Of a stretch of 64,000 bases of DNA, positions 1 to 64,000 are shown one piece after another (within the stretch, counting starts at the first letter, position 1; each line of letters begins with the position of its first letter). The notes under the pieces were generated by a model. The model was not told where the DNA came from and made no database searches. It saw nothing but the letters and a program-made list of their open reading frames with translations. The position numbers and the translations under genes were made by a program. Origin of the DNA: Spirochaetia bacterium. Lineage in GTDB: Bacteria; Spirochaetota; Spirochaetia; CADAEX01. The stretch lies in the NCBI GenBank assembly GCA_963662795.1, contig OY759746.1, positions 3,136,001 through 3,200,000 of the forward strand, read 5' to 3'.

Positions 1-8
1 ATCTCTGG

Positions 9-632
9 ATGACAGCAGGGCTTGCGCTGACAGGTGTTGTCTCTTTATGGATGCTCTCAAATCCTGCAAGGATTGTATCGCTTATGCAGTCAGGCATGTT
101 CTGGGCGCTGTTTATCGGGGAGTTCGCGCTTGTTTTCTTTATGTCGGCACGGATCATGAGTATGAGTCCCCAGACTGCAACCCTGTCTTTTGCGGCATAT
201 TCTTTTTTAAACGGAGTAACACTGTCAACCCTGTTTCTTATTTACACAAGGGCAAGCCTCGCCTCAACCTTTTTTATAACATCAGCAACCTTTGCCGGTA
301 TGAGTTTATATGCTGCGACAACGAAGAAGGATTTATCCGGCTATGGACATTACCTGATAATGGGTGTGTGGGGACTTCTGATTGCTTCTGTCGTAAATAT
401 TTTCCTTAAAAGTTCAGGCATGTATTATCTTATATCCTATGCCGGTGTACTTATTTTCTGCGGACTTACAGCTTATGATACGCAGGCGATTCTAAGAATG
501 AGCAGAACATACTCAGGCTCGGTTTCTGAAGATGATTATGTTAGATTTTCAGTTATCGGAGCGCTTAAACTTTATCTTGATTTTATCAATATGTTTATCT
601 TTTTTCTCAGAATTATGGGCAGAAGAAATTAA
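9..632 (+). CDS. Bax inhibitor-1/YccA family membrane protein (5' end probably truncated by the window edge)
   Basis: Seven hydrophobic segments, YDTQ and ALKLYLDFINMF motifs; frame is open upstream of the Met (L-W-M-T-A-G-L). Confidence 0.9.
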   Translation: MTAGLALTGVVSLWMLSNPARIVSLMQSGMFWALFIGEFALVFFMSARIMSMSPQTATLSFAAYSFLNGVTLSTLFLIYTRASLASTFFITSATFAGMSLYAATTKKDLSGYGHYLIMGVWGLLIASVVNIFLKSSGMYYLISYAGVLIFCGLTAYDTQAILRMSRTYSGSVSEDDYVRFSVIGALKLYLDFINMFIFFLRIMGRRN

Positions 633-662
633 CATACCGCTTGTGATGAATTGAAAAAAAAT

Positions 663-699
663 GAGGGGCTCTCCTTTGGTTAAAGGCGCCCCTTTTTTT
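663..699 (+). terminator. Probable intrinsic terminator
   Basis: GAGGGGC...GCCCCTT stem followed by a T run, directly after the BI-1 gene. Confidence 0.55.
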
Positions 700-760
700 A
701 AGTCCTGACCGGTTAAATCCTTTCAGGATTTAACAGCCTGAAATGAAATAGGGTGATTTG

Positions 761-1303
761 ATGAGAATAACAGGCGGGAAATACTGCAGCAGACAGATCA
801 GGTGTCCCAAAGGGGTTATCCGCCCGGCAATGGACAGGATGAGGGAGTCGATGTTCTCCATACTCGGAAATATTGATGACTTGAGTTTTCTTGATCTTTT
901 CTGCGGATCCGGGATAGTCGGACTTGAAGCTGCATCCCGCGGTGCGGATCCTGTTTATTTTGTGGAAATGGACAGGATAAAGAAGAATGTTCTGCATGAA
1001 AATGTTATGATTGCGGAAAATACGGAAACAAAAATATTTATTATGCCTGCAGAGAGGTTTATCTCCGCTTCGAAAGAAAAATTTGATCTTGTTTTTCTCG
1101 ACCCGCCGTTTCCATTAAAAAACAAGATCAAACTTGTGGAACTTGCCTGTGAAAAAGATATACTGAATGAAAACGGTCTGTTAATGATCCACCATCCTTC
1201 AGAAGAAAAATGGCCGGAAGGTATAGGTAATCTTCTGCTTGATGACAGGAGAAAATACGGAAGGTCAATACTGTTGTTTTATAAAAAAAAAGCAGCTTTC
1301 TGA
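761..1303 (+). CDS. rsmD: 16S rRNA (guanine966-N2)-methyltransferase
   Basis: MRITGG start, RP..DRMRES, LDLFCGSG SAM-binding motif, FLDPPF. Confidence 0.92.
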   Translation: MRITGGKYCSRQIRCPKGVIRPAMDRMRESMFSILGNIDDLSFLDLFCGSGIVGLEAASRGADPVYFVEMDRIKKNVLHENVMIAENTETKIFIMPAERFISASKEKFDLVFLDPPFPLKNKIKLVELACEKDILNENGLLMIHHPSEEKWPEGIGNLLLDDRRKYGRSILLFYKKKAAF

Positions 1304-1309
1304 CCTTGT

Positions 1310-1699
1310 TCAGGTGTTGTGCATTATATAATTGACAATTATCATATCAGATTTTGGAAAACTCATTTCAGTAAGTTCCTCTTTTTCTACCCAGGCTGTA
1401 TCGGTATGTTCGTTGAGGACAAAATTGTCAGACAGGATATCTATGCTGAAAGCAAGCAGCTTGTAAATTATTGAATTATTGGTAAAAAGTCCGCAGCAGA
1501 TTTCTTCCCCGACTTTGATTCTAACATTGAATTCTTCCAGAAATTCCCTCATCAGTGCGGATTGGGGATCTTCCCCATTTTTCGCTTTTCCTCCGGGGAA
1601 CTCCCATAATTCACCGATGGAATTGCCTGGTTTCCTTTTGGCGATGAAATATTTGTTTCCCCGTTTTGCGACACCTGCAGTCGAAATGGAATATATCAT
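1310..1699 (-). CDS. NUDIX hydrolase, MutT-like
   Basis: WEFPGGK...ALMREFLEE Nudix box. Confidence 0.88.
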   Translation of the reverse strand: MIYSISTAGVAKRGNKYFIAKRKPGNSIGELWEFPGGKAKNGEDPQSALMREFLEEFNVRIKVGEEICCGLFTNNSIIYKLLAFSIDILSDNFVLNEHTDTAWVEKEELTEMSFPKSDMIIVNYIMHNT

Positions 1700-1709
1700 T
1701 GTTCAGGAA

Positions 1710-2120
1710 TTATATGAAAAGTACATCGGGAAAGAAAAAATGCAGTATTGATATCACAATAATTGTAATACCCAATAATGATTTATATTCCTCGATAAAA
1801 ATATTTATTTTCTCTATATGAGGTTCCGAAACACCCTTTTTTTCGACAAAGTATGCATTAAAGAGATATATTGAAATTGTAATGCTTGCCAGCGCCGGGA
1901 GAATATCCCCTACAACATAAACATCGCCGTCAAATACACTTATAATTTTAAAAATTCCGGCAACAGCGGAGAGGATAGCAAAAAAAAGCATATATGAGGA
2001 ATTTTTGAAAAATTCCTGAAGAGATTCGAAACCTGGAAACTGTCTGTTGATTGTATCTCCTGCAAGCAGTAACCCGCCGATAAAGTTTACAAAAATTGAT
2101 AAAAAGTAAAACTGAACCAT
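1710..2120 (-). CDS. Hypothetical membrane protein (4 TM)
   Basis: Hydrophobic ORF with AAGGAG RBS, co-directional with its neighbours. Confidence 0.75.
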   Translation of the reverse strand: MVQFYFLSIFVNFIGGLLLAGDTINRQFPGFESLQEFFKNSSYMLFFAILSAVAGIFKIISVFDGDVYVVGDILPALASITISIYLFNAYFVEKKGVSEPHIEKINIFIEEYKSLLGITIIVISILHFFFPDVLFI

Positions 2121-2170
2121 TTATAATACTCCTTGTTAGATAATATCTGAAACTGTAAAGGCCGTCAATT

Positions 2171-2719
2171 TTATTTTTCCCTCTTTAAATTGTATTTCAA
2201 TTTAACGCTGGTATTTTCAAATTTCACTGTTGCGTATGCGGTCGGGGTCGCCGGTTTACCAGTGCCTTCAGGGTCAAGCGGGATTGATGCCCTGATTGTA
2301 ACCTCCCTGTTTATAACATCAGGCAGATAATCGAAATTCTTTTTATAATAATCATCATTTCCGGTAACAGTGATTGTCGCTTCAAAAGGTTTCGGCTCGG
2401 TTTTCAGGGTCAGGAGAGGGGAGTCCATTTTCTTTGTAATAGTAAGGGTTATAAGGGCTTTATCATCGAAAATATATCCTTTCAGAATCAGGCTGTAGTT
2501 GTTTGTCGCGTAGGTGTTTGACGTAAGCCTGCTGTATATAAAAAAACCGGCTGACAGGAGACATATAATAACAATATCAGCAAATAAAATCACCATTGAT
2601 TTGTTACGGAAAAATCCCCTTTTTCCGGATTTAAGCTTAAGCAGAGCTTCAGGCATCATTGCAAGTCTTTCATTTCTGTCGTAGTGCCGTTCTATCTGCT
2701 CTTTACCATTGTTTTCCAT
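2171..2719 (-). CDS. Hypothetical single-pass membrane protein
   Basis: 182-aa ORF with one TM segment, 2 bp from the nnr stop. Confidence 0.7.
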   Translation of the reverse strand: MENNGKEQIERHYDRNERLAMMPEALLKLKSGKRGFFRNKSMVILFADIVIICLLSAGFFIYSRLTSNTYATNNYSLILKGYIFDDKALITLTITKKMDSPLLTLKTEPKPFEATITVTGNDDYYKKNFDYLPDVINREVTIRASIPLDPEGTGKPATPTAYATVKFENTSVKLKYNLKREK

Positions 2720-2721
2720 AT

Positions 2722-4224
2722 TTAAGCCTGCTTTATTTCTTTTATGACAAGGGATATAAAATCCAGTAATTCCTCTGAAGCGAAGTACCCTTTTTCATTA
2801 TAGCATTTTTTCCCTGCTTCGCTGTGAATTATTACGCCTGATACAGCAGCTTTTTCCGGATGCAGACCGTAAGCCAGCAGCCCTCCTATAATTCCCGCAA
2901 GAATATCCCCGCTTCCTGCAGTTGCAAGTGCCGGATTCATGCTGTCAAGAATCATGATTTTTCCGCCTGGCGTGCATATCCATGTAACATGTGATTTAAG
3001 AACAACAGTGATACCTGTTTTGATGCAGAAAGATTTTAAATAAGGAGCTGGATTATCCATTATATCATCAACAGGAACCTTGACAAGGGTGGCAAATTCT
3101 CCCGGATGCGGCGTAATTATGCAGTTTTTGTTGTTAAATTGATCTTTTAATGATGACAGCAGTGAAATGCCGTCCGCGTCAATCACTAAAGGTTTGTCTG
3201 TTTCCAGAAGCAGCTTTTCTAGCAGAGCTCTTTTCTCTTTTTCAAATCCCCATCCTGGTCCTGCTATAAATGCATCATAGGTTTTTAAAAGCTCTTTAAA
3301 GGGTTTTTCCGGCGGAAATGAATCAAGCATCACAGAGGTAACTGAACTGATAAGGGAACTGTATATTTCTTTATCGGTATACAGAGTCACAAGCCCTGCA
3401 AGACTTTTAAGAGCGGCTCGTGATGACAGCACCCCGGCTCCGCTTTTCCCCCTGCTTCCGGCGAAAACCGCTGCATGGCCGCGTGAATTCTTGTAGCTCC
3501 AGTGCGGAGGAAGGCTTATATAGCGGTTTGCCATATCTTTTTCAATAAGTATGCAGGAAGGATTTTCAATTGAAAGAACAGAAGGGGGAAAAGCGGCATC
3601 GGTAATAATAATTCTGCCGCACCTTTTTCTTGCCGAAGGATAGTAGAGGGAAGTTTTCGGAAGACCGATTGTGATGGTAAGATCAGCGTTTACGGATTTA
3701 AAGCTGTTTTTAAAATTATCTCCGATTCCGGAAGGTATATCTATCGAGCAGATAAATGAACCTGTACTGTTGATTTCATCACACAGCTCAGCTTCTCTTT
3801 CCCTGAGCGGCCCTTTGAGGCCTGTTCCTGCTATTCCGTCTACAATAACCAGGGATTTTTTCAACTCTTCAAGCGATTCTTTTTTCTTTTTTTTCCAGTC
3901 AAGAATCTTTATTCCCAGGTTCCTGCAAAGTTCAAAATTGATTTTGGCATGTCCTTCTTTATAAGCGCTTCCGGTAGTTATTATAGACCCTTTATTGCCT
4001 CTGATGAAATGGTGCCGCGCCATGACAAGGGCGTCTCCTCCATTATTGCCGCTTCCGCAAACAAAGACAGTATTTTTGTTTTCGTAATGGGATAAAGTTT
4101 TTTCTTCAAGAATCCTCAGGGAATTTAATCCCGCGTTTTCCATCAGAAGAATTCCAGGATAGGCAAAATTATCCCTTGCTTTTTTATCTATTGCAGCCAT
4201 TGTATCAGAATCTACTATAATCAT
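2722..4224 (-). CDS. nnr: Bifunctional NAD(P)H-hydrate epimerase/dehydratase (YjeF)
   Basis: LMENAG, GSGNNGGD, DIPSG, GPG, VIDADG, ITPHPGEF, ATAGSGD motifs. Confidence 0.93.
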   Translation of the reverse strand: MIIVDSDTMAAIDKKARDNFAYPGILLMENAGLNSLRILEEKTLSHYENKNTVFVCGSGNNGGDALVMARHHFIRGNKGSIITTGSAYKEGHAKINFELCRNLGIKILDWKKKKKESLEELKKSLVIVDGIAGTGLKGPLREREAELCDEINSTGSFICSIDIPSGIGDNFKNSFKSVNADLTITIGLPKTSLYYPSARKRCGRIIITDAAFPPSVLSIENPSCILIEKDMANRYISLPPHWSYKNSRGHAAVFAGSRGKSGAGVLSSRAALKSLAGLVTLYTDKEIYSSLISSVTSVMLDSFPPEKPFKELLKTYDAFIAGPGWGFEKEKRALLEKLLLETDKPLVIDADGISLLSSLKDQFNNKNCIITPHPGEFATLVKVPVDDIMDNPAPYLKSFCIKTGITVVLKSHVTWICTPGGKIMILDSMNPALATAGSGDILAGIIGGLLAYGLHPEKAAVSGVIIHSEAGKKCYNEKGYFASEELLDFISLVIKEIKQA

Positions 4225-4239
4225 ATTCTCCCCAAGTTG

Positions 4240-5448
4240 TTACTTTTCCTGGAGCATTGAGTCTGTCCTCCACCAGGCAATTGTTGTTTCATTCTTTCCT
4301 GCCATAAGAGCTGTAAGGATACCTTCGTTGCTTAAATTCATGTCTATATGAAAGTATGACTCAAAATCGATATTAATTTTTGCCTGATCAATTACTTTTC
4401 CGTCTGTATCAAGTACAAGAACCTGCATCGCGTTATTGTTGAGAAAAGAAGAAAGAATAATATATTTATTATTTACAATATCAAGGAAGTTGTAGAGAAC
4501 CTGCAGCCGCTTCTCCATGAAATTTCCCTTGATATCAGGGGCAGTAAAGGCATCTGGAAGCTCTATCATATTAACATACTTGCCTGTATCAACATCCAGA
4601 ATATTTATGTAGGACTTATAGAAATCAATATCTGTTTTTGTGTCCGAAATTTCGCTGCTCACCTGTTTATAGTAATCTGTTTTTATAAATAAAAAATGGC
4701 CCTTATCAGGCGCCTTTATTGTACTGACTGATGGAAACAGATTTTTTTCTCCTTCAGGAAAAGGTACTGTATTTTCATCTATTTCAATCCGGAAGAGCAG
4801 GTTGCCGTTATTATCAAACCAGAATACAATGTGCTTTATCCCCGGCCGTGTTATCGCGATAATGTCATTGCTGTCGTTTGTAATAATGTTTTTAATAAAC
4901 GGAAACGGTATACCTCCTTTCCCGTCCTGTCCAATGGAATCGATAAAATTGGAATTGTTATCATACCTGTATATGATGTTGGAAAGCATTGCCCCTGTCT
5001 CCTCATCATATTCATGTCTTTCCTGGGGCAGAACATCGCTTACATAAATGTATTGTCTTTTATCAACTGCGAACTCTTCAATACTGTTGAAAGGGAAAAA
5101 AACAGCCTTTCGGTTTACTTTTTCATTATCAGAAACATTATCATCGACTATTACAGGTGATGAAATAGTTTCCCTGTTCCCAAGAACAGTAAGAATGTCT
5201 CCGAAAGATGTAAATTTCATTATTTTTTTCAGATTGCCGTTCATGATATAGACTATACCGTTTGCCATTTTTATAATTGCGGGAAACGGAACTGTAATGG
5301 AACTGTTATAGGACATGTCAAGCTGGTCTTCCATTTTACCGTAGTTGAGAGTGAAAAGCACTTCTTTTTTAAGAAGTGAAGACTCTCCGTCATTGCATGA
5401 ACTGAAAAGTATTAACAGGCTGATGCATAAAAAAAAATATCTTTTCAT
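4240..5448 (-). CDS. Spirochaetal lipoprotein, LIC_12708-like (beta-propeller-like)
   Basis: Signal peptide with lipobox LFSSC from the ATG at 5448; LFTLNYGKMEDQLD and IGQDGKGGIPFP segments; divergent from secA. Confidence 0.65.
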   Translation of the reverse strand: MKRYFFLCISLLILFSSCNDGESSLLKKEVLFTLNYGKMEDQLDMSYNSSITVPFPAIIKMANGIVYIMNGNLKKIMKFTSFGDILTVLGNRETISSPVIVDDNVSDNEKVNRKAVFFPFNSIEEFAVDKRQYIYVSDVLPQERHEYDEETGAMLSNIIYRYDNNSNFIDSIGQDGKGGIPFPFIKNIITNDSNDIIAITRPGIKHIVFWFDNNGNLLFRIEIDENTVPFPEGEKNLFPSVSTIKAPDKGHFLFIKTDYYKQVSSEISDTKTDIDFYKSYINILDVDTGKYVNMIELPDAFTAPDIKGNFMEKRLQVLYNFLDIVNNKYIILSSFLNNNAMQVLVLDTDGKVIDQAKINIDFESYFHIDMNLSNEGILTALMAGKNETTIAWWRTDSMLQEK

Positions 5449-5596
5449 TTGCCGAAATGATACTATCTGCAATATTTAATGTCAATCTTGACTTCAGATT
5501 AAAAAAAAGAATGGTTTTTATGGAAAAGATATTACAATTAACAGTCAAAATCTGTTATATTTTTCTGGTAAAAATCACAGGAGCATCGTTTTCATA

Positions 5597-8317
5597 ATGG
5601 TAAATAAAATAATTGAAACTGTATTTGGATCGAAGCACGAAAAAGATCTGAAAGAACTTCTCCCAATACTCCATAGGGTTAATGAAAAAGAAAAATGGGC
5701 AATGGGTCTTAAAGATGAAGAACTTAGAAATCAGACTGCACTGTTCCGGAACAGGTTGAAAAACAACGAAAGTCTTGATGATTTACTTCCTGAAGCTTTT
5801 TCTGTTGTAAGGGAATCGGCGCGCAGGGCACTTGGTGAGCGCCCTTATGATGTTCAGATTCTTGGCGGTATAGTCCTTCATCAGGGAAAAATTACAGAGA
5901 TGAAAACAGGTGAGGGGAAAACCCTCTCAAGCGTAACTGCAGCCTATCTTAATGCGCTTACAGGACGGGGCGTCCATATTGTAACTGTAAATGATTATCT
6001 GGCAGAGAGGGACGCTTTATGGATGAAGCCTGTTTATGATATGCTTGATATCTCTGTCGGCTTTATAGTTTCAAACATGGACAATGATGCCAGAAAAATT
6101 GCGTATTCCTGCGATATTACATACGGCACAAATAATGAACTGGGGTTTGACTATCTCCGTGACAATATGCGGTGGAACAGCGAAGAAAAGGTTCTCAGAT
6201 ATCACAATTACTGTATCATAGATGAAATAGACTCTATTCTTATTGATGAAGCCCGTACACCCCTTATAATCTCCGGAGCGGCTGAAGATGATACCCGTAA
6301 ATTCTACGAAGTAAACAACCTCGTAGGCCTTCTTGCTGAATGCGAAAAAGACGTGAATACAGGAGAATATCCTGAGGAAAATCCTGCCGGCGACTACAAG
6401 ATTGATGAGAAAGGGAAGAGAATAACCTTTACGGAAGATGGAATAAACAGTGTTGAACGGCTTCTTATTAAAAACGGTATTATTAAGGAATCGCTCTATA
6501 ACGAAGATAACTTTGAATATATCCACTACATTACTCAGGCTCTTAAAGCCCATAAACTTTTCCATAAAGATGTTGACTATGTTGTCCAGAACGGAATTGT
6601 ACAGATTGTTGATGAATTTACAGGCCGTATCCTTGCCGGCAGAAGATATTCCGAAGGGCTGCATCAGGCCATAGAAGCAAAGGAAAAAATCAAGGTTGCC
6701 CAGAGGAATAAAACCCTCGCGACTATTACATTCCAGAATTTTTTCAGGATGTATGACAAAATATCAGGCATGACAGGAACAGCTGATACAGAGGCGAGGG
6801 AGTTCTCCCGGATCTATAACCTTGATGTTGTTGTAATTCCCACAAACAGGCCCATCAACAGGGATGATCAGGATGATGAGATTTACCTGAACGAGAAATG
6901 CAAATTTGACGCAATCTGCGGGGAGATTGAAGCTGCGCATAAAAAAGGGCAGCCGATTCTTGTGGGAACTGTTTCAATTGAAAAGTCGGAACTTCTTTCA
7001 AAACTTCTTACACACAGGGGTATCCGTCACGAGGTGCTCAATGCGAAAAACCATGCACGGGAAGCAATGATAATAGCCGAAGCGGGCGCTAAAGGATCTG
7101 TGACGATAGCGACAAACATGGCAGGCCGGGGAACAGATATAAAACTTGGCGGCAATCCGGAATTCAGGGCAAGAAAAGCCGCCGGTACAGAAGCTGAAGA
7201 GGAAGAATTCAGAAAAGCATACAGAAAAGAATATGAGAAGTGGCTTTCCGATTATGAAGAGGTCAAAACCGCGGGCGGGCTCTTTGTATTAGGCACAGAA
7301 CGGCATGAATCACGGCGTATAGACAACCAGCTGAGGGGAAGATCGGGGAGGCAGGGAGACCCAGGACGGTCTAAATTTTATATATCGCTTGATGATACCC
7401 TTATGAGGCTTTTCGGCGGCGAAAATATGAAATCTCTCATGTCAAAAGCAGGGATGAAGAATGATGAACCTATTCATCACCCCTGGATAAGCAAATCCAT
7501 CGAAAAAGCGCAGAAACGGGTTGAAGAGCGCAACTATGAAATAAGAAAACATCTCCTTGAATATGACGATGTCCTTAATGAACACAGAAAATTTATCTAT
7601 AACCAGAGAGACGCAATTCTGGAAGAGAATAACTTAAGCGAAAGGATTATATCGATCGCGGAAGAATGTATTGATGATATTCTCCTTGAAACAGAAAAAA
7701 CCCATAATACCAACAGCTTTTTTCTGGATAAAATCCAGGAAGTGCTTTTTTACAAACCCCAGGTTTCAGAGGATTCAATCAATAATATGCCTGCGGGTGA
7801 ATTAAAAGATTACATCGTAAGGCAGATAGCCGCTGAAACTTATGAGAAAGAAACCCAGGTTGGAAAGGAAAATTTTAACTATTTTATCAGGATTGAATAT
7901 ATGCGCCATATTGATACGAAATGGCAGGAGCATCTTGAGAACCTTGAAGAGCTGAGGGAAGCGGTTTACTTAAGAACCTATGGGCAAAAGAACCCGCTGC
8001 TTGAATACAAACTGGAAGGATTTGAAATATTTGACAAACTTATTTCTGACATAAGACTAATGCTTACGCGAAAAGTACTTAATGTAAGAATAAGAATAGA
8101 CAGTGATAAACCAAAAAACATGCCGCGCGAGACGGTACAGGCATCACATAATGCGATGGGACAGTTCTCCGGGGGTGCCCAGACTGCGGGGGCTTCTTCC
8201 CAGGGACACGGAATGCCGGATAACGTTCAAGTTAAAAGGACTGTGCCCAAGGTTGGACGAAACGATATGTGCCCCTGCGGAAGCGGAAAAAAATACAAAC
8301 ACTGCCATGGCAGCTGA
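5597..8317 (+). CDS. secA: Preprotein translocase ATPase SecA
   Basis: [35 protein letters not shown]-terminal [18 protein letters not shown]. Confidence 0.99.
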
Positions 8318-8356
8318 AAACCCGGATTATTACCGCCTCTGCCGGCAATGCTGAAT

Positions 8357-9727
8357 CTACCTCGAAGCTGAAAGGAGAGTTGCCGGGTCTATCGGTTTCT
8401 GGTTGTGATATATGGAGAAGTGGAGGTGGGGGCCGGTGCTTCTGCCTGTATTTCCAAGCTCTCCAATAATCTGACCCTGCACGACACTTTCCCCTTCGCG
8501 GACCCTGTATTTATCAAGATGGGCATACAATGACTGGTAACTGTCCTGATGTTTAATAATAACGAATTTACCGTAAATTGAACTGTAGCTGCACATCAGC
8601 ACTTTACCATCAAGCGTTGCCCTTATCTTTGTCCCTGTAAAATTTGCAATATCCATTCCATAGTGCATCATTTTTCTCCCTGTAAAAGGGTCTTTTCTGT
8701 AACCGTACGGTGAAGTAAGTCTCCCGCTTACAGGGTAAATGAAAAGTTCGCCGAGCGCTTTTTTAAGATCAAAGCTGTTCATTTTAGCTCCCGGGATGAA
8801 CAGCTCCTGACCCGGTTTTATCAGATATGAATCAATATTGTTAATGTCAAGCAGAGAATTTAATTCAACATTGAATTTTGCGGCTATTGATCCAAGTGAA
8901 TCTCCCTTGGATACTTTATAGAAGAGGCCGGTTTTATCAGGAATTTTAATTGTTGTACCTGAGTTGATTTTTCTGGCATTTTTAATGTTATTGAAGCTGA
9001 TTATAGTTCCCAGATCTATTTTGTATTTGTTTGCAATTGTTGAAAGACTTTCTCCGCTTACAATCCTGTGTTCACGGATTGTAAAACCCTTCAAAAGAGA
9101 CAGGTCAACATTGCCGAAAGCTTTTGTATCTGCAGCGTCTTCTTTACTGAAAACCGCTTCCATCATTGAATCTACCCTGTTATCGCGCGGCAGATTTATT
9201 TCTGCGGGCGGTACAAATGCTGATGAAGAAATACTGGCCGTAATTATAATTCCAAAAATCAGCGCTGCCGCAAATGTATTGATAAAAACATTTCCGAAAG
9301 AGAAAAGTCTGACTATATTGCTGATGCTGTTTTTGAAAGTCCTGTTCCCTGAAGATTTATTAAATAATTTTGTTATATGATTTACAAAACGGGCAGGGAG
9401 TATCAGATACTGCCCTTTTACGGATTTTTTGAAAATTCTTTTATCTGCAGTTTTACCGGAATAGGCCAGAGGCCTGTATGAAAATTCCTTCGATTTCCTG
9501 TTTGCCGATTTTTTATTGCCTGAAAACCATGCAAAAAGCTTCAGTCCTGAGGACATTCGTCCTGAGGGCTGCCCCTTAAGCAGATCATTTAAGCTGACCT
9601 GTTTTCGTCCTGAAAGCTGTTCAGGCCTTCCTGTTAGAAGAGAAGAAGAATATTCTGTTTTTATCTTTTCCGAAGGCTTATTATGCCTTTTATTTATTTT
9701 TTGTTTGAAGCTGAGTAAATTGTCCAT
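8357..9727 (-). CDS. LysM-domain M23 peptidase (peptidoglycan endopeptidase)
   Basis: Two LysM repeats, HYGMD, YAHL and STGPHLHF motifs; start moved to the ATG at 9727 to avoid overlapping the PBP gene. Confidence 0.88.
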   Translation of the reverse strand: MDNLLSFKQKINKRHNKPSEKIKTEYSSSLLTGRPEQLSGRKQVSLNDLLKGQPSGRMSSGLKLFAWFSGNKKSANRKSKEFSYRPLAYSGKTADKRIFKKSVKGQYLILPARFVNHITKLFNKSSGNRTFKNSISNIVRLFSFGNVFINTFAAALIFGIIITASISSSAFVPPAEINLPRDNRVDSMMEAVFSKEDAADTKAFGNVDLSLLKGFTIREHRIVSGESLSTIANKYKIDLGTIISFNNIKNARKINSGTTIKIPDKTGLFYKVSKGDSLGSIAAKFNVELNSLLDINNIDSYLIKPGQELFIPGAKMNSFDLKKALGELFIYPVSGRLTSPYGYRKDPFTGRKMMHYGMDIANFTGTKIRATLDGKVLMCSYSSIYGKFVIIKHQDSYQSLYAHLDKYRVREGESVVQGQIIGELGNTGRSTGPHLHFSIYHNQKPIDPATLLSASR

Positions 9728-9779
9728 AAATCTTAATATTATATCGACATTTAGAGAGTAACATATTAATATACATTTG

Positions 9780-11663
9780 ATGAAAAGCAGTACTTTAGAG
9801 CTCAGGAAGAAGATCTTTTTGATAGGAACAGTCCTGATTGTAGTGTTGATCATAATCAGGTACATGAGCCTGATGCTTTTCATCCCCGCAGACGGGGATG
9901 ATTCTGTTCTGCACAAACCGGTCGTGGAAAGAGGCCCGATACTTGACAGAAACGGCAGAATACTTGCCATACAGACAAGACTGTATTCGGTTACAGCCTG
10001 GATACCAAGTATAAAGGATGCCGGAAAAACAGCATCAATCATATCGGAAGTACTTGAAATTGATAAAAATCAGCTTATTCAGGATATCTCATCCCGCCCG
10101 CGGTTCATGTACATAAAAAGAAAAATTTCCAACAGCGATGCGGAGGAATTAAGGGGTTATATCGACAAGGGAGATCTGCCTGGAATAGGTCTTGAGCCTG
10201 AATACGGCAGAAGTTATCCGGAAAAAGAGCTTGCCTCCCACCTTATAGGTTATACCGGAACAGACAATACCGGACTTGAAGGGATTGAATACACATACAA
10301 CAGCATCCTTTCCCCCCCGTCAACACAGTCTATAGGAAACAGCAGTGACATCTACGGCAATCAGGTTTTTCTTACCATAGATATAAATATCCAGAATTTT
10401 GCCCATCAGGCAGCCCTTGAAGCCTGGGAAAAGTATAATCCCGATTCAGTCATGATGATAGCCGCAGAGGCCCGGACAGGAGATATACTTGCCTATGTTT
10501 CAATCCCTGAAGTTGATCTTAATAATTTCTCCGCATCGCAGGCGGGAGACAGGATCAACCGGCCTGTGGCGAATGCCTATGAACCCGGTTCTGTTTTTAA
10601 GATATTCAGTATAGCTTCCTTTCTCCAGCTTGGAGGCATTGATGAACAAAGCGAGTTTTACTGCAACGGATTTTTTGAGATAAATACAGAAGGGACAAAC
10701 CCGGTAAAAATCAAATGTCTTGGAAATCACGGGACAGTTACCCCTGAAAATATCCTTAAATATTCATGCAACGCGGGAGCGGCCTATGCCTCCCTTACTG
10801 TCTCTGATGAAAGTTTTTACCGGATGCTTAAACTGTTTGATTTCGGTGAACGGACCGGAGTTCTCCTTCCCGGCGAGACTGTCGGACTTTTAAGGGAAGA
10901 CAGGCTTTGGTCTATCCGGTCAAAACCGACAATTTCATTTGGTCAGGAAATATCAGTCTCTGCAATGCAGATAGTCAAGGCTGCCTCAGTATTTGCCAAC
11001 GCAGGTGTAATGCTTCAGCCGCATATTGTGAGCAAAGTTGTCGGGCACGACGGAAAGGTTGTTGACAAATCTGTAAGGGAACCGATAAGACAGGTAATTT
11101 CACCTGAAACCGCATCCTCCGTACTGCAGATGATGACCACTGTTGCTGATGCGGATGGAGGGACCGGGAGAAGGGCGGCCGTTGACGGGATAACAATGGC
11201 AGTAAAAACAGGGACAGCCCAGAAACTTGATAAACAAACCGGAAAATACTCTGAAAATGAGTTTATATCATCCTGCCTTGCCGTATTTCCTGCCGAGGAT
11301 CCGCAGATCATAGTATATAACGTAATTGAGAATCCAAAAAAGGTCAGCTACTACGGCGGGGTGATCGCGGCCCCCCTTGTCGGGGACCTCTCTGATAAAA
11401 TAGTATCGTATCTTGGTATACCAAGAACCGGGGACATGGTAATCAACCATCCCGGAAAAATTACCATAAAACAGAAACCTCCGCTCACACTTGATGACAA
11501 GGTTCCTGATTTTACAGGAATGTCGAAAAGGGAACTGCTTCCTCTCCTGAAAGACAACAGGGTAAAGGTTTTAATTACAGGCGACGGATGGGTAAGGAAC
11601 CAGAATCCGCCTCCGGGTACAGATGTTGTTGACGGACTTAATATCAGACTTGAGCTTGAATAA
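9780..11663 (+). CDS. ftsI: Class B penicillin-binding protein (FtsI-like) with PASTA domain
   Basis: RGPILDRNG, EPGSVFK (SxxK), SCN (SxN), KTGT, C-terminal PASTA. Confidence 0.88.
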   Translation: MKSSTLELRKKIFLIGTVLIVVLIIIRYMSLMLFIPADGDDSVLHKPVVERGPILDRNGRILAIQTRLYSVTAWIPSIKDAGKTASIISEVLEIDKNQLIQDISSRPRFMYIKRKISNSDAEELRGYIDKGDLPGIGLEPEYGRSYPEKELASHLIGYTGTDNTGLEGIEYTYNSILSPPSTQSIGNSSDIYGNQVFLTIDINIQNFAHQAALEAWEKYNPDSVMMIAAEARTGDILAYVSIPEVDLNNFSASQAGDRINRPVANAYEPGSVFKIFSIASFLQLGGIDEQSEFYCNGFFEINTEGTNPVKIKCLGNHGTVTPENILKYSCNAGAAYASLTVSDESFYRMLKLFDFGERTGVLLPGETVGLLREDRLWSIRSKPTISFGQEISVSAMQIVKAASVFANAGVMLQPHIVSKVVGHDGKVVDKSVREPIRQVISPETASSVLQMMTTVADADGGTGRRAAVDGITMAVKTGTAQKLDKQTGKYSENEFISSCLAVFPAEDPQIIVYNVIENPKKVSYYGGVIAAPLVGDLSDKIVSYLGIPRTGDMVINHPGKITIKQKPPLTLDDKVPDFTGMSKRELLPLLKDNRVKVLITGDGWVRNQNPPPGTDVVDGLNIRLELE

Positions 11664-11675
11664 ATCGGAAAACTG

Positions 11676-13532
11676 ATGGAAATTGAAGAGAAAAATTACC
11701 GGCTCCTGAAAGAAAAGTTAAATATTGACCTGAATATGCTCAACTTCAGGGATGATATGATTGTTGAGAGATCTTCAAAAGGGGAGCCTACTGTCAGAAT
11801 AGGAAACCGCTATATCCACAGCAGGCATGACCCTTCGGGTGAAGCCCGGAAGATCATAGCATCAGCCATGGAAGAAGGTTTTGACTGCTGGGTTTTCGGG
11901 GGCCTGGGCCTTGGTTATCATCTTGAAACATTTCTTGAGCTTAACAAAGAGGCAAAGGCGGTAATAGTTGAGCCTGAACTTTCTTTTTTATCTGCCGCGG
12001 CAAAAAACCGTTCCCTTGAAAAAATAATAAATTCTGACAGGGTGTATTTCGTCCTCGGCCCTGAGCCGGATGCAGTTTCTCCCTGTCTTAATTCACTGCA
12101 GTGCGAAAGAATAAAATATTTTCAGATAAGGTCTGAATATGAACTGTCTCCGGATTTTTTCGAAGAGTCTAAAAAAGCGGTTGCGCGCTATGTATCGAGA
12201 AAAGAAATAAACAACAACACATTAAAAAGATTCGGGAAAATATGGGTAAAGAACCTCTGTGATAATCTTGCCGAATTTACCGTATCACCCGGTCTTGTTC
12301 ACCTTAAGGATTTATTTAAATCCATCCCTTCCCTGATTCTTGCCGGGGGGCCGGGCCTTGATTCTGTATTGCCTTTTCTCGGAGAATTGAGAAAAAAATA
12401 TCTTCTGATTGCTGTCGACACATCATACAGGGCCTGCCTCTCATTCGGCGTGATACCAGATATCCTTATTGTTGTCGATCCCCAGTACTGGAACTCACGG
12501 CATCTTGACAGATGCGGCAGCAAAGGGACAGTGCTTGTCTCAGAGCCTTCAACCTACAGCCGGATATTCAGGAATTTCGGCAATTATAAATTCTTTGCAG
12601 GCTCTGTTTTCCCTCTCGGGCGATATTTTGAAGGTACTACATTTGAAAGGGGAAAAATCGGGGCTGGAGGCTCTGTTTCAACAAGCGCCTGGGATCTTGC
12701 GAGGCAGGCAGGGTGCAGTGAGGCTCTTTTCGCCGGGCTTGACCTTGGATACCCTGACAAAAGGACCCACTTCAAGGGGAGCTTTTTTGAAGAGAGGGCC
12801 CACACCCTGTCCTCAAGGCTCCGTCCTGCCTCTGAGATGGATTTTTCACTTATTACAGATGCCTCACTGATTGAAACAGAAAGCTCTTCCGGAGGTGTGG
12901 TTTTTACAGACAGAAGACTGATCATCTACAGACAGTGGTTTGAAGAGCAGTTTCTTATTCATGATTTCAGGACTTTAAACCTGTCTCTTAACGGCGTGCT
13001 CATAAAGGGAATGAAGACAGCTACCTTAAGGGACGCACTTGATAAACCTGATATAAGGGATGAAATCGACGGCAGACTGGAAAAACTAAAAGCATTTTCA
13101 GAAAGTTACAGGGCTTCCAGAGGAAGCGGTTATATAGATGAAACACTTAAAAACATCAGGGAATTGCTTGAATCCTTTAAAACCCTTAAAAATTCCGCAC
13201 TGAAAGGAAAAAAAGCGGCAAGAACCCTTCTTTTTAGGTTTGGAAACAGTATCGGCTTCAAAGACAGGCAGAAGAAAGAAATGCAAAAACTCTTCACTGC
13301 GCTTGATGAGGCGGATATGGAGGTTCTTGCCGGAAGCGGGAAAAGCATGGCCGGATTTCTTCTGCAGGATGTAATCAGAACCATAACAGGGGATGCCGGT
13401 TCAAAAGACTTTGGCTCGGTAATAGGAAAATCACTGAAAATTTATACAGAACTTGAGCAGTCATCTGATATCCATATCTCTAACCTTAAAAATAGCCTGA
13501 AAGCGCTTGAAAAGAAAAAATCACGGCAGTAA
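11676..13532 (+). CDS. Motility-associated factor (Maf)/DUF115 MptE-like flagellin glycosyltransferase family protein
   Basis: IHSRHDP, GLGLGY, AGGPGLD, VDPQ, GGSVST, GLDLGY motifs. Confidence 0.82.
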   Translation: MEIEEKNYRLLKEKLNIDLNMLNFRDDMIVERSSKGEPTVRIGNRYIHSRHDPSGEARKIIASAMEEGFDCWVFGGLGLGYHLETFLELNKEAKAVIVEPELSFLSAAAKNRSLEKIINSDRVYFVLGPEPDAVSPCLNSLQCERIKYFQIRSEYELSPDFFEESKKAVARYVSRKEINNNTLKRFGKIWVKNLCDNLAEFTVSPGLVHLKDLFKSIPSLILAGGPGLDSVLPFLGELRKKYLLIAVDTSYRACLSFGVIPDILIVVDPQYWNSRHLDRCGSKGTVLVSEPSTYSRIFRNFGNYKFFAGSVFPLGRYFEGTTFERGKIGAGGSVSTSAWDLARQAGCSEALFAGLDLGYPDKRTHFKGSFFEERAHTLSSRLRPASEMDFSLITDASLIETESSSGGVVFTDRRLIIYRQWFEEQFLIHDFRTLNLSLNGVLIKGMKTATLRDALDKPDIRDEIDGRLEKLKAFSESYRASRGSGYIDETLKNIRELLESFKTLKNSALKGKKAARTLLFRFGNSIGFKDRQKKEMQKLFTALDEADMEVLAGSGKSMAGFLLQDVIRTITGDAGSKDFGSVIGKSLKIYTELEQSSDIHISNLKNSLKALEKKKSRQ

Positions 13533-13672
13533 TAAATATACCCGGCTTATAAACATATCTTAAAAATCTTCAAGGCAGTCTTGTCCCTGAAATTCGAAAA
13601 GAACATTAAAGGGGCTCTCCCATCAGACCGAAAATAATACTGAGGGTTGCTTAATTATTTGGTCCTCAAATT

Positions 13673-13711
13673 ACGGTATGCAATACTGACGTCCAGGCAT
13701 ACCGTTTTTTT
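13673..13711 (+). terminator. Intrinsic terminator-like hairpin
   Basis: ACGGTATGC (13673-81) / GCATACCGT (13697-705) followed by a T run. Confidence 0.6.
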
Positions 13712-13762
13712 ATTTTTAAATACTTGTCAGATAAGAACTTATTCTGCTATACCTGTTCCCTG

Positions 13763-13795
13763 CACCATTTCCTACACCATTTCCTACACCATTTT
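13763..13795. repeat. Tandem 12-bp repeat CACCATTTCCTA (about 2.7 copies), probable integrase arm-type binding sites
   Basis: Direct repeats seen just upstream of the integrase start. Confidence 0.6.
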
Positions 13796-13823
13796 ATTTT
13801 TAATTTTGATAAGGGGTCAATAA

Positions 13824-14986
13824 ATGCGTAGCAGAAAACCTTATTCATTGGTTAAAAGAAAGCCAAAAAAGGGTCATGTATACCATTATCGCTTCTATGA
13901 TGAGACAGGCAGACGCAATAAAAGAAATACCGGGCAAACAACAATTGTAAAAGCCCATGAGTATGTTCTGTCTCTTTTAAACAAGGGCTCCCTGGTATCA
14001 GAGAAAAAAGAAAAAGAACTTCCAGTCAAAGGAATTACCACTTTTAAAGATTTCGCAGAAGAATATTTCGTCTGGGGGAAGTGTGATTATATCCTTGAAC
14101 GGAATAATTTCGGCGGTAAATCCATTTCAAAGGAACATGCATATACTGAACGGCAATACCTGGTTAACTGGATCAGGCCGTATTTTAAATCCCGGGATAT
14201 GGAAACAATTTCCATAAATGATATCAAAAGCTTTGTATTTTATCTCAAGAAGAAGGGAACACTTTCAGATGGGACCATTAACCATATTTTAAAACTGGTT
14301 AAAATGGTCTTTTCTAAAGCTCATCGGGATGAGGTAATTGAAAAAATCCAACAGAAGGACTCCCTTATTTAAGAGTGTACCAGAAAAACCGCGGGATCCT
14401 CACGATAGAAGAGGCACATAAGCTATTTAAAGAAAGTGACATGATGGAGGTTTGGGGAAATGAAATGCTCTATGCCTTAAATCTGTTTGCGATAATGACC
14501 GGCTGCAGGAGGGGTGAAATTCTTCGCTGCAGAATAAGTACGTTCACAATGAATATGTAGAGATAAAACACTCCTGGGGGAAATTAACAGGCCTTAAACC
14601 TACAAAAACAAAGGAAGAGCGGGTAATTCCTATACATCAGGGGTTATCCAGGTATTTAACAGAGCTTAAAGGGGAGAATCCGGACGGGTTTATATTCTCC
14701 TATGATGGTGGGGAAAAGATATTCCCGAAAAACGAGATATTAAAAGGTCTTTATGCTTCACTTGAGAAAATTGGGATAACTCAGGAAGAGAGGGAGAGGC
14801 GAAATATCACTTTTCACTCATACCGGCATTTCATTTAATACCTATTGCCGGTCCCAGAATGTAACAGACGACAAGGTGAGGGCAGTCACAGGGCATAAAA
14901 CACAAGCTATGGTTGATAATTATACCCATTTCAGGGTTGAGGATTTCCGGGAGATACTTGATGTACAAGGGACTATTATTAATTGA
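13824..14986 (+). pseudogene. Tyrosine recombinase/integrase, multiply frameshifted
   Basis: Arm-binding/SAM-like N terminus (13824-14372), then TGCRRGEI, KPTKT, ITFHSYRH, VTGHKT and NYTH motifs in different frames. Confidence 0.88.
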
Positions 14987-15001
14987 GTTAAAAAAGTATT
15001 G

Positions 15002-15030
15002 TTGCAGTAATCAATAAACATGCTTAAAAT
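15002..15030 (+). promoter_or_regulatory. Putative sigma70 promoter of the ImmA/DUF4411 operon
   Basis: TTGCAG-17 bp-TAAAAT. Confidence 0.45.
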
Positions 15031-15118
15031 AAATATGAGAACTGATTTTATTTTTCAGATAAGTTTTGACATTTTTAATTGAAATATTGCATTTCAGGTA
15101 GCAATCGGAGTTATAAAT

Positions 15119-16273
15119 ATGGTTCAGGCATTAATTAAACCACAAATTGTTAAATGGGCTCGTGAGAATGCAAATTTAAATGAAGATATAATTGCAGCCG
15201 CCTTAAAAATAAAGATAGATAAATACCTTGCTTGGGAAAATGGAGAGGAGTTGCCAAGTTTTATTCAAGCACAGAAATTGGCAAAAAAACTTCAAATACC
15301 TTTTGGTTTTTTATATTTGAATAAGCCACCTGAAAAGTCTATCCCTATCCCTGATCTGAGAACTATTAATAATATTAAGAACGATTTTAGTATAAATTTT
15401 CAGGACATTATTAAATCTGCATTAAGGAAACAAGAGTGGCTAAGTAACTACTTAAAAGGTGAGGATGAAGATAAAGTCGATTTTATTGGCAAGTTTGGTA
15501 TTAATGATGACTATCATACTATAGCAAAGGATATTAGAGAAAAACTTGATATTGATATTAAGGCAGCAAAAAAAATTAAAACATGGGCTGATTATTTAAG
15601 TTATTTAGCACATAAAGCTGAATTAAAAAATATAATAGTTTTAAGAAATAGTGTTGTTGGGAATAATACGAATAGGCATCTTAATGTATCTGAATTTAGA
15701 GGATTTGCTATTTGTGACCAATATGCTCCTCTAATTTTTATCAATACAGATGATTCTAAAGCTGCTCAAATATTTACCTTTGCTCATGAATTGGCTCATT
15801 TATGGCTTGGCGAAAGTGGTATTTCTGATATTTTTATTGATACAGACAACGAAACACAAAACAAAAATATTGAATATTTTTGTAATTCTATTGCGGGTGA
15901 ATTTTTGATACCAAGCGATCTAATAATTAAAAATAAAAATATCAACTCTCAAATACTTTCTGATTTAGCAAATGAGTTTAAAGTTAGTACCGTTGTAATA
16001 TTGCGTAGAGCATATGATTTAAAAATTATTAATAAAAACACTTATTACAGCTTGCTTGAAGTAGAAAAAGAAAAACAAAAATTACCCTTAAAAACTTCTT
16101 CCGGGGGTGATTTTTATAAAACTAATCTTCTTCGAAATGGAGAGATATTAACTAATTATTTAATTAATTCTGTCTTAGAAGGAAAAGTTTTATACAGAGA
16201 AGCTGCATTAATTTTAGACGTTAAAGTTGAGACTATCCGAAAAATAGCAGATCAAATGAGCATTAGAAGCTAA
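15119..16273 (+). CDS. XRE-HTH + ImmA/IrrE zinc metallopeptidase (putative antitoxin)
   Basis: N-terminal HTH (WENGEELPS), FRGFAI, FTFAHELAH (HExxH). Confidence 0.9.
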   Translation: MVQALIKPQIVKWARENANLNEDIIAAALKIKIDKYLAWENGEELPSFIQAQKLAKKLQIPFGFLYLNKPPEKSIPIPDLRTINNIKNDFSINFQDIIKSALRKQEWLSNYLKGEDEDKVDFIGKFGINDDYHTIAKDIREKLDIDIKAAKKIKTWADYLSYLAHKAELKNIIVLRNSVVGNNTNRHLNVSEFRGFAICDQYAPLIFINTDDSKAAQIFTFAHELAHLWLGESGISDIFIDTDNETQNKNIEYFCNSIAGEFLIPSDLIIKNKNINSQILSDLANEFKVSTVVILRRAYDLKIINKNTYYSLLEVEKEKQKLPLKTSSGGDFYKTNLLRNGEILTNYLINSVLEGKVLYREAALILDVKVETIRKIADQMSIRS

Positions 16274-16758
16274 TGGATACATTTTGTCTTGATTCAAATA
16301 TCTTTATAGAAGCGAAAAATGGTGCTTATGGTTTTGACATTGTCCCTGGCTTTTGGAATTGGTTAGATTATAATATTGAAAAAGGAATAATCTATTCCCC
16401 TATAAATGTATATCAAGAATTAATTGAAAGTGATGATGACTTAGCTATTTGGGCAAAGGATCGGAGAGATAAAGGATTATTCAGGCTACCAAATGACGAA
16501 ATTCAAATTTTTTTCAGTAAAGTTGCAGATTTCGTAGTTAATACTTATCCGCCTGAATATGCAGACCCCTTTTTAAATGGTGCTGATCCATGGGTTATAT
16601 CATATGCAAAGATTAATAATTCGAAAGTAGTAACTCGAGAACGATTTTTGTCTGGTACCCCTAAAAGAGTAAAAATACCGAATGTATGTGAATATTTTCA
16701 TATAGCTTACCTTGATACATATACGTTGCTTAGAACATTAAAAGCCCAATTTAATTGA
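16273..16758 (+). CDS. DUF4411 PIN-like domain protein (putative toxin)
   Basis: LDSNIFIEA, ADPWVI, VVTRE, KIPNVC; TAATG overlap with the upstream peptidase gene. Confidence 0.85.
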   Translation: MDTFCLDSNIFIEAKNGAYGFDIVPGFWNWLDYNIEKGIIYSPINVYQELIESDDDLAIWAKDRRDKGLFRLPNDEIQIFFSKVADFVVNTYPPEYADPFLNGADPWVISYAKINNSKVVTRERFLSGTPKRVKIPNVCEYFHIAYLDTYTLLRTLKAQFN

Positions 16759-16781
16759 ACAATACTTGAATCACCTCAATT

Positions 16782-16812
16782 ATTCCCCCTGTTATATATC
16801 CAGGGGGATTTT
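16782..16812. terminator. Probable terminator between convergent TA operons
   Basis: TCCCCCTG / CAGGGGGA stem with T-rich 3' tail. Confidence 0.6.
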
Positions 16813-16877
16813 ATAATTTATAGGCATTAATTCTTTAAAATATAACTATTTTACAAAAAATTATGAATCATTTAGCA

Positions 16878-17999
16878 TTAACCAACTAAAATATTTTGAG
16901 GAAAAAGATCTTTTACTTTTTTCTTATAACGAGATAATTTTTTATACTCAACATAACCATTATGTTGTAAAATACCAAGTATTACGGATACTTCTATTTT
17001 TAATTTATTTGATATATTTAAGAGCGTTGCGTCAGTAAAATAATTGATAAATGGTTTTGAAAGTTCTATAATCTCTTTCACTTTTAATATTTCTTCAGCT
17101 TTGGAATCTGCTTCCTTTTCTATTTTTGATATTGAAGTATCTTTATGATCAAAATCATCAAGGGAAAAATAATCTTTATTTTTTGATAGATGTAGAAGTA
17201 TATGAGCTATTTCATGAGCTAATGTAAACCAAAAATTATCAATTCGATCATATCTGGCTGTATACACAATAACAGGATTTTCTTCTTCAAAAAAACATGC
17301 TCCATCTAAATAAGTTTTTGAAAGATGTGATTGAACGAAAAATTTTACACCCGCAGCATTTAAAGATTTAATTATCTCATTTACTCCATTTTCTTGAATT
17401 GTATATTTTGTTAAATTCTTTGATATTTTTTCTAATTTATTCATATCATACTTAGGGACAATAAAATTTCTTGAATGTTTTTTTGCAATTTGGTACCATG
17501 TATAACTATAGCGGTATGTGAAATCTTCATTTTCTTTTGATTGCCTTGCACAAAATTTTTTAGCTCCATCATAAAAGGAGAAATCAAGAGAGGTTACATC
17601 CCAAATCTTTTTATAAAGTTCTTCATAGTCTCTTGTTTTGTTGCTTGTCTTAAACCATCCTTTCTTATAAATTTCTAAAACAGGCATATATTTTCTAATT
17701 TCAGCCTTTTTTTTAATTATATTTTCTATTTTTTGTTTATTATCAGGTAAATTTAATCGGTAATTATTATCAAGGTTTAACCAATATTCTGGACTTGTCT
17801 CAAAGGCATTTGATAATAATTTTGCTGTTTCAACAGATATTTTTTGTTTATTGGTAATAATTTGACTTATTGTTTTTCCTGATAATTCAGTTATTTCAGC
17901 AAGATCTTCTTGTGTCCAACCTAAAGCGTCTAAATTCCTTTTAACTATGTCTCCAGCGCCTATTAAAATATAAGGCTTAATATAACATGATTTTTCCAT
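16878..17999 (-). CDS. higA: HigA-type HTH antitoxin fused to an ImmA/IrrE peptidase domain
   Basis: WTQEDLA...SPEYWLNL HigA HTH; DNFWFTLAHEIAH HExxH. Confidence 0.85.
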   Translation of the reverse strand: MEKSCYIKPYILIGAGDIVKRNLDALGWTQEDLAEITELSGKTISQIITNKQKISVETAKLLSNAFETSPEYWLNLDNNYRLNLPDNKQKIENIIKKKAEIRKYMPVLEIYKKGWFKTSNKTRDYEELYKKIWDVTSLDFSFYDGAKKFCARQSKENEDFTYRYSYTWYQIAKKHSRNFIVPKYDMNKLEKISKNLTKYTIQENGVNEIIKSLNAAGVKFFVQSHLSKTYLDGACFFEEENPVIVYTARYDRIDNFWFTLAHEIAHILLHLSKNKDYFSLDDFDHKDTSISKIEKEADSKAEEILKVKEIIELSKPFINYFTDATLLNISNKLKIEVSVILGILQHNGYVEYKKLSRYKKKVKDLFPQNILVG

Positions 18000-18022
18000 T
18001 GATACCCTCCGCCAAATAACAA

Positions 18023-18331
18023 TTAGTGATAATGAACACTAATTTTATCTATTCCAATTATTCCTTTTAGTTTTTCATTATCCTCCCATTCAATTTCAAC
18101 TTCTAATCTGTATTTCTTTGTTAATCTTAACGAATAGCGGTTTTTAAATTTTTTAAGTCTTTCAAAATTTAACGATGGTTCTTTGCGTAAGTCATATATA
18201 TTATTTGCAGCACATAAACTCGCTATGACTTCAAAGAAACTATGTATAACAATTTTATCGAGTTTATTCTTTCTGGTTTTCCCGCTTTCATATAAGTTAG
18301 CAATTTCTTTATTCAGAAATCTTACTTCCAC
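18023..18331 (-). CDS. higB: HigB/RelE-ParE family toxin (plasmid maintenance killer type)
   Basis: LNFERL, YSLRL..KYRL and C-terminal HYH; lies upstream of higA; GTG start appears leaderless. Confidence 0.85.
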   Translation of the reverse strand: MEVRFLNKEIANLYESGKTRKNKLDKIVIHSFFEVIASLCAANNIYDLRKEPSLNFERLKKFKNRYSLRLTKKYRLEVEIEWEDNEKLKGIIGIDKISVHYH

Positions 18332-18337
18332 TCACAA

Positions 18338-18425
18338 AGTATCGGGTAATATTGTTCAAATGTCAAGGCGTATTTTACCTAAAAGGTAAAACGATCTTGA
18401 CATTTGTTGTTAATTGTGATATAAT
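18338..18425. promoter_or_regulatory. Back-to-back sigma70 promoters with a central palindromic operator
   Basis: Minus strand TTGACA (18366-61)-17-GATACT; plus strand TTGACA (18397-402)-17-TGnTATAAT (-10 at 18420-25); TTTTACCT-aaa-AGGTAAAA at 18373-18391. Confidence 0.8.
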
Positions 18426-18427
18426 AA

Positions 18428-18493
18428 TAAAAAATGGAGCATAAAAAGCTCCACCCGTAATTTTGCGGAATGAAGCCATTAATTTATTGTGGT
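18428..18493 (-). ncRNA. Putative ~65-nt cis-antisense sRNA
   Basis: Minus-strand promoter TTGACA (18528-23)-17-TAAAAT (18505-00) and terminator TGGAGC-7 nt-GCTCCA-T6; ends approximate. Confidence 0.55.
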
Positions 18494-18596
18494 ATATAAA
18501 TTTTAACTGGTTTTTATTCCTCTGTCAATATTTTTTTGCAGCCTTATACGTTGTATTTGGAGCAAAATTGCGCAACTTAATGCGGAGGTAAACTAT

Positions 18597-18728
18597 ATGG
18601 CTAAAACAATTCATGTAACTGGGCATAGAAGATCAACACCTTCTTCCCCGCCATATAATGGTTCGGGACATAAACCAGGGCCCAAAACTGTCCCTGTAAA
18701 ACCGTATAACAGAAAACCACCTAAATAG
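18597..18728 (+). CDS. 43-aa basic, proline-rich peptide (missing from the ORF track)
   Basis: MAKTIHVTGHRRSTPSSPPYNGSGHKPGPKTVPVKPYNRKPPK; GGAGG RBS, consensus promoter and own terminator. Confidence 0.75.
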   Translation: MAKTIHVTGHRRSTPSSPPYNGSGHKPGPKTVPVKPYNRKPPK

Positions 18729-18730
18729 GT

Positions 18731-18760
18731 AAAAAAGCCCTATTTATATAGGGCTGTTTT
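18731..18760. terminator. Bidirectional intrinsic terminator
   Basis: A6-GCCCTAT / ATAGGGC-TGTTTTT between the peptide gene and the convergent Abi-like gene. Confidence 0.75.
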
Positions 18761-19206
18761 CATTACTTTTCCTTACTTAATCCCACTTGCTAAGAAAACA
18801 ATAGAGGTTGCAGTCAAATTAAGAATATATTCAACATATTTTTCATCTACATCAATTACTTTAGATCCCTGTCCGTGTCCACTTAATTTATTGCGTAATG
18901 TTGGAACACCAGATTCAAGTATACTTTGTAATCCATTGTAATGGCTTTGTAAATACGATGGAATATACCCCTTATTAAAAAGAAGTGAAATTAGGGTTTT
19001 CGAAGTTGCGTTTTGGTCATATATAATCCTTAATTCAGTTAAGACAATTTTAATTGTGCTTTCAAACGCTTTTAGGCAATCATTCATGCATTCTTTATTC
19101 TCTTTTTTTCTATAATGACTATGAGCAGATAAAAATTCTTGTTGTGCACCAGAAAACTTTTTATTATTTAAAATTTCTAAAGCTGGTTTGATAATTTCTT
19201 TATGAA

Positions 19207-20237
19207 TGACGGCCAGAAATTCCTAGCGCAATAAACTAATATTGTGACAGGAGTTTTAAGTGAGTTACAAAAGAATGAATCTCAATGAAAGAATGGCCAT
19301 TTTTCAGATGATTTACACCAAAAGATTAAAGCTATCACAAATAGCAAGTAATCTTGGCCGAAGAGCTTCAAGTATTACAAGAGAAATAAAACGCGGTACT
19401 GATGAAGGATATTACAATCCTTTAATTGCAGAGTATGAGCATTTAAGGCAAAGAAAAAATCAGAGCCCCAAATTAAAAATAGACAACAAGTCATGGCAGC
19501 TTATAAAACCCAAACTCCAACTCCGGTGGTCCCCACAGCAAATTGCCAAATGGCTGGAAATAAATTATCCTTCAGATAAAGTGAGTGATAAAACAATTTA
19601 TAACTATGTCCATTTCCACATGAGGGGAGAGCTTAAAAAACTAGCGCTTAAAGATTTAAGACTCAAAGGAAAGAAAAGAAAGAGTGCAAATAAGGACGAA
19701 AAACGGGGTAAATTAAAAGATATTACCCTTATAGACGAAAGGCCTGCTGAAATTAACTCACGGAAAGTTCCAGGACACTGGGAAGGAGATCTTCTCATTG
19801 GAAAGGACCATAAATCAGCAATCTGCGTAATAGTTGAACGTAAAACTAGGTTTATCCAGCTTGATCTGTTAAAAACATATGATGCAAATACAGTAAGAAA
19901 AACAATAGAGAAAAGGTTTAAGAAGATATCTCCTCTTCTAAGAAAATCTCTGACTCTTGATCAGGGTAAAGAGAACAGTGAGTTCAAAAAACTCAAAGAA
20001 AATCTTAATATTGATGTATACTTTTACCATCCGGCATCTCCCTGGGAAAAGGGAACATGTGAAAACACAAATGGCTTGATTCGTGATATGCTTGATGAAG
20101 TAGATGATTTCAGAAAGCTTTCGCAGTATGATGTATCACGAGTAGCAAGGCTATTGAATGAGAGGCCAAGAAAAACTCTTGACTTCATAACACCTAAAGA
20201 AGCTATTGCCAATTTGCGCTAGGAATTTCTGTGCACA
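19207..20237 (+). mobile_element. IS30-family insertion sequence
   Basis: 18-bp perfect inverted repeat CAGAAATTCCTAGCGCAA (19214-31 / 20214-31), TG...CA ends, 2-3 bp target duplication AA(T). Confidence 0.93.
19260..20222 (+). CDS. IS30 transposase (intact)
   Basis: SSITREIKR HTH, WSPQQI, HWEGDL, TLDQGKE, SPWEKGTCENTNG, LNERPRKTL. Confidence 0.95.
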   Translation: MSYKRMNLNERMAIFQMIYTKRLKLSQIASNLGRRASSITREIKRGTDEGYYNPLIAEYEHLRQRKNQSPKLKIDNKSWQLIKPKLQLRWSPQQIAKWLEINYPSDKVSDKTIYNYVHFHMRGELKKLALKDLRLKGKKRKSANKDEKRGKLKDITLIDERPAEINSRKVPGHWEGDLLIGKDHKSAICVIVERKTRFIQLDLLKTYDANTVRKTIEKRFKKISPLLRKSLTLDQGKENSEFKKLKENLNIDVYFYHPASPWEKGTCENTNGLIRDMLDEVDDFRKLSQYDVSRVARLLNERPRKTLDFITPKEAIANLR

Positions 20238-20790
20238 AATGTATTCACTGGATACTTTTATTATTATTCCCGATTCATATTTATACCCGAAAGCATGTTC
20301 TTTAAATCTATCATTCAATTCGGCTATTGCATCATCAGCATCTATTCTTGGGGAGGCCTGAGCTTGATAGGAATAGTTATCTCTTATAAAACTGTCTATT
20401 AATAAAAAACATAATTCAACAACATCAAAAGATTTTTCAAGGTTTTTTTCTTGAAGAAAATATTGTAATAAGTGATCATTTGATTTCATTAGGTGGCTGT
20501 ATTGTAATAATTCAAAAATGCCATGTTCCCTACATAAAATATTTATAACCTTTTGATATAGTGCTTGGACATCATTATATCGATCATCACCAAATGCATC
20601 AGCTATGATATGCATAATTTGTACTTTTAAGCTTTGCTCAGATTTATCATATTGATATACATCAGGAACTTGTCCACGTTCAATCCTCTTACGCTTCGAA
20701 TATAAATCATATATTGCCATAATAATCCTATTATTTTACTTCATATTAATACTTGTTGTTTGGCCACACATATTTTTTTTAAAACAGATT

Positions 20791-21303
20791 TCAATAGTTA
20801 GGGGGCCCTCCGTTTTTCGATAGTAAAAACATATAAATATCTGGTTTTCTTGGGGAGCCTCCATTCCTCCAGGAGCCTGAACTATTTTGGGCATCACCAA
20901 GATATAAACCATTGGAAGATTTTACTGGAGTAGTATTAGAATATTGTCCTGTCTTTGAATTGTACCACCAGCCATTATACCAAGTTGTTCTCCCATCTGA
21001 TACACCCCAAGCGGCCTTTGGACTTTTGGGGTGTGGCATCGTATAAGTCCAACCTTGTTCATACATTTCACATGCAATTATTATTTCTTGATTTGATGAA
21101 GAAATTCCAGGGCGTAAAAACTGTTTATTTTTACTTACTATTATGTCTGATGATAATCCTAAATCTGTAATCTTAGACCATGTATTATCATCATATAAAA
21201 CAGCTTTTGTGCCGTCTTTTAGTGTTACAATCTCTTCGGAAAATAGATTTATGGCTACACCCAGCAGACTAATAAATAAAAATGCTTTTTTATTCATTCT
21301 CAT
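20791..21303 (-). CDS. Hypothetical secreted protein
   Basis: GGAG RBS, signal peptide, VTLKDG..AVLYDDNTW N-terminal motif, Trp/Gly-rich C-terminal domain. Confidence 0.7.
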   Translation of the reverse strand: MRMNKKAFLFISLLGVAINLFSEEIVTLKDGTKAVLYDDNTWSKITDLGLSSDIIVSKNKQFLRPGISSSNQEIIIACEMYEQGWTYTMPHPKSPKAAWGVSDGRTTWYNGWWYNSKTGQYSNTTPVKSSNGLYLGDAQNSSGSWRNGGSPRKPDIYMFLLSKNGGPPNY

Positions 21304-21690
21304 TCTCCTAATTGTTCAACGAGGAGGGCCTTGAACATAAAGACATCGCTTCAAACTGATGTACTAATTTTCATGTTTTGATAAAAGCATGATGAGCAGA
21401 CCTATAGTATAAACTAGTAACATTCTAATCCCTCCCCATATATATGAACAGTAGAATTTAAAGAGTCATTAGAAATGATGGAATATGTATCAAAAATGAG
21501 TATTTACACCTGAATCTGGTTAATAAGTTGCAATAAAAAGAAGTAACATATAACGTATTTCCCCCGATTGTCGAAAAGAGGGATTATTTTTGTTTTATCC
21601 AGCTGTCATGTTTTAGTTAAAAACCTGGATTACCACTTGAATATGAGTCTAATTTTTCATTAGCTTTTTGAATGACTGCTTTTTTCACAT

Positions 21691-21822
21691 TCAAGTCTTT
21701 TCATACCTTATCTGGAGCAGAAATACTGCTTTGAGAGTAAAATCCTTTCCGTATTTGTCTGGCATGCCATCAATATATCGATCAGGATCATCTGGAAGCC
21801 TTAAGCTTCTTGGCTTACTCAC
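21691..21822 (-). pseudogene. Possible ribbon-helix-helix (Arc-like) remnant, 43 codons
   Basis: GTG start, MSKPRSLRLPDD resembles an RHH beta-strand/helix; short and possibly frameshifted. Confidence 0.3.
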
Positions 21823-21872
21823 CTATTATAAGTTAACATAATTTTCATATAAAAATATTTATGAAATATTTC

Positions 21873-21924
21873 TTGCGTAAATGGCTGGACAGGTGTATTA
21901 TGATCATGTGCAAAACAGTTTGCA
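21873..21924 (+). promoter_or_regulatory. Sigma70 promoter with a LacI-type operator
   Basis: TTGCGT-17-TATTAT (21873-21901), then palindrome TGCAAA-acag-TTTGCA (21909-24). Confidence 0.55.
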
Positions 21925-21994
21925 AAATATTTTAATAATGAAGCTTTTTATGCAGACTTTTTAAAGCAAAAATCCATACCGGAAAGGTGAGTAA

Positions 21995-22726
21995 ATGAAG
22001 AATACTATTGAAGCGATCCTGTTTGATGTTGGCAATACACTCCGTATAGTCGTTAAGGATACTGACTTTATGGCAGCAGCAAAGAAGGAGCTTGCGAATC
22101 TGCTTGGAACAAACATGACTCCGGACCAATTCTTTGATCATCTCGAAGAAAGGTACAAAATTCTCAGAAAACAGGCTAAAGAGAAACTGATTGAAGCTTC
22201 CGAAAAGGAAATGTGGACCCGCTGGATGCTACCTGATTATCCTTATGAAAAAATTGCACCGTTATCGGGAAAATTAACCCGTCTATGGAGGGATTGCGAC
22301 GGCCGCAGGATTCCAAGGCCTGATGTGAGGCCTGTTGTGCTTGAACTGCACAAGCGGGGTTATAAGATGGGTATTATTGCCAATACTATAACAGAATCTG
22401 AAATACCTGACTGGCTGGAGGCAGATCAGCTTACAGAATATTTTGATCCTGTCATTCTTTCATCAAAGGTCGGTATCAGAAAGCCAAACCCGGAAATCTA
22501 TCTGGAAGCTGCCCGTCAAATCGGGACGGAACCTCAAAATTGTGTCTATATCGGAGATAATCCTGTCCGGGATGTAGAAGGGGCACAGGCAGCAGGTTAT
22601 GGAATGATGATTCTGATCCATGAGCCTGACACCCTGAAAAAAGAACCGCCCAATGGTGTATTTAAAGCGGACCACACAATTTATGAATTATCCGGACTGC
22701 TGGATATTTTTCTTCCCAGATCATGA
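21995..22726 (+). CDS. HAD-family hydrolase
   Basis: LFDVGNTL motif I, RKPNPEIY, YIGDNPVRDVEGA motif IV. Confidence 0.9.
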   Translation: MKNTIEAILFDVGNTLRIVVKDTDFMAAAKKELANLLGTNMTPDQFFDHLEERYKILRKQAKEKLIEASEKEMWTRWMLPDYPYEKIAPLSGKLTRLWRDCDGRRIPRPDVRPVVLELHKRGYKMGIIANTITESEIPDWLEADQLTEYFDPVILSSKVGIRKPNPEIYLEAARQIGTEPQNCVYIGDNPVRDVEGAQAAGYGMMILIHEPDTLKKEPPNGVFKADHTIYELSGLLDIFLPRS

Positions 22727-23016
22727 TGGTTAAAAAGGTAAAATGAACGGCCATGAGCATAGCCTGTTAAGCTGAACGGAGATTTTGATGAAATTAACCG
22801 GGAAGTGAATCAGGCAATTCTTTTTTGTCGGTTTTTTTACATAAAATAAATGAAATGAAAGAATACTTGCGTTTTTTAAATTATAATGTATTATCATAAT
22901 AGTATGCAATATTTTAGATAATATGAATATTTATGGAAATCAGGAATTTAAATGGATCAGAAAAACATGAATTCAAATTGATTTCCATTTGACTAATGAA
23001 TATTAGGAGTTAATTA

Positions 23017-24852
23017 ATGACTGTTACAACAATCCCTAAAGTTCCGCTGCCCCTGCTGAATAAGGCCCGTTTAAGACGTTTTTTACGCTGGCTTAAATCT
23101 CCGCAGGTAATTCTCTCCCTCATCATGCTTGCGGTTATGTTTTATATGGTCATCATCCCCCTCTACCGGATGCTGATAACAACCATTACATTCTCGGAGA
23201 ACGATCTGCGTTATGCACCTGGAGCTGTAGTCGGGCAGTTTACTCTTTTTCACTGGCTTAGAATGCTTACCAGTAAAATTGCTGTGATAATGACTTTTCA
23301 GCCCCTTCTTCATTCCCTGACCATCTCGTTCGGCGCAACTACACTTGCCTTTGTCATCGGCGGTACCATGGCCTGGATGGTTGTGCGGACTGATATGCCG
23401 GGAAGAAAGATCATAAACGTCCTGGCAGTGGTTCCCTATATCATGCCATCATGGACAATCGCCATGGCCTGGAAAGTACTGTTCAACAACGGCACTGCAG
23501 GAGGTGTTCCCGGAATTCTTATGTTCCTGACCGGTACTGCGCCTCCTGATTGGGTTGCTTTCGGGCCACTTCCGATCATCATAAGCAGCGCTCTGCACTA
23601 CTATACATTCTATTTTCTTTTTGTGTCCGCTGCACTGATGTCAATTGACTCAAGCCTTGAAGAGGCCGCTGAGCTCTCAGGTGCCAGCCGCGGCCGGATA
23701 CTGCGGAAAATCACATTTCCGCTTGTTATTCCCGCATTACTCTCCGGATTTATCATGACTTTTTCTAAAACCATGGGCACATTCGGCGGACCTAACGTCC
23801 TTGGAGTTCCGGTCAGTTACTATACCATGTCGACTATGCTCCGCTCCAATACAACAGTGCTTGCTTTTGGAGATGCGTTTGTTCTGGCTATAATACTTAT
23901 CCTCTTCTCAATGACAACAGTAACGGTAAACCAGAAAATCGTAGGAACAAGGAAAAGCTATGAAACCATAGGCGGACGGGGTTTTATGGCCCAGAAAACC
24001 AAACTGAGAGAAAGCAAATATATCCTGACCGCTATAACGGTTACTTTTCAGATAATTATAGCTGTACTGCCTCTGCTGCTGTTGATTATGAGTACTTTAA
24101 TGCTCCGTTCAGGCAGCTACAGTTTTGATAACCTGAGTCTGGCCCATTGGATCGGCCAGAGTGATGTGAAAATTAATAGCGGTGAACCTGGTATACTGCT
24201 GAATCCGGCTATCTGGAAAGGAGCCTGGAACTCGGTCAAGCTGGCAACGTATACCGCTTTTTTCACAGCACTGCTTGGCGTAATCCTCGGCTATGCAATA
24301 GTCAAGGGCAGAGGCACAAGGCTTGGAAAAATCGTGGAGCAGCTGGCTTTCGTTCCCTATGTTATCCCCGGTATTGCTTTCGGCGCTGTATATATCTCGA
24401 TGTTTACAAAATCTGTCGGTCCCATTCCGCCGCTTTATGGAACTTTCCTCCTGCTGGTTATTGTTTCAGTTGCAAAGCATATTCCTTACTCTTCCCGTTC
24501 CGGTGTATCTGCAATGCTGCAGGTCGGACGGGAACTCGAGGAAGCAGCAGCTGTTGCCGGAGCCAATGCGTGGCGGCGGTTCTGGCGTATAATTTTCCCT
24601 CTTACCAGCGCAGGTTTTGTTTCAGGATTTCTTTTAACCTTCATTACAACCATGCGCGAATTGTCACTTATAATACTGCTGGTAACGCCGAGTACCGCAG
24701 TACTTGCCAGCATGACAATGCGCTATATTGAAAACGGAAATGAACAGCAGGCCAATGCTGTAATATTATTACTGATTACCATCGTTCTGATTGGTAACTT
24801 TATTATCAGCCGCTTCAGAGGCGGCAGTCTAAAAAAAGGTCTTGGAGCATAA
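23017..24852 (+). CDS. ABC transporter permease, FbpB/AfuB-type (two fused TM domains)
   Basis: Two EAA loops (LEEAAELSGA, LEEAAAVAGA), about 12 TM segments. Confidence 0.9.
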   Translation: MTVTTIPKVPLPLLNKARLRRFLRWLKSPQVILSLIMLAVMFYMVIIPLYRMLITTITFSENDLRYAPGAVVGQFTLFHWLRMLTSKIAVIMTFQPLLHSLTISFGATTLAFVIGGTMAWMVVRTDMPGRKIINVLAVVPYIMPSWTIAMAWKVLFNNGTAGGVPGILMFLTGTAPPDWVAFGPLPIIISSALHYYTFYFLFVSAALMSIDSSLEEAAELSGASRGRILRKITFPLVIPALLSGFIMTFSKTMGTFGGPNVLGVPVSYYTMSTMLRSNTTVLAFGDAFVLAIILILFSMTTVTVNQKIVGTRKSYETIGGRGFMAQKTKLRESKYILTAITVTFQIIIAVLPLLLLIMSTLMLRSGSYSFDNLSLAHWIGQSDVKINSGEPGILLNPAIWKGAWNSVKLATYTAFFTALLGVILGYAIVKGRGTRLGKIVEQLAFVPYVIPGIAFGAVYISMFTKSVGPIPPLYGTFLLLVIVSVAKHIPYSSRSGVSAMLQVGRELEEAAAVAGANAWRRFWRIIFPLTSAGFVSGFLLTFITTMRELSLIILLVTPSTAVLASMTMRYIENGNEQQANAVILLLITIVLIGNFIISRFRGGSLKKGLGA

Positions 24853-24864
24853 GGAGTAGATATC

Positions 24865-25947
24865 ATGTCAGTTGCTATCAGAATTAATAATCTAACAAAA
24901 CGTTTTGGAAATGTTACAGCCGTAAATAATGTAAGTCTAAATATCGAATCAGGTTCATTTCTGACCCTCCTGGGTCCTTCCGGATGCGGCAAAACTACAC
25001 TGCTGCGCTGTATCACGGGGCTTGAGGATCCGAATGAGGGTGAGATATTTATAGGAGATAAACTGGTTTATTCCAGCAGGGAAGGGATTTCTGTGCCTCC
25101 CGGGGAAAGAGACCTGGGTCTGGTTTTTCAGAATTATGCCTTGTGGCCTCATATGAAGGTTTACAAGAATATGACATTCGCGCTTGAAACCAAAAAAATG
25201 ACACCTGAAGAAATGGACAAGAGGGTCAAGGACTCTCTTGCTGAAGTAAAAATGTCTGGCTATGAAGACCGTTATCCAAGGGAGATGAGCGGCGGACAGC
25301 AGCAGAGAATTGCCCTAGCCCGTATGCTAGCTTACCGTCCGGGTGTATTTCTTATGGACGAACCTCTGTCAAACCTGGATGCCAGGCTGAGAATGGATAT
25401 GCGCATAGAACTTAAGCGGCTCCATCATGTAACCGGGGCCACTACTGTATATGTTACCCATGATCAGGTTGAAGCCCTGACAATGTCAACCAGCATCGCG
25501 ATAATGAAAGAGGGGGTAATCCAGCAGCTTGATACTCCTGACAGGGTTTACCATTTTCCTGCCACCCTGTTTGTCGCAGACTTTATTGGAAATCCTAAAG
25601 TCAATCTTTTAAAAGGTTCTGTTGATGAAGACGGAAAAGTCAATATGGGTTCATTCCATGTACCTGCAAATACTTGCAACACAAAAGGGAAGGTAGTCAT
25701 GGCAGTAAGGCCGGAAGATGTTACAATTTCAACATCTCCTGTTCCTGACGGAATTGAATTTACAGCCTATTCTGTTCTTCCGGCAGGAGCTGATTCTTCA
25801 ATCATAGCTCACCGCGGTGATATCGAACTGACTATACGCGAGATGGGAACCAGCACGGTCAAAATGGATGAAAAGATATGGCTGAAATTCAACCCTGAAA
25901 CAGTGAACCTTTATGATGAGAAAAGCGGGAATTTGATCACTCAGTGA
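24865..25947 (+). CDS. ABC transporter ATP-binding protein (FbpC/PotA-like)
   Basis: GPSGCGKT, MSGGQQQR, MDEPLSNLD. Confidence 0.93.
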   Translation: MSVAIRINNLTKRFGNVTAVNNVSLNIESGSFLTLLGPSGCGKTTLLRCITGLEDPNEGEIFIGDKLVYSSREGISVPPGERDLGLVFQNYALWPHMKVYKNMTFALETKKMTPEEMDKRVKDSLAEVKMSGYEDRYPREMSGGQQQRIALARMLAYRPGVFLMDEPLSNLDARLRMDMRIELKRLHHVTGATTVYVTHDQVEALTMSTSIAIMKEGVIQQLDTPDRVYHFPATLFVADFIGNPKVNLLKGSVDEDGKVNMGSFHVPANTCNTKGKVVMAVRPEDVTISTSPVPDGIEFTAYSVLPAGADSSIIAHRGDIELTIREMGTSTVKMDEKIWLKFNPETVNLYDEKSGNLITQ

Positions 25948-26091
25948 TATATCCGGATTAACATTCTGTAGCTTTGCAGACCGGTTAACAGGTTCCGGCA
26001 AAATTCCAAGGAGGTAATTAAACTGACAAATACAACAGATTTTTTAAAATGGAAAATTTATTATTTTTTGAAAAATTCCAAGGAGGAAAAA

Positions 26092-27279
26092 ATGAAAAAG
26101 AGTTTGATTCTTATTCTGGTGATTATGATGACATTAAGCATGTCTCTCTGGGCCGGCGGCAAAAGTGAAGCCGCGCCTAAAGTCAATGAAGCACAGGAGA
26201 AATGGCTTAAAGACAATCAGCTTGGCCAGTATGCAACAGATACCCAGGATTGGGCTGCGATTGAAGCTGCCGCGAAAAAGGAAGGTTCAGTTATCATCTA
26301 TGCCAACTCATCAAAGATAGCCAAAGCTGTTGATGCATGGAAAAAGATTTATCCGGACATTGCAATTGAAGGCTATGACCTTGGCGGAGATGATGTTCTC
26401 GCGAAAACACTTGGCGAACAGCAGTCAGGCTTGTTTGTCGGTGATGTATGGTTCAGCAGCGGCGGAGCTGAGGTAGTAGGAAACGTCCTTCCCCACAAAT
26501 ATATATGGCGCTTTGTTCCCGACAGTCTTAAGGGAAAAATTGACCCTGTATATACCAACCCTCTTCTGGTTTCCCGCCTGGGGACTACCATTCTCTGCTA
26601 CAACTCAGAACTTAACAAAACCAGCCCCGTCTCCAATATCTGGGAGCTGACAGAACCTGAGTGGAGAAAAAAAATTGTTGTAGAAGACCCCCTTAATGAT
26701 GCCTCAACAATGAGTAAACTTCTTACCTATGTGGCTCACCCGAAAGAGATGGAAGCTGCCTATGTTGAGTATTATGGGAAAAAACCGGTACTTGATAAAG
26801 ATACACCTGATGCAGGATGGCTCTGGTTCAAGCGCTTTGCACAGAATGCTCCAATTGCACAGCCTGGCGGGGATGAAGTTGATTCTGCTTTTGCAAGCCC
26901 CGGGATGAAGGAAAATTATGTTGCCTTCACTTCCTATTCCAATTATCCCGATGTACAAGAGGGTAACCTGGTATTTGAACCATGCTGGGGTCTCAAGCCG
27001 ATGCTTGGCATCCAGAGCCAGAGCTACCTTGCCGTTATCAATCAGGCTCCGCACCCCAATGCTGCCAAGCTTTTTATCCGCTTTATTACAAGCAAAGACG
27101 GCAGAAAACCATGGTCTAAATTCGGAACCTATTTCCCGGACAGCTCCTATAAAGTTCCTGAAGGGATGAAAACCCTGGATGAGATATTTGAAATTACATG
27201 GTTTGTTGATGAGAAATTTGCCTATGACAACCTGGTTCAGGCCAGGGATTTTTACCTCCTGAATCATGGAAAGAAATAA
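26092..27279 (+). CDS. ABC transporter solute-binding protein (Fe3+/AfuA-like cluster)
   Basis: AAGGAGG RBS, signal peptide ending WAGGKSE, AAKKEG, APHPNAAKLF. Confidence 0.85.
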   Translation: MKKSLILILVIMMTLSMSLWAGGKSEAAPKVNEAQEKWLKDNQLGQYATDTQDWAAIEAAAKKEGSVIIYANSSKIAKAVDAWKKIYPDIAIEGYDLGGDDVLAKTLGEQQSGLFVGDVWFSSGGAEVVGNVLPHKYIWRFVPDSLKGKIDPVYTNPLLVSRLGTTILCYNSELNKTSPVSNIWELTEPEWRKKIVVEDPLNDASTMSKLLTYVAHPKEMEAAYVEYYGKKPVLDKDTPDAGWLWFKRFAQNAPIAQPGGDEVDSAFASPGMKENYVAFTSYSNYPDVQEGNLVFEPCWGLKPMLGIQSQSYLAVINQAPHPNAAKLFIRFITSKDGRKPWSKFGTYFPDSSYKVPEGMKTLDEIFEITWFVDEKFAYDNLVQARDFYLLNHGKK

Positions 27280-27302
27280 TTAAAACCTGGTTTAAAAAAA
27301 AT

Positions 27303-27336
27303 CTTCGGGTACGGATTGAAATATCTGGACCCGAAG
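27303..27336 (+). terminator. Hairpin after the ABC operon
   Basis: CTTCGGGT...ACCCGAAG stem. Confidence 0.5.
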
Positions 27337-27463
27337 GTTTAACAATAATTTAGCAGCAAAAATAAATAAAAACTGCTGCTAATAAGTACAGCTTAACCCT
27401 TTCTGCGAAATATTTTTCAATTTTACTGAACACTCTCTCCCATATTAAAAAAAATAAAAATCC

Positions 27464-27492
27464 TGTAACCGATACGGTAAATCCGGCTCTAA
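27464..27492 (+). promoter_or_regulatory. Putative ECF-sigma promoter upstream of osmC
   Basis: TGTAAC-17 bp-CTCTAA. Confidence 0.4.
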
Positions 27493-27548
27493 AGGATATA
27501 AAGAGAAATGATTTCTTTAAAAAAATCACTTAAAAGAGGTATCACGCA

Positions 27549-27989
27549 ATGACAGGGATTAAACTTAAAGGATCCGCAGCGCTTATAAACAAAAAGGCCA
27601 AATTCAAATGCACAGTTAAAGGAAAGGAAGATATTATTGTCGATTATATCCCGCCTCTTGGAGATGGGGAGGGGCACACTTCCCTTGAACTGCTCCTGTT
27701 AAGCTTATCAAGCTGTTTTGCCTCATCAGTCAAGTTTATGCTGATGAAGGAAAAAATCAAAGTTGATGAATTAAAAGTAAAAGCCGAAGGGGTGAGGCGG
27801 GAAGAGCATCCTACAGGATTTAAAAGCATAAGCCTCTATATAATTATAAAGGCGGAAGGTCTTACTTCGGATATCCTTGAAAAAGTTATCAGGATCTCTG
27901 AGGAAAGTATATGTCCTGTATACTCAATGATAAAAGGCAGCTCCAGGATAGAGGTGAAATACAGTATTGAGAATACGGAGGGAAAATGA
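27549..27989 (+). CDS. OsmC/Ohr family protein
   Basis: ELLLLSLSSC and SICPV two-Cys motif. Confidence 0.88.
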   Translation: MTGIKLKGSAALINKKAKFKCTVKGKEDIIVDYIPPLGDGEGHTSLELLLLSLSSCFASSVKFMLMKEKIKVDELKVKAEGVRREEHPTGFKSISLYIIIKAEGLTSDILEKVIRISEESICPVYSMIKGSSRIEVKYSIENTEGK

Positions 27990-28498
27990 AACCTGACACT
28001 ATAAATCCCGATAAAAAAGCAATTTCCTTCTGCGGAGTATTCTGCCCGTCATGTACCCTTTATATCGGGACAAAGGAGGAGGCTGAAAGACTTTTGTTTC
28101 TTTCAAAAAGGATGGGAAAGCCTGTTGAAGAGTTGAGATGCACCGGATGCCGTTCTGATAAAGTCTCCTATTACTGCAGGGACTGCGTTCTCAAAAAGTG
28201 TGCTGAAGAATCAGGTTATGAAAGCTGTGCAGAATGCCCTGATTATCCATGCAGCATACTTGAGGAATTCCAGAAAGAGATGCCTCACCGGGCTGATTTG
28301 TGGAAATCGCTTGAAATACTTAAAAATGAGGGGTATGAAAAATGGACAGAAACAGAAACTGCGGATTTTGCCTGTCCGGAGTGCAATATAATAAACTCAG
28401 CATATGATCTTGTCTGCCGGAAATGCGGCTCAGAACCGGGTAGCAGATTCGCTGAAAGACACAGGGATAAAATTACAACACATCTTAAGAAAAAATAA
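27986..28498 (+). CDS. DUF3795-type Cys-rich protein with zinc-ribbon tail
   Basis: CGVFCPSC, CTGC, CAECPDYPC, CPEC...CRKC; ATGA overlap with osmC. Confidence 0.8.
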   Translation: MKPDTINPDKKAISFCGVFCPSCTLYIGTKEEAERLLFLSKRMGKPVEELRCTGCRSDKVSYYCRDCVLKKCAEESGYESCAECPDYPCSILEEFQKEMPHRADLWKSLEILKNEGYEKWTETETADFACPECNIINSAYDLVCRKCGSEPGSRFAERHRDKITTHLKKK

Positions 28499-28511
28499 TA
28501 AAAAAAACAAC

Positions 28512-28535
28512 AGCCGTCCTGTTTTCGGGGCGGCT
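28512..28535. terminator. Terminator hairpin between convergent genes
   Basis: AGCCGTCC / GGGCGGCT stem preceded by an A run. Confidence 0.6.
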
Positions 28536-28538
28536 TAT

Positions 28539-29327
28539 TCAGGTTTGAAGAATGGCATAGTCTTTATCATTTAAAAGTTTTCTGACTTCTTTTATAAATT
28601 TCTCATAATCCGGGGGTTTTATCCGGTTTTTGTAAAGAAGATCAATTTTATGCAGTTCATTTATTTCTGAATTATATCTTATAACAGCTGCTTTTTCCTT
28701 TTCCCTTACAGTTTCAATGCTGCACAGTTTTCCCAGTTTTTCTGCTGCAGTGAGATATCCGGCAAACGACCTGCAGTCGCACATCGCGCCGGGGTGTATC
28801 AGGGAACATCTTCCCCTGATATGCTCCTGTGCCGCTTTTCTTGCCCTGTGTAGGTTCACTTTTACGGCGCTTTCACTAATATCAAGAATTTTTGCAGTTT
28901 CCTTTACAGAGAGGTCAAGCATCACTCTGAGGGTATAAACAGTTCTGTATAATGGAGGCATGCAGTTCATAAACATCTGAAGGCAGGTCTCTCTTGTCAT
29001 TGATACAATAACATTATCCTCAACCCTGCCGAAGCTGTTTATGTGGTCAAAGATCTCCTGTTTTGTCACATTGGTGTTTTCCGCATATTCATCGACCGGA
29101 AGACGGGACTGCTTCATGCTGTATTTTTTCGCTGTATTTACCACTATCCGGTAAAGCCATGTATAAACTGAGCTTGAGTTCCTGAAATCAGAAAATGATT
29201 TGTAGGCATTCAGAAAGGAAGTCTGAAGTATATCCTCAGAATCCTCCCTGCTTCCAGTCATTCTGAACGCAAGTGTATAGAGCCTGCCGTAGTTGTTTTT
29301 GTATATTTCCTCAAAAACAGTATCCAT
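28539..29327 (-). CDS. ECF sigma factor with Cys-containing C-terminal extension
   Basis: DSEDILQ, TWLYRI (region 2), SVKETAKIL..SESAVKVNLHRAR (region 4), RCSLIHPGAMCDC extension. Confidence 0.88.
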   Translation of the reverse strand: MDTVFEEIYKNNYGRLYTLAFRMTGSREDSEDILQTSFLNAYKSFSDFRNSSSVYTWLYRIVVNTAKKYSMKQSRLPVDEYAENTNVTKQEIFDHINSFGRVEDNVIVSMTRETCLQMFMNCMPPLYRTVYTLRVMLDLSVKETAKILDISESAVKVNLHRARKAAQEHIRGRCSLIHPGAMCDCRSFAGYLTAAEKLGKLCSIETVREKEKAAVIRYNSEINELHKIDLLYKNRIKPPDYEKFIKEVRKLLNDKDYAILQT

Positions 29328-29416
29328 GATCAATCCTTTAATGAATAATAAATCCAAATTTAAAGGAAATCAATGAGTCAGTAACAGTCAGCGCAAAACT
29401 GAACGGATTATTTTAA

Positions 29417-30142
29417 TTACTCTCTTACGACAGGCAGCCCTTTCCGTATCCATTCGCTTATGCCGTTTCTCATATTGTAAATATTTTCAAAACCGGCGTC
29501 TATGAGAATGTTTGCAGCTACAGTGCTTCTGTTGCCTGAAGCGCAGTAGACAAGTATTTTCTCATTCCTGTATTTTTCAAGTTTATCAAGGCTTCCGGAA
29601 AGGTCCTGTACAGGAATCAGCAATGCGTTTTTTAAATGTCCGCTCTCATATTCCCCCTTGGTGCGTACATCAAGGATAAGAGGAGAAATATTTTTAATAA
29701 GTTCATCCGCTCCGGCAGCATCAGTTTCAAAGTAGTTTTCACCGGTATAGTCAATAACATTTATAACACCGGGTTTTCCTGCTATGGAAATATCTAATTT
29801 ACCTGTTTCTTTCATTTTTATATAAGGAATATCTGCGGGGAAGGGAATATTAATATCAACGTTAAGTGATGGAATTAGCAGCTTTGCAGGTTCTTTTGAA
29901 TTTGAGCTGAATACAATGTAATCCCCCCTGTAGACAGTATAACTTTTTCCTTCGGCCGCACCATCAGCGGAAAGTATTCTCAGTCCGTTTTTAAGTGTGC
30001 CGGAGACAGTCCTGATTTCAGTTGCTGGCACCTGCTGCCGGCTGCTCTGTGCTGTATTTTCAGCTGAAACATTTTTACCAGGTGCACAGGCAGAAATAAG
30101 AATAAAAATCAATAAAGATAAAGATGTCAGATATTTTTTCAT
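29417..30142 (-). CDS. Rhodanese-domain lipoprotein
   Basis: Lipobox ISAC, LDVRT..EY..GHL, YCASGNRS active-site loop; GAGGAG RBS before the ATG at 30142. Confidence 0.85.
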   Translation of the reverse strand: MKKYLTSLSLLIFILISACAPGKNVSAENTAQSSRQQVPATEIRTVSGTLKNGLRILSADGAAEGKSYTVYRGDYIVFSSNSKEPAKLLIPSLNVDINIPFPADIPYIKMKETGKLDISIAGKPGVINVIDYTGENYFETDAAGADELIKNISPLILDVRTKGEYESGHLKNALLIPVQDLSGSLDKLEKYRNEKILVYCASGNRSTVAANILIDAGFENIYNMRNGISEWIRKGLPVVRE

Positions 30143-30287
30143 AAGAAAACTCCTCATATATATGATAAAAATCATATATATGAATATAAGCAATGATTTA
30201 ACAGGCGGCAACAGGAAATATATTATTGCAATACTGTAGAAAATCTGATATTTGTGTTATCCTTTAAGCATAAACTACGAGGTAAAA

Positions 30288-31262
30288 ATGAAAAATTCTG
30301 TTGCAATACTGTGGGACGCTGAAAATGTCAATCCTAACCAGAAAGAAGGGCTGGTAGAAGCGGTAATTGAATATACAAAAAAATACGGACAGCTCTCTGT
30401 CGCCGCTGTATTTGCGGACTGGAAAAAGGTAAACCTCGGTGCCTGCGATGAGGCATTTGCCAATAACCTTTTCCAGCTTATACATGTTCCTTCATCACGA
30501 AAAAACAGCTCTGATATATCTCTTATTACGAGCGGCATAGAGTATTTGTTTCTATATCCTCACATTGACACGTTTTTTATTGTTACCGGCGATATAGATT
30601 TCAGGCCGCTTTTGGTAAGCATCAGGAGAAGGGGATGCAGGACAATCATCATCTGCGACGCAAGAAACGCGAGTGAGAACCTGCTTGAAATTGCGGATGA
30701 ATACTTTGATTACAGAACAATAATCGACCCTGACAATGAAGAAAGGTCGGAAAAACTTTCAAAAGAAAGGTGTTATTCCCTGATGACCGAGGCCATTAAA
30801 AGCATAAGGGAAAAAAAAGACAAGGCAAACTATTCCGAGGTAAAGGTCAGAATGCTTCTTTTAAACGATAATTTCAGCGAAAAGGATATCGGGTTCAACA
30901 GCTGGAGGACCTTTGTCGAGGCGGCAGAACGTGACGGTATCATAAAGATGACAGGCGATGACAAAAATATTTACCTTGAGGTAAAAGAGAACTCAGGGAA
31001 GGGCAGCGAAGCTTACGATCCTTTTGCCGCAATGCTGGCTGAGCTTAAAAGCCTTGTTAAAAGGGAAAAGGACAACCGTATTCTTTTTACAAAATTAAAC
31101 AATGTTCTTATCAGGAAAAAAATTGATATAAAAGAGCATGGTTATTCCCGTCTGAAGAAATTTTTACAGGATGCTGAAAAACGTGATCTTGTTAAGATTG
31201 AATCCGAAGGGCTCAATTACTACGTGACAATTACTGAAAAGGGATCAAAATACTCGGCCTGA
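30288..31262 (+). CDS. NYN-domain protein with OST-HTH/LOTUS domains
   Basis: WDAEN, KNSSDI, TGDIDF; two C-terminal LOTUS-like repeats. Confidence 0.85.
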   Translation: MKNSVAILWDAENVNPNQKEGLVEAVIEYTKKYGQLSVAAVFADWKKVNLGACDEAFANNLFQLIHVPSSRKNSSDISLITSGIEYLFLYPHIDTFFIVTGDIDFRPLLVSIRRRGCRTIIICDARNASENLLEIADEYFDYRTIIDPDNEERSEKLSKERCYSLMTEAIKSIREKKDKANYSEVKVRMLLLNDNFSEKDIGFNSWRTFVEAAERDGIIKMTGDDKNIYLEVKENSGKGSEAYDPFAAMLAELKSLVKREKDNRILFTKLNNVLIRKKIDIKEHGYSRLKKFLQDAEKRDLVKIESEGLNYYVTITEKGSKYSA

Positions 31263-31325
31263 TCGCATAAAAATTTGTGTTTAACCTGCTGGATTTAACT
31301 TCTCAGGGATTAACATCAATTGGAA

Positions 31326-32140
31326 TCAGGAATTATCTCTCAGTTTTTGTATATAGTTTTTTCTGTAATTGGTAGGCGCCAGTCCGGTATACTGTTTGAA
31401 GATTTTTGAAAAATGGAATTCACTATAGAATTTAAGTTTATCCGCAATCAAGTTGATTGTCATGTCGGTATTTGTCAGCATGTATGTCGCGGCCTCAATT
31501 TTCAGTCTCGTAAAATATTTCATCGGTGTAATTCCCATTTTTCTTTTAAACAGTCGTATAAAGTAAGAATCTGTAAGACTGAGTTTGAAAGTAATATCTT
31601 TTAATGTAAGGTTGTTTGTAACATTGTTCTGCATAATCTTAAGTGATTTTTCAAGCTGAATATTTCTTGATTCGGTGTAGTTGAAATCCCTCTGCTCGGC
31701 AAGTGTATATAGAAAGGAAATAAGCTGATGTGATGCTGATTTCTGAAGATTGTGATTCTGTGAAAGCCCTTTCTCTTTTAATTCCTCAAAGAAAAACCGG
31801 TAATTTGTACCAATATTATAATACCATTTAACCAGCAGCTCATTTTTGATAAGCCTTTCAATTTCCCTGTTATGGGAAGACAGTTCAACGAGAACTGCGT
31901 AATAGCTTAACGGTTTGTAATTATCGTCTGTAATGATTGAGTGATTCATCTCCGGTGAGGTGATAAAAAGAGCGCCGGGGTTGATTCTGTATATGGTTTT
32001 GTTATTCAGGAAATTTCCCGTACCCTGGATAAAATAATGGATTTCATATTCATCAGGGCCATGAGGTGGAACCTGCTGTGCCATTTTATCTCATCTCTAT
32101 CTTTCATCTGATATACAAAAACTACATCCTTAAACTCCAC
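31326..32140 (-). pseudogene. AraC-family regulator with an apparent 1-nt frameshift near 32064 (or a sequencing error)
   Basis: C-terminal double HTH (SYFIRLFK, FYSEFHFSKIFK); the N terminus VEFKDVVFVY...WHSRFH from GTG 32140 with AAGGA RBS is out of frame with HGPDEYEIHYF. Confidence 0.7.
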
Positions 32141-32240
32141 AACTGCATCCTTATGTCAATTATATACATGTAAATACAGTTCTGTATATTGCAAAAGGGA
32201 ATTTTCGGATTGAAAATTAATATAGTAGCGGGGTGCCGGT

Positions 32241-33734
32241 TTGAAAACAGTTGTCGGAATTGATAATGGAACACAGAGTACGAAAATTTTGTTCTATGAC
32301 TTTGAAAACATGAAGGTTGTCGCATCATCTTCTGCCGGATATGACATGATAAGCAGGGATGACGGCACAAGAGAGCAAAAAGCCCAATGGTGGATCGGGG
32401 CAATTGAAAAATGTTTCAGTGAAATTGATCCCGCGATTAAAAAAACAGCTGTCGCAGTAGGTGTTTCGGGGCATCAGCATGGATTTGTTCCGTTAAATAA
32501 AGATGGGAAAGTTCTTTATAATGTAAAATTGTGGTGTGATACATCAACCTCTTCAGAATGCAGGGAAATTGAAAACAGCTTCGGCGGCGGGGAAAAACTG
32601 CTCTCAGAAGCCGGAAACAGAATACTTCCCGGTTATACTGCATCAAAAATACTGTGGCTTAAAAATAATCATCCTGAACTTTATAAAGACATGAAATATA
32701 TCCTTCTGCCTCATAATTATATAAATTTTTACCTGACCGGAAAATATTCGATGGAGAGCGGAGATGCTTCCGGAACAGGCCTGCTGAATATTAAAACGCG
32801 CAAATGGGATAAAGGTGTTTTAAAAGCCATTGATTCAGAAAGAGATATAACAGAGTGTTTACCGGTTCTGATCGGATCACATGAAGCCGCCGGTAAAGTG
32901 ACCGGGGAGGTCTCTTCAAAGCTGGGCATACCGGAAGGTATTATAGTTTCTTCCGGAGGCGGTGATAACATGATGGGTGCCATCGGCACCGGTGCAGTAT
33001 CCCCGGGTGTCATTACAATGAGCCTCGGAACATCAGGTACCATATACGGGTTTTCGGACAGACCTGTAATTGATCCGAATGGAAATCTTGCCGCGTTCTG
33101 CTCTTCAACAGGCGGCTGGCTTCCCCTCCTGTGCACAATGAACTGTACTGTAGCAACAGAGCTGATGCGCAAGCTCTTTGACACCGGTGTGGATGAATTC
33201 GGCAAAATTGCATCAAAATCTGTTGCCGGGGCTGAGGGAATAATAACTCTTCCTTTTTTTAACGGAGAACGCACCCCGAATTTGCCGAATGGAAAGGGCT
33301 GTATAGTCGGGATGGATATGACAAATGTCAGAAAAGAGAACCTTTTCAGATCCTCGATGGAATCAGCTGTATTCGGGATGCGGCTCGGACTGGATTCATT
33401 CAGGGAGCTCGGCTTTCTTATAAAAGAGATACGGCTGATCGGAGGAGGCTCAAAATCGGATCTCTGGAGACAAATTACTGCAGATATACTTGATTTACCG
33501 GTTATAGTCCCCGATTTTGATGAGTCTGCGGCATTCGGCAGCGCCATTCAGGCTTTATGGGCATTTGATCATGCCGGAGGTATGCATTCTGATATTACTC
33601 ATCTTATAAAAAAACATGTGGTAATTAACCCCGGGAAAAACTGTATTCCGGATCAGAAGAATAGTGCAGTTTATAATAAAGTTTATAAAACCTACAGCAG
33701 TTATGTAAAATCTTTGAGTGATATTTTCAAATAA
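32241..33734 (+). CDS. xylB: Xylulokinase
   Basis: GIDNGTQSTK, SGHQHG, LWCD, GGGDN, NGERTP; adjacent to xylA. Confidence 0.93.
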   Translation: MKTVVGIDNGTQSTKILFYDFENMKVVASSSAGYDMISRDDGTREQKAQWWIGAIEKCFSEIDPAIKKTAVAVGVSGHQHGFVPLNKDGKVLYNVKLWCDTSTSSECREIENSFGGGEKLLSEAGNRILPGYTASKILWLKNNHPELYKDMKYILLPHNYINFYLTGKYSMESGDASGTGLLNIKTRKWDKGVLKAIDSERDITECLPVLIGSHEAAGKVTGEVSSKLGIPEGIIVSSGGGDNMMGAIGTGAVSPGVITMSLGTSGTIYGFSDRPVIDPNGNLAAFCSSTGGWLPLLCTMNCTVATELMRKLFDTGVDEFGKIASKSVAGAEGIITLPFFNGERTPNLPNGKGCIVGMDMTNVRKENLFRSSMESAVFGMRLGLDSFRELGFLIKEIRLIGGGSKSDLWRQITADILDLPVIVPDFDESAAFGSAIQALWAFDHAGGMHSDITHLIKKHVVINPGKNCIPDQKNSAVYNKVYKTYSSYVKSLSDIFK

Positions 33735-33746
33735 GGAGAAACGTTT

Positions 33747-35096
33747 ATGAAAGATTATTTTATCGGCAATCAGGAGTTTTTTAAGGGAATTGGAAAAATC
33801 AGCTATGAGGGCAGCGGTTCAGACAATCCGCTGGCTTTCAAATTCTACAATCCGGAAAGAATCGTAGCCGGAAAAACAATGAGAGAACACCTCCGTTTTT
33901 CCGTTGCCTACTGGCATTCTTTCTGTGCCGGCGGTTCAGATCAATTCGGACATGATACAATTGTTTTCCCATGGGCCGATTCTGATCCTCTTGCCGCGGC
34001 AAGAAAAAAAGCTGATGCTGCATTTGAATTCACAACAAAGATGGGTTTTGATTACTATTGTTTTCATGATGCCGATGTCGCGCCCCAGGGTTCTTCTGCG
34101 GCAGAGTATGAAAAATACTATAGGATAATTGCGGAATATCTTAAGGAAAGACAGGATGCCACCGGTGTGAAGCTATTGTGGAATACTGCCAATGTTTGTT
34201 CCCATCCGAGATATATGAACGGCACAGCTACCAACCCTGATTTTAACGTAATTACATGGGCTGCCATGCAGGTGAAGAATTGTTTGGATGTCAATGTTTA
34301 TCTTGGTGGAGAGAATTATGTTTTCTGGGGTGGAAGGGAAGGCTACATGAGCCTGCTGAATACTGATATGAAGCGGGAGCAGGAACATCTGGCACGTTTT
34401 ATCAGCCTTGCAAGAGACTACGGACGAAAGGTCGGATTTAAAGGTCCTTTTCTTATTGAACCCAAGCCAATGGAGCCTACAAAGCACCAGTATGATTATG
34501 ATGCTGCAACAGCTATTGCGTTTATCCGCTCTGCCGGGTTGACCGGGGATTTTAAATGCAATATTGAATGCAATCACGCAACTCTGGCAGGGCATACGTT
34601 CTCGCATGATCTTCAGGTTTGTGCTGATGCGGGTATGCTCGGAAGTGTGGATGCGAACAGGGGGGATCCCCAGAACGGGTGGGACACAGACCAGTTTCCC
34701 AATAATGTCTATGAAACCGCAGAAGCAATGATGATTATACTTAAAAACGGTGGATTTACCTCCGGCGGTCTTAATTTCGACGCAAGAGTCAGGAGAAATT
34801 CCACAGATGCAGATGATCTTTTTCTTGCCCACATTGGCGCTGCCGATACCTTTGCGCTGGGACTGCTTATCGCGTCAGATATATTGGCGGACGGCAAACT
34901 GGATGAAATGAGGAAGAAACGGTATTCATCATTTGATTCAGGCAGCGGCGCGGAATTTGAGAAAGGAAAGTTTACTCTCTCCGACTTAAGGGATATTGCT
35001 GTCAAAACCGGAGAACCTGCCAGGATAAGCGGTAAACAGGAGCTTTATGAGAATATTATAAATCAATATATGTTTGGTAACAATCAGATCAGGTAG
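33747..35096 (+). CDS. xylA: Xylose isomerase (class II)
   Basis: [34 protein letters not shown]. Confidence 0.98.
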
Positions 35097-35341
35097 CGCT
35101 GATTCATGCCCGGTCAAGGTTTCATAACCATGTTCCGATGCTTACGGATGTTTAACACCGGAATACGGATTTATGCATTTATTCATGTATATGAAACATT
35201 TTCCGTTTTCAGGGTAATGGGACCGGCCGGGTTTTTTTAAATGGCACTATGGAAAAGATCAATAAATATTATCATCTTAAAAGAAAAATACAGTCGGGAA
35301 AAATGCTTTACAATTATTATATTCAACCATAGGATTAATAT

Positions 35342-36295
35342 GTGAACAGCTTTCTGAAATATCTTGCATTATTTTTTGGTTTGGTTTTTTCATTATCCCT
35401 TTTTCTCTCTATCAGCCTGATGGTGAAAACCCCGTTTCTTTCCAAGAACAGTGAAAACTCATATACAGAAAAGAAATATCACTATGCTTTTTTTCTGCCT
35501 GAGACAGATGCCACATTTCTAAGGAACCTTAAAGAGGGTGCAGTTGAAGCCTCCCGGGCACTTGATTGTGCCATTTCTTTTCATTCCATCGATTCAGATC
35601 CTTTGAGTTTTGAAATGGCAAGGTTTTCCGGAGTCGATGGTTTCGGCATATATTTATATGAAAAAGATGAAAAAAAAATGCAGTATCTTTCAGAAATCTT
35701 AAAAGATAATATTCCGGTTGTACAGATTGAAAATGAAGTAACACAGATACCGGGATCATTTTTTATTGGTACAAATAGTTTTGATGTCGGAAAAGGAATC
35801 GGCCGTTTAGCTCTGGAATCCGGCAGGGAGTCATTAAATATGGCTCTGGTTTACAGTAAAAAAAATCCTGGAGTAATTACTGACGGAAATCTTATTGAGA
35901 TGGGAATAAAATCTGTTTTGGGAGAACGGCTTACAGGTTTGCGAACGGAAGAAACAAGCCTGAATCCCCTGGATGCAGAAAACCTTGTTCATAATCTTCT
36001 TGATAATGAATCTGCAATAGATCTGATTGTTCTGACCGATCACAATGATACTATTGTTACAGTTCAGTCTATTATTGATATGAATCTGGTGGGCACCGTC
36101 CAGATTATTGGATTTGGAGATCATGAAACAATAAAATCATATATTAACAAAGGGGTAATACTGGGAAGCATAGTGCGCAACCCCTACAGGATCGGCTTTT
36201 CTACTGTTATGGCTCTCAAGGAAATCAGCACCAATGGATACACCTCTGCCTATGTGGATACAGGAATTACAATACTGACAGGAAAGGCTCCATGA
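35342..36295 (+). CDS. Membrane-anchored sugar-binding sensory protein (XylFII-like)
   Basis: N-terminal TM plus periplasmic-binding fold (FIGTNS, IIGF, NPYRIG); overlaps the kinase start. Confidence 0.75.
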   Translation: MNSFLKYLALFFGLVFSLSLFLSISLMVKTPFLSKNSENSYTEKKYHYAFFLPETDATFLRNLKEGAVEASRALDCAISFHSIDSDPLSFEMARFSGVDGFGIYLYEKDEKKMQYLSEILKDNIPVVQIENEVTQIPGSFFIGTNSFDVGKGIGRLALESGRESLNMALVYSKKNPGVITDGNLIEMGIKSVLGERLTGLRTEETSLNPLDAENLVHNLLDNESAIDLIVLTDHNDTIVTVQSIIDMNLVGTVQIIGFGDHETIKSYINKGVILGSIVRNPYRIGFSTVMALKEISTNGYTSAYVDTGITILTGKAP

Positions 36296-37773
36296 GAAAT
36301 TCACTCAAAACAAGACTTATTGAATATATTGCTGTCAGTATGGTCATAATATTATTTTCAATGGGATTTTTTCTGATCAATTCTTTGAAACTTCAGAAAA
36401 TTGCTGACAGAAGGTTTGAGGATGAATTATTTCTGCAAAAATTGAAATACCACCTTTCCGATTTACAGGTACCGCTTGAGAGTTATATGACAAGTTATTC
36501 CTCCTCCTCGCTGGCAAAATTATTATTCATTATGGAAACGCTTGATGAGTCAGTCCCATCAAGACGCCCGATTACAGCTAATGAGTCTGATCTGATAAAA
36601 AGGGAAATATACTTTCTGATTGATGCTTATACGGCACAGCTGAATCAGATAATTGAACTTAAAAGAGGCAGGAAAGTACAGCAGTATACCCAAAGCTATG
36701 AAGAATTGATTAATCTTTATAAATATATCAACAGCAGGATAGATTTAGTCAGTTTGATTGGATTTCGTGTACAGCTGGATGAATACCAGAATTTTCTGGA
36801 ACTTTTCAGGAAGATGCAGTTGTATAATATCCTGCAGATTCTTCTTTCGACGGCCTTTGCATTTTCCATTCTGATGAAAATGGTAAATAATATTACAAGT
36901 CCTATGTATGAGCTGTCACTTATGGCAGGAAAGCTCTCAAGCGGTCTGTTTGATATACCGGATATACATTTTTCTTCTGTCAATGAGGTCAATCAGGTTG
37001 CCGGTGCATTCAATAACATGAAACACAATATCCGCCACTCGATTGAAGAACTTGAGAAGCAGAAGAAGATGGAACAGGAAATCATGTCTGAACGTGTCAG
37101 GAATCTTAAAATGGAACAGCTTCTGAAAAGGATGGAACTCTATACAATGCAGGCACAGATGAATCCGCATTTCCTGTTCAATACAATCAACACGGGTGTT
37201 CAGCTTGCAATTGTAGAAGAGGCGGACCGGACTGCAGAGTTTATGGAAAATCTTGCTGACCTGTTTCGTTACAATATCCGGGAAAAACAGTTTTTTGTTC
37301 CTCTCCGGCACGAACTGGAAGGGCTTGAGTCATACTATAAAATACTTAAAATAAGATTTCCCAAAACCCTTAAACTTGTCTTAAATGTACAGGAAGGTCT
37401 TGCTGACAGGTTCGACTGTCCGGCTATGGTTCTTCAGCCGCTTGTTGAAAATTCAGTGCTGCATGCATTCAAGAAAAAAAAGGGAATAGGGACTGTTACT
37501 GTTTCTGTCAGTTTTGAAGATCCGGTACTTGTAATTTCTGTCCATGATGACGGAATAGGTATTGCTGAAGAAACCATTAAAATGCTGCTCATACCCCATG
37601 TACATGATTATCAGCTTAGTTCCAGGGTTATGGGGCTTGAAAATGTTATTCAGCGCTGTTATTTCTTTTATCCTGATCAGAAGGATGTAATTGATATCAA
37701 AACAGTTCCTGACCAGGGAACGGAAATACTGATCAGAATTCATACTGAGGTTCAGCCATGTATCAGGTTATGA
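36292..37773 (+). CDS. LytS/YesM-family sensor histidine kinase
   Basis: HAMP domain, QMNPHFLFNTIN, QPLVENS, DDGIG. Confidence 0.92.
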   Translation: MRNSLKTRLIEYIAVSMVIILFSMGFFLINSLKLQKIADRRFEDELFLQKLKYHLSDLQVPLESYMTSYSSSSLAKLLFIMETLDESVPSRRPITANESDLIKREIYFLIDAYTAQLNQIIELKRGRKVQQYTQSYEELINLYKYINSRIDLVSLIGFRVQLDEYQNFLELFRKMQLYNILQILLSTAFAFSILMKMVNNITSPMYELSLMAGKLSSGLFDIPDIHFSSVNEVNQVAGAFNNMKHNIRHSIEELEKQKKMEQEIMSERVRNLKMEQLLKRMELYTMQAQMNPHFLFNTINTGVQLAIVEEADRTAEFMENLADLFRYNIREKQFFVPLRHELEGLESYYKILKIRFPKTLKLVLNVQEGLADRFDCPAMVLQPLVENSVLHAFKKKKGIGTVTVSVSFEDPVLVISVHDDGIGIAEETIKMLLIPHVHDYQLSSRVMGLENVIQRCYFFYPDQKDVIDIKTVPDQGTEILIRIHTEVQPCIRL

Positions 37774-39263
37774 TAGTAGACGATGAAGAACCTGTTCTGG
37801 ACAGCTTTGCCTTTATACTAAGCAAGGATGTGACAGATTTTGCTCTGTGTGGTAAAGCCAGATCAGGACCTGAAGCAATCAGTAAAATACAGGAACTGAT
37901 GCCCGATCTGGTATTTATGGACATACAAATACCGGGTATTGACGGTATTGAAACTATCAGTCAGATCAGGCATAAGTACCCTAATATAGTTTTTATTCTG
38001 GCTACGGCCTATGAACGATTTGACATTGCCAGGAAAGCCATCCCCCTGGGAGTATTCAGCTATATGGTAAAACCGATATCTAGAAAGGCTCTTCTGGAGG
38101 TTCTTGAAAAAGTAAAAAATCATCTTGACGGATTAAGGGAACGGGACTTGCGCCGTCTTGAAGATGTCGAGCTTCTGCAGAAAACGAGGGATGAAAGAAA
38201 AAACAGTTTTCTGAACAGCCTGATCTGGGGAAATCCCGATGAAAAAGAATGGGGAAAAATTTCACGGCTTTTTTCACTTAACAGTGAAAGGGGGCTTTTA
38301 TCCCTGATTGAAGCTGTCGGTGACATACCTGAAGGCAATAAAATAAAGCTCTATGGGGCGGTAACTGAAAAAATTCAATATAAATATAAATGTCTGAGTA
38401 CTGTTGTTAACGGCAGGTTGCTTATGTTCATTCCTGAAGAGCAGAAACTTAATAATCTTGACTGCAACATTAAAAGTATTCTGAATGATTGTAATCAATA
38501 TAATTTTATAACCGGTCAGGGGGGAATTTATCATTTCTCAGCCCTGCATACCTCCTTTTCAGAGGCCTTTAAACCATTTACTGCAGCCGCAAAGAGGGAA
38601 AAATCTTATTCCGCGGAACAGGAGCGGGTTAAAATGATCTGCAGAAGTATTCTTGATCCGGATAATACGGATTCTCATCATCTTTTTGAAGATTACTGGT
38701 CGGAAATATTCAGCAGTATGAGTTTTCCTGTTGCGCAGGGTAAAATGATTGCTCTTTTTACACTGCTGCTTAGTAAATTTGACAGTCGGCTTCTTTCAGT
38801 ATCAAATTTTCCTATTGATCCGGCAGTAGAAATAATGGGGCTGAAATCAATTGCAGAATGGATTGAATGGTCATCGGGAAACATTAATCGTCTCCAGGAA
38901 GTCAGCAGAATTAATCAAAATCAGTTATGTCCACGTCCGCTTGCTGCCGCTATGTCATATATCCGTGAAAATTATAAAAAACCACTGCAGTTATCCCTTG
39001 TCGCTGAGGAATGCGGGATAACAGGAAGCTATCTCAGCAGGTTATTTAAAGAACATCTGGGTATAACCTTTATTGATTATTTGAACCGCTTCCGGCTGAA
39101 TAAAGCTATAATACTTCTTGAAGAGAAAAAATATTCAATAAAGGAAATTTCATATCTTGTAGGATATCAGGATCCGAACTACTTCAGCAGGATTTTCCGG
39201 CGGCACATGGGGATATCTCCATCTGATCTCCTTGATAACGAGGATGGTAAAAATGATTTATAA
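37758..39263 (+). CDS. YesN-type response regulator (REC + AraC)
   Basis: VDDE, FMDIQ, VKP; SYLSRLFK and GYQDPNYFSRIF. Confidence 0.92.
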   Translation: MYQVMIVDDEEPVLDSFAFILSKDVTDFALCGKARSGPEAISKIQELMPDLVFMDIQIPGIDGIETISQIRHKYPNIVFILATAYERFDIARKAIPLGVFSYMVKPISRKALLEVLEKVKNHLDGLRERDLRRLEDVELLQKTRDERKNSFLNSLIWGNPDEKEWGKISRLFSLNSERGLLSLIEAVGDIPEGNKIKLYGAVTEKIQYKYKCLSTVVNGRLLMFIPEEQKLNNLDCNIKSILNDCNQYNFITGQGGIYHFSALHTSFSEAFKPFTAAAKREKSYSAEQERVKMICRSILDPDNTDSHHLFEDYWSEIFSSMSFPVAQGKMIALFTLLLSKFDSRLLSVSNFPIDPAVEIMGLKSIAEWIEWSSGNINRLQEVSRINQNQLCPRPLAAAMSYIRENYKKPLQLSLVAEECGITGSYLSRLFKEHLGITFIDYLNRFRLNKAIILLEEKKYSIKEISYLVGYQDPNYFSRIFRRHMGISPSDLLDNEDGKNDL

Positions 39264-40284
39264 AAAGATACTGATGCTTTTTTTGCTCGTACTTTTTATT
39301 TTTTCCTGTAATAAACCGGAAAAGGATGAAAACTCAATACGCATCGGATTTTCAGCAGCATCCGATACATTCCTTCTTGAACGATGGGACCGTGATATCA
39401 AAATATTCATGACAACAGCACGGGAACTTGGAGCAGAGGTCATTTTTGCAAAGTCTCCGGGGAATGCTCTTGGACAGATACCACAGATCCAGTATCTGAT
39501 GGAGCAGAATATTGATGTGCTTGTCGTCATTCCTGAAGATATGGAACTTCTTTCCGGTATTATAAAAAAGATAATTGATAAAGGGATTCCTGTCCTTTCC
39601 TATGACAGACCAATTATGGGTGTCCCTATTACAGGGTATGTTTCATTTGACAACAAGGAGGTCGGACGCCTGCTTGCAGGGGCACTGACTTCTGTTGTCA
39701 AGACAGGAAATTATCTGATTGTTAACGGATCGGTACATGATAACAACAGTTTTGAAGTTAACAGGGGTGTGCATGAAGTTCTGGACCCGTTTATTGAAGA
39801 CGGGGACATCAGAGTTGTTGAAGAGATATGGCTGGATGAATGGAGCTTTGATGAAGCTACAGAAAAGATCGGCATGGTTCTTACCAAAACACTGGATATT
39901 CAGGCTGTTTCTGCCGCAAATGATATGATTGCAGAGGCTGCCATACGGCTTCTGTCTGAACGGCGGATGGCAGGGGAGGTTGCTGTCGCCGGACAGGATG
40001 CTGATTTATTATCCTGTCAAAGGGTTGTGGAGGGGACACAGTTAATGACAGTGTATAAACCCATACCGAGGCTCGCAGGACGTGCTGCCGAACTTGCCGT
40101 GCAGATGGCTTTGAAAAAGATCCCTGAACCCGAGCAATATATAAATAACAACAGCGGTCAGGATATTGCTTTTTTTGTTGAAACACCAATACCGGTATTT
40201 AAAGATCAGATGGATGAAACAGTGATTCGGGATGGGTTTCATTCAAAAAATGATGTTTATCGGAATATACCCTCACAGAATTGA
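39253..40284 (+). CDS. XylF-like sugar-binding lipoprotein
   Basis: Lipobox FSC, ERWDRD, SYDR, SFDN, GQDA, MTVYKP. Confidence 0.85.
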   Translation: MIYKKILMLFLLVLFIFSCNKPEKDENSIRIGFSAASDTFLLERWDRDIKIFMTTARELGAEVIFAKSPGNALGQIPQIQYLMEQNIDVLVVIPEDMELLSGIIKKIIDKGIPVLSYDRPIMGVPITGYVSFDNKEVGRLLAGALTSVVKTGNYLIVNGSVHDNNSFEVNRGVHEVLDPFIEDGDIRVVEEIWLDEWSFDEATEKIGMVLTKTLDIQAVSAANDMIAEAAIRLLSERRMAGEVAVAGQDADLLSCQRVVEGTQLMTVYKPIPRLAGRAAELAVQMALKKIPEPEQYINNNSGQDIAFFVETPIPVFKDQMDETVIRDGFHSKNDVYRNIPSQN

Positions 40285-40320
40285 TAACATAATTGTGCTA
40301 TTTATCCATTATTTTTTTAT

Positions 40321-40344
40321 CATCAGGTCATCTTTGACCTGATG
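40321..40344. other. Perfect hairpin upstream of the chvE-like gene
   Basis: CATCAGGTCA-tctt-TGACCTGATG. Confidence 0.5.
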
Positions 40345-40423
40345 ATTACATCTAAATCCTGTATCTAACGAAAAACTCTCATTATAAAATATAAATAATA
40401 AATTTTAAAATAAGGAGTTTATT

Positions 40424-41512
40424 ATGAAAAAATTATTTTTGCTGACTATTGTTGTACTTATTGCTTTTACTGCATTTACCGGATGTCAGAAAAAAAAAGA
40501 AGGACTAAGTATTGGTATTGCCATGCCTGAGACACATGTCGCCAGATGGGTAACTGATGGAGAAGCACTTAAAGCCAATGCTGAAGCTATGGGTTATACT
40601 GCGGAAGTCGCTTTCGGTGACGGAGATCAGCCCAAACAGAACAAGCAGATTGAGGATTTTATCACCAAAGGGGTAAAACTGATTGTTGTTGCCAGTATCA
40701 ATACAGGTGTTAATACCGTACTTGCGGATGCCGCGGCAGAAGGAATAGAAATTATTTCCTATGACAGGCTTCTTATGGATTCTGCTGATTTCAATTATTA
40801 CATAACATTTAACCTTACCAAGGTCGGTGAATTCCAGGGACAGGCCATTGTAGATGCCCTTGATCTGAGTAAGGCAGTGAAGCCGAAGTATATCACGCTT
40901 TTTGCGGGATCCCCGACAGATAATAATGCTTATTTCTTCTATGACGGCGCAATGAGTGTTCTTAATCCGTTTATTGATTCAGGTAAACTGAAAGTAGTAG
41001 GGCCATATCCCAGAACTTCTGCTGATAAGGAAAATTTCAACAGAATAGCTACCGAAGGATGGAGAGCGGAAATTGCCAAGGCCAGAATGGAAAATTTGCT
41101 TAATAATGATGCCAAGGATGTAGTCCTTGATGCTGTTCTTGCGCCCAACGATCCTGTCGGCAGGGCAATAATAGAAGCCTGCTCCAACGATGCCAAATAT
41201 GACAAAACCGAAACCCTGCCTGTTGTTACAGGTCAGGATGGAGAACTTGCGACTGTACAGTATATCCGTGACGGCAAACAGTACATGACTGTATTCAAGG
41301 ATTCAAGACTTCTTGCCAAAGCCACAATCCAGCTGGCTGATGCAATTCTTAAAAAAGTAAAACCGAATATTGAAGGCACAACCCTTACTGAGTTTAACAC
41401 CAACAAGAAAATGGTTGCAACTTACCTTCTTGCCCCGATTCTTGTAACAAAGGATAATTATAAAAAAATTATTATCGATAGCGGATATTACACGGAAGAT
41501 CAGTTGAAATAA
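40424..41512 (+). CDS. chvE: Multiple-monosaccharide ABC solute-binding lipoprotein (ChvE/XylF-like)
   Basis: IGIAMP...RW..DG, YDRL, GSPTDNNA, VVTGQD, MTVFKD. Confidence 0.8.
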   Translation: MKKLFLLTIVVLIAFTAFTGCQKKKEGLSIGIAMPETHVARWVTDGEALKANAEAMGYTAEVAFGDGDQPKQNKQIEDFITKGVKLIVVASINTGVNTVLADAAAEGIEIISYDRLLMDSADFNYYITFNLTKVGEFQGQAIVDALDLSKAVKPKYITLFAGSPTDNNAYFFYDGAMSVLNPFIDSGKLKVVGPYPRTSADKENFNRIATEGWRAEIAKARMENLLNNDAKDVVLDAVLAPNDPVGRAIIEACSNDAKYDKTETLPVVTGQDGELATVQYIRDGKQYMTVFKDSRLLAKATIQLADAILKKVKPNIEGTTLTEFNTNKKMVATYLLAPILVTKDNYKKIIIDSGYYTEDQLK

Positions 41513-41527
41513 TCAAAATAACAAGCA

Positions 41528-41567
41528 GGATTTAAAGGCGTTTATTTCAATAACGCTTTTAAATCCT
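41528..41567 (+). other. Stem-loop between SBP and ATPase genes (mRNA stabiliser or attenuator)
   Basis: GGATTTAAAGGCGTT / AACGCTTTTAAATCC. Confidence 0.6.
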
Positions 41568-41589
41568 TTATTTACAGGAAATAATTGCA

Positions 41590-43128
41590 GTGAGTGAATA
41601 TATACTGGAAGTTCAGAATCTGACCAAGACTTTCCCGGGAGTTAAAGCCCTGAATAATGTAAATTTCAGAGTAAAAAAGGGAGAAATACATTGCCTTTGC
41701 GGTGAAAACGGAGCAGGTAAATCAACTTTAATGAATGTCGTTAGCGGAGTACATCCTGCAGGCAGCTATGAAGGGAAAGTGTTTTTTCATGGAAAAGAAA
41801 CAAAATATAAAAGTGTCAGGGAAAGTGAAAATGAAAATTTGGCTATAATACACCAGGAACTTTCATTAAGCCCATATCTCTCTATTTTTGAAAATATTTT
41901 TCTGGGCCACATGAAAACCAGGTTCGGTATTATCAACTGGAACCAGCTTATTATGGATTCCCGACCTTATCTTGAAAAGGTTGGTCTTCATGAAAATCCT
42001 GAAACAATTGTAAGCAAAATGGGTGTGGGTAAACAGCAGCTTGTGGAAATTGCGAGGGCACTGTCAAAAAAAGTTGAGCTTTTAATTCTGGATGAACCCA
42101 CGTCTTCGTTAAATGATAAAGAAAGTGAACAGCTGCTTGAGCTGATACTGGGTTTAAAACAGGTCGGTATTACCTGTGTTATGATATCTCATAAACTAAA
42201 TGAAATTCTGAAAATCGCTGATACCATCACAATCCTGAGAGACGGTGAATCAATAACATCCTTTGATACAGGTAAAGAAAATATTACTGAATCAATGATT
42301 ATACAGAAAATGGTCGGCCGTGACATGACCAACCGGTTTCCTGTGAAAAAACATAAGATCAGTGAAGAAATTGTAATGGAGGTTCGGGACTGGTGTGTGT
42401 ATCATCCCGAATATCCTGATTATGCTGTTGTCAGGAATGCCTCTTTTAAACTGAGAAAAGGGGAAATACTTGTTTTCTGCGGTCTTATGGGAGCCGGCAG
42501 AACAGAATTAATGATGAGTATTTTCGGCCGTGCCTACGGGTCCCATTGTTCGGGGAAATTATATCTTAACGGTAAAGAAATGGTTTTTCACTCGCCGAAG
42601 GACGCAATAGCACATGGACTGGGATATGTATCGGAAGACAGAAAGGCCCTGGGATTAATCCTTTTACAGGATGTTAAGAATAATATCAGCAATTCCAGTC
42701 TGAAAAAGATATCTCAATTCGGAATTGTCAATAAAGATAAGGAAAGAGTTGAAGCTGAAAAATACAGGAAAGAACTTGATATTAAAACTCCCTCAATAGA
42801 CCAGCAGGTGAAAAACCTCAGCGGGGGAAATCAGCAGAAGGTTGTTTTGAGCCGCTGTCTGATGGCTGGCCCTTCCATCTTTATTGTAGATGAACCGACT
42901 AGGGGTATTGACGTCGGTGCTAAATATGAAATTTACTGCATACTCAATGATTTAGTCAGTCGTGGTAACAGTGTCATTATGATATCGTCTGAAATGCCTG
43001 AAGCCATTGGTATGGCTGACAGGATATATGTAATGAATGAAGGGGTAATAAAAGGCGAGTTATCCAGAGGCGAAGCATCCGAAGGGAAAATAATGACTAT
43101 GGCCTTACAGAGAATTCAGGAGAAATAA
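41590..43128 (+). CDS. Monosaccharide ABC ATPase (MmsA/GguA/XylG-like)
   Basis: GENGAGKST, two NBDs, LSGGNQQK, DEPTRGIDVGAK. Confidence 0.92.
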   Translation: MSEYILEVQNLTKTFPGVKALNNVNFRVKKGEIHCLCGENGAGKSTLMNVVSGVHPAGSYEGKVFFHGKETKYKSVRESENENLAIIHQELSLSPYLSIFENIFLGHMKTRFGIINWNQLIMDSRPYLEKVGLHENPETIVSKMGVGKQQLVEIARALSKKVELLILDEPTSSLNDKESEQLLELILGLKQVGITCVMISHKLNEILKIADTITILRDGESITSFDTGKENITESMIIQKMVGRDMTNRFPVKKHKISEEIVMEVRDWCVYHPEYPDYAVVRNASFKLRKGEILVFCGLMGAGRTELMMSIFGRAYGSHCSGKLYLNGKEMVFHSPKDAIAHGLGYVSEDRKALGLILLQDVKNNISNSSLKKISQFGIVNKDKERVEAEKYRKELDIKTPSIDQQVKNLSGGNQQKVVLSRCLMAGPSIFIVDEPTRGIDVGAKYEIYCILNDLVSRGNSVIMISSEMPEAIGMADRIYVMNEGVIKGELSRGEASEGKIMTMALQRIQEK

Positions 43129-44325
43129 ATGAATAATAATAACGCATTAGGAGCAACACAGAGTTTTCTTCTGGTGGCAAAAGAAAATATGCGAAAATAT
43201 ACTATGTTTATTATGCTTGTGGTTATTGTTCTCGGGTTTGCCGTACTTACCGGAGGGGTTAACATAAATCCGAGGAACTTTACCAATATCTTTATTCAGA
43301 ATAGTTATATACTTGTGCTTGCTGTAGGAATGGTTCTGGTTATTGTAGTCGGAAATATTGATCTTTCCGTAGGGTCTGTCGCTGCCTTTACAGGGGCTAT
43401 TGCCGCAATTATTTACAACGCCGGTTTTGGTATAGTGATTACAGTAATATTGACTATTATGGCGGGGCTTGTCATAGGTGCTTTTCAGGGTTACTGGATA
43501 GCATATGCAAAGATTCCGGCGTTTATTGTAACTCTTGCCGGTATGCTTCTGTTCAGGGGCCTTACCTACATTATAACCAATGTTACACCGATTACTCCTA
43601 AAACAGATGTATTTAAAAAGATTGCTTCAGGTACTGTTTCCTTTAATTTTCTTAAAATCAATGATCTTCATCTGCTACCCGTTATTCTTGGAATAATAAT
43701 TGTTTTTTCGTTTGTTCTGTTTTCTGTTTCAGACAGGCAGAAGAAAATTAAAAACAATTTCCACCTTCTTCCCGTAGCTTATTTCATACTTGAGCTTGTT
43801 TTTATTTCCGCTATTATCATGATTCTATGCTTTCAGTTTGCCCGTTACAGAGGGCTTCCGATAGTATTTGTTATACTGGGAATAACAATCGTAATATTTA
43901 CATTTATAACCAGAAATACAATTTTCGGCAGATATATCTATGCGGTAGGTGGTAATTCGCGTTCTGCAAAACTGTCGGGAATAAATTCAGAACGTATTGT
44001 ATTCTTTGTACACACAATAATGGGGGGATTATGCGGATTATCTGGTGTAGTCTTTACTGCGTATATGAATTCCGCTCTCCCGAAAGCAGGGGAACTATTT
44101 GAACTCGAAGCCATTGCGGCCTGTTTCATCGGCGGTGCTTCAGCTTCCGGAGGTATAGGAACAATTATGGGTGCGATTATGGGCGGGCTTATAATGGGGG
44201 TAATAAACAACGGAATGTCACTGATGAATGTCGGAGCAAACTGGCAGTATGTTGTAAAAGCCCTGGTTCTGCTGATGGCGGTCTGGTATGATATTTATAC
44301 AAGAAAGAAAGCCGGAATGGTATGA
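43129..44325 (+). CDS. Monosaccharide ABC permease (MmsB/GguB/XylH-like)
   Basis: IDLSVGS, IPAFIVTLAG, GGN..SAKLSGI, ELEAIAACFIGG. Confidence 0.92.
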   Translation: MNNNNALGATQSFLLVAKENMRKYTMFIMLVVIVLGFAVLTGGVNINPRNFTNIFIQNSYILVLAVGMVLVIVVGNIDLSVGSVAAFTGAIAAIIYNAGFGIVITVILTIMAGLVIGAFQGYWIAYAKIPAFIVTLAGMLLFRGLTYIITNVTPITPKTDVFKKIASGTVSFNFLKINDLHLLPVILGIIIVFSFVLFSVSDRQKKIKNNFHLLPVAYFILELVFISAIIMILCFQFARYRGLPIVFVILGITIVIFTFITRNTIFGRYIYAVGGNSRSAKLSGINSERIVFFVHTIMGGLCGLSGVVFTAYMNSALPKAGELFELEAIAACFIGGASASGGIGTIMGAIMGGLIMGVINNGMSLMNVGANWQYVVKALVLLMAVWYDIYTRKKAGMV

Positions 44326-44429
44326 AAAATCTTCCCGTTTGAGACAATTTATATAATAAAATTGCCATTCATCATGACGCGTGTTAAACTTTGCTATTAT
44401 ATAAAATATTAATAAGGAGATTTCTGGTT

Positions 44430-45443
44430 ATGAACAGATCAATGAAGATTTTCATTATTTTGATTGTGATGTTGCTGGCTGCGGGGATGCTGTTTGCCCA
44501 GCAGGGGAAGAAGGAAGTTTCTGTTTATACAAGCGTTGAGGAAGGGACTTCAAAGAAATTACTAGATGCGTTCAGCGCTGATACCGGCATCAAGGTAAAC
44601 TTTGTGCACCTGTCCTCAGGCCCTGCTCTCGCGAGAATCAAGGCCGAGATGAACAACCCCCAGGCTGATGTCTGGATGGGCGCGCCAAGTGAAAACCATA
44701 TAATTGCAAAAAATGACGGCTTAAGCCAGCCTTACAAGGGGGGAGACTTCGCAAAGCTTCAGGACAGCTTCAAGGATTCTGAAGGGTACTGGAGAAGTTT
44801 TTACATGAACCCTATGGCTTTTGCGGTTAACATGGAGGTTTTAAAAAGACTTGGAGCGCCAAAACCCATGTCATGGGCAGATCTTTTAAATCCCCTCTAC
44901 AAGGGACAGATACAAATGCCGACTCCGCAGGCCTCAGGGACTGCCTACAATATCGTGGCAAGTCTTGTTTCAATAAACGGCGAGGATAAGGCTTATGACT
45001 ATATGAAAAAACTCAATCCAAGCGTTCAGACATACACATCATCCGGTACAGGCCCATCCAAAGGGGTTTCTGTAGGTCAGTGTGCCATCGGCATCCAGTT
45101 TACCCCTGCCTTTTTTGAATTTATTGAAAACGGATATCCTCTTGAAGTAATTTACCCGAAAGAGGGTGTCTGGTTTGAAGCTCCGGCAGTATCAATCCTG
45201 AAAGGTGCCAGGAATGCTGATTCGGCAAAAGCGCTTGTAGACTGGCTTGTTTCAAAGAAGGGGCAGGATTTTCTTACCGACGCGAAAACATTCTTCTATC
45301 CTGTAATTCCGGAAGCAAAACTGGGTAAAGGAATGCCTGCGTTTGAATCGCTTAAAACTGTGAATGTTGATGTTAAATGGGCCGGCGACAACAAAAAACG
45401 TCTTGTTGAGCGCTGGGTGAACGAGGTTCTTCCCGCAAAATAA
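44430..45443 (+). CDS. ABC solute-binding protein (AfuA/Fe3+-type)
   Basis: AAGGAG RBS, signal peptide, NPQADVW, PQASGTAY. Confidence 0.88.
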   Translation: MNRSMKIFIILIVMLLAAGMLFAQQGKKEVSVYTSVEEGTSKKLLDAFSADTGIKVNFVHLSSGPALARIKAEMNNPQADVWMGAPSENHIIAKNDGLSQPYKGGDFAKLQDSFKDSEGYWRSFYMNPMAFAVNMEVLKRLGAPKPMSWADLLNPLYKGQIQMPTPQASGTAYNIVASLVSINGEDKAYDYMKKLNPSVQTYTSSGTGPSKGVSVGQCAIGIQFTPAFFEFIENGYPLEVIYPKEGVWFEAPAVSILKGARNADSAKALVDWLVSKKGQDFLTDAKTFFYPVIPEAKLGKGMPAFESLKTVNVDVKWAGDNKKRLVERWVNEVLPAK

Positions 45444-45528
45444 AATAGTGTTATGATTCTGCCGGCAGGCAAAAAAAATACTGCTGTCCGGCAGATTTTT
45501 ATCTATGTTTTACGGAGAGCAACAGAGC

Positions 45529-47244
45529 ATGATTATACCTGCTGCATTAAAAAATCTTAACCGTTTCCGCTCATGGCGGGAGCTTAAAACAGCCTCTCGC
45601 GATCCTCTTCTTCTTTTTACAATTATCCTTATTTTATCGTCACTGGTAATATTTATCCTCTATCCGCTTTTGAGCGTTGTCATAACAAGCTTTAAAACAG
45701 GCCCCGGGGCTCCTTTTACCCTGTCAATATTTAAAGAGGTTATTGCATCAGCATACCTGAGGCTCGCATTCATGAACAGCATCATGATGGGTTTACTTAC
45801 CGCGGTACTGGGTTCTTTTGTGGGGTTTATTTTTGCCTATGCGCTTTCAAGGACTGATATCCCGTTCAAAAAATTCTTTCACATCATCGCGATTATTCCT
45901 GTTGTCTCGCCTCCCTTTATTGGAGCACTTTCCATTATCATGCTTTTCGGAAATAACGGGCTTATTACATATTCTCTCTTTAAAATTATGAACTACCCCA
46001 TCTACGGGATAAGGGGTCTGCTGCTTGCGCAGGTTATCACCTTTTTCCCGATAGCCTACATCACGCTCCGGGGGGTAATAGATTCCATCAGCCCGACACT
46101 TGAGGATGCCGCCCTTGACCTTGGCGGTTCGAGGTGGAAGGTGTTTAAAAAGGTGACGCTTCCCCTTACAATACCCGGAATCGCCAGCGCCATGCTTGTC
46201 CTTTTTATTGAGACACTTGCCGATTTCGGTAATCCCCTGATCCTTGCCGGCAGCCAGTTCCCTGTGCTGTCAGTTCAGGCTTATCTGCAGATTACAGGAA
46301 TGTATGACCTTCCAAAAGGTTCAGCCCTTGCAATCCTTCTCCTTGTTCCATCCATCACGGCATATTTTCTGCAGAAATACTGGGTCTCAAGAAAACAGTA
46401 TGTGACAATTACAGGAAAACCGACAACATCGGCACTCAAATCAGTCAGCCCGGCTGCGAAATGGCTCCTTTTTTCCGTATGCCTTTTTATAGCCGGTGTT
46501 ATTCTCTTAATTTATATAACAATTCTCTGGGGTTCGTTCGCAAAGGTGTGGGGATATGACAATAATCTTACCCTTGCACATTTTAAATATGTATATGAAG
46601 TGGGATTCAAGGCAGTTATTGACACTTTGACGATCGCGGGAATTTCTACTCCTGTTGCCGGTATTCTCGGCATGATTATTGCCTTCCTTGTTATCAGAAA
46701 AAAATTCCCCGGAAGATATTTTATGGAGTTCACTTCAATGCTCAGTTTCGCAGTCCCCGGAACTGTTATCGGTATTGGTTATATCCTCGCTTTCAACAAA
46801 CCGCCGATACTCCTTACCGGGACGCTATTAATACTTCTATTGAACTTTATTTTCAGGTACATCCCTGTCGGGATACAGTCGGGTATCGCAATACTGCGCC
46901 AAGTAGATCCTTCCATAGAAGAGGCTGCAATAGACCTGGGCGCGGATTCGGGGAAAACCTTTTTTAAAATAACGCTTCCCCTTATGGTACCGGCGTTTTT
47001 CTCGGGCCTTATTTTTTCATTTGTAAGGGCGATGACAGCTATTAGCGCGGTTATTTTCCTGGTTTCATCCAGATGGAACCTTATGACTGTACAGATCATG
47101 TCGCAGACCGAATCCGGCAGACTGGGCGCAGCGGCTGCATACAGCGTAATCCTTGTTGTCCTGATACTGCTTGCAATACTGTTAATAAGATCAATCCTTG
47201 TTTTCCGCTACGGCAGATTCGGCGGGACAATGCTAAAGATATGA
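45529..47244 (+). CDS. ABC permease (FbpB/AfuB-type)
   Basis: SPPF, two EAA loops, ADFGNP; start could also be 45505. Confidence 0.9.
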   Translation: MIIPAALKNLNRFRSWRELKTASRDPLLLFTIILILSSLVIFILYPLLSVVITSFKTGPGAPFTLSIFKEVIASAYLRLAFMNSIMMGLLTAVLGSFVGFIFAYALSRTDIPFKKFFHIIAIIPVVSPPFIGALSIIMLFGNNGLITYSLFKIMNYPIYGIRGLLLAQVITFFPIAYITLRGVIDSISPTLEDAALDLGGSRWKVFKKVTLPLTIPGIASAMLVLFIETLADFGNPLILAGSQFPVLSVQAYLQITGMYDLPKGSALAILLLVPSITAYFLQKYWVSRKQYVTITGKPTTSALKSVSPAAKWLLFSVCLFIAGVILLIYITILWGSFAKVWGYDNNLTLAHFKYVYEVGFKAVIDTLTIAGISTPVAGILGMIIAFLVIRKKFPGRYFMEFTSMLSFAVPGTVIGIGYILAFNKPPILLTGTLLILLLNFIFRYIPVGIQSGIAILRQVDPSIEEAAIDLGADSGKTFFKITLPLMVPAFFSGLIFSFVRAMTAISAVIFLVSSRWNLMTVQIMSQTESGRLGAAAAYSVILVVLILLAILLIRSILVFRYGRFGGTMLKI

Positions 47245-47270
47245 ATTAAAAATTACAGGGGAGCATCGTT

Positions 47271-48359
47271 ATGGGAGTCAAGCTTGTAAATATAACAAAG
47301 ATATTCACCGATCCCGCGCATCCTGAAAAAAGGGTACACGCAGTGAATAATGCCAATATTGAAGTCGCAGACGGGGAGTTCGTGACATTCCTCGGACCTT
47401 CAGGGTGCGGAAAAACTACCACACTCAGAATTATTTCAGGTTTTGAAAACCCGACGGAAGGGGAGGTCTGGATATCGGGTAAAATGGTCAATGATCAGCC
47501 TCCCAACAGACGCGACACCTCAATGGTATTTCAAAGTTATGCGATATTTCCCCATCTATCTGTCGGCCAGAACATCGGTTTCGGTCTTGAGCTTAAGGAG
47601 AGACCGAAAAAGGAAATAAAGCAGGAAGTTGAAAAAATAATGAAGGTAATGGACCTTAAGGACCTCATAAACAGACGGCCTGATCAGCTCTCAGGCGGAC
47701 AGCAGCAGAGGGTTGCCCTTGCAAGGGCAATAATCAACAGGCCCGGAGTACTTCTGTTTGACGAGCCTCTATCAAATCTTGACGCAAAACTTCGGGATCA
47801 GATGCGTCTTGAAATAAGGAGGATACAGCAGACTTTCGGCATAACAAGCATTTATGTAACCCATGACCAGTCAGAGGCTATGACGGTTTCAGACAGGATT
47901 GTTGTAATGAATGAAGGGAACATCATGCAGACAGGGGCTCCCTTTGAAATCTATTCACGACCTGCAAACAATTTTGTCGCGGATTTTATCGGCAGGGTCA
48001 ATTTCTTTGAAGGGACCGCGGTATTGACTGACAAAGAGGGAATTGAAGTCCGCTTTGCGGGAGGGGCCGTTAAAAAAATCGCAAGCTCATCAGGCGAAAT
48101 AAGGGATGGTGGACCTGTTCTTGTAACTGTAAGGCCTGAATCGCTTCGTCTTTATCACAGCAGTGAGAGAAAAGGATTTATCGACGGGGAAATATCAAAA
48201 TCAGTTTATCTGGGTCCTGTTGTGGAATATGAAATTGATACAGGCAGCGGCAAGCCTGTTCTGGCTGTCACCCACAATCCTGTTGAGGAAGGTTTTTTCA
48301 GGCTTGGCGAGAAGGTTACGGCAGACTTCAATCCTGTATCCGCGCATGTGCTTGTCTGA
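47271..48359 (+). CDS. ABC ATPase (FbpC/PotA-like)
   Basis: GPSGCGKT, LSGGQQQR, DEPLSNLD, TOBE tail. Confidence 0.93.
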   Translation: MGVKLVNITKIFTDPAHPEKRVHAVNNANIEVADGEFVTFLGPSGCGKTTTLRIISGFENPTEGEVWISGKMVNDQPPNRRDTSMVFQSYAIFPHLSVGQNIGFGLELKERPKKEIKQEVEKIMKVMDLKDLINRRPDQLSGGQQQRVALARAIINRPGVLLFDEPLSNLDAKLRDQMRLEIRRIQQTFGITSIYVTHDQSEAMTVSDRIVVMNEGNIMQTGAPFEIYSRPANNFVADFIGRVNFFEGTAVLTDKEGIEVRFAGGAVKKIASSSGEIRDGGPVLVTVRPESLRLYHSSERKGFIDGEISKSVYLGPVVEYEIDTGSGKPVLAVTHNPVEEGFFRLGEKVTADFNPVSAHVLV

Positions 48360-48386
48360 AATAAAGGTATCCGGATATGGCGCGGA

Positions 48387-49025
48387 TCAGTAAGCCTTGT
48401 TTATAGCGCTTTCGATAAGCCGGTTTCTTTTGCATTCAATCTGAAACCTTACCATCGAATCAAAAACATCCATTAACCCTTTAGCATCAATTTCCCGGCT
48501 GCAGATATCCGCCTCCTGGAGTTCCCTGATTAAATAGTAGGCGGATTCAATTGTCGAAAGGCAATATGGGGCAGGCTGAGTTTTGAATTTATATGCGGAC
48601 CTGTAGTCATCTGTAAAAGAAAGACGGGGCAGTTTTTGAAGGCTCCGGCTCATATACATCATTTTCCTGGCCTGTCTCCATGTCGCGTCAAGAAGGAAAA
48701 TGAGAAGCTGTCTGTCCTTAATATTGGATTTAAAATCTTCCGACCCGGCTGAAACAACATCCTTTCCCGGGTAGAGCATCATCGGATAATACAACGGGTC
48801 TGACAACAATTCCTGTGTCCGTGGATTATCATCAAATGATTTGTCAATGATAATTTCTGAATTTTCAAGTGACAGGGACGCTAGTCTGCCTGTCCCTGTC
48901 TTCTGCTGATAGGCTTCAACAGGATGCATGAGAAAAATAAATTTAATCCCTGTATCGACCGGCGATATCTGACTGCAGTAACAGGACTTGAGCGACCGGA
49001 AACATTTAAGACAGCGTAAAGACAT
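48387..49025 (-). CDS. DTW-domain tRNA-uridine aminocarboxypropyltransferase
   Basis: C..C......C.C N terminus, HP.E...TGTG, LDATW, LSTIE. Confidence 0.88.
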   Translation of the reverse strand: MSLRCLKCFRSLKSCYCSQISPVDTGIKFIFLMHPVEAYQQKTGTGRLASLSLENSEIIIDKSFDDNPRTQELLSDPLYYPMMLYPGKDVVSAGSEDFKSNIKDRQLLIFLLDATWRQARKMMYMSRSLQKLPRLSFTDDYRSAYKFKTQPAPYCLSTIESAYYLIRELQEADICSREIDAKGLMDVFDSMVRFQIECKRNRLIESAINKAY

Positions 49026-49064
49026 ATAATTCAGGGTATTCTGCCATTGGATTATTTACAAGCT

Positions 49065-49370
49065 TCTGTTTCTTTAAACTGATAAAAATATTTTCATGAG
49101 TAAAATTCTATTGCGTCCATCCGGGCCTTCAGTAATATCGGCAAGGCGGGATTCCGCGAATCCGGACTGCCTGAGTCCCGTAATATCTCCCGGACCCCGC
49201 AGACGGAGATCCTCTTCCGCAATTTTAAAGCCGTCATTTGTATCTTTTATTATTCTTAATCTTGCCTTCGCCTCTTCTGTCATCTCTCTGGTAAAAACAA
49301 GAAAAGTGTATGAGGGATAGCTGCTTATGCCTATTCTTCCCCGCAGCTGATGCAGTGCTGTAAGGCCGAA
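49065..49370 (-). pseudogene. recG: Displaced, diverged copy of the recG 3' end
   Basis: Direct repeat of about 55085-55409 encoding FGLTALHQLRGRIG...DGFKIAEEDLRLRGPG; 43 bp identical (49328-70 = 55367-409). Confidence 0.92.
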
Positions 49371-49748
49371 CCTCTATTCAGGCTTCTGGTGGCAAATGAA
49401 ATGATTATCCCCTATATCTGTGAGTACATGTCTGTTCGGAATTGCGGAATGATAATTTCATAAACAGGCTTTCTTGTTGTTGTTGGATACAGAATTTCAA
49501 CAAGAATAGAGTTTTTTATTTTTATGGCAGTAAAGGCTATTACAAGTATAATTGGCCTTTTTATCGGGCAGAATTTTATTGCCGAAAAACCTGGGCAGGT
49601 GAGGGAAGGTATTAAAAAAGGACAATATAGTTACTGTTATGCCTGGGGCTTGCTTTTTTTCAGTGTTGTTCATTTTTCTGAAACTGTTAAGTTAAACACA
49701 TTAATTGATGTATCGGCTTAAATTGCAAGTGCTTCCCTGTTTGATTCA

Positions 49749-57697: not shown

Positions 57698-60600
57698 TTA
57701 TTCTCTCCAGACTGATTTAACAAATGAATGCTGCTGCGCATTTTTTATAAAAACCTCGTCTGATACTGTACTTAACTGCGGAGCTGCCCTGATTATTATT
57801 TCCTTACCCGGTTTATCCGGAATATGGAAAAATACCTGGCAGCTGCCGTTGTTTTCAAGAAGAAATGATTTGAACGAATCAAGCTCATCTTCGGATATAT
57901 TATCTGAAAACGCAAAATGAACTTCCCTGAATGACGCTTCTGTAAGATTATCAGTTTCAACAACTTTTTCACATATCAGCTTGGGTTCAAAACTGTTTTT
58001 ATCTGTTTTTACAATAAAACCAAGCACTTTCTCCTCGGAGATAAGGTATCTGAAATTGCTCCAGACTGACGGGAACATGACTATGTCTATCTCCCTTTCA
58101 TAGGTTTCAATTGTAACTGATGCCATCTGCAGCATTGATTTTGTTGTAAACTGTCTTACTTTTTTAATAATTCCTATAACCGTATATTTTTTTTCTGCGG
58201 AACTCCTGTCAAATTCATCCAACCTCAGTGTAACACATTTATCATATACGGATTTATAATTTTTAAGCGGATGACCGGAAAAGTAGAACCCGAGATTTTC
58301 CTTTTCAAAAGTAAGCAGTTCTTTTTCAGGCCATTCGTTAACCATCTCAAGCTCTACCGGAGGAAGATCGTTATTGTCTGATGCGTCAAATAGTGATGAC
58401 TGCCCGTACTTTCTGTTTTCCTGCTCCCTGGCTGCCGAATCAACAAGTCTGTCAAGGTTGCTGAAAAGAATTGCCCTTCCGCTTTCAATACTGTCAAACA
58501 GTCCTGATTTTATCAGGGTCTCAAGCACTTTTTTATTTATTACCCTTAAATCGCTTCTGTTAAGGAAATCAGCAAAACTGCTGTATGTGCCGTTTTCTGT
58601 CCTTTCCCGGATTATTTCATCAACAGCGGCAGTACCGACATTTTTTATTCCAATCAGTCCGTAAACAATTTTTCCGTCTGCTACAGTAAAACTTCTTTCA
58701 GACAGATTTATATCCGGAGGGAGTATTTCAAGCCCCATATGGCGTGATTCAGTAATATATTCGCCAAGCTTTACCGGATCGTTTATTTCATTTGTAAGGT
58801 TCGCGGACATGAACTCGGCCGGATAGTTTGCCTTGAGATATGCTGTCTGATAAGCTAAGACAGAATATGCCGCGGCATGGGATTTGTTGAATCCGTATCC
58901 CGCGAAAGGCCTGAGCATCTCAAATATCTCATCAGCCTGTTTTTCGCTGTGTCCGTTTTTTTTGGCCCCTTCGATAAACTCGACTTTCATTTTCGCCATT
59001 TTACCGACATCTTTTTTCCCCATGGCGCGGCGGAGGATATCTGCTTTTCCAAGGGAAAACCCCGCCATAATCTGGGCTACTTTCATTACCTGTTCCTGGT
59101 AGACAATAACACCGTATGTCGGCTTTAAAACTTCTTTAAGGGAAGGGTCCGGGTATTTGATGGGCGTCCTGCCGTTTTTGGAATTTATAAACTGCGGAAT
59201 ATTCTGCATCGGCCCGGGGCGGTAAAGGGCATTTAATGCGATAAGATCTTCAATGCTTTCAGGTTTTGTGTCTTTAAGAATTTTCTGCATACCGGGACTT
59301 TCAAACTGGAATATGCATGCGCTTTTTCCCTCTCCCAGCATCTGGAAGGTTTTTTCATCATAATCGGGAATATTTATTATCTGAAAATCCCGGGATTTTT
59401 TTCTAATAAGGTTTTCCGTATTTTTTATCAGTGTGAGGGTTTTAAGACCCAGAAAATCCATTTTCACCAGACCGCACTCTTCAAGCTGATCCATTGTAAA
59501 CTGTGTAGATACCGCGTTTGTTTTGGCATCTTTATAGAGCGGGACATAGTTTGTAAGCTCTTCCCTGCCGATAACGAGCCCTGCGGCATGAAGGGAGGCG
59601 TGTCTGTTTAAGCCTTCAAGATTTCTTGAGATTGAGATCAGCTTCGAATAAACGCCGCCCCGGTCTGTGAGTTTTCTGAGTTCTTCCTCTTTCTCTATTG
59701 CCTCATCCAGTTTTTTGGCGTCTCTGGGAACAAGTTTTGAAATCCTGTTTGACTCGTCAAACGGTATATCAAGGACACGTGCGACATCTTTTAATACCGC
59801 CTTTGTCTTGAGCGAACCGAACGTGATGATCTGGCACACCCTGTCTGTTCCGTATTTTGCTGTTACATAATCAATTACTTCCTGTCTTCTTTCGAAGCAG
59901 AAGTCTATATCAAAGTCAGGCATTGATATCCTTTCAGGATTTAAAAATCTTTCAAAAAGCAGCCCGTATTTGAACGGATCAATATCAGTGACAAGAAGAG
60001 AGTACGCGACAACGGAACCCGCGCCTGACCCCCTGCCTGGACCGACAGGTATGTCCTTTTCACGCGCATACCGGATAAAGTCCCACACAATAAGAAAATA
60101 GCCGGTAAATCCCATGGATATTATTACATCCAGCTCAAAATCAACACGCTTTTTTATTTCATCTGTTATTACGGTATATCTGTTTGACAGGCCTGAGTAA
60201 GTAAGATGGCGCAAATATTCATCCGGAGAGGTGAATTCCGGCGGTATTTTGAATTCAGGAAGCAGGGGCCCGGGAAGTTCAATTTTAAGATTGCACATAT
60301 CAGCTATAATTCTTGTATTTTTTACAGCCTGGGGGACAGATTTGAATATTTCCTTCATTTCGGAATCCGACTTCATGTAAAATTCCTGTTTTTCAAAGGA
60401 CATCCTGTTTTCATCGGAGAGTTTTTTCTGTGTCCCTATACAGATCAGGATTTCCTGGGAATCCGCGTCTTCTTTTCTTACATAGTGGATATCATTTGTC
60501 GCAACAAGGGGGATTCCTGTCTTTTCGGAAATCCGTATCAGAGCAGCATTGGCCCTTTTCTGGTCCGGTATTCCGTGATCCTGAAGTTCGAGATAATAGT

Positions 60601-61111
60601 TCCCCCGTCCGAAAACAGTGTCATATTCAAGAGCTTTTTCCTCAGCTTCTTTTTCCCGTCCCTGAAGGATCAGCGAAGGGATCAGCCCTGCAATGCATGC
60701 ACTGGTGCATATCAGTCCCCGTGAATGCTCTTTGAGGGTATCAAAATCAATTCTTGGTTTATAGTAAAATCCTTCGGTATAAGCCACTGAAGTAAGCTTC
60801 ATGAGATTTCTGTAGCCTGTTATATCTTTGGCCAGAAGGATCAGATGGTAATAATTATTGCCGCTTTCATGCCCGCTTTTTATTTTCATTGATGCAGGAG
60901 CAATATAAAATTCGTTTCCGATAATCGGTTTTATCTCTTTTTTAATGCATTCCTTGTAGAATTTGAGTACCCCGAACATGTTTCCGTGGTCTGTAATTGC
61001 AAGGGAATCCATTCCAAGTTCTTTGGCCCTGTCGACAAGCCGTGTAATGCTTGCAGCGCCGTCAAGCAGTGAAAAATCTGTATGGTTATGAAGATGTATA
61101 AATTCTGACAT
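57698..61111 (-). CDS. dnaE: DNA polymerase III alpha subunit
   Basis: PHP domain HLHNH, GPGRGSGAGS, PDFDID, YGFNKSH. Confidence 0.99.
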   Translation of the reverse strand: MSEFIHLHNHTDFSLLDGAASITRLVDRAKELGMDSLAITDHGNMFGVLKFYKECIKKEIKPIIGNEFYIAPASMKIKSGHESGNNYYHLILLAKDITGYRNLMKLTSVAYTEGFYYKPRIDFDTLKEHSRGLICTSACIAGLIPSLILQGREKEAEEKALEYDTVFGRGNYYLELQDHGIPDQKRANAALIRISEKTGIPLVATNDIHYVRKEDADSQEILICIGTQKKLSDENRMSFEKQEFYMKSDSEMKEIFKSVPQAVKNTRIIADMCNLKIELPGPLLPEFKIPPEFTSPDEYLRHLTYSGLSNRYTVITDEIKKRVDFELDVIISMGFTGYFLIVWDFIRYAREKDIPVGPGRGSGAGSVVAYSLLVTDIDPFKYGLLFERFLNPERISMPDFDIDFCFERRQEVIDYVTAKYGTDRVCQIITFGSLKTKAVLKDVARVLDIPFDESNRISKLVPRDAKKLDEAIEKEEELRKLTDRGGVYSKLISISRNLEGLNRHASLHAAGLVIGREELTNYVPLYKDAKTNAVSTQFTMDQLEECGLVKMDFLGLKTLTLIKNTENLIRKKSRDFQIINIPDYDEKTFQMLGEGKSACIFQFESPGMQKILKDTKPESIEDLIALNALYRPGPMQNIPQFINSKNGRTPIKYPDPSLKEVLKPTYGVIVYQEQVMKVAQIMAGFSLGKADILRRAMGKKDVGKMAKMKVEFIEGAKKNGHSEKQADEIFEMLRPFAGYGFNKSHAAAYSVLAYQTAYLKANYPAEFMSANLTNEINDPVKLGEYITESRHMGLEILPPDINLSERSFTVADGKIVYGLIGIKNVGTAAVDEIIRERTENGTYSSFADFLNRSDLRVINKKVLETLIKSGLFDSIESGRAILFSNLDRLVDSAAREQENRKYGQSSLFDASDNNDLPPVELEMVNEWPEKELLTFEKENLGFYFSGHPLKNYKSVYDKCVTLRLDEFDRSSAEKKYTVIGIIKKVRQFTTKSMLQMASVTIETYEREIDIVMFPSVWSNFRYLISEEKVLGFIVKTDKNSFEPKLICEKVVETDNLTEASFREVHFAFSDNISEDELDSFKSFLLENNGSCQVFFHIPDKPGKEIIIRAAPQLSTVSDEVFIKNAQQHSFVKSVWRE

Positions 61112-61252
61112 AGTTTATGTTTTTATTAATGGTAATATAGCTTATTTGATCTTATGTTGTAAACCCAAACTTTATCCGGCACGGCGCATTAAAATCACGG
61201 ACGCACCTTGTGAAAAGGGGAAAGCGCTGATATTATTTTCAAAGGGGTATTT

Positions 61253-61603
61253 ATGTATCAGCTGATTGGAAGGAAAAGCTGCAGTGAAACGAGAAAAACT
61301 GAAAGATTCCTGAAGGAAAGAAACATGGATTTTCAGTTTGTTGATCTTGATAAAAGGGAATTATCACCCGGTGAGTTGAAAAATATTTTCAATTCTGTCC
61401 CCCCTGATTCGCTTATTGATGAAAAATCAAGGCAATATAGCAAAAGGGGCCTTGAGTTTATGGATTATGATCCTGCTCAGGAAATACTTGAGGACCAGAA
61501 ACTTATAATTACTCCGATTTTACGGATAAAAAACAGGGTTTTAACACGGGCAGCGGGCGCTGCTCTTGATGAGGGTGCCTTAAAAAATTTTTTACAATCT
61601 TAA
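61253..61603 (+). CDS. ArsC/Spx-like thioredoxin-fold protein
   Basis: SCSETRKTERFLKER, LIITPILR. Confidence 0.8.
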   Translation: MYQLIGRKSCSETRKTERFLKERNMDFQFVDLDKRELSPGELKNIFNSVPPDSLIDEKSRQYSKRGLEFMDYDPAQEILEDQKLIITPILRIKNRVLTRAAGAALDEGALKNFLQS

Positions 61604-61636
61604 TGAGCAGTCCAGACTATCAAACAGGAATTTAAC

Positions 61637-62914
61637 ATGAACCAGAACATGAACAGCAGCAATCTGTATATTGATTCGGAAATCGGCGAACTGGAGGAGG
61701 TGATTATTCACACTCCGGGACAGGAAATTGAGGTAATAACTCCCCTTACAGCGGAAAAACTTCTTTATAACGATATTATACCCTTAAGCGTGGTGAGAAA
61801 ACAGTACACAATTTTAAGGGATTTTCTCTCTCTTGTGGCAAAAACTGTTGAGGTTAAGGATGTGCTTCTAAAGGTACTGGAAGAAAAAGAGACAAGAGCC
61901 AGCCTGCTTGAACAGCTTACCGGGACAGAAAGACTCAAAAACCGCAGGGATGAGCTTGCCTCCATGAGCGCTTCCTCTCTCTGCAGCACCCTTATTTCCG
62001 GGCTTAAAAGCAAAAAAAATACATTAAACAGTTTCCTGTCTGATGAGGAGTTTGATTACTTCCCCCTGCCCAACCTTTATTTTACACGGGATTCTGTAAT
62101 GGTTTTCCGTGACCATTTTATCACGGGAAGCATGGCTAACAGCGTAAGGGAACCTGAAGCGTTTCTGATGCAGAAGATAATTGAAAAGTATTACGGTGTA
62201 ACTCCCGAGAGACAGATTTTCGACGGCGCACTGAATAAAGACGGGGGAATAACAATAGAGGGGGGGGACTTTCTTGTATTCAGCAGTGATATCCTGATAA
62301 TCGGATTATCGGAAAGGACAACGCCCAAGGCTGTCGACACGATTATAGAAAGGCTCATCGCTCTTTTCAGAACTTCATTCACCGTATACTGCGTAATTCT
62401 TCCAAAAAAGAGAGAAACAATACACCTTGATATGGTCTTTAACATAATAAACAAAAATGAAGTTCTTATATACGAACCTTATATCACAGGTGAATCACAG
62501 CTTAAATTCGTGAGGATTGATGTTGATGAATCAGGCGGGAAGAATATTAAGTATATTAGAAGCCTTATAAAGGATTTCAGGGAATCAGGTTATCCTCTCG
62601 AACCTGTATACTGCGGAGGAGACGACAACCGCTTAAGGCAGAGGGAACAGTGGCTTTCCGGGAACAACTTTTTTGCTTTTAAACCGGGGAAAATTATAGG
62701 TTATGACTGTAACGAAGCTACACTTAAAGCCCTTGAGAAATCGGGATATTCAGTCTGCCAGGCTGAAAGGTTTATTGACGGAAGCATGAAAATTTCTGAT
62801 TATGAAAAACTTGCCGTAACTATACCGGGAACCGATCTTGCCCGCGGGGGCGGCGGGGTCAGATGCATGACACTTCCGGTACGGAGAAAACACTATGATA
62901 TGGGGAATAACTGA
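61637..62914 (+). CDS. arcA: Arginine deiminase
   Basis: SEIGEL, PNLYFTRD, IEGGD, HLD, EQW, GGGVRCMT. Confidence 0.9.
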   Translation: MNQNMNSSNLYIDSEIGELEEVIIHTPGQEIEVITPLTAEKLLYNDIIPLSVVRKQYTILRDFLSLVAKTVEVKDVLLKVLEEKETRASLLEQLTGTERLKNRRDELASMSASSLCSTLISGLKSKKNTLNSFLSDEEFDYFPLPNLYFTRDSVMVFRDHFITGSMANSVREPEAFLMQKIIEKYYGVTPERQIFDGALNKDGGITIEGGDFLVFSSDILIIGLSERTTPKAVDTIIERLIALFRTSFTVYCVILPKKRETIHLDMVFNIINKNEVLIYEPYITGESQLKFVRIDVDESGGKNIKYIRSLIKDFRESGYPLEPVYCGGDDNRLRQREQWLSGNNFFAFKPGKIIGYDCNEATLKALEKSGYSVCQAERFIDGSMKISDYEKLAVTIPGTDLARGGGGVRCMTLPVRRKHYDMGNN

Positions 62915-62919
62915 TATTT

Positions 62920-63687
62920 ATGAAATACGCCATACTTGGAAGCGGTTCAAGCGCCAATTCCTATATCTTCGAGGATACTGATTATTCTTTTATTGTTGAT
63001 AACGGTTTCACATTAAAGGAATTTACAAGAAGGGCTGATGAACTCGGCTTTGATATCGGGAAAATAAGATTTATTTTTCTGACACACAGGCATATAGATC
63101 ATTCGCGCGGGATAGGCGCGCTGTCAAAAAAACTTAAAATACCTGTTGTTATGGGAAGGGACGTACCCTTTGACAAAACAGAGGCTCACCGTATCTATAA
63201 AAGGCTTGATGTGGAACCCGGAAGGGCATACAGCTTTGAAAAACTGGAGTTTTCTGTCTTTTCAATATCGCATGATTCAATCGGATCAGTCAGCTACAGT
63301 TTTAAGATAGACAATAAAATATTTACAATAATCACTGATACCGGCAGAATCCTTGATGATATGGAAATCCACGCAATGAATTCGGATGTCCTTTTCCTTG
63401 AGTCAAATTACTGTCCTCAAATGCTTGCCGACGGCCCTTATCCTTTATATCTTAAACAGAGGATTGAATCAAACGAGGGGCATCTTTCAAACAATGATGC
63501 TGTACTTTTTCTTTCGAGGATACACAGCGCACAGCCTCTTAAAAACAGGATGACATATCTTTGCCACCTGTCAGACACCAATAACAGCTGTGAAAAAGTT
63601 GAAAGCATTATTAAAGAAAGCATGCCGGAGAGTTTCCGCTACCGCGTTTGCGGTAAAGGAGAAGTTGTCTCCGGGATTAATTTCTGA
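62920..63687 (+). CDS. MBL-fold metallo-hydrolase (YycJ/WalJ-like)
   Basis: LGSGSSAN, THRHIDH, SHD, TDTG, LESNY, GHLSN, HLS. Confidence 0.88.
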   Translation: MKYAILGSGSSANSYIFEDTDYSFIVDNGFTLKEFTRRADELGFDIGKIRFIFLTHRHIDHSRGIGALSKKLKIPVVMGRDVPFDKTEAHRIYKRLDVEPGRAYSFEKLEFSVFSISHDSIGSVSYSFKIDNKIFTIITDTGRILDDMEIHAMNSDVLFLESNYCPQMLADGPYPLYLKQRIESNEGHLSNNDAVLFLSRIHSAQPLKNRMTYLCHLSDTNNSCEKVESIIKESMPESFRYRVCGKGEVVSGINF

Positions 63688-63711
63688 TAGCAATTATGGA
63701 GGAATGATAAA

Positions 63712-64000
63712 ATGGGAAAAAAAGTTCTTTGTATTTTAGCTGAAGGATTTGAAGAGATTGAAGCTGTTACTCCTGTGGATCTTTTAAGACGGGCAGGCAT
63801 AGAAGTTGTTGTCGCGGGACTTTCAGGTATTGATATTACAGGTTCCCATGGGATAACAGTACTTGCAGACTGTGAACTTGATGAGGCGGATGATGATTTT
63901 GACGGGGTAATTATTCCCGGCGGCATTCCCGGCGCTCCAAATATTGCGGGCAACGCACAGGCGATGGGATTTATCACCAAAATGTATGATAACGGGAAAC
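63712..64000 (+). CDS. DJ-1/PfpI (YajL/ThiJ) family protein, 3' truncated by the window edge
   Basis: GGAGG RBS; MGKKVLCILAEGFEEIEAVTPVDLLRRAG...IIPGG. Confidence 0.9.
   Translation, partial: MGKKVLCILAEGFEEIEAVTPVDLLRRAGIEVVVAGLSGIDITGSHGITVLADCELDEADDDFDGVIIPGGIPGAPNIAGNAQAMGFITKMYDNGK

Follow-up and report, generated by a model that had tools for sequence, protein, structure and literature searches.

[quoted passage not shown] In the IncI-alpha/IncB repZ (repA) system, the target of the Inc antisense RNA is a stem-loop of the leader, a long way ahead of the ribosome binding site (RBS), and its binding competes with a long-distance pairing within the mRNA by which translation is governed. 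The CapH/CapP regulators work by cleavage-induced derepression. HigB/Xre-peptidase systems of the PD-lambda-2 type have been proven by experiment to act in defence, but neither the way they work nor their third component is understood. As described by Vassallo et al. (2022, PMC9519451), PD-lambda-2 of E. coli consists of a HigB-like first gene, followed by a gene for an Xre-HTH protein fused to a C-terminal peptidase, and of a third component which is related to a P4 phage antitoxin and required for defence. Type I systems were known only from Proteobacteria, Firmicutes and Tenericutes according to PMC12390103, so that a spirochaete case would be new within the scope of that account.

Here we analyse a locus in a stretch of 64,000 nucleotides (the window) from the genome of a Spirochaetia bacterium. 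A sequence-only reading of the window had proposed an antisense-controlled small-peptide gene within a defence island. Every sequence feature listed in that reading is present at the position assigned to it, and the setting is borne out by Pfam and PADLOC matches, which identify the neighbours as defence or TA genes. What the comparison with other Spirochaetia adds is the context: on these grounds the small gene belongs, as a conserved partner in divergent orientation, to a HigB/HTH-M78 pair of the PD-lambda-2-like kind. The small-protein gene, its folded leader and the antisense RNA gene facing it are together a well-supported candidate for a new antisense-regulated module, and we think it likely that, in some Spirochaetia, the HigB/HTH-M78 pair and the antisense-gated small protein form a conserved unit of three parts.

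The HigB-like/HTH-M78 pair and the distribution of the module

The positions of all features are given in Table 1. The HTH-M78 protein matches HTH_3 (E 8.8e-12) and Peptidase_M78 (E 4.4e-8) in Pfam, TIGR02607 HigA (E 2.1e-13) and, over residues 21-368 of 373, the PADLOC model PD-Lambda-2_B (PDLC03982, E 1.1e-47); its PADLOC matches to capP (E 3.5e-7) and capH (E 5.7e-6) are weak. Residues H262, E263 and H266 of the HExxH motif are invariant in 44 homologues. The HigB-like protein matches phrog_3066 ("toxin of TA system"), and its homologues in related loci, at 42-56% identity, adjoin the HTH-M78 gene. The PADLOC model of PD-lambda-2 component A gave no match to it at E<=0.01, and no model of component C matched any of the seven neighbouring proteins scanned. 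Downstream of the HTH-M78 gene lies a convergent DUF4411 gene.

Among 400 genomes of the class, 17 besides that of the window have an HTH-M78 homologue at E<=1e-40. Six of these (L003, L005, L066, L128, L131 and L135) carry the same module as the window, made up of the HigB-like gene, the HTH-M78 peptidase gene, the palindrome between divergent promoters, the leader and the small ORF. Two more of the 17 loci keep remnants of the leader, and seven have neither leader nor small ORF, which implies that the HigB-like/HTH-M78 pair works without them. Leader and ORF together were found solely beside the pair.

The order of the module is kept across several families of the class even though its proteins have diverged to 42-69% identity. 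Synonymous sites among the seven copies are saturated: identity between copies is 21-47% at third codon positions and 71-85% at positions one and two, and it is 54-70% in the leader, which contains invariant blocks. Despite this saturation, the minus-strand promoter, the predicted antisense RNA, the covarying long-range helix and the ORF are kept in all seven copies. By this comparison, the ORF is coding, and selection acts on the long-range helix as well as on the promoter and the terminator of the predicted antisense RNA.

Consensus-like hexamers and complementarity arising by chance in AT-rich intergenic DNA, together with a spurious ORF, might produce a picture of this kind; indeed, the number of promoter-like sites at 17500-19800 (11) equals that expected from shuffles (10.6, sd 2.9). 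It is not this count that excludes chance but conservation: every feature, with promoters, ORF and long-range pairing among them, recurs in six other diverged loci, with covariation. These comparative data refute an explanation by chance, to which we attach almost no probability.

The intergenic DNA is single copy in the genome of the window, and no match to it was found among 60 relatives or in plasmids. Scans with exact leader patterns returned a single match in metagenomes, a near-copy of L066, none in viruses, and only the window's own genome among 400 genomes of the phylum. A looser pattern returned 34 viral stretches, all of them chance matches or unrelated coding sequence. No published description of the module was found in the literature searched, including the available part of PMC11980606; the supplementary homologue tables of PMC9519451, which lie outside that search, could bear on how relatives of PD-lambda-2 are arranged.

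Table 1. Features of the locus, with positions counted from the first nucleotide of the window
Feature	Position	Strand	Remark
HTH (Xre/HigA-like) domain fused to M78 (ImmA/IrrE) peptidase, 373 aa	16878..17999	-	PD-lambda-2 component B-like
HigB-like (RelE-fold) gene, 102 aa, GTG start, first in operon	18023..18331	-	Pfam PF05015, E 2.3e-7
Promoter-like site of the higB-like operon, TTGACA-17-GATACT	18338..18366	-	Also in L003, L005 and L066 (GATACT or GATAAT)
Palindrome TTACC-N5-GGTAA, flanked by the -35 boxes of the divergent promoters	18375..18389		Pattern in 6/7 copies, not in L131
Promoter of the small-protein mRNA, TTGACA-17-TGnTATAAT	18397..18425	+	12/12 matches, with TG
5'-terminal mRNA hairpin, TGGAGC / A-rich loop / GCTCCA	18435..18453	+	Weak or absent in L003
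Predicted 51-nt cis-antisense RNA	18443..18493	-	Runs from 18493 to 18443; in 7/7 copies
Structured leader domain, four-way junction closed by long-range helix	18456..18572	+	MFE folding of sub-sequence
Antisense RNA promoter, TTGACA-17-TAAAAT	18500..18528	-	Read 18528-18500; 11/12 matches
Anti-Shine-Dalgarno (anti-SD) candidate CCUCUG, in invariant AAUUCYUCUGUCAAU block	18519..18524	+	Sequence comparison
Shine-Dalgarno (SD) GGAGG, 8 nt before ATG	18584..18588	+	Read in sequence
43-codon ORF, basic proline-rich small protein	18597..18728	+	Variable sites by codon position 20, 14, 39 of 43
Bidirectional terminator hairpin, common to the small gene and a convergent AbiJ-like gene fragment	18736..18755		Sequence scan

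Divergent promoters and a candidate operator

The -10 element of the promoter-like site in front of the HigB-like gene ends 7 nt before the GTG start, which suggests that the higB-like mRNA is leaderless. The palindrome that separates this site from the rightward promoter is a candidate operator of the HTH-M78 protein. As for the rightward promoter itself, described earlier as perfect, it deserves that description, and in all seven copies a matching site precedes the CCACC block by 24-29 nt; the small-protein mRNA would start near 18432. The GGAGG RBS and the terminator hairpin that had been noted before and after the small ORF are likewise in place.

A predicted antisense RNA gene inside the leader

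The opposing promoter that had been pointed out inside the leader is not peculiar to the window. TTGACA-17-TAnnnT occurs there in 7/7 copies, with TGn in five of them, and the sole invariant columns of an otherwise variable stretch are its -10 positions T, A and T. The RNA predicted from this promoter is composed of a 16-nt 5' tail, a hairpin (18476-18448) and a U run; across the seven copies its length is 51-56 nt and it always ends in the hairpin followed by U5-9. The outer stem of the hairpin is the complement of the two invariant blocks of the leader, and the RNA as a whole is complementary to nt ~12-62 of the mRNA.

Several observations bear on this hairpin. When it is traced through the copies, 89.2% of the cells are paired, as against 35-59% in slid controls, and four pairs change on both sides. 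G.U pairs account for 20 of the 82 pairs summed over the seven copies, and this richness in G.U makes the terminator stem specific to the minus strand; in 7/7 copies this segment folds more stably as the minus-strand hairpin than it does on the plus strand. In a shuffle control, where the sequences compared are related to one another, 18-27 of 500 shuffles reach the observed values in four of five measures, and 141 of 500 do so for further pair types.

The sequence-only reading had placed the end of the antisense RNA at a different hairpin, TGGAGC/GCTCCA followed by T6, and had accordingly put its length at ~65 nt. That hairpin is present, being found by a scan of the minus strand at 18456-18432 with a T run behind it, and would give the proposed length if it were used as a second stop, but it is seen in the window only. 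The conserved terminator is the larger hairpin at 18476-18448 with its U run, which predicts 51 nt instead.

A covariance model of the antisense RNA gives one match of 58 bits in the window's genome. The next match there scores 34.6 bits and falls on an ordinary terminator that follows a gene with no relation to the locus. At peptide loci of other phyla, a search of 88 sources for the antisense element or the leader gave six weak covariance-model matches, at 27.4 bits or less. No Rfam family reached its gathering score at 17000-20000; the best E was 0.12, and all scores were far below the threshold. The antisense RNA and the leader offer a compact example, with comparative backing, of a candidate new RNA family in which the same invariant bases would be used three times over, in the terminator stem of one RNA, in the switch strand of the other and in a promoter.

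The structured leader and its long-range helix

A leader of ~165 nt had been proposed, and its length is similar in the window and in the six other Spirochaetia copies. The four-way junction into which it is predicted to fold is the minimum free energy structure in six of the seven leaders (not in L131); it comprises ~115 nt and carries invariant unpaired nucleotides. The domain is more stable on the plus than on the minus strand in 4/4 cases. Its fold z-scores, -4.5, -2.8, -1.1 and -0.6, are significant in only two of four.

The junction is closed by the long-range helix that had been suggested as an 11-bp pairing, in which CGTAATTTTGC (18456-66) is complementary to GCAAAATTGCG (18562-72) through 10 Watson-Crick pairs and one G.U. 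In the copies the helix measures 10-12 bp. Because MAFFT misaligns its 3' strand, the helix was tested by duplex energies and permutation and not by counting column pairs. The summed energies of the cognate duplexes amount to -76.3, compared with a derangement mean of -41.5 (sd 3.8), and just 1 of the 5040 permutations of partners is equally good, so that the pairing not only exists but covaries. From the 3' end of the helix to the AUG there are 22-25 nt in L005, L066, L128, L131 and L135 and, counted by eye, ~23 in the window and ~21 in L003. The 5' strand of the helix is the target of the predicted antisense RNA.

A further element of the leader domain is the 5' strand GGAAUGAAGCC, the pairing partner of the anti-SD region. 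The pairing of this region with the 5' strand GGAAU is accompanied by compensatory changes in L005 and L066 (A-U) and in L135 (GAGAUU/AAUCUU); the AAUUCYUCU block is absent from L131. When the antisense target is masked in the folding, the probability that the SD is unpaired goes from 0.57 to 0.03, 0.03 to 0.01, 0.29 to 0.32 and 0.47 to 0.15 in the first four leaders, and from 0.02 to 0.00, 0.24 to 0.13 and 0.67 to 0.51 in the last three. Accessibility of the SD is clearly lower in two of the seven, slightly lower in four and not lower in one. The idea of an anti-SD, already part of the sequence-only reading, fits the sequences of 6/7 leaders, but the thermodynamic support that these models lend to a switch is modest.

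A conserved leader peptide was considered and rejected, as frames and lengths are not kept over the seven leaders. The hydrophobic 42-aa ORF with a TTG start in the window (18463-18591) was rejected in this role, and the uORFs that begin at a conserved ATG encode 5-35 aa and are absent in L135.

A junction of this size, with its invariant unpaired nucleotides, exceeds what a simple antisense target needs. It may be mainly a sensor of a ligand or protein, perhaps bound by the basic peptide, which could bind RNA, and the minus promoter would then act chiefly by transcriptional interference and not by base pairing. The geometry would suit such interference: ~60 nt separate the two facing promoters, and only ~12 nt past the point where the mRNA is inferred to start comes the antisense terminator, at a distance of ~18 nt from where the plus-strand -10 element ends. 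We nonetheless find this explanation unlikely, given that no Rfam family matches, that the stem of the antisense terminator, with its G.U pairs, accounts for the invariant blocks, and that none of the analyses points to a ligand or protein partner.

The small protein and its family

The 43-codon ORF stands as a coding sequence, and the distribution of its variable sites over codon positions (Table 1) indicates that it is under selection at the protein level. The protein contains an internal duplication, with two copies of a KTVPVKPHRRSTP-like motif. Its earlier description as hydrophilic and basic is confirmed by its composition: 9 Pro and 12 K/R/H, no D/E and no long hydrophobic stretch. AF2 predicts neither helix nor strand (pTM 0.16). 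A complex prediction with the peptide, HTH-M78 and HigB-like chains scored 0.00; having been run without controls, it speaks neither for nor against binding.

Relatives of the peptide occur in many phyla (82 confirmed stretches; 77 cluster representatives) and form a small family without annotation in Pfam, NCBIfam and PADLOC. The window's peptide is the most divergent copy. A Protein Atlas search returned unnamed clusters only, with scores of 0.82 and 0.76. Longer proteins with the peptide motif are few; one is a fusion of a TM with an SH3-like part, and the others resemble read-through calls. A tblastn search of plasmids and phages gave no match, although the low-complexity filter may have hidden one, and no literature on the peptide motifs was found.

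In other phyla, the gene usually lies inside defence operons (type IIG R-M, TIR, Shedu), where it has no such leader and is mostly placed mid-operon, 2-21 nt from its neighbours. The genes upstream of it are varied: among 76 such neighbours there are 9 Eco57I, 7 TIR, 3 SduA_C and 2 HigB. This variety, and the lack of the small gene at seven of the 17 HTH-M78 loci, would be expected of a mobile passenger of defence islands which is functionally unrelated to HigB/HTH-M78 and happened to land in one spirochaete lineage. Such an origin seems improbable to us, since the arrangement has outlasted the divergence of the proteins in several families of the class, and since six of the seven copies retain the palindrome between the divergent promoters.

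The same observations bear on whether the locus is a true type I TA system, in which the 43-aa peptide would be toxic, the antisense RNA would be its antitoxin, and the HigB/HTH-M78 pair would be separate and share just the promoter region. Three hallmarks of type I loci can be recognised here, namely a small ORF, long-range pairing in the mRNA and a predicted cis-antisense RNA that overlaps a long, structured leader in its 5' part; the double control suggests a costly product, and the setting is a defence/TA island. There is some chance that this is correct, yet we consider it doubtful. The peptide has no hydrophobic stretch and no helix predicted by AF2, leader and ORF were found nowhere but beside the HigB/HTH-M78 pair, and elsewhere the gene sits mostly mid-operon, where no antisense element was detected, an arrangement in which one would hardly expect a toxin that lacks a guard. 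The type I label of the sequence-only reading is in this sense not supported for a peptide without a hydrophobic segment.

Discussion

The reading that we prefer, a three-part unit with an antisense-gated small protein, would work as follows. The HigB-like and HTH-M78 genes, corresponding to the A and B parts of PD-lambda-2, would be transcribed leftwards, and the small-protein gene rightwards from a promoter that shares the palindromic operator region with the pair. The leader of the small-protein mRNA would fold into the junction closed by the long-range helix, and the opposite strand inside it would hold a complete antisense RNA gene, with promoter, stem-loop terminator and U run. Because the apical part of the antisense hairpin is predicted to be the complement of the 5' strand of the helix, the antisense RNA would compete with the 3' strand for one and the same mRNA segment. 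Most likely, its binding would keep the small protein off, either by freeing the anti-SD sequence or by forming a duplex which is then cleaved. A second lock would be set by the HTH-M78 protein, as a repressor of transcription.

We infer that the antisense RNA is made and that it represses rather than activates. The peptide would be the gated output or an accessory factor of the defence module, and the locus may thus represent a new type of component, of defence or toxin systems, whose production is tightly gated. Going further, and with rather little confidence, one may speculate that the peptide is a new non-membrane gated effector, either a type I-like toxin or a stand-in for component C of PD-lambda-2, which would act on a nucleic-acid machine, e.g., the ribosome or DNA, would be released only once the locks set by the HTH-M78 repressor and the ~51-nt antisense RNA are both open, and would serve again, in other phyla, in operons of the type IIG restriction, TIR and Shedu kinds. 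Were this so, no type I-like antisense module would have been described in Spirochaetota before this one.

In spirochaetes, a large clade of the HigB/Xre-peptidase pair carries a different and apparently very tightly controlled third gene, which provides a testable handle on what it is that the pair regulates. Furthermore, a function found for the peptide here would carry over widely, to an unannotated family in the defence operons of many phyla.

Comparison with known systems

With type I TA systems of the hok/sok, symE/symR and zorO/orzO types the locus has several traits in common: the small ORF is preceded by a 5' leader that is long and structured, the mRNA forms long-range pairs, and its 5' part is overlapped by a short antisense RNA (predicted here), which is encoded in cis and equipped with a promoter and a terminator; 43 codons also compare well with typical toxins of less than 60 aa. 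It differs in that the peptide is hydrophilic, basic, proline-rich and predicted to be extended, and not a membrane peptide, in that the predicted antisense RNA covers neither the SD nor the start codon, and in its tie to a protein TA/defence pair.

The likeness to IncI-alpha/IncB repZ would lie in a long-range helix near the RBS whose 5' strand is the predicted antisense target. The comparison, drawn already in the sequence-only reading, does not extend to leader-peptide coupling, since no uORF is conserved in the seven leaders. In addition, the pairing here is a helix of 10-12 bp that closes a junction and not a loop pseudoknot, and the gene is not a replication gene.

With PD-lambda-2 the locus has its gene order in common, a HigB-like gene being first and a component B-like gene second. 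In place of a component C gene, which is not found among the seven neighbouring proteins, there is the divergent small-protein gene. Finally, the locus resembles the CapH/CapP regulators in combining an HTH repressor and an M78 peptidase with a palindrome between divergent promoters; in contrast to CapH/CapP, both domains are fused here in one chain, and this chain is paired with a HigB-like protein.

Elements of the locus and the surrounding island

The elements which the sequence-only reading had described in and around the small ORF were checked by reading 18100-19100, by ORF listing and by a consensus scan. We found a plus-strand promoter of the sigma-70 type with a TG extension (12 of 12 consensus matches) and an opposing one (11 of 12) within the leader, i.e., the ~165-nt 5′ part of the small-ORF mRNA. 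Likewise present were the minus-strand hairpin with its T run, the GGAGG Shine-Dalgarno (SD) sequence, the 43-codon ORF, the terminator, which is a bidirectional hairpin, the 11-bp complementarity (hereafter the long-range helix) and the anti-SD CCTCTG. The scan returned 11 promoter-like sites against 10.6 (sd 2.9) in shuffles; by itself, therefore, it is no proof of promoters.

Coordinates of the features (window positions)
Feature	Position	Strand	Remark
Integrase frame	13824-14560	+	broken into at least two ORFs; left edge of low-GC island
Low-GC stretch	14000-22000		integrase fragments (domain scan)
Second HTH-M78 protein	15119-16273	+	PADLOC RmrA-type matches down to E 4.7e-18
DUF4411 (PIN-like) protein	16273-16758	+	stop/start overlap with preceding HTH-M78 gene
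HTH-M78 fusion	16878-17999	-	after HigB-like gene
HigB-like gene	18023-18331	-	
higB-like -10 to start codon	18331-18343	-	GTG start
Plus promoter	18397-18425	+	
Hairpin and T run	18456-18432	-	
Long-range helix	18456-66 / 18562-72		
Predicted antisense RNA	18493 to 18443	-	
Opposing promoter	18528-18500	-	
Anti-SD CCTCTG	18519-24		
GGAGG	18584-88		
Small ORF	18597-18728	+	
Terminator hairpin	18736-18755		bidirectional
AbiJ-like gene, split	18773-19087 and 20151-20720	-	N-terminal AbiJ_NTD4, C-terminal DUF7014/Abi_C parts
rve-family transposase	19260-20222	+	N-terminal HTH domains; interrupts AbiJ-like gene

The G+C content is 28-34% across the low-GC stretch as compared to ~41% in its flanks, and no tRNA was found in 11000-24000. 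The adjoining HTH-M78 and DUF4411 genes look like another TA/defence-like pair of the same island, while the transposase is taken for an IS30-type (IS30-family) one.

The small ORF and its peptide

The peptide has no match in Pfam, NCBIfam or PADLOC, and PHROGs returned a short partial match (E 1e-4) to phrog_21154, a family of unknown function. A word-indexed search gave 16 small proteins at 51-69% identity, and HMMER against 1.84 billion cluster representatives gave 77 homologues at E<=0.001 (27 of them <=1e-10), nearly all 40-80 aa long. The genome collection yielded 82 confirmed stretches, mostly from Bacteroidota with some from Planctomycetota, Spirochaetota and Proteobacteria; seven matches lie on viral contigs. 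Alignment reveals that the peptide contains a KTVPVKPHRRSTP-like motif duplicated internally; RRSTP and KPGPK were invariant in the first alignment (17 sequences), and only R12, P15 and KPGPK in a later set of 18. Among four spirochaete copies, 20, 14 and 39 of the 43 codon columns vary at the first, second and third position, respectively, and third-position identity is just 21-47%. On comparative grounds, the small ORF is a real gene. AlphaFold2 on 17 sequences (pLDDT 74) predicts no secondary structure, with a pTM of 0.16, which suggests that the peptide is probably extended and works by binding something.

Peptide variants of differing form occur at the Planctomycetota loci L068-L072 and L080, and at L070, L073, L075, L078, L079, L081 and L083-L088: in some, each repeat is preceded by paired Cys/His, whereas others have one repeat only, are 35-36 aa long and bear a Cys at both ends. 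These forms hint at metal binding or a disulfide.

At most Bacteroidota loci the peptide gene lies within a co-directional operon, its neighbours 2-21 nt away. In a non-redundant set of 76 nearest upstream genes, the neighbour was Eco57I-type in nine (eight of which also match N6_Mtase), TIR in seven, Shedu SduA_C in three, and type ISP and HigB-like in two each. A type IIG R-M enzyme of ~1300 aa is found within 3.5 kb of the peptide gene in 22 loci, and the downstream genes are heterogeneous. Taken together, these neighbourhoods indicate that the peptide family is linked to defence islands and not tied to one system.

Two recurrent arrangements were also seen. Loci L024, L029, L031, L053, L055 and L058 share, on short contigs, a near-identical cassette consisting of the small ORF followed by 266-aa and 157-aa proteins, both without a Pfam match; these contigs are binned as Flavobacterium, Saccharibacteria, Erysipelotrichaceae, Flammeovirgaceae, Pleomorphovibrio and Flavobacteriaceae, and such very different phyla point to a mobile element or mis-binning. 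In several Flavobacteriaceae genera (L008, L010, L013, L018, L038, L040, L049, L062), one common small-gene neighbourhood comprises a histidine kinase with TPR, a response regulator, DUF6804, a TerB-like protein and two unannotated proteins.

Distribution of the module in Spirochaetia

With tblastn on 88 peptide loci, the HigB/HTH-M78 pair was found only at the spirochaete loci L003, L005, L066 and L089, the last being a metagenome copy of L066. Their upstream regions align to the window block by block; among the loci compared, the leader is conserved only beside the pair. A search of 400 genomes of the class gave 17 others with an HTH-M78 homologue (E<=1e-40), and the divergent side of this gene was inspected in all of them. 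Leader and small ORF were present in six: L126 (= L003), L128, L130 (= L066), L131, L134 (= L005) and L135. Seven have neither, and a contig edge cuts off two. The remaining two are HigB/HTH-M78 loci with remnants: L129 retains the first leader hairpin only, and in L133 the leader is intact as far as the long-range helix's 3′ strand, where unrelated sequence begins and the ORF is lost. Loss of the small gene has occurred more than once. Window included, there are seven distinct copies of the module (pair, leader and small ORF), so the comparative set consists of seven related sequences only.

The HTH-M78 protein has an intact HExxH motif and matches PADLOC PD-Lambda-2_B (E 1.1e-47); its capH/capP similarity in PADLOC is weak. 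All four copies scanned (window, L003, L005, L066) keep a higB-like promoter of the form TTGACA-17-GATACT or GATAAT. In each, the -10 ends 5-7 nt upstream of the start codon and there is no SD, which suggests a leaderless higB-like mRNA. Six of seven copies have, between the two -35 boxes, the palindrome TTACC-N5-GGTAA, a candidate site for binding by the HTH-M78 protein. In L003, a MAG, the higB-like gene (3429-3730) is matched in two frames with a 1-base overlap, a frameshift or assembly error.

Fold of the leader

The long-range helix closes a four-way junction, which is the MFE structure of the leader sub-sequence (from the base after CCACC through the 3′ partner of the helix) in six of seven copies; the exception, L131, retains the closing helix around a different interior. 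The sequence of the helix varies among copies while its complementarity is maintained: the cognate duplex energies of the seven copies sum to -76.3 kcal/mol, against a mean of -41.5 (sd 3.8, best -54.0) for derangements, and none of the other permutations (5040 in all) does as well as the true assignment. The 3′ end of the helix is 22-25 nt upstream of AUG in the five leaders measured; a manual count of the printed tail gave ~23 in the window and ~21 in L003. Beside this closing helix, GGAAU is paired to the AUUCC within the invariant block AAUUCYUCUGUCAAU, with compensated changes in L005 and L066 (AGAAU/AUUCU) and in L135 (GAGAUU/AAUCUU); the same block can also pair with the SD. Of the two strands, the plus strand gives the better fold in 4/4 leaders, with uneven z-scores (-4.5, -2.8, -1.1, -0.6). 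Rfam gave no match. The first leader hairpin is degenerate in L003.

The antisense RNA gene

On the minus strand, all seven copies have TTGACA and TAnnnT separated by 17 nt, with a TGn extension in five; the T, A and T of this -10 are the sole invariant columns in an otherwise variable stretch. With start sites placed from consensus promoters, a minus-strand RNA of 51-56 nt is predicted in every copy, made up of a 12-16-nt 5′ tail, a hairpin and U5-9. The outer stem of this hairpin complements CCACCC and GAATGAAGC, the two blocks of the leader that are invariant.

Scored on eight rows (the seven copies plus the L133 remnant), the hairpin has standard pairs in 89.2% of cells as compared to 35-59% with the partners slid, and four pairs are altered on both sides. 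Shuffles equalled the observed values in 18-27 of 500 for four of five measures (8 of 500 for both-side changes) and in 141 of 500 for further pair types. G.U pairs account for 20 of 82 (summed by hand, seven copies), and in 7/7 the segment folds more stably as the minus-strand hairpin (-9.7 to -16.0 kcal/mol) than in its best plus-strand structure (-1.4 to -11.6). This strand-specific structure, seen in the G.U pairs and the greater minus-strand stability, is the strongest sign that a minus-strand RNA may be made and matter. The terminator proposed for it, a hairpin followed by T6, exists but lies just beyond the predicted end at 18443; as compared to L003, L005 and L066, it is a canonical stop in the window alone.

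Direction of control

At its apex, the antisense hairpin is complementary to the long-range helix's 5′ strand; thus, the antisense RNA would compete with the 3′ strand for the same mRNA segment in all copies. A further proposal is a switch through the anti-SD. When the antisense target is masked in silico, the SD becomes less likely to be unpaired in six of seven leaders, with a large drop in only two (0.57 to 0.03 in the window, 0.47 to 0.15 in L066); L005 is unchanged and L131 lacks the AAUUCYUCUGUCAAU block. Given this unevenness, that the antisense RNA frees an anti-SD is plausible but not established, and the results would be just as compatible with duplex-triggered cleavage or promoter interference.

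Comparison with known systems

In Vassallo et al. (2022; PMC9519451), the E. coli anti-phage system PD-lambda-2 is described as a HigB-like component A, a component B in which an Xre-HTH is fused to a peptidase, toxic alone and rescued by A, and a component C, related to a P4 antitoxin and needed for defence. Against that description, A and B are present here in the same order but C is absent, so that the module is not PD-lambda-2 proper. A literature search found no paper on the module. We read it as a unit of three parts, in which a PD-lambda-2-like pair of A and B is joined by a divergent, doubly controlled gene for the small protein. The peptide is taken to be an accessory factor of the module or its gated output; a role as a toxin seems unlikely. 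The type I TA assignment does not hold in its typical form, since the usual hydrophobic toxin is absent, and for want of a leader peptide the module is not IncI-type either. In our reading, the module would function in the manner of a type I TA locus and of IncI-type antisense control, each minus a defining feature.
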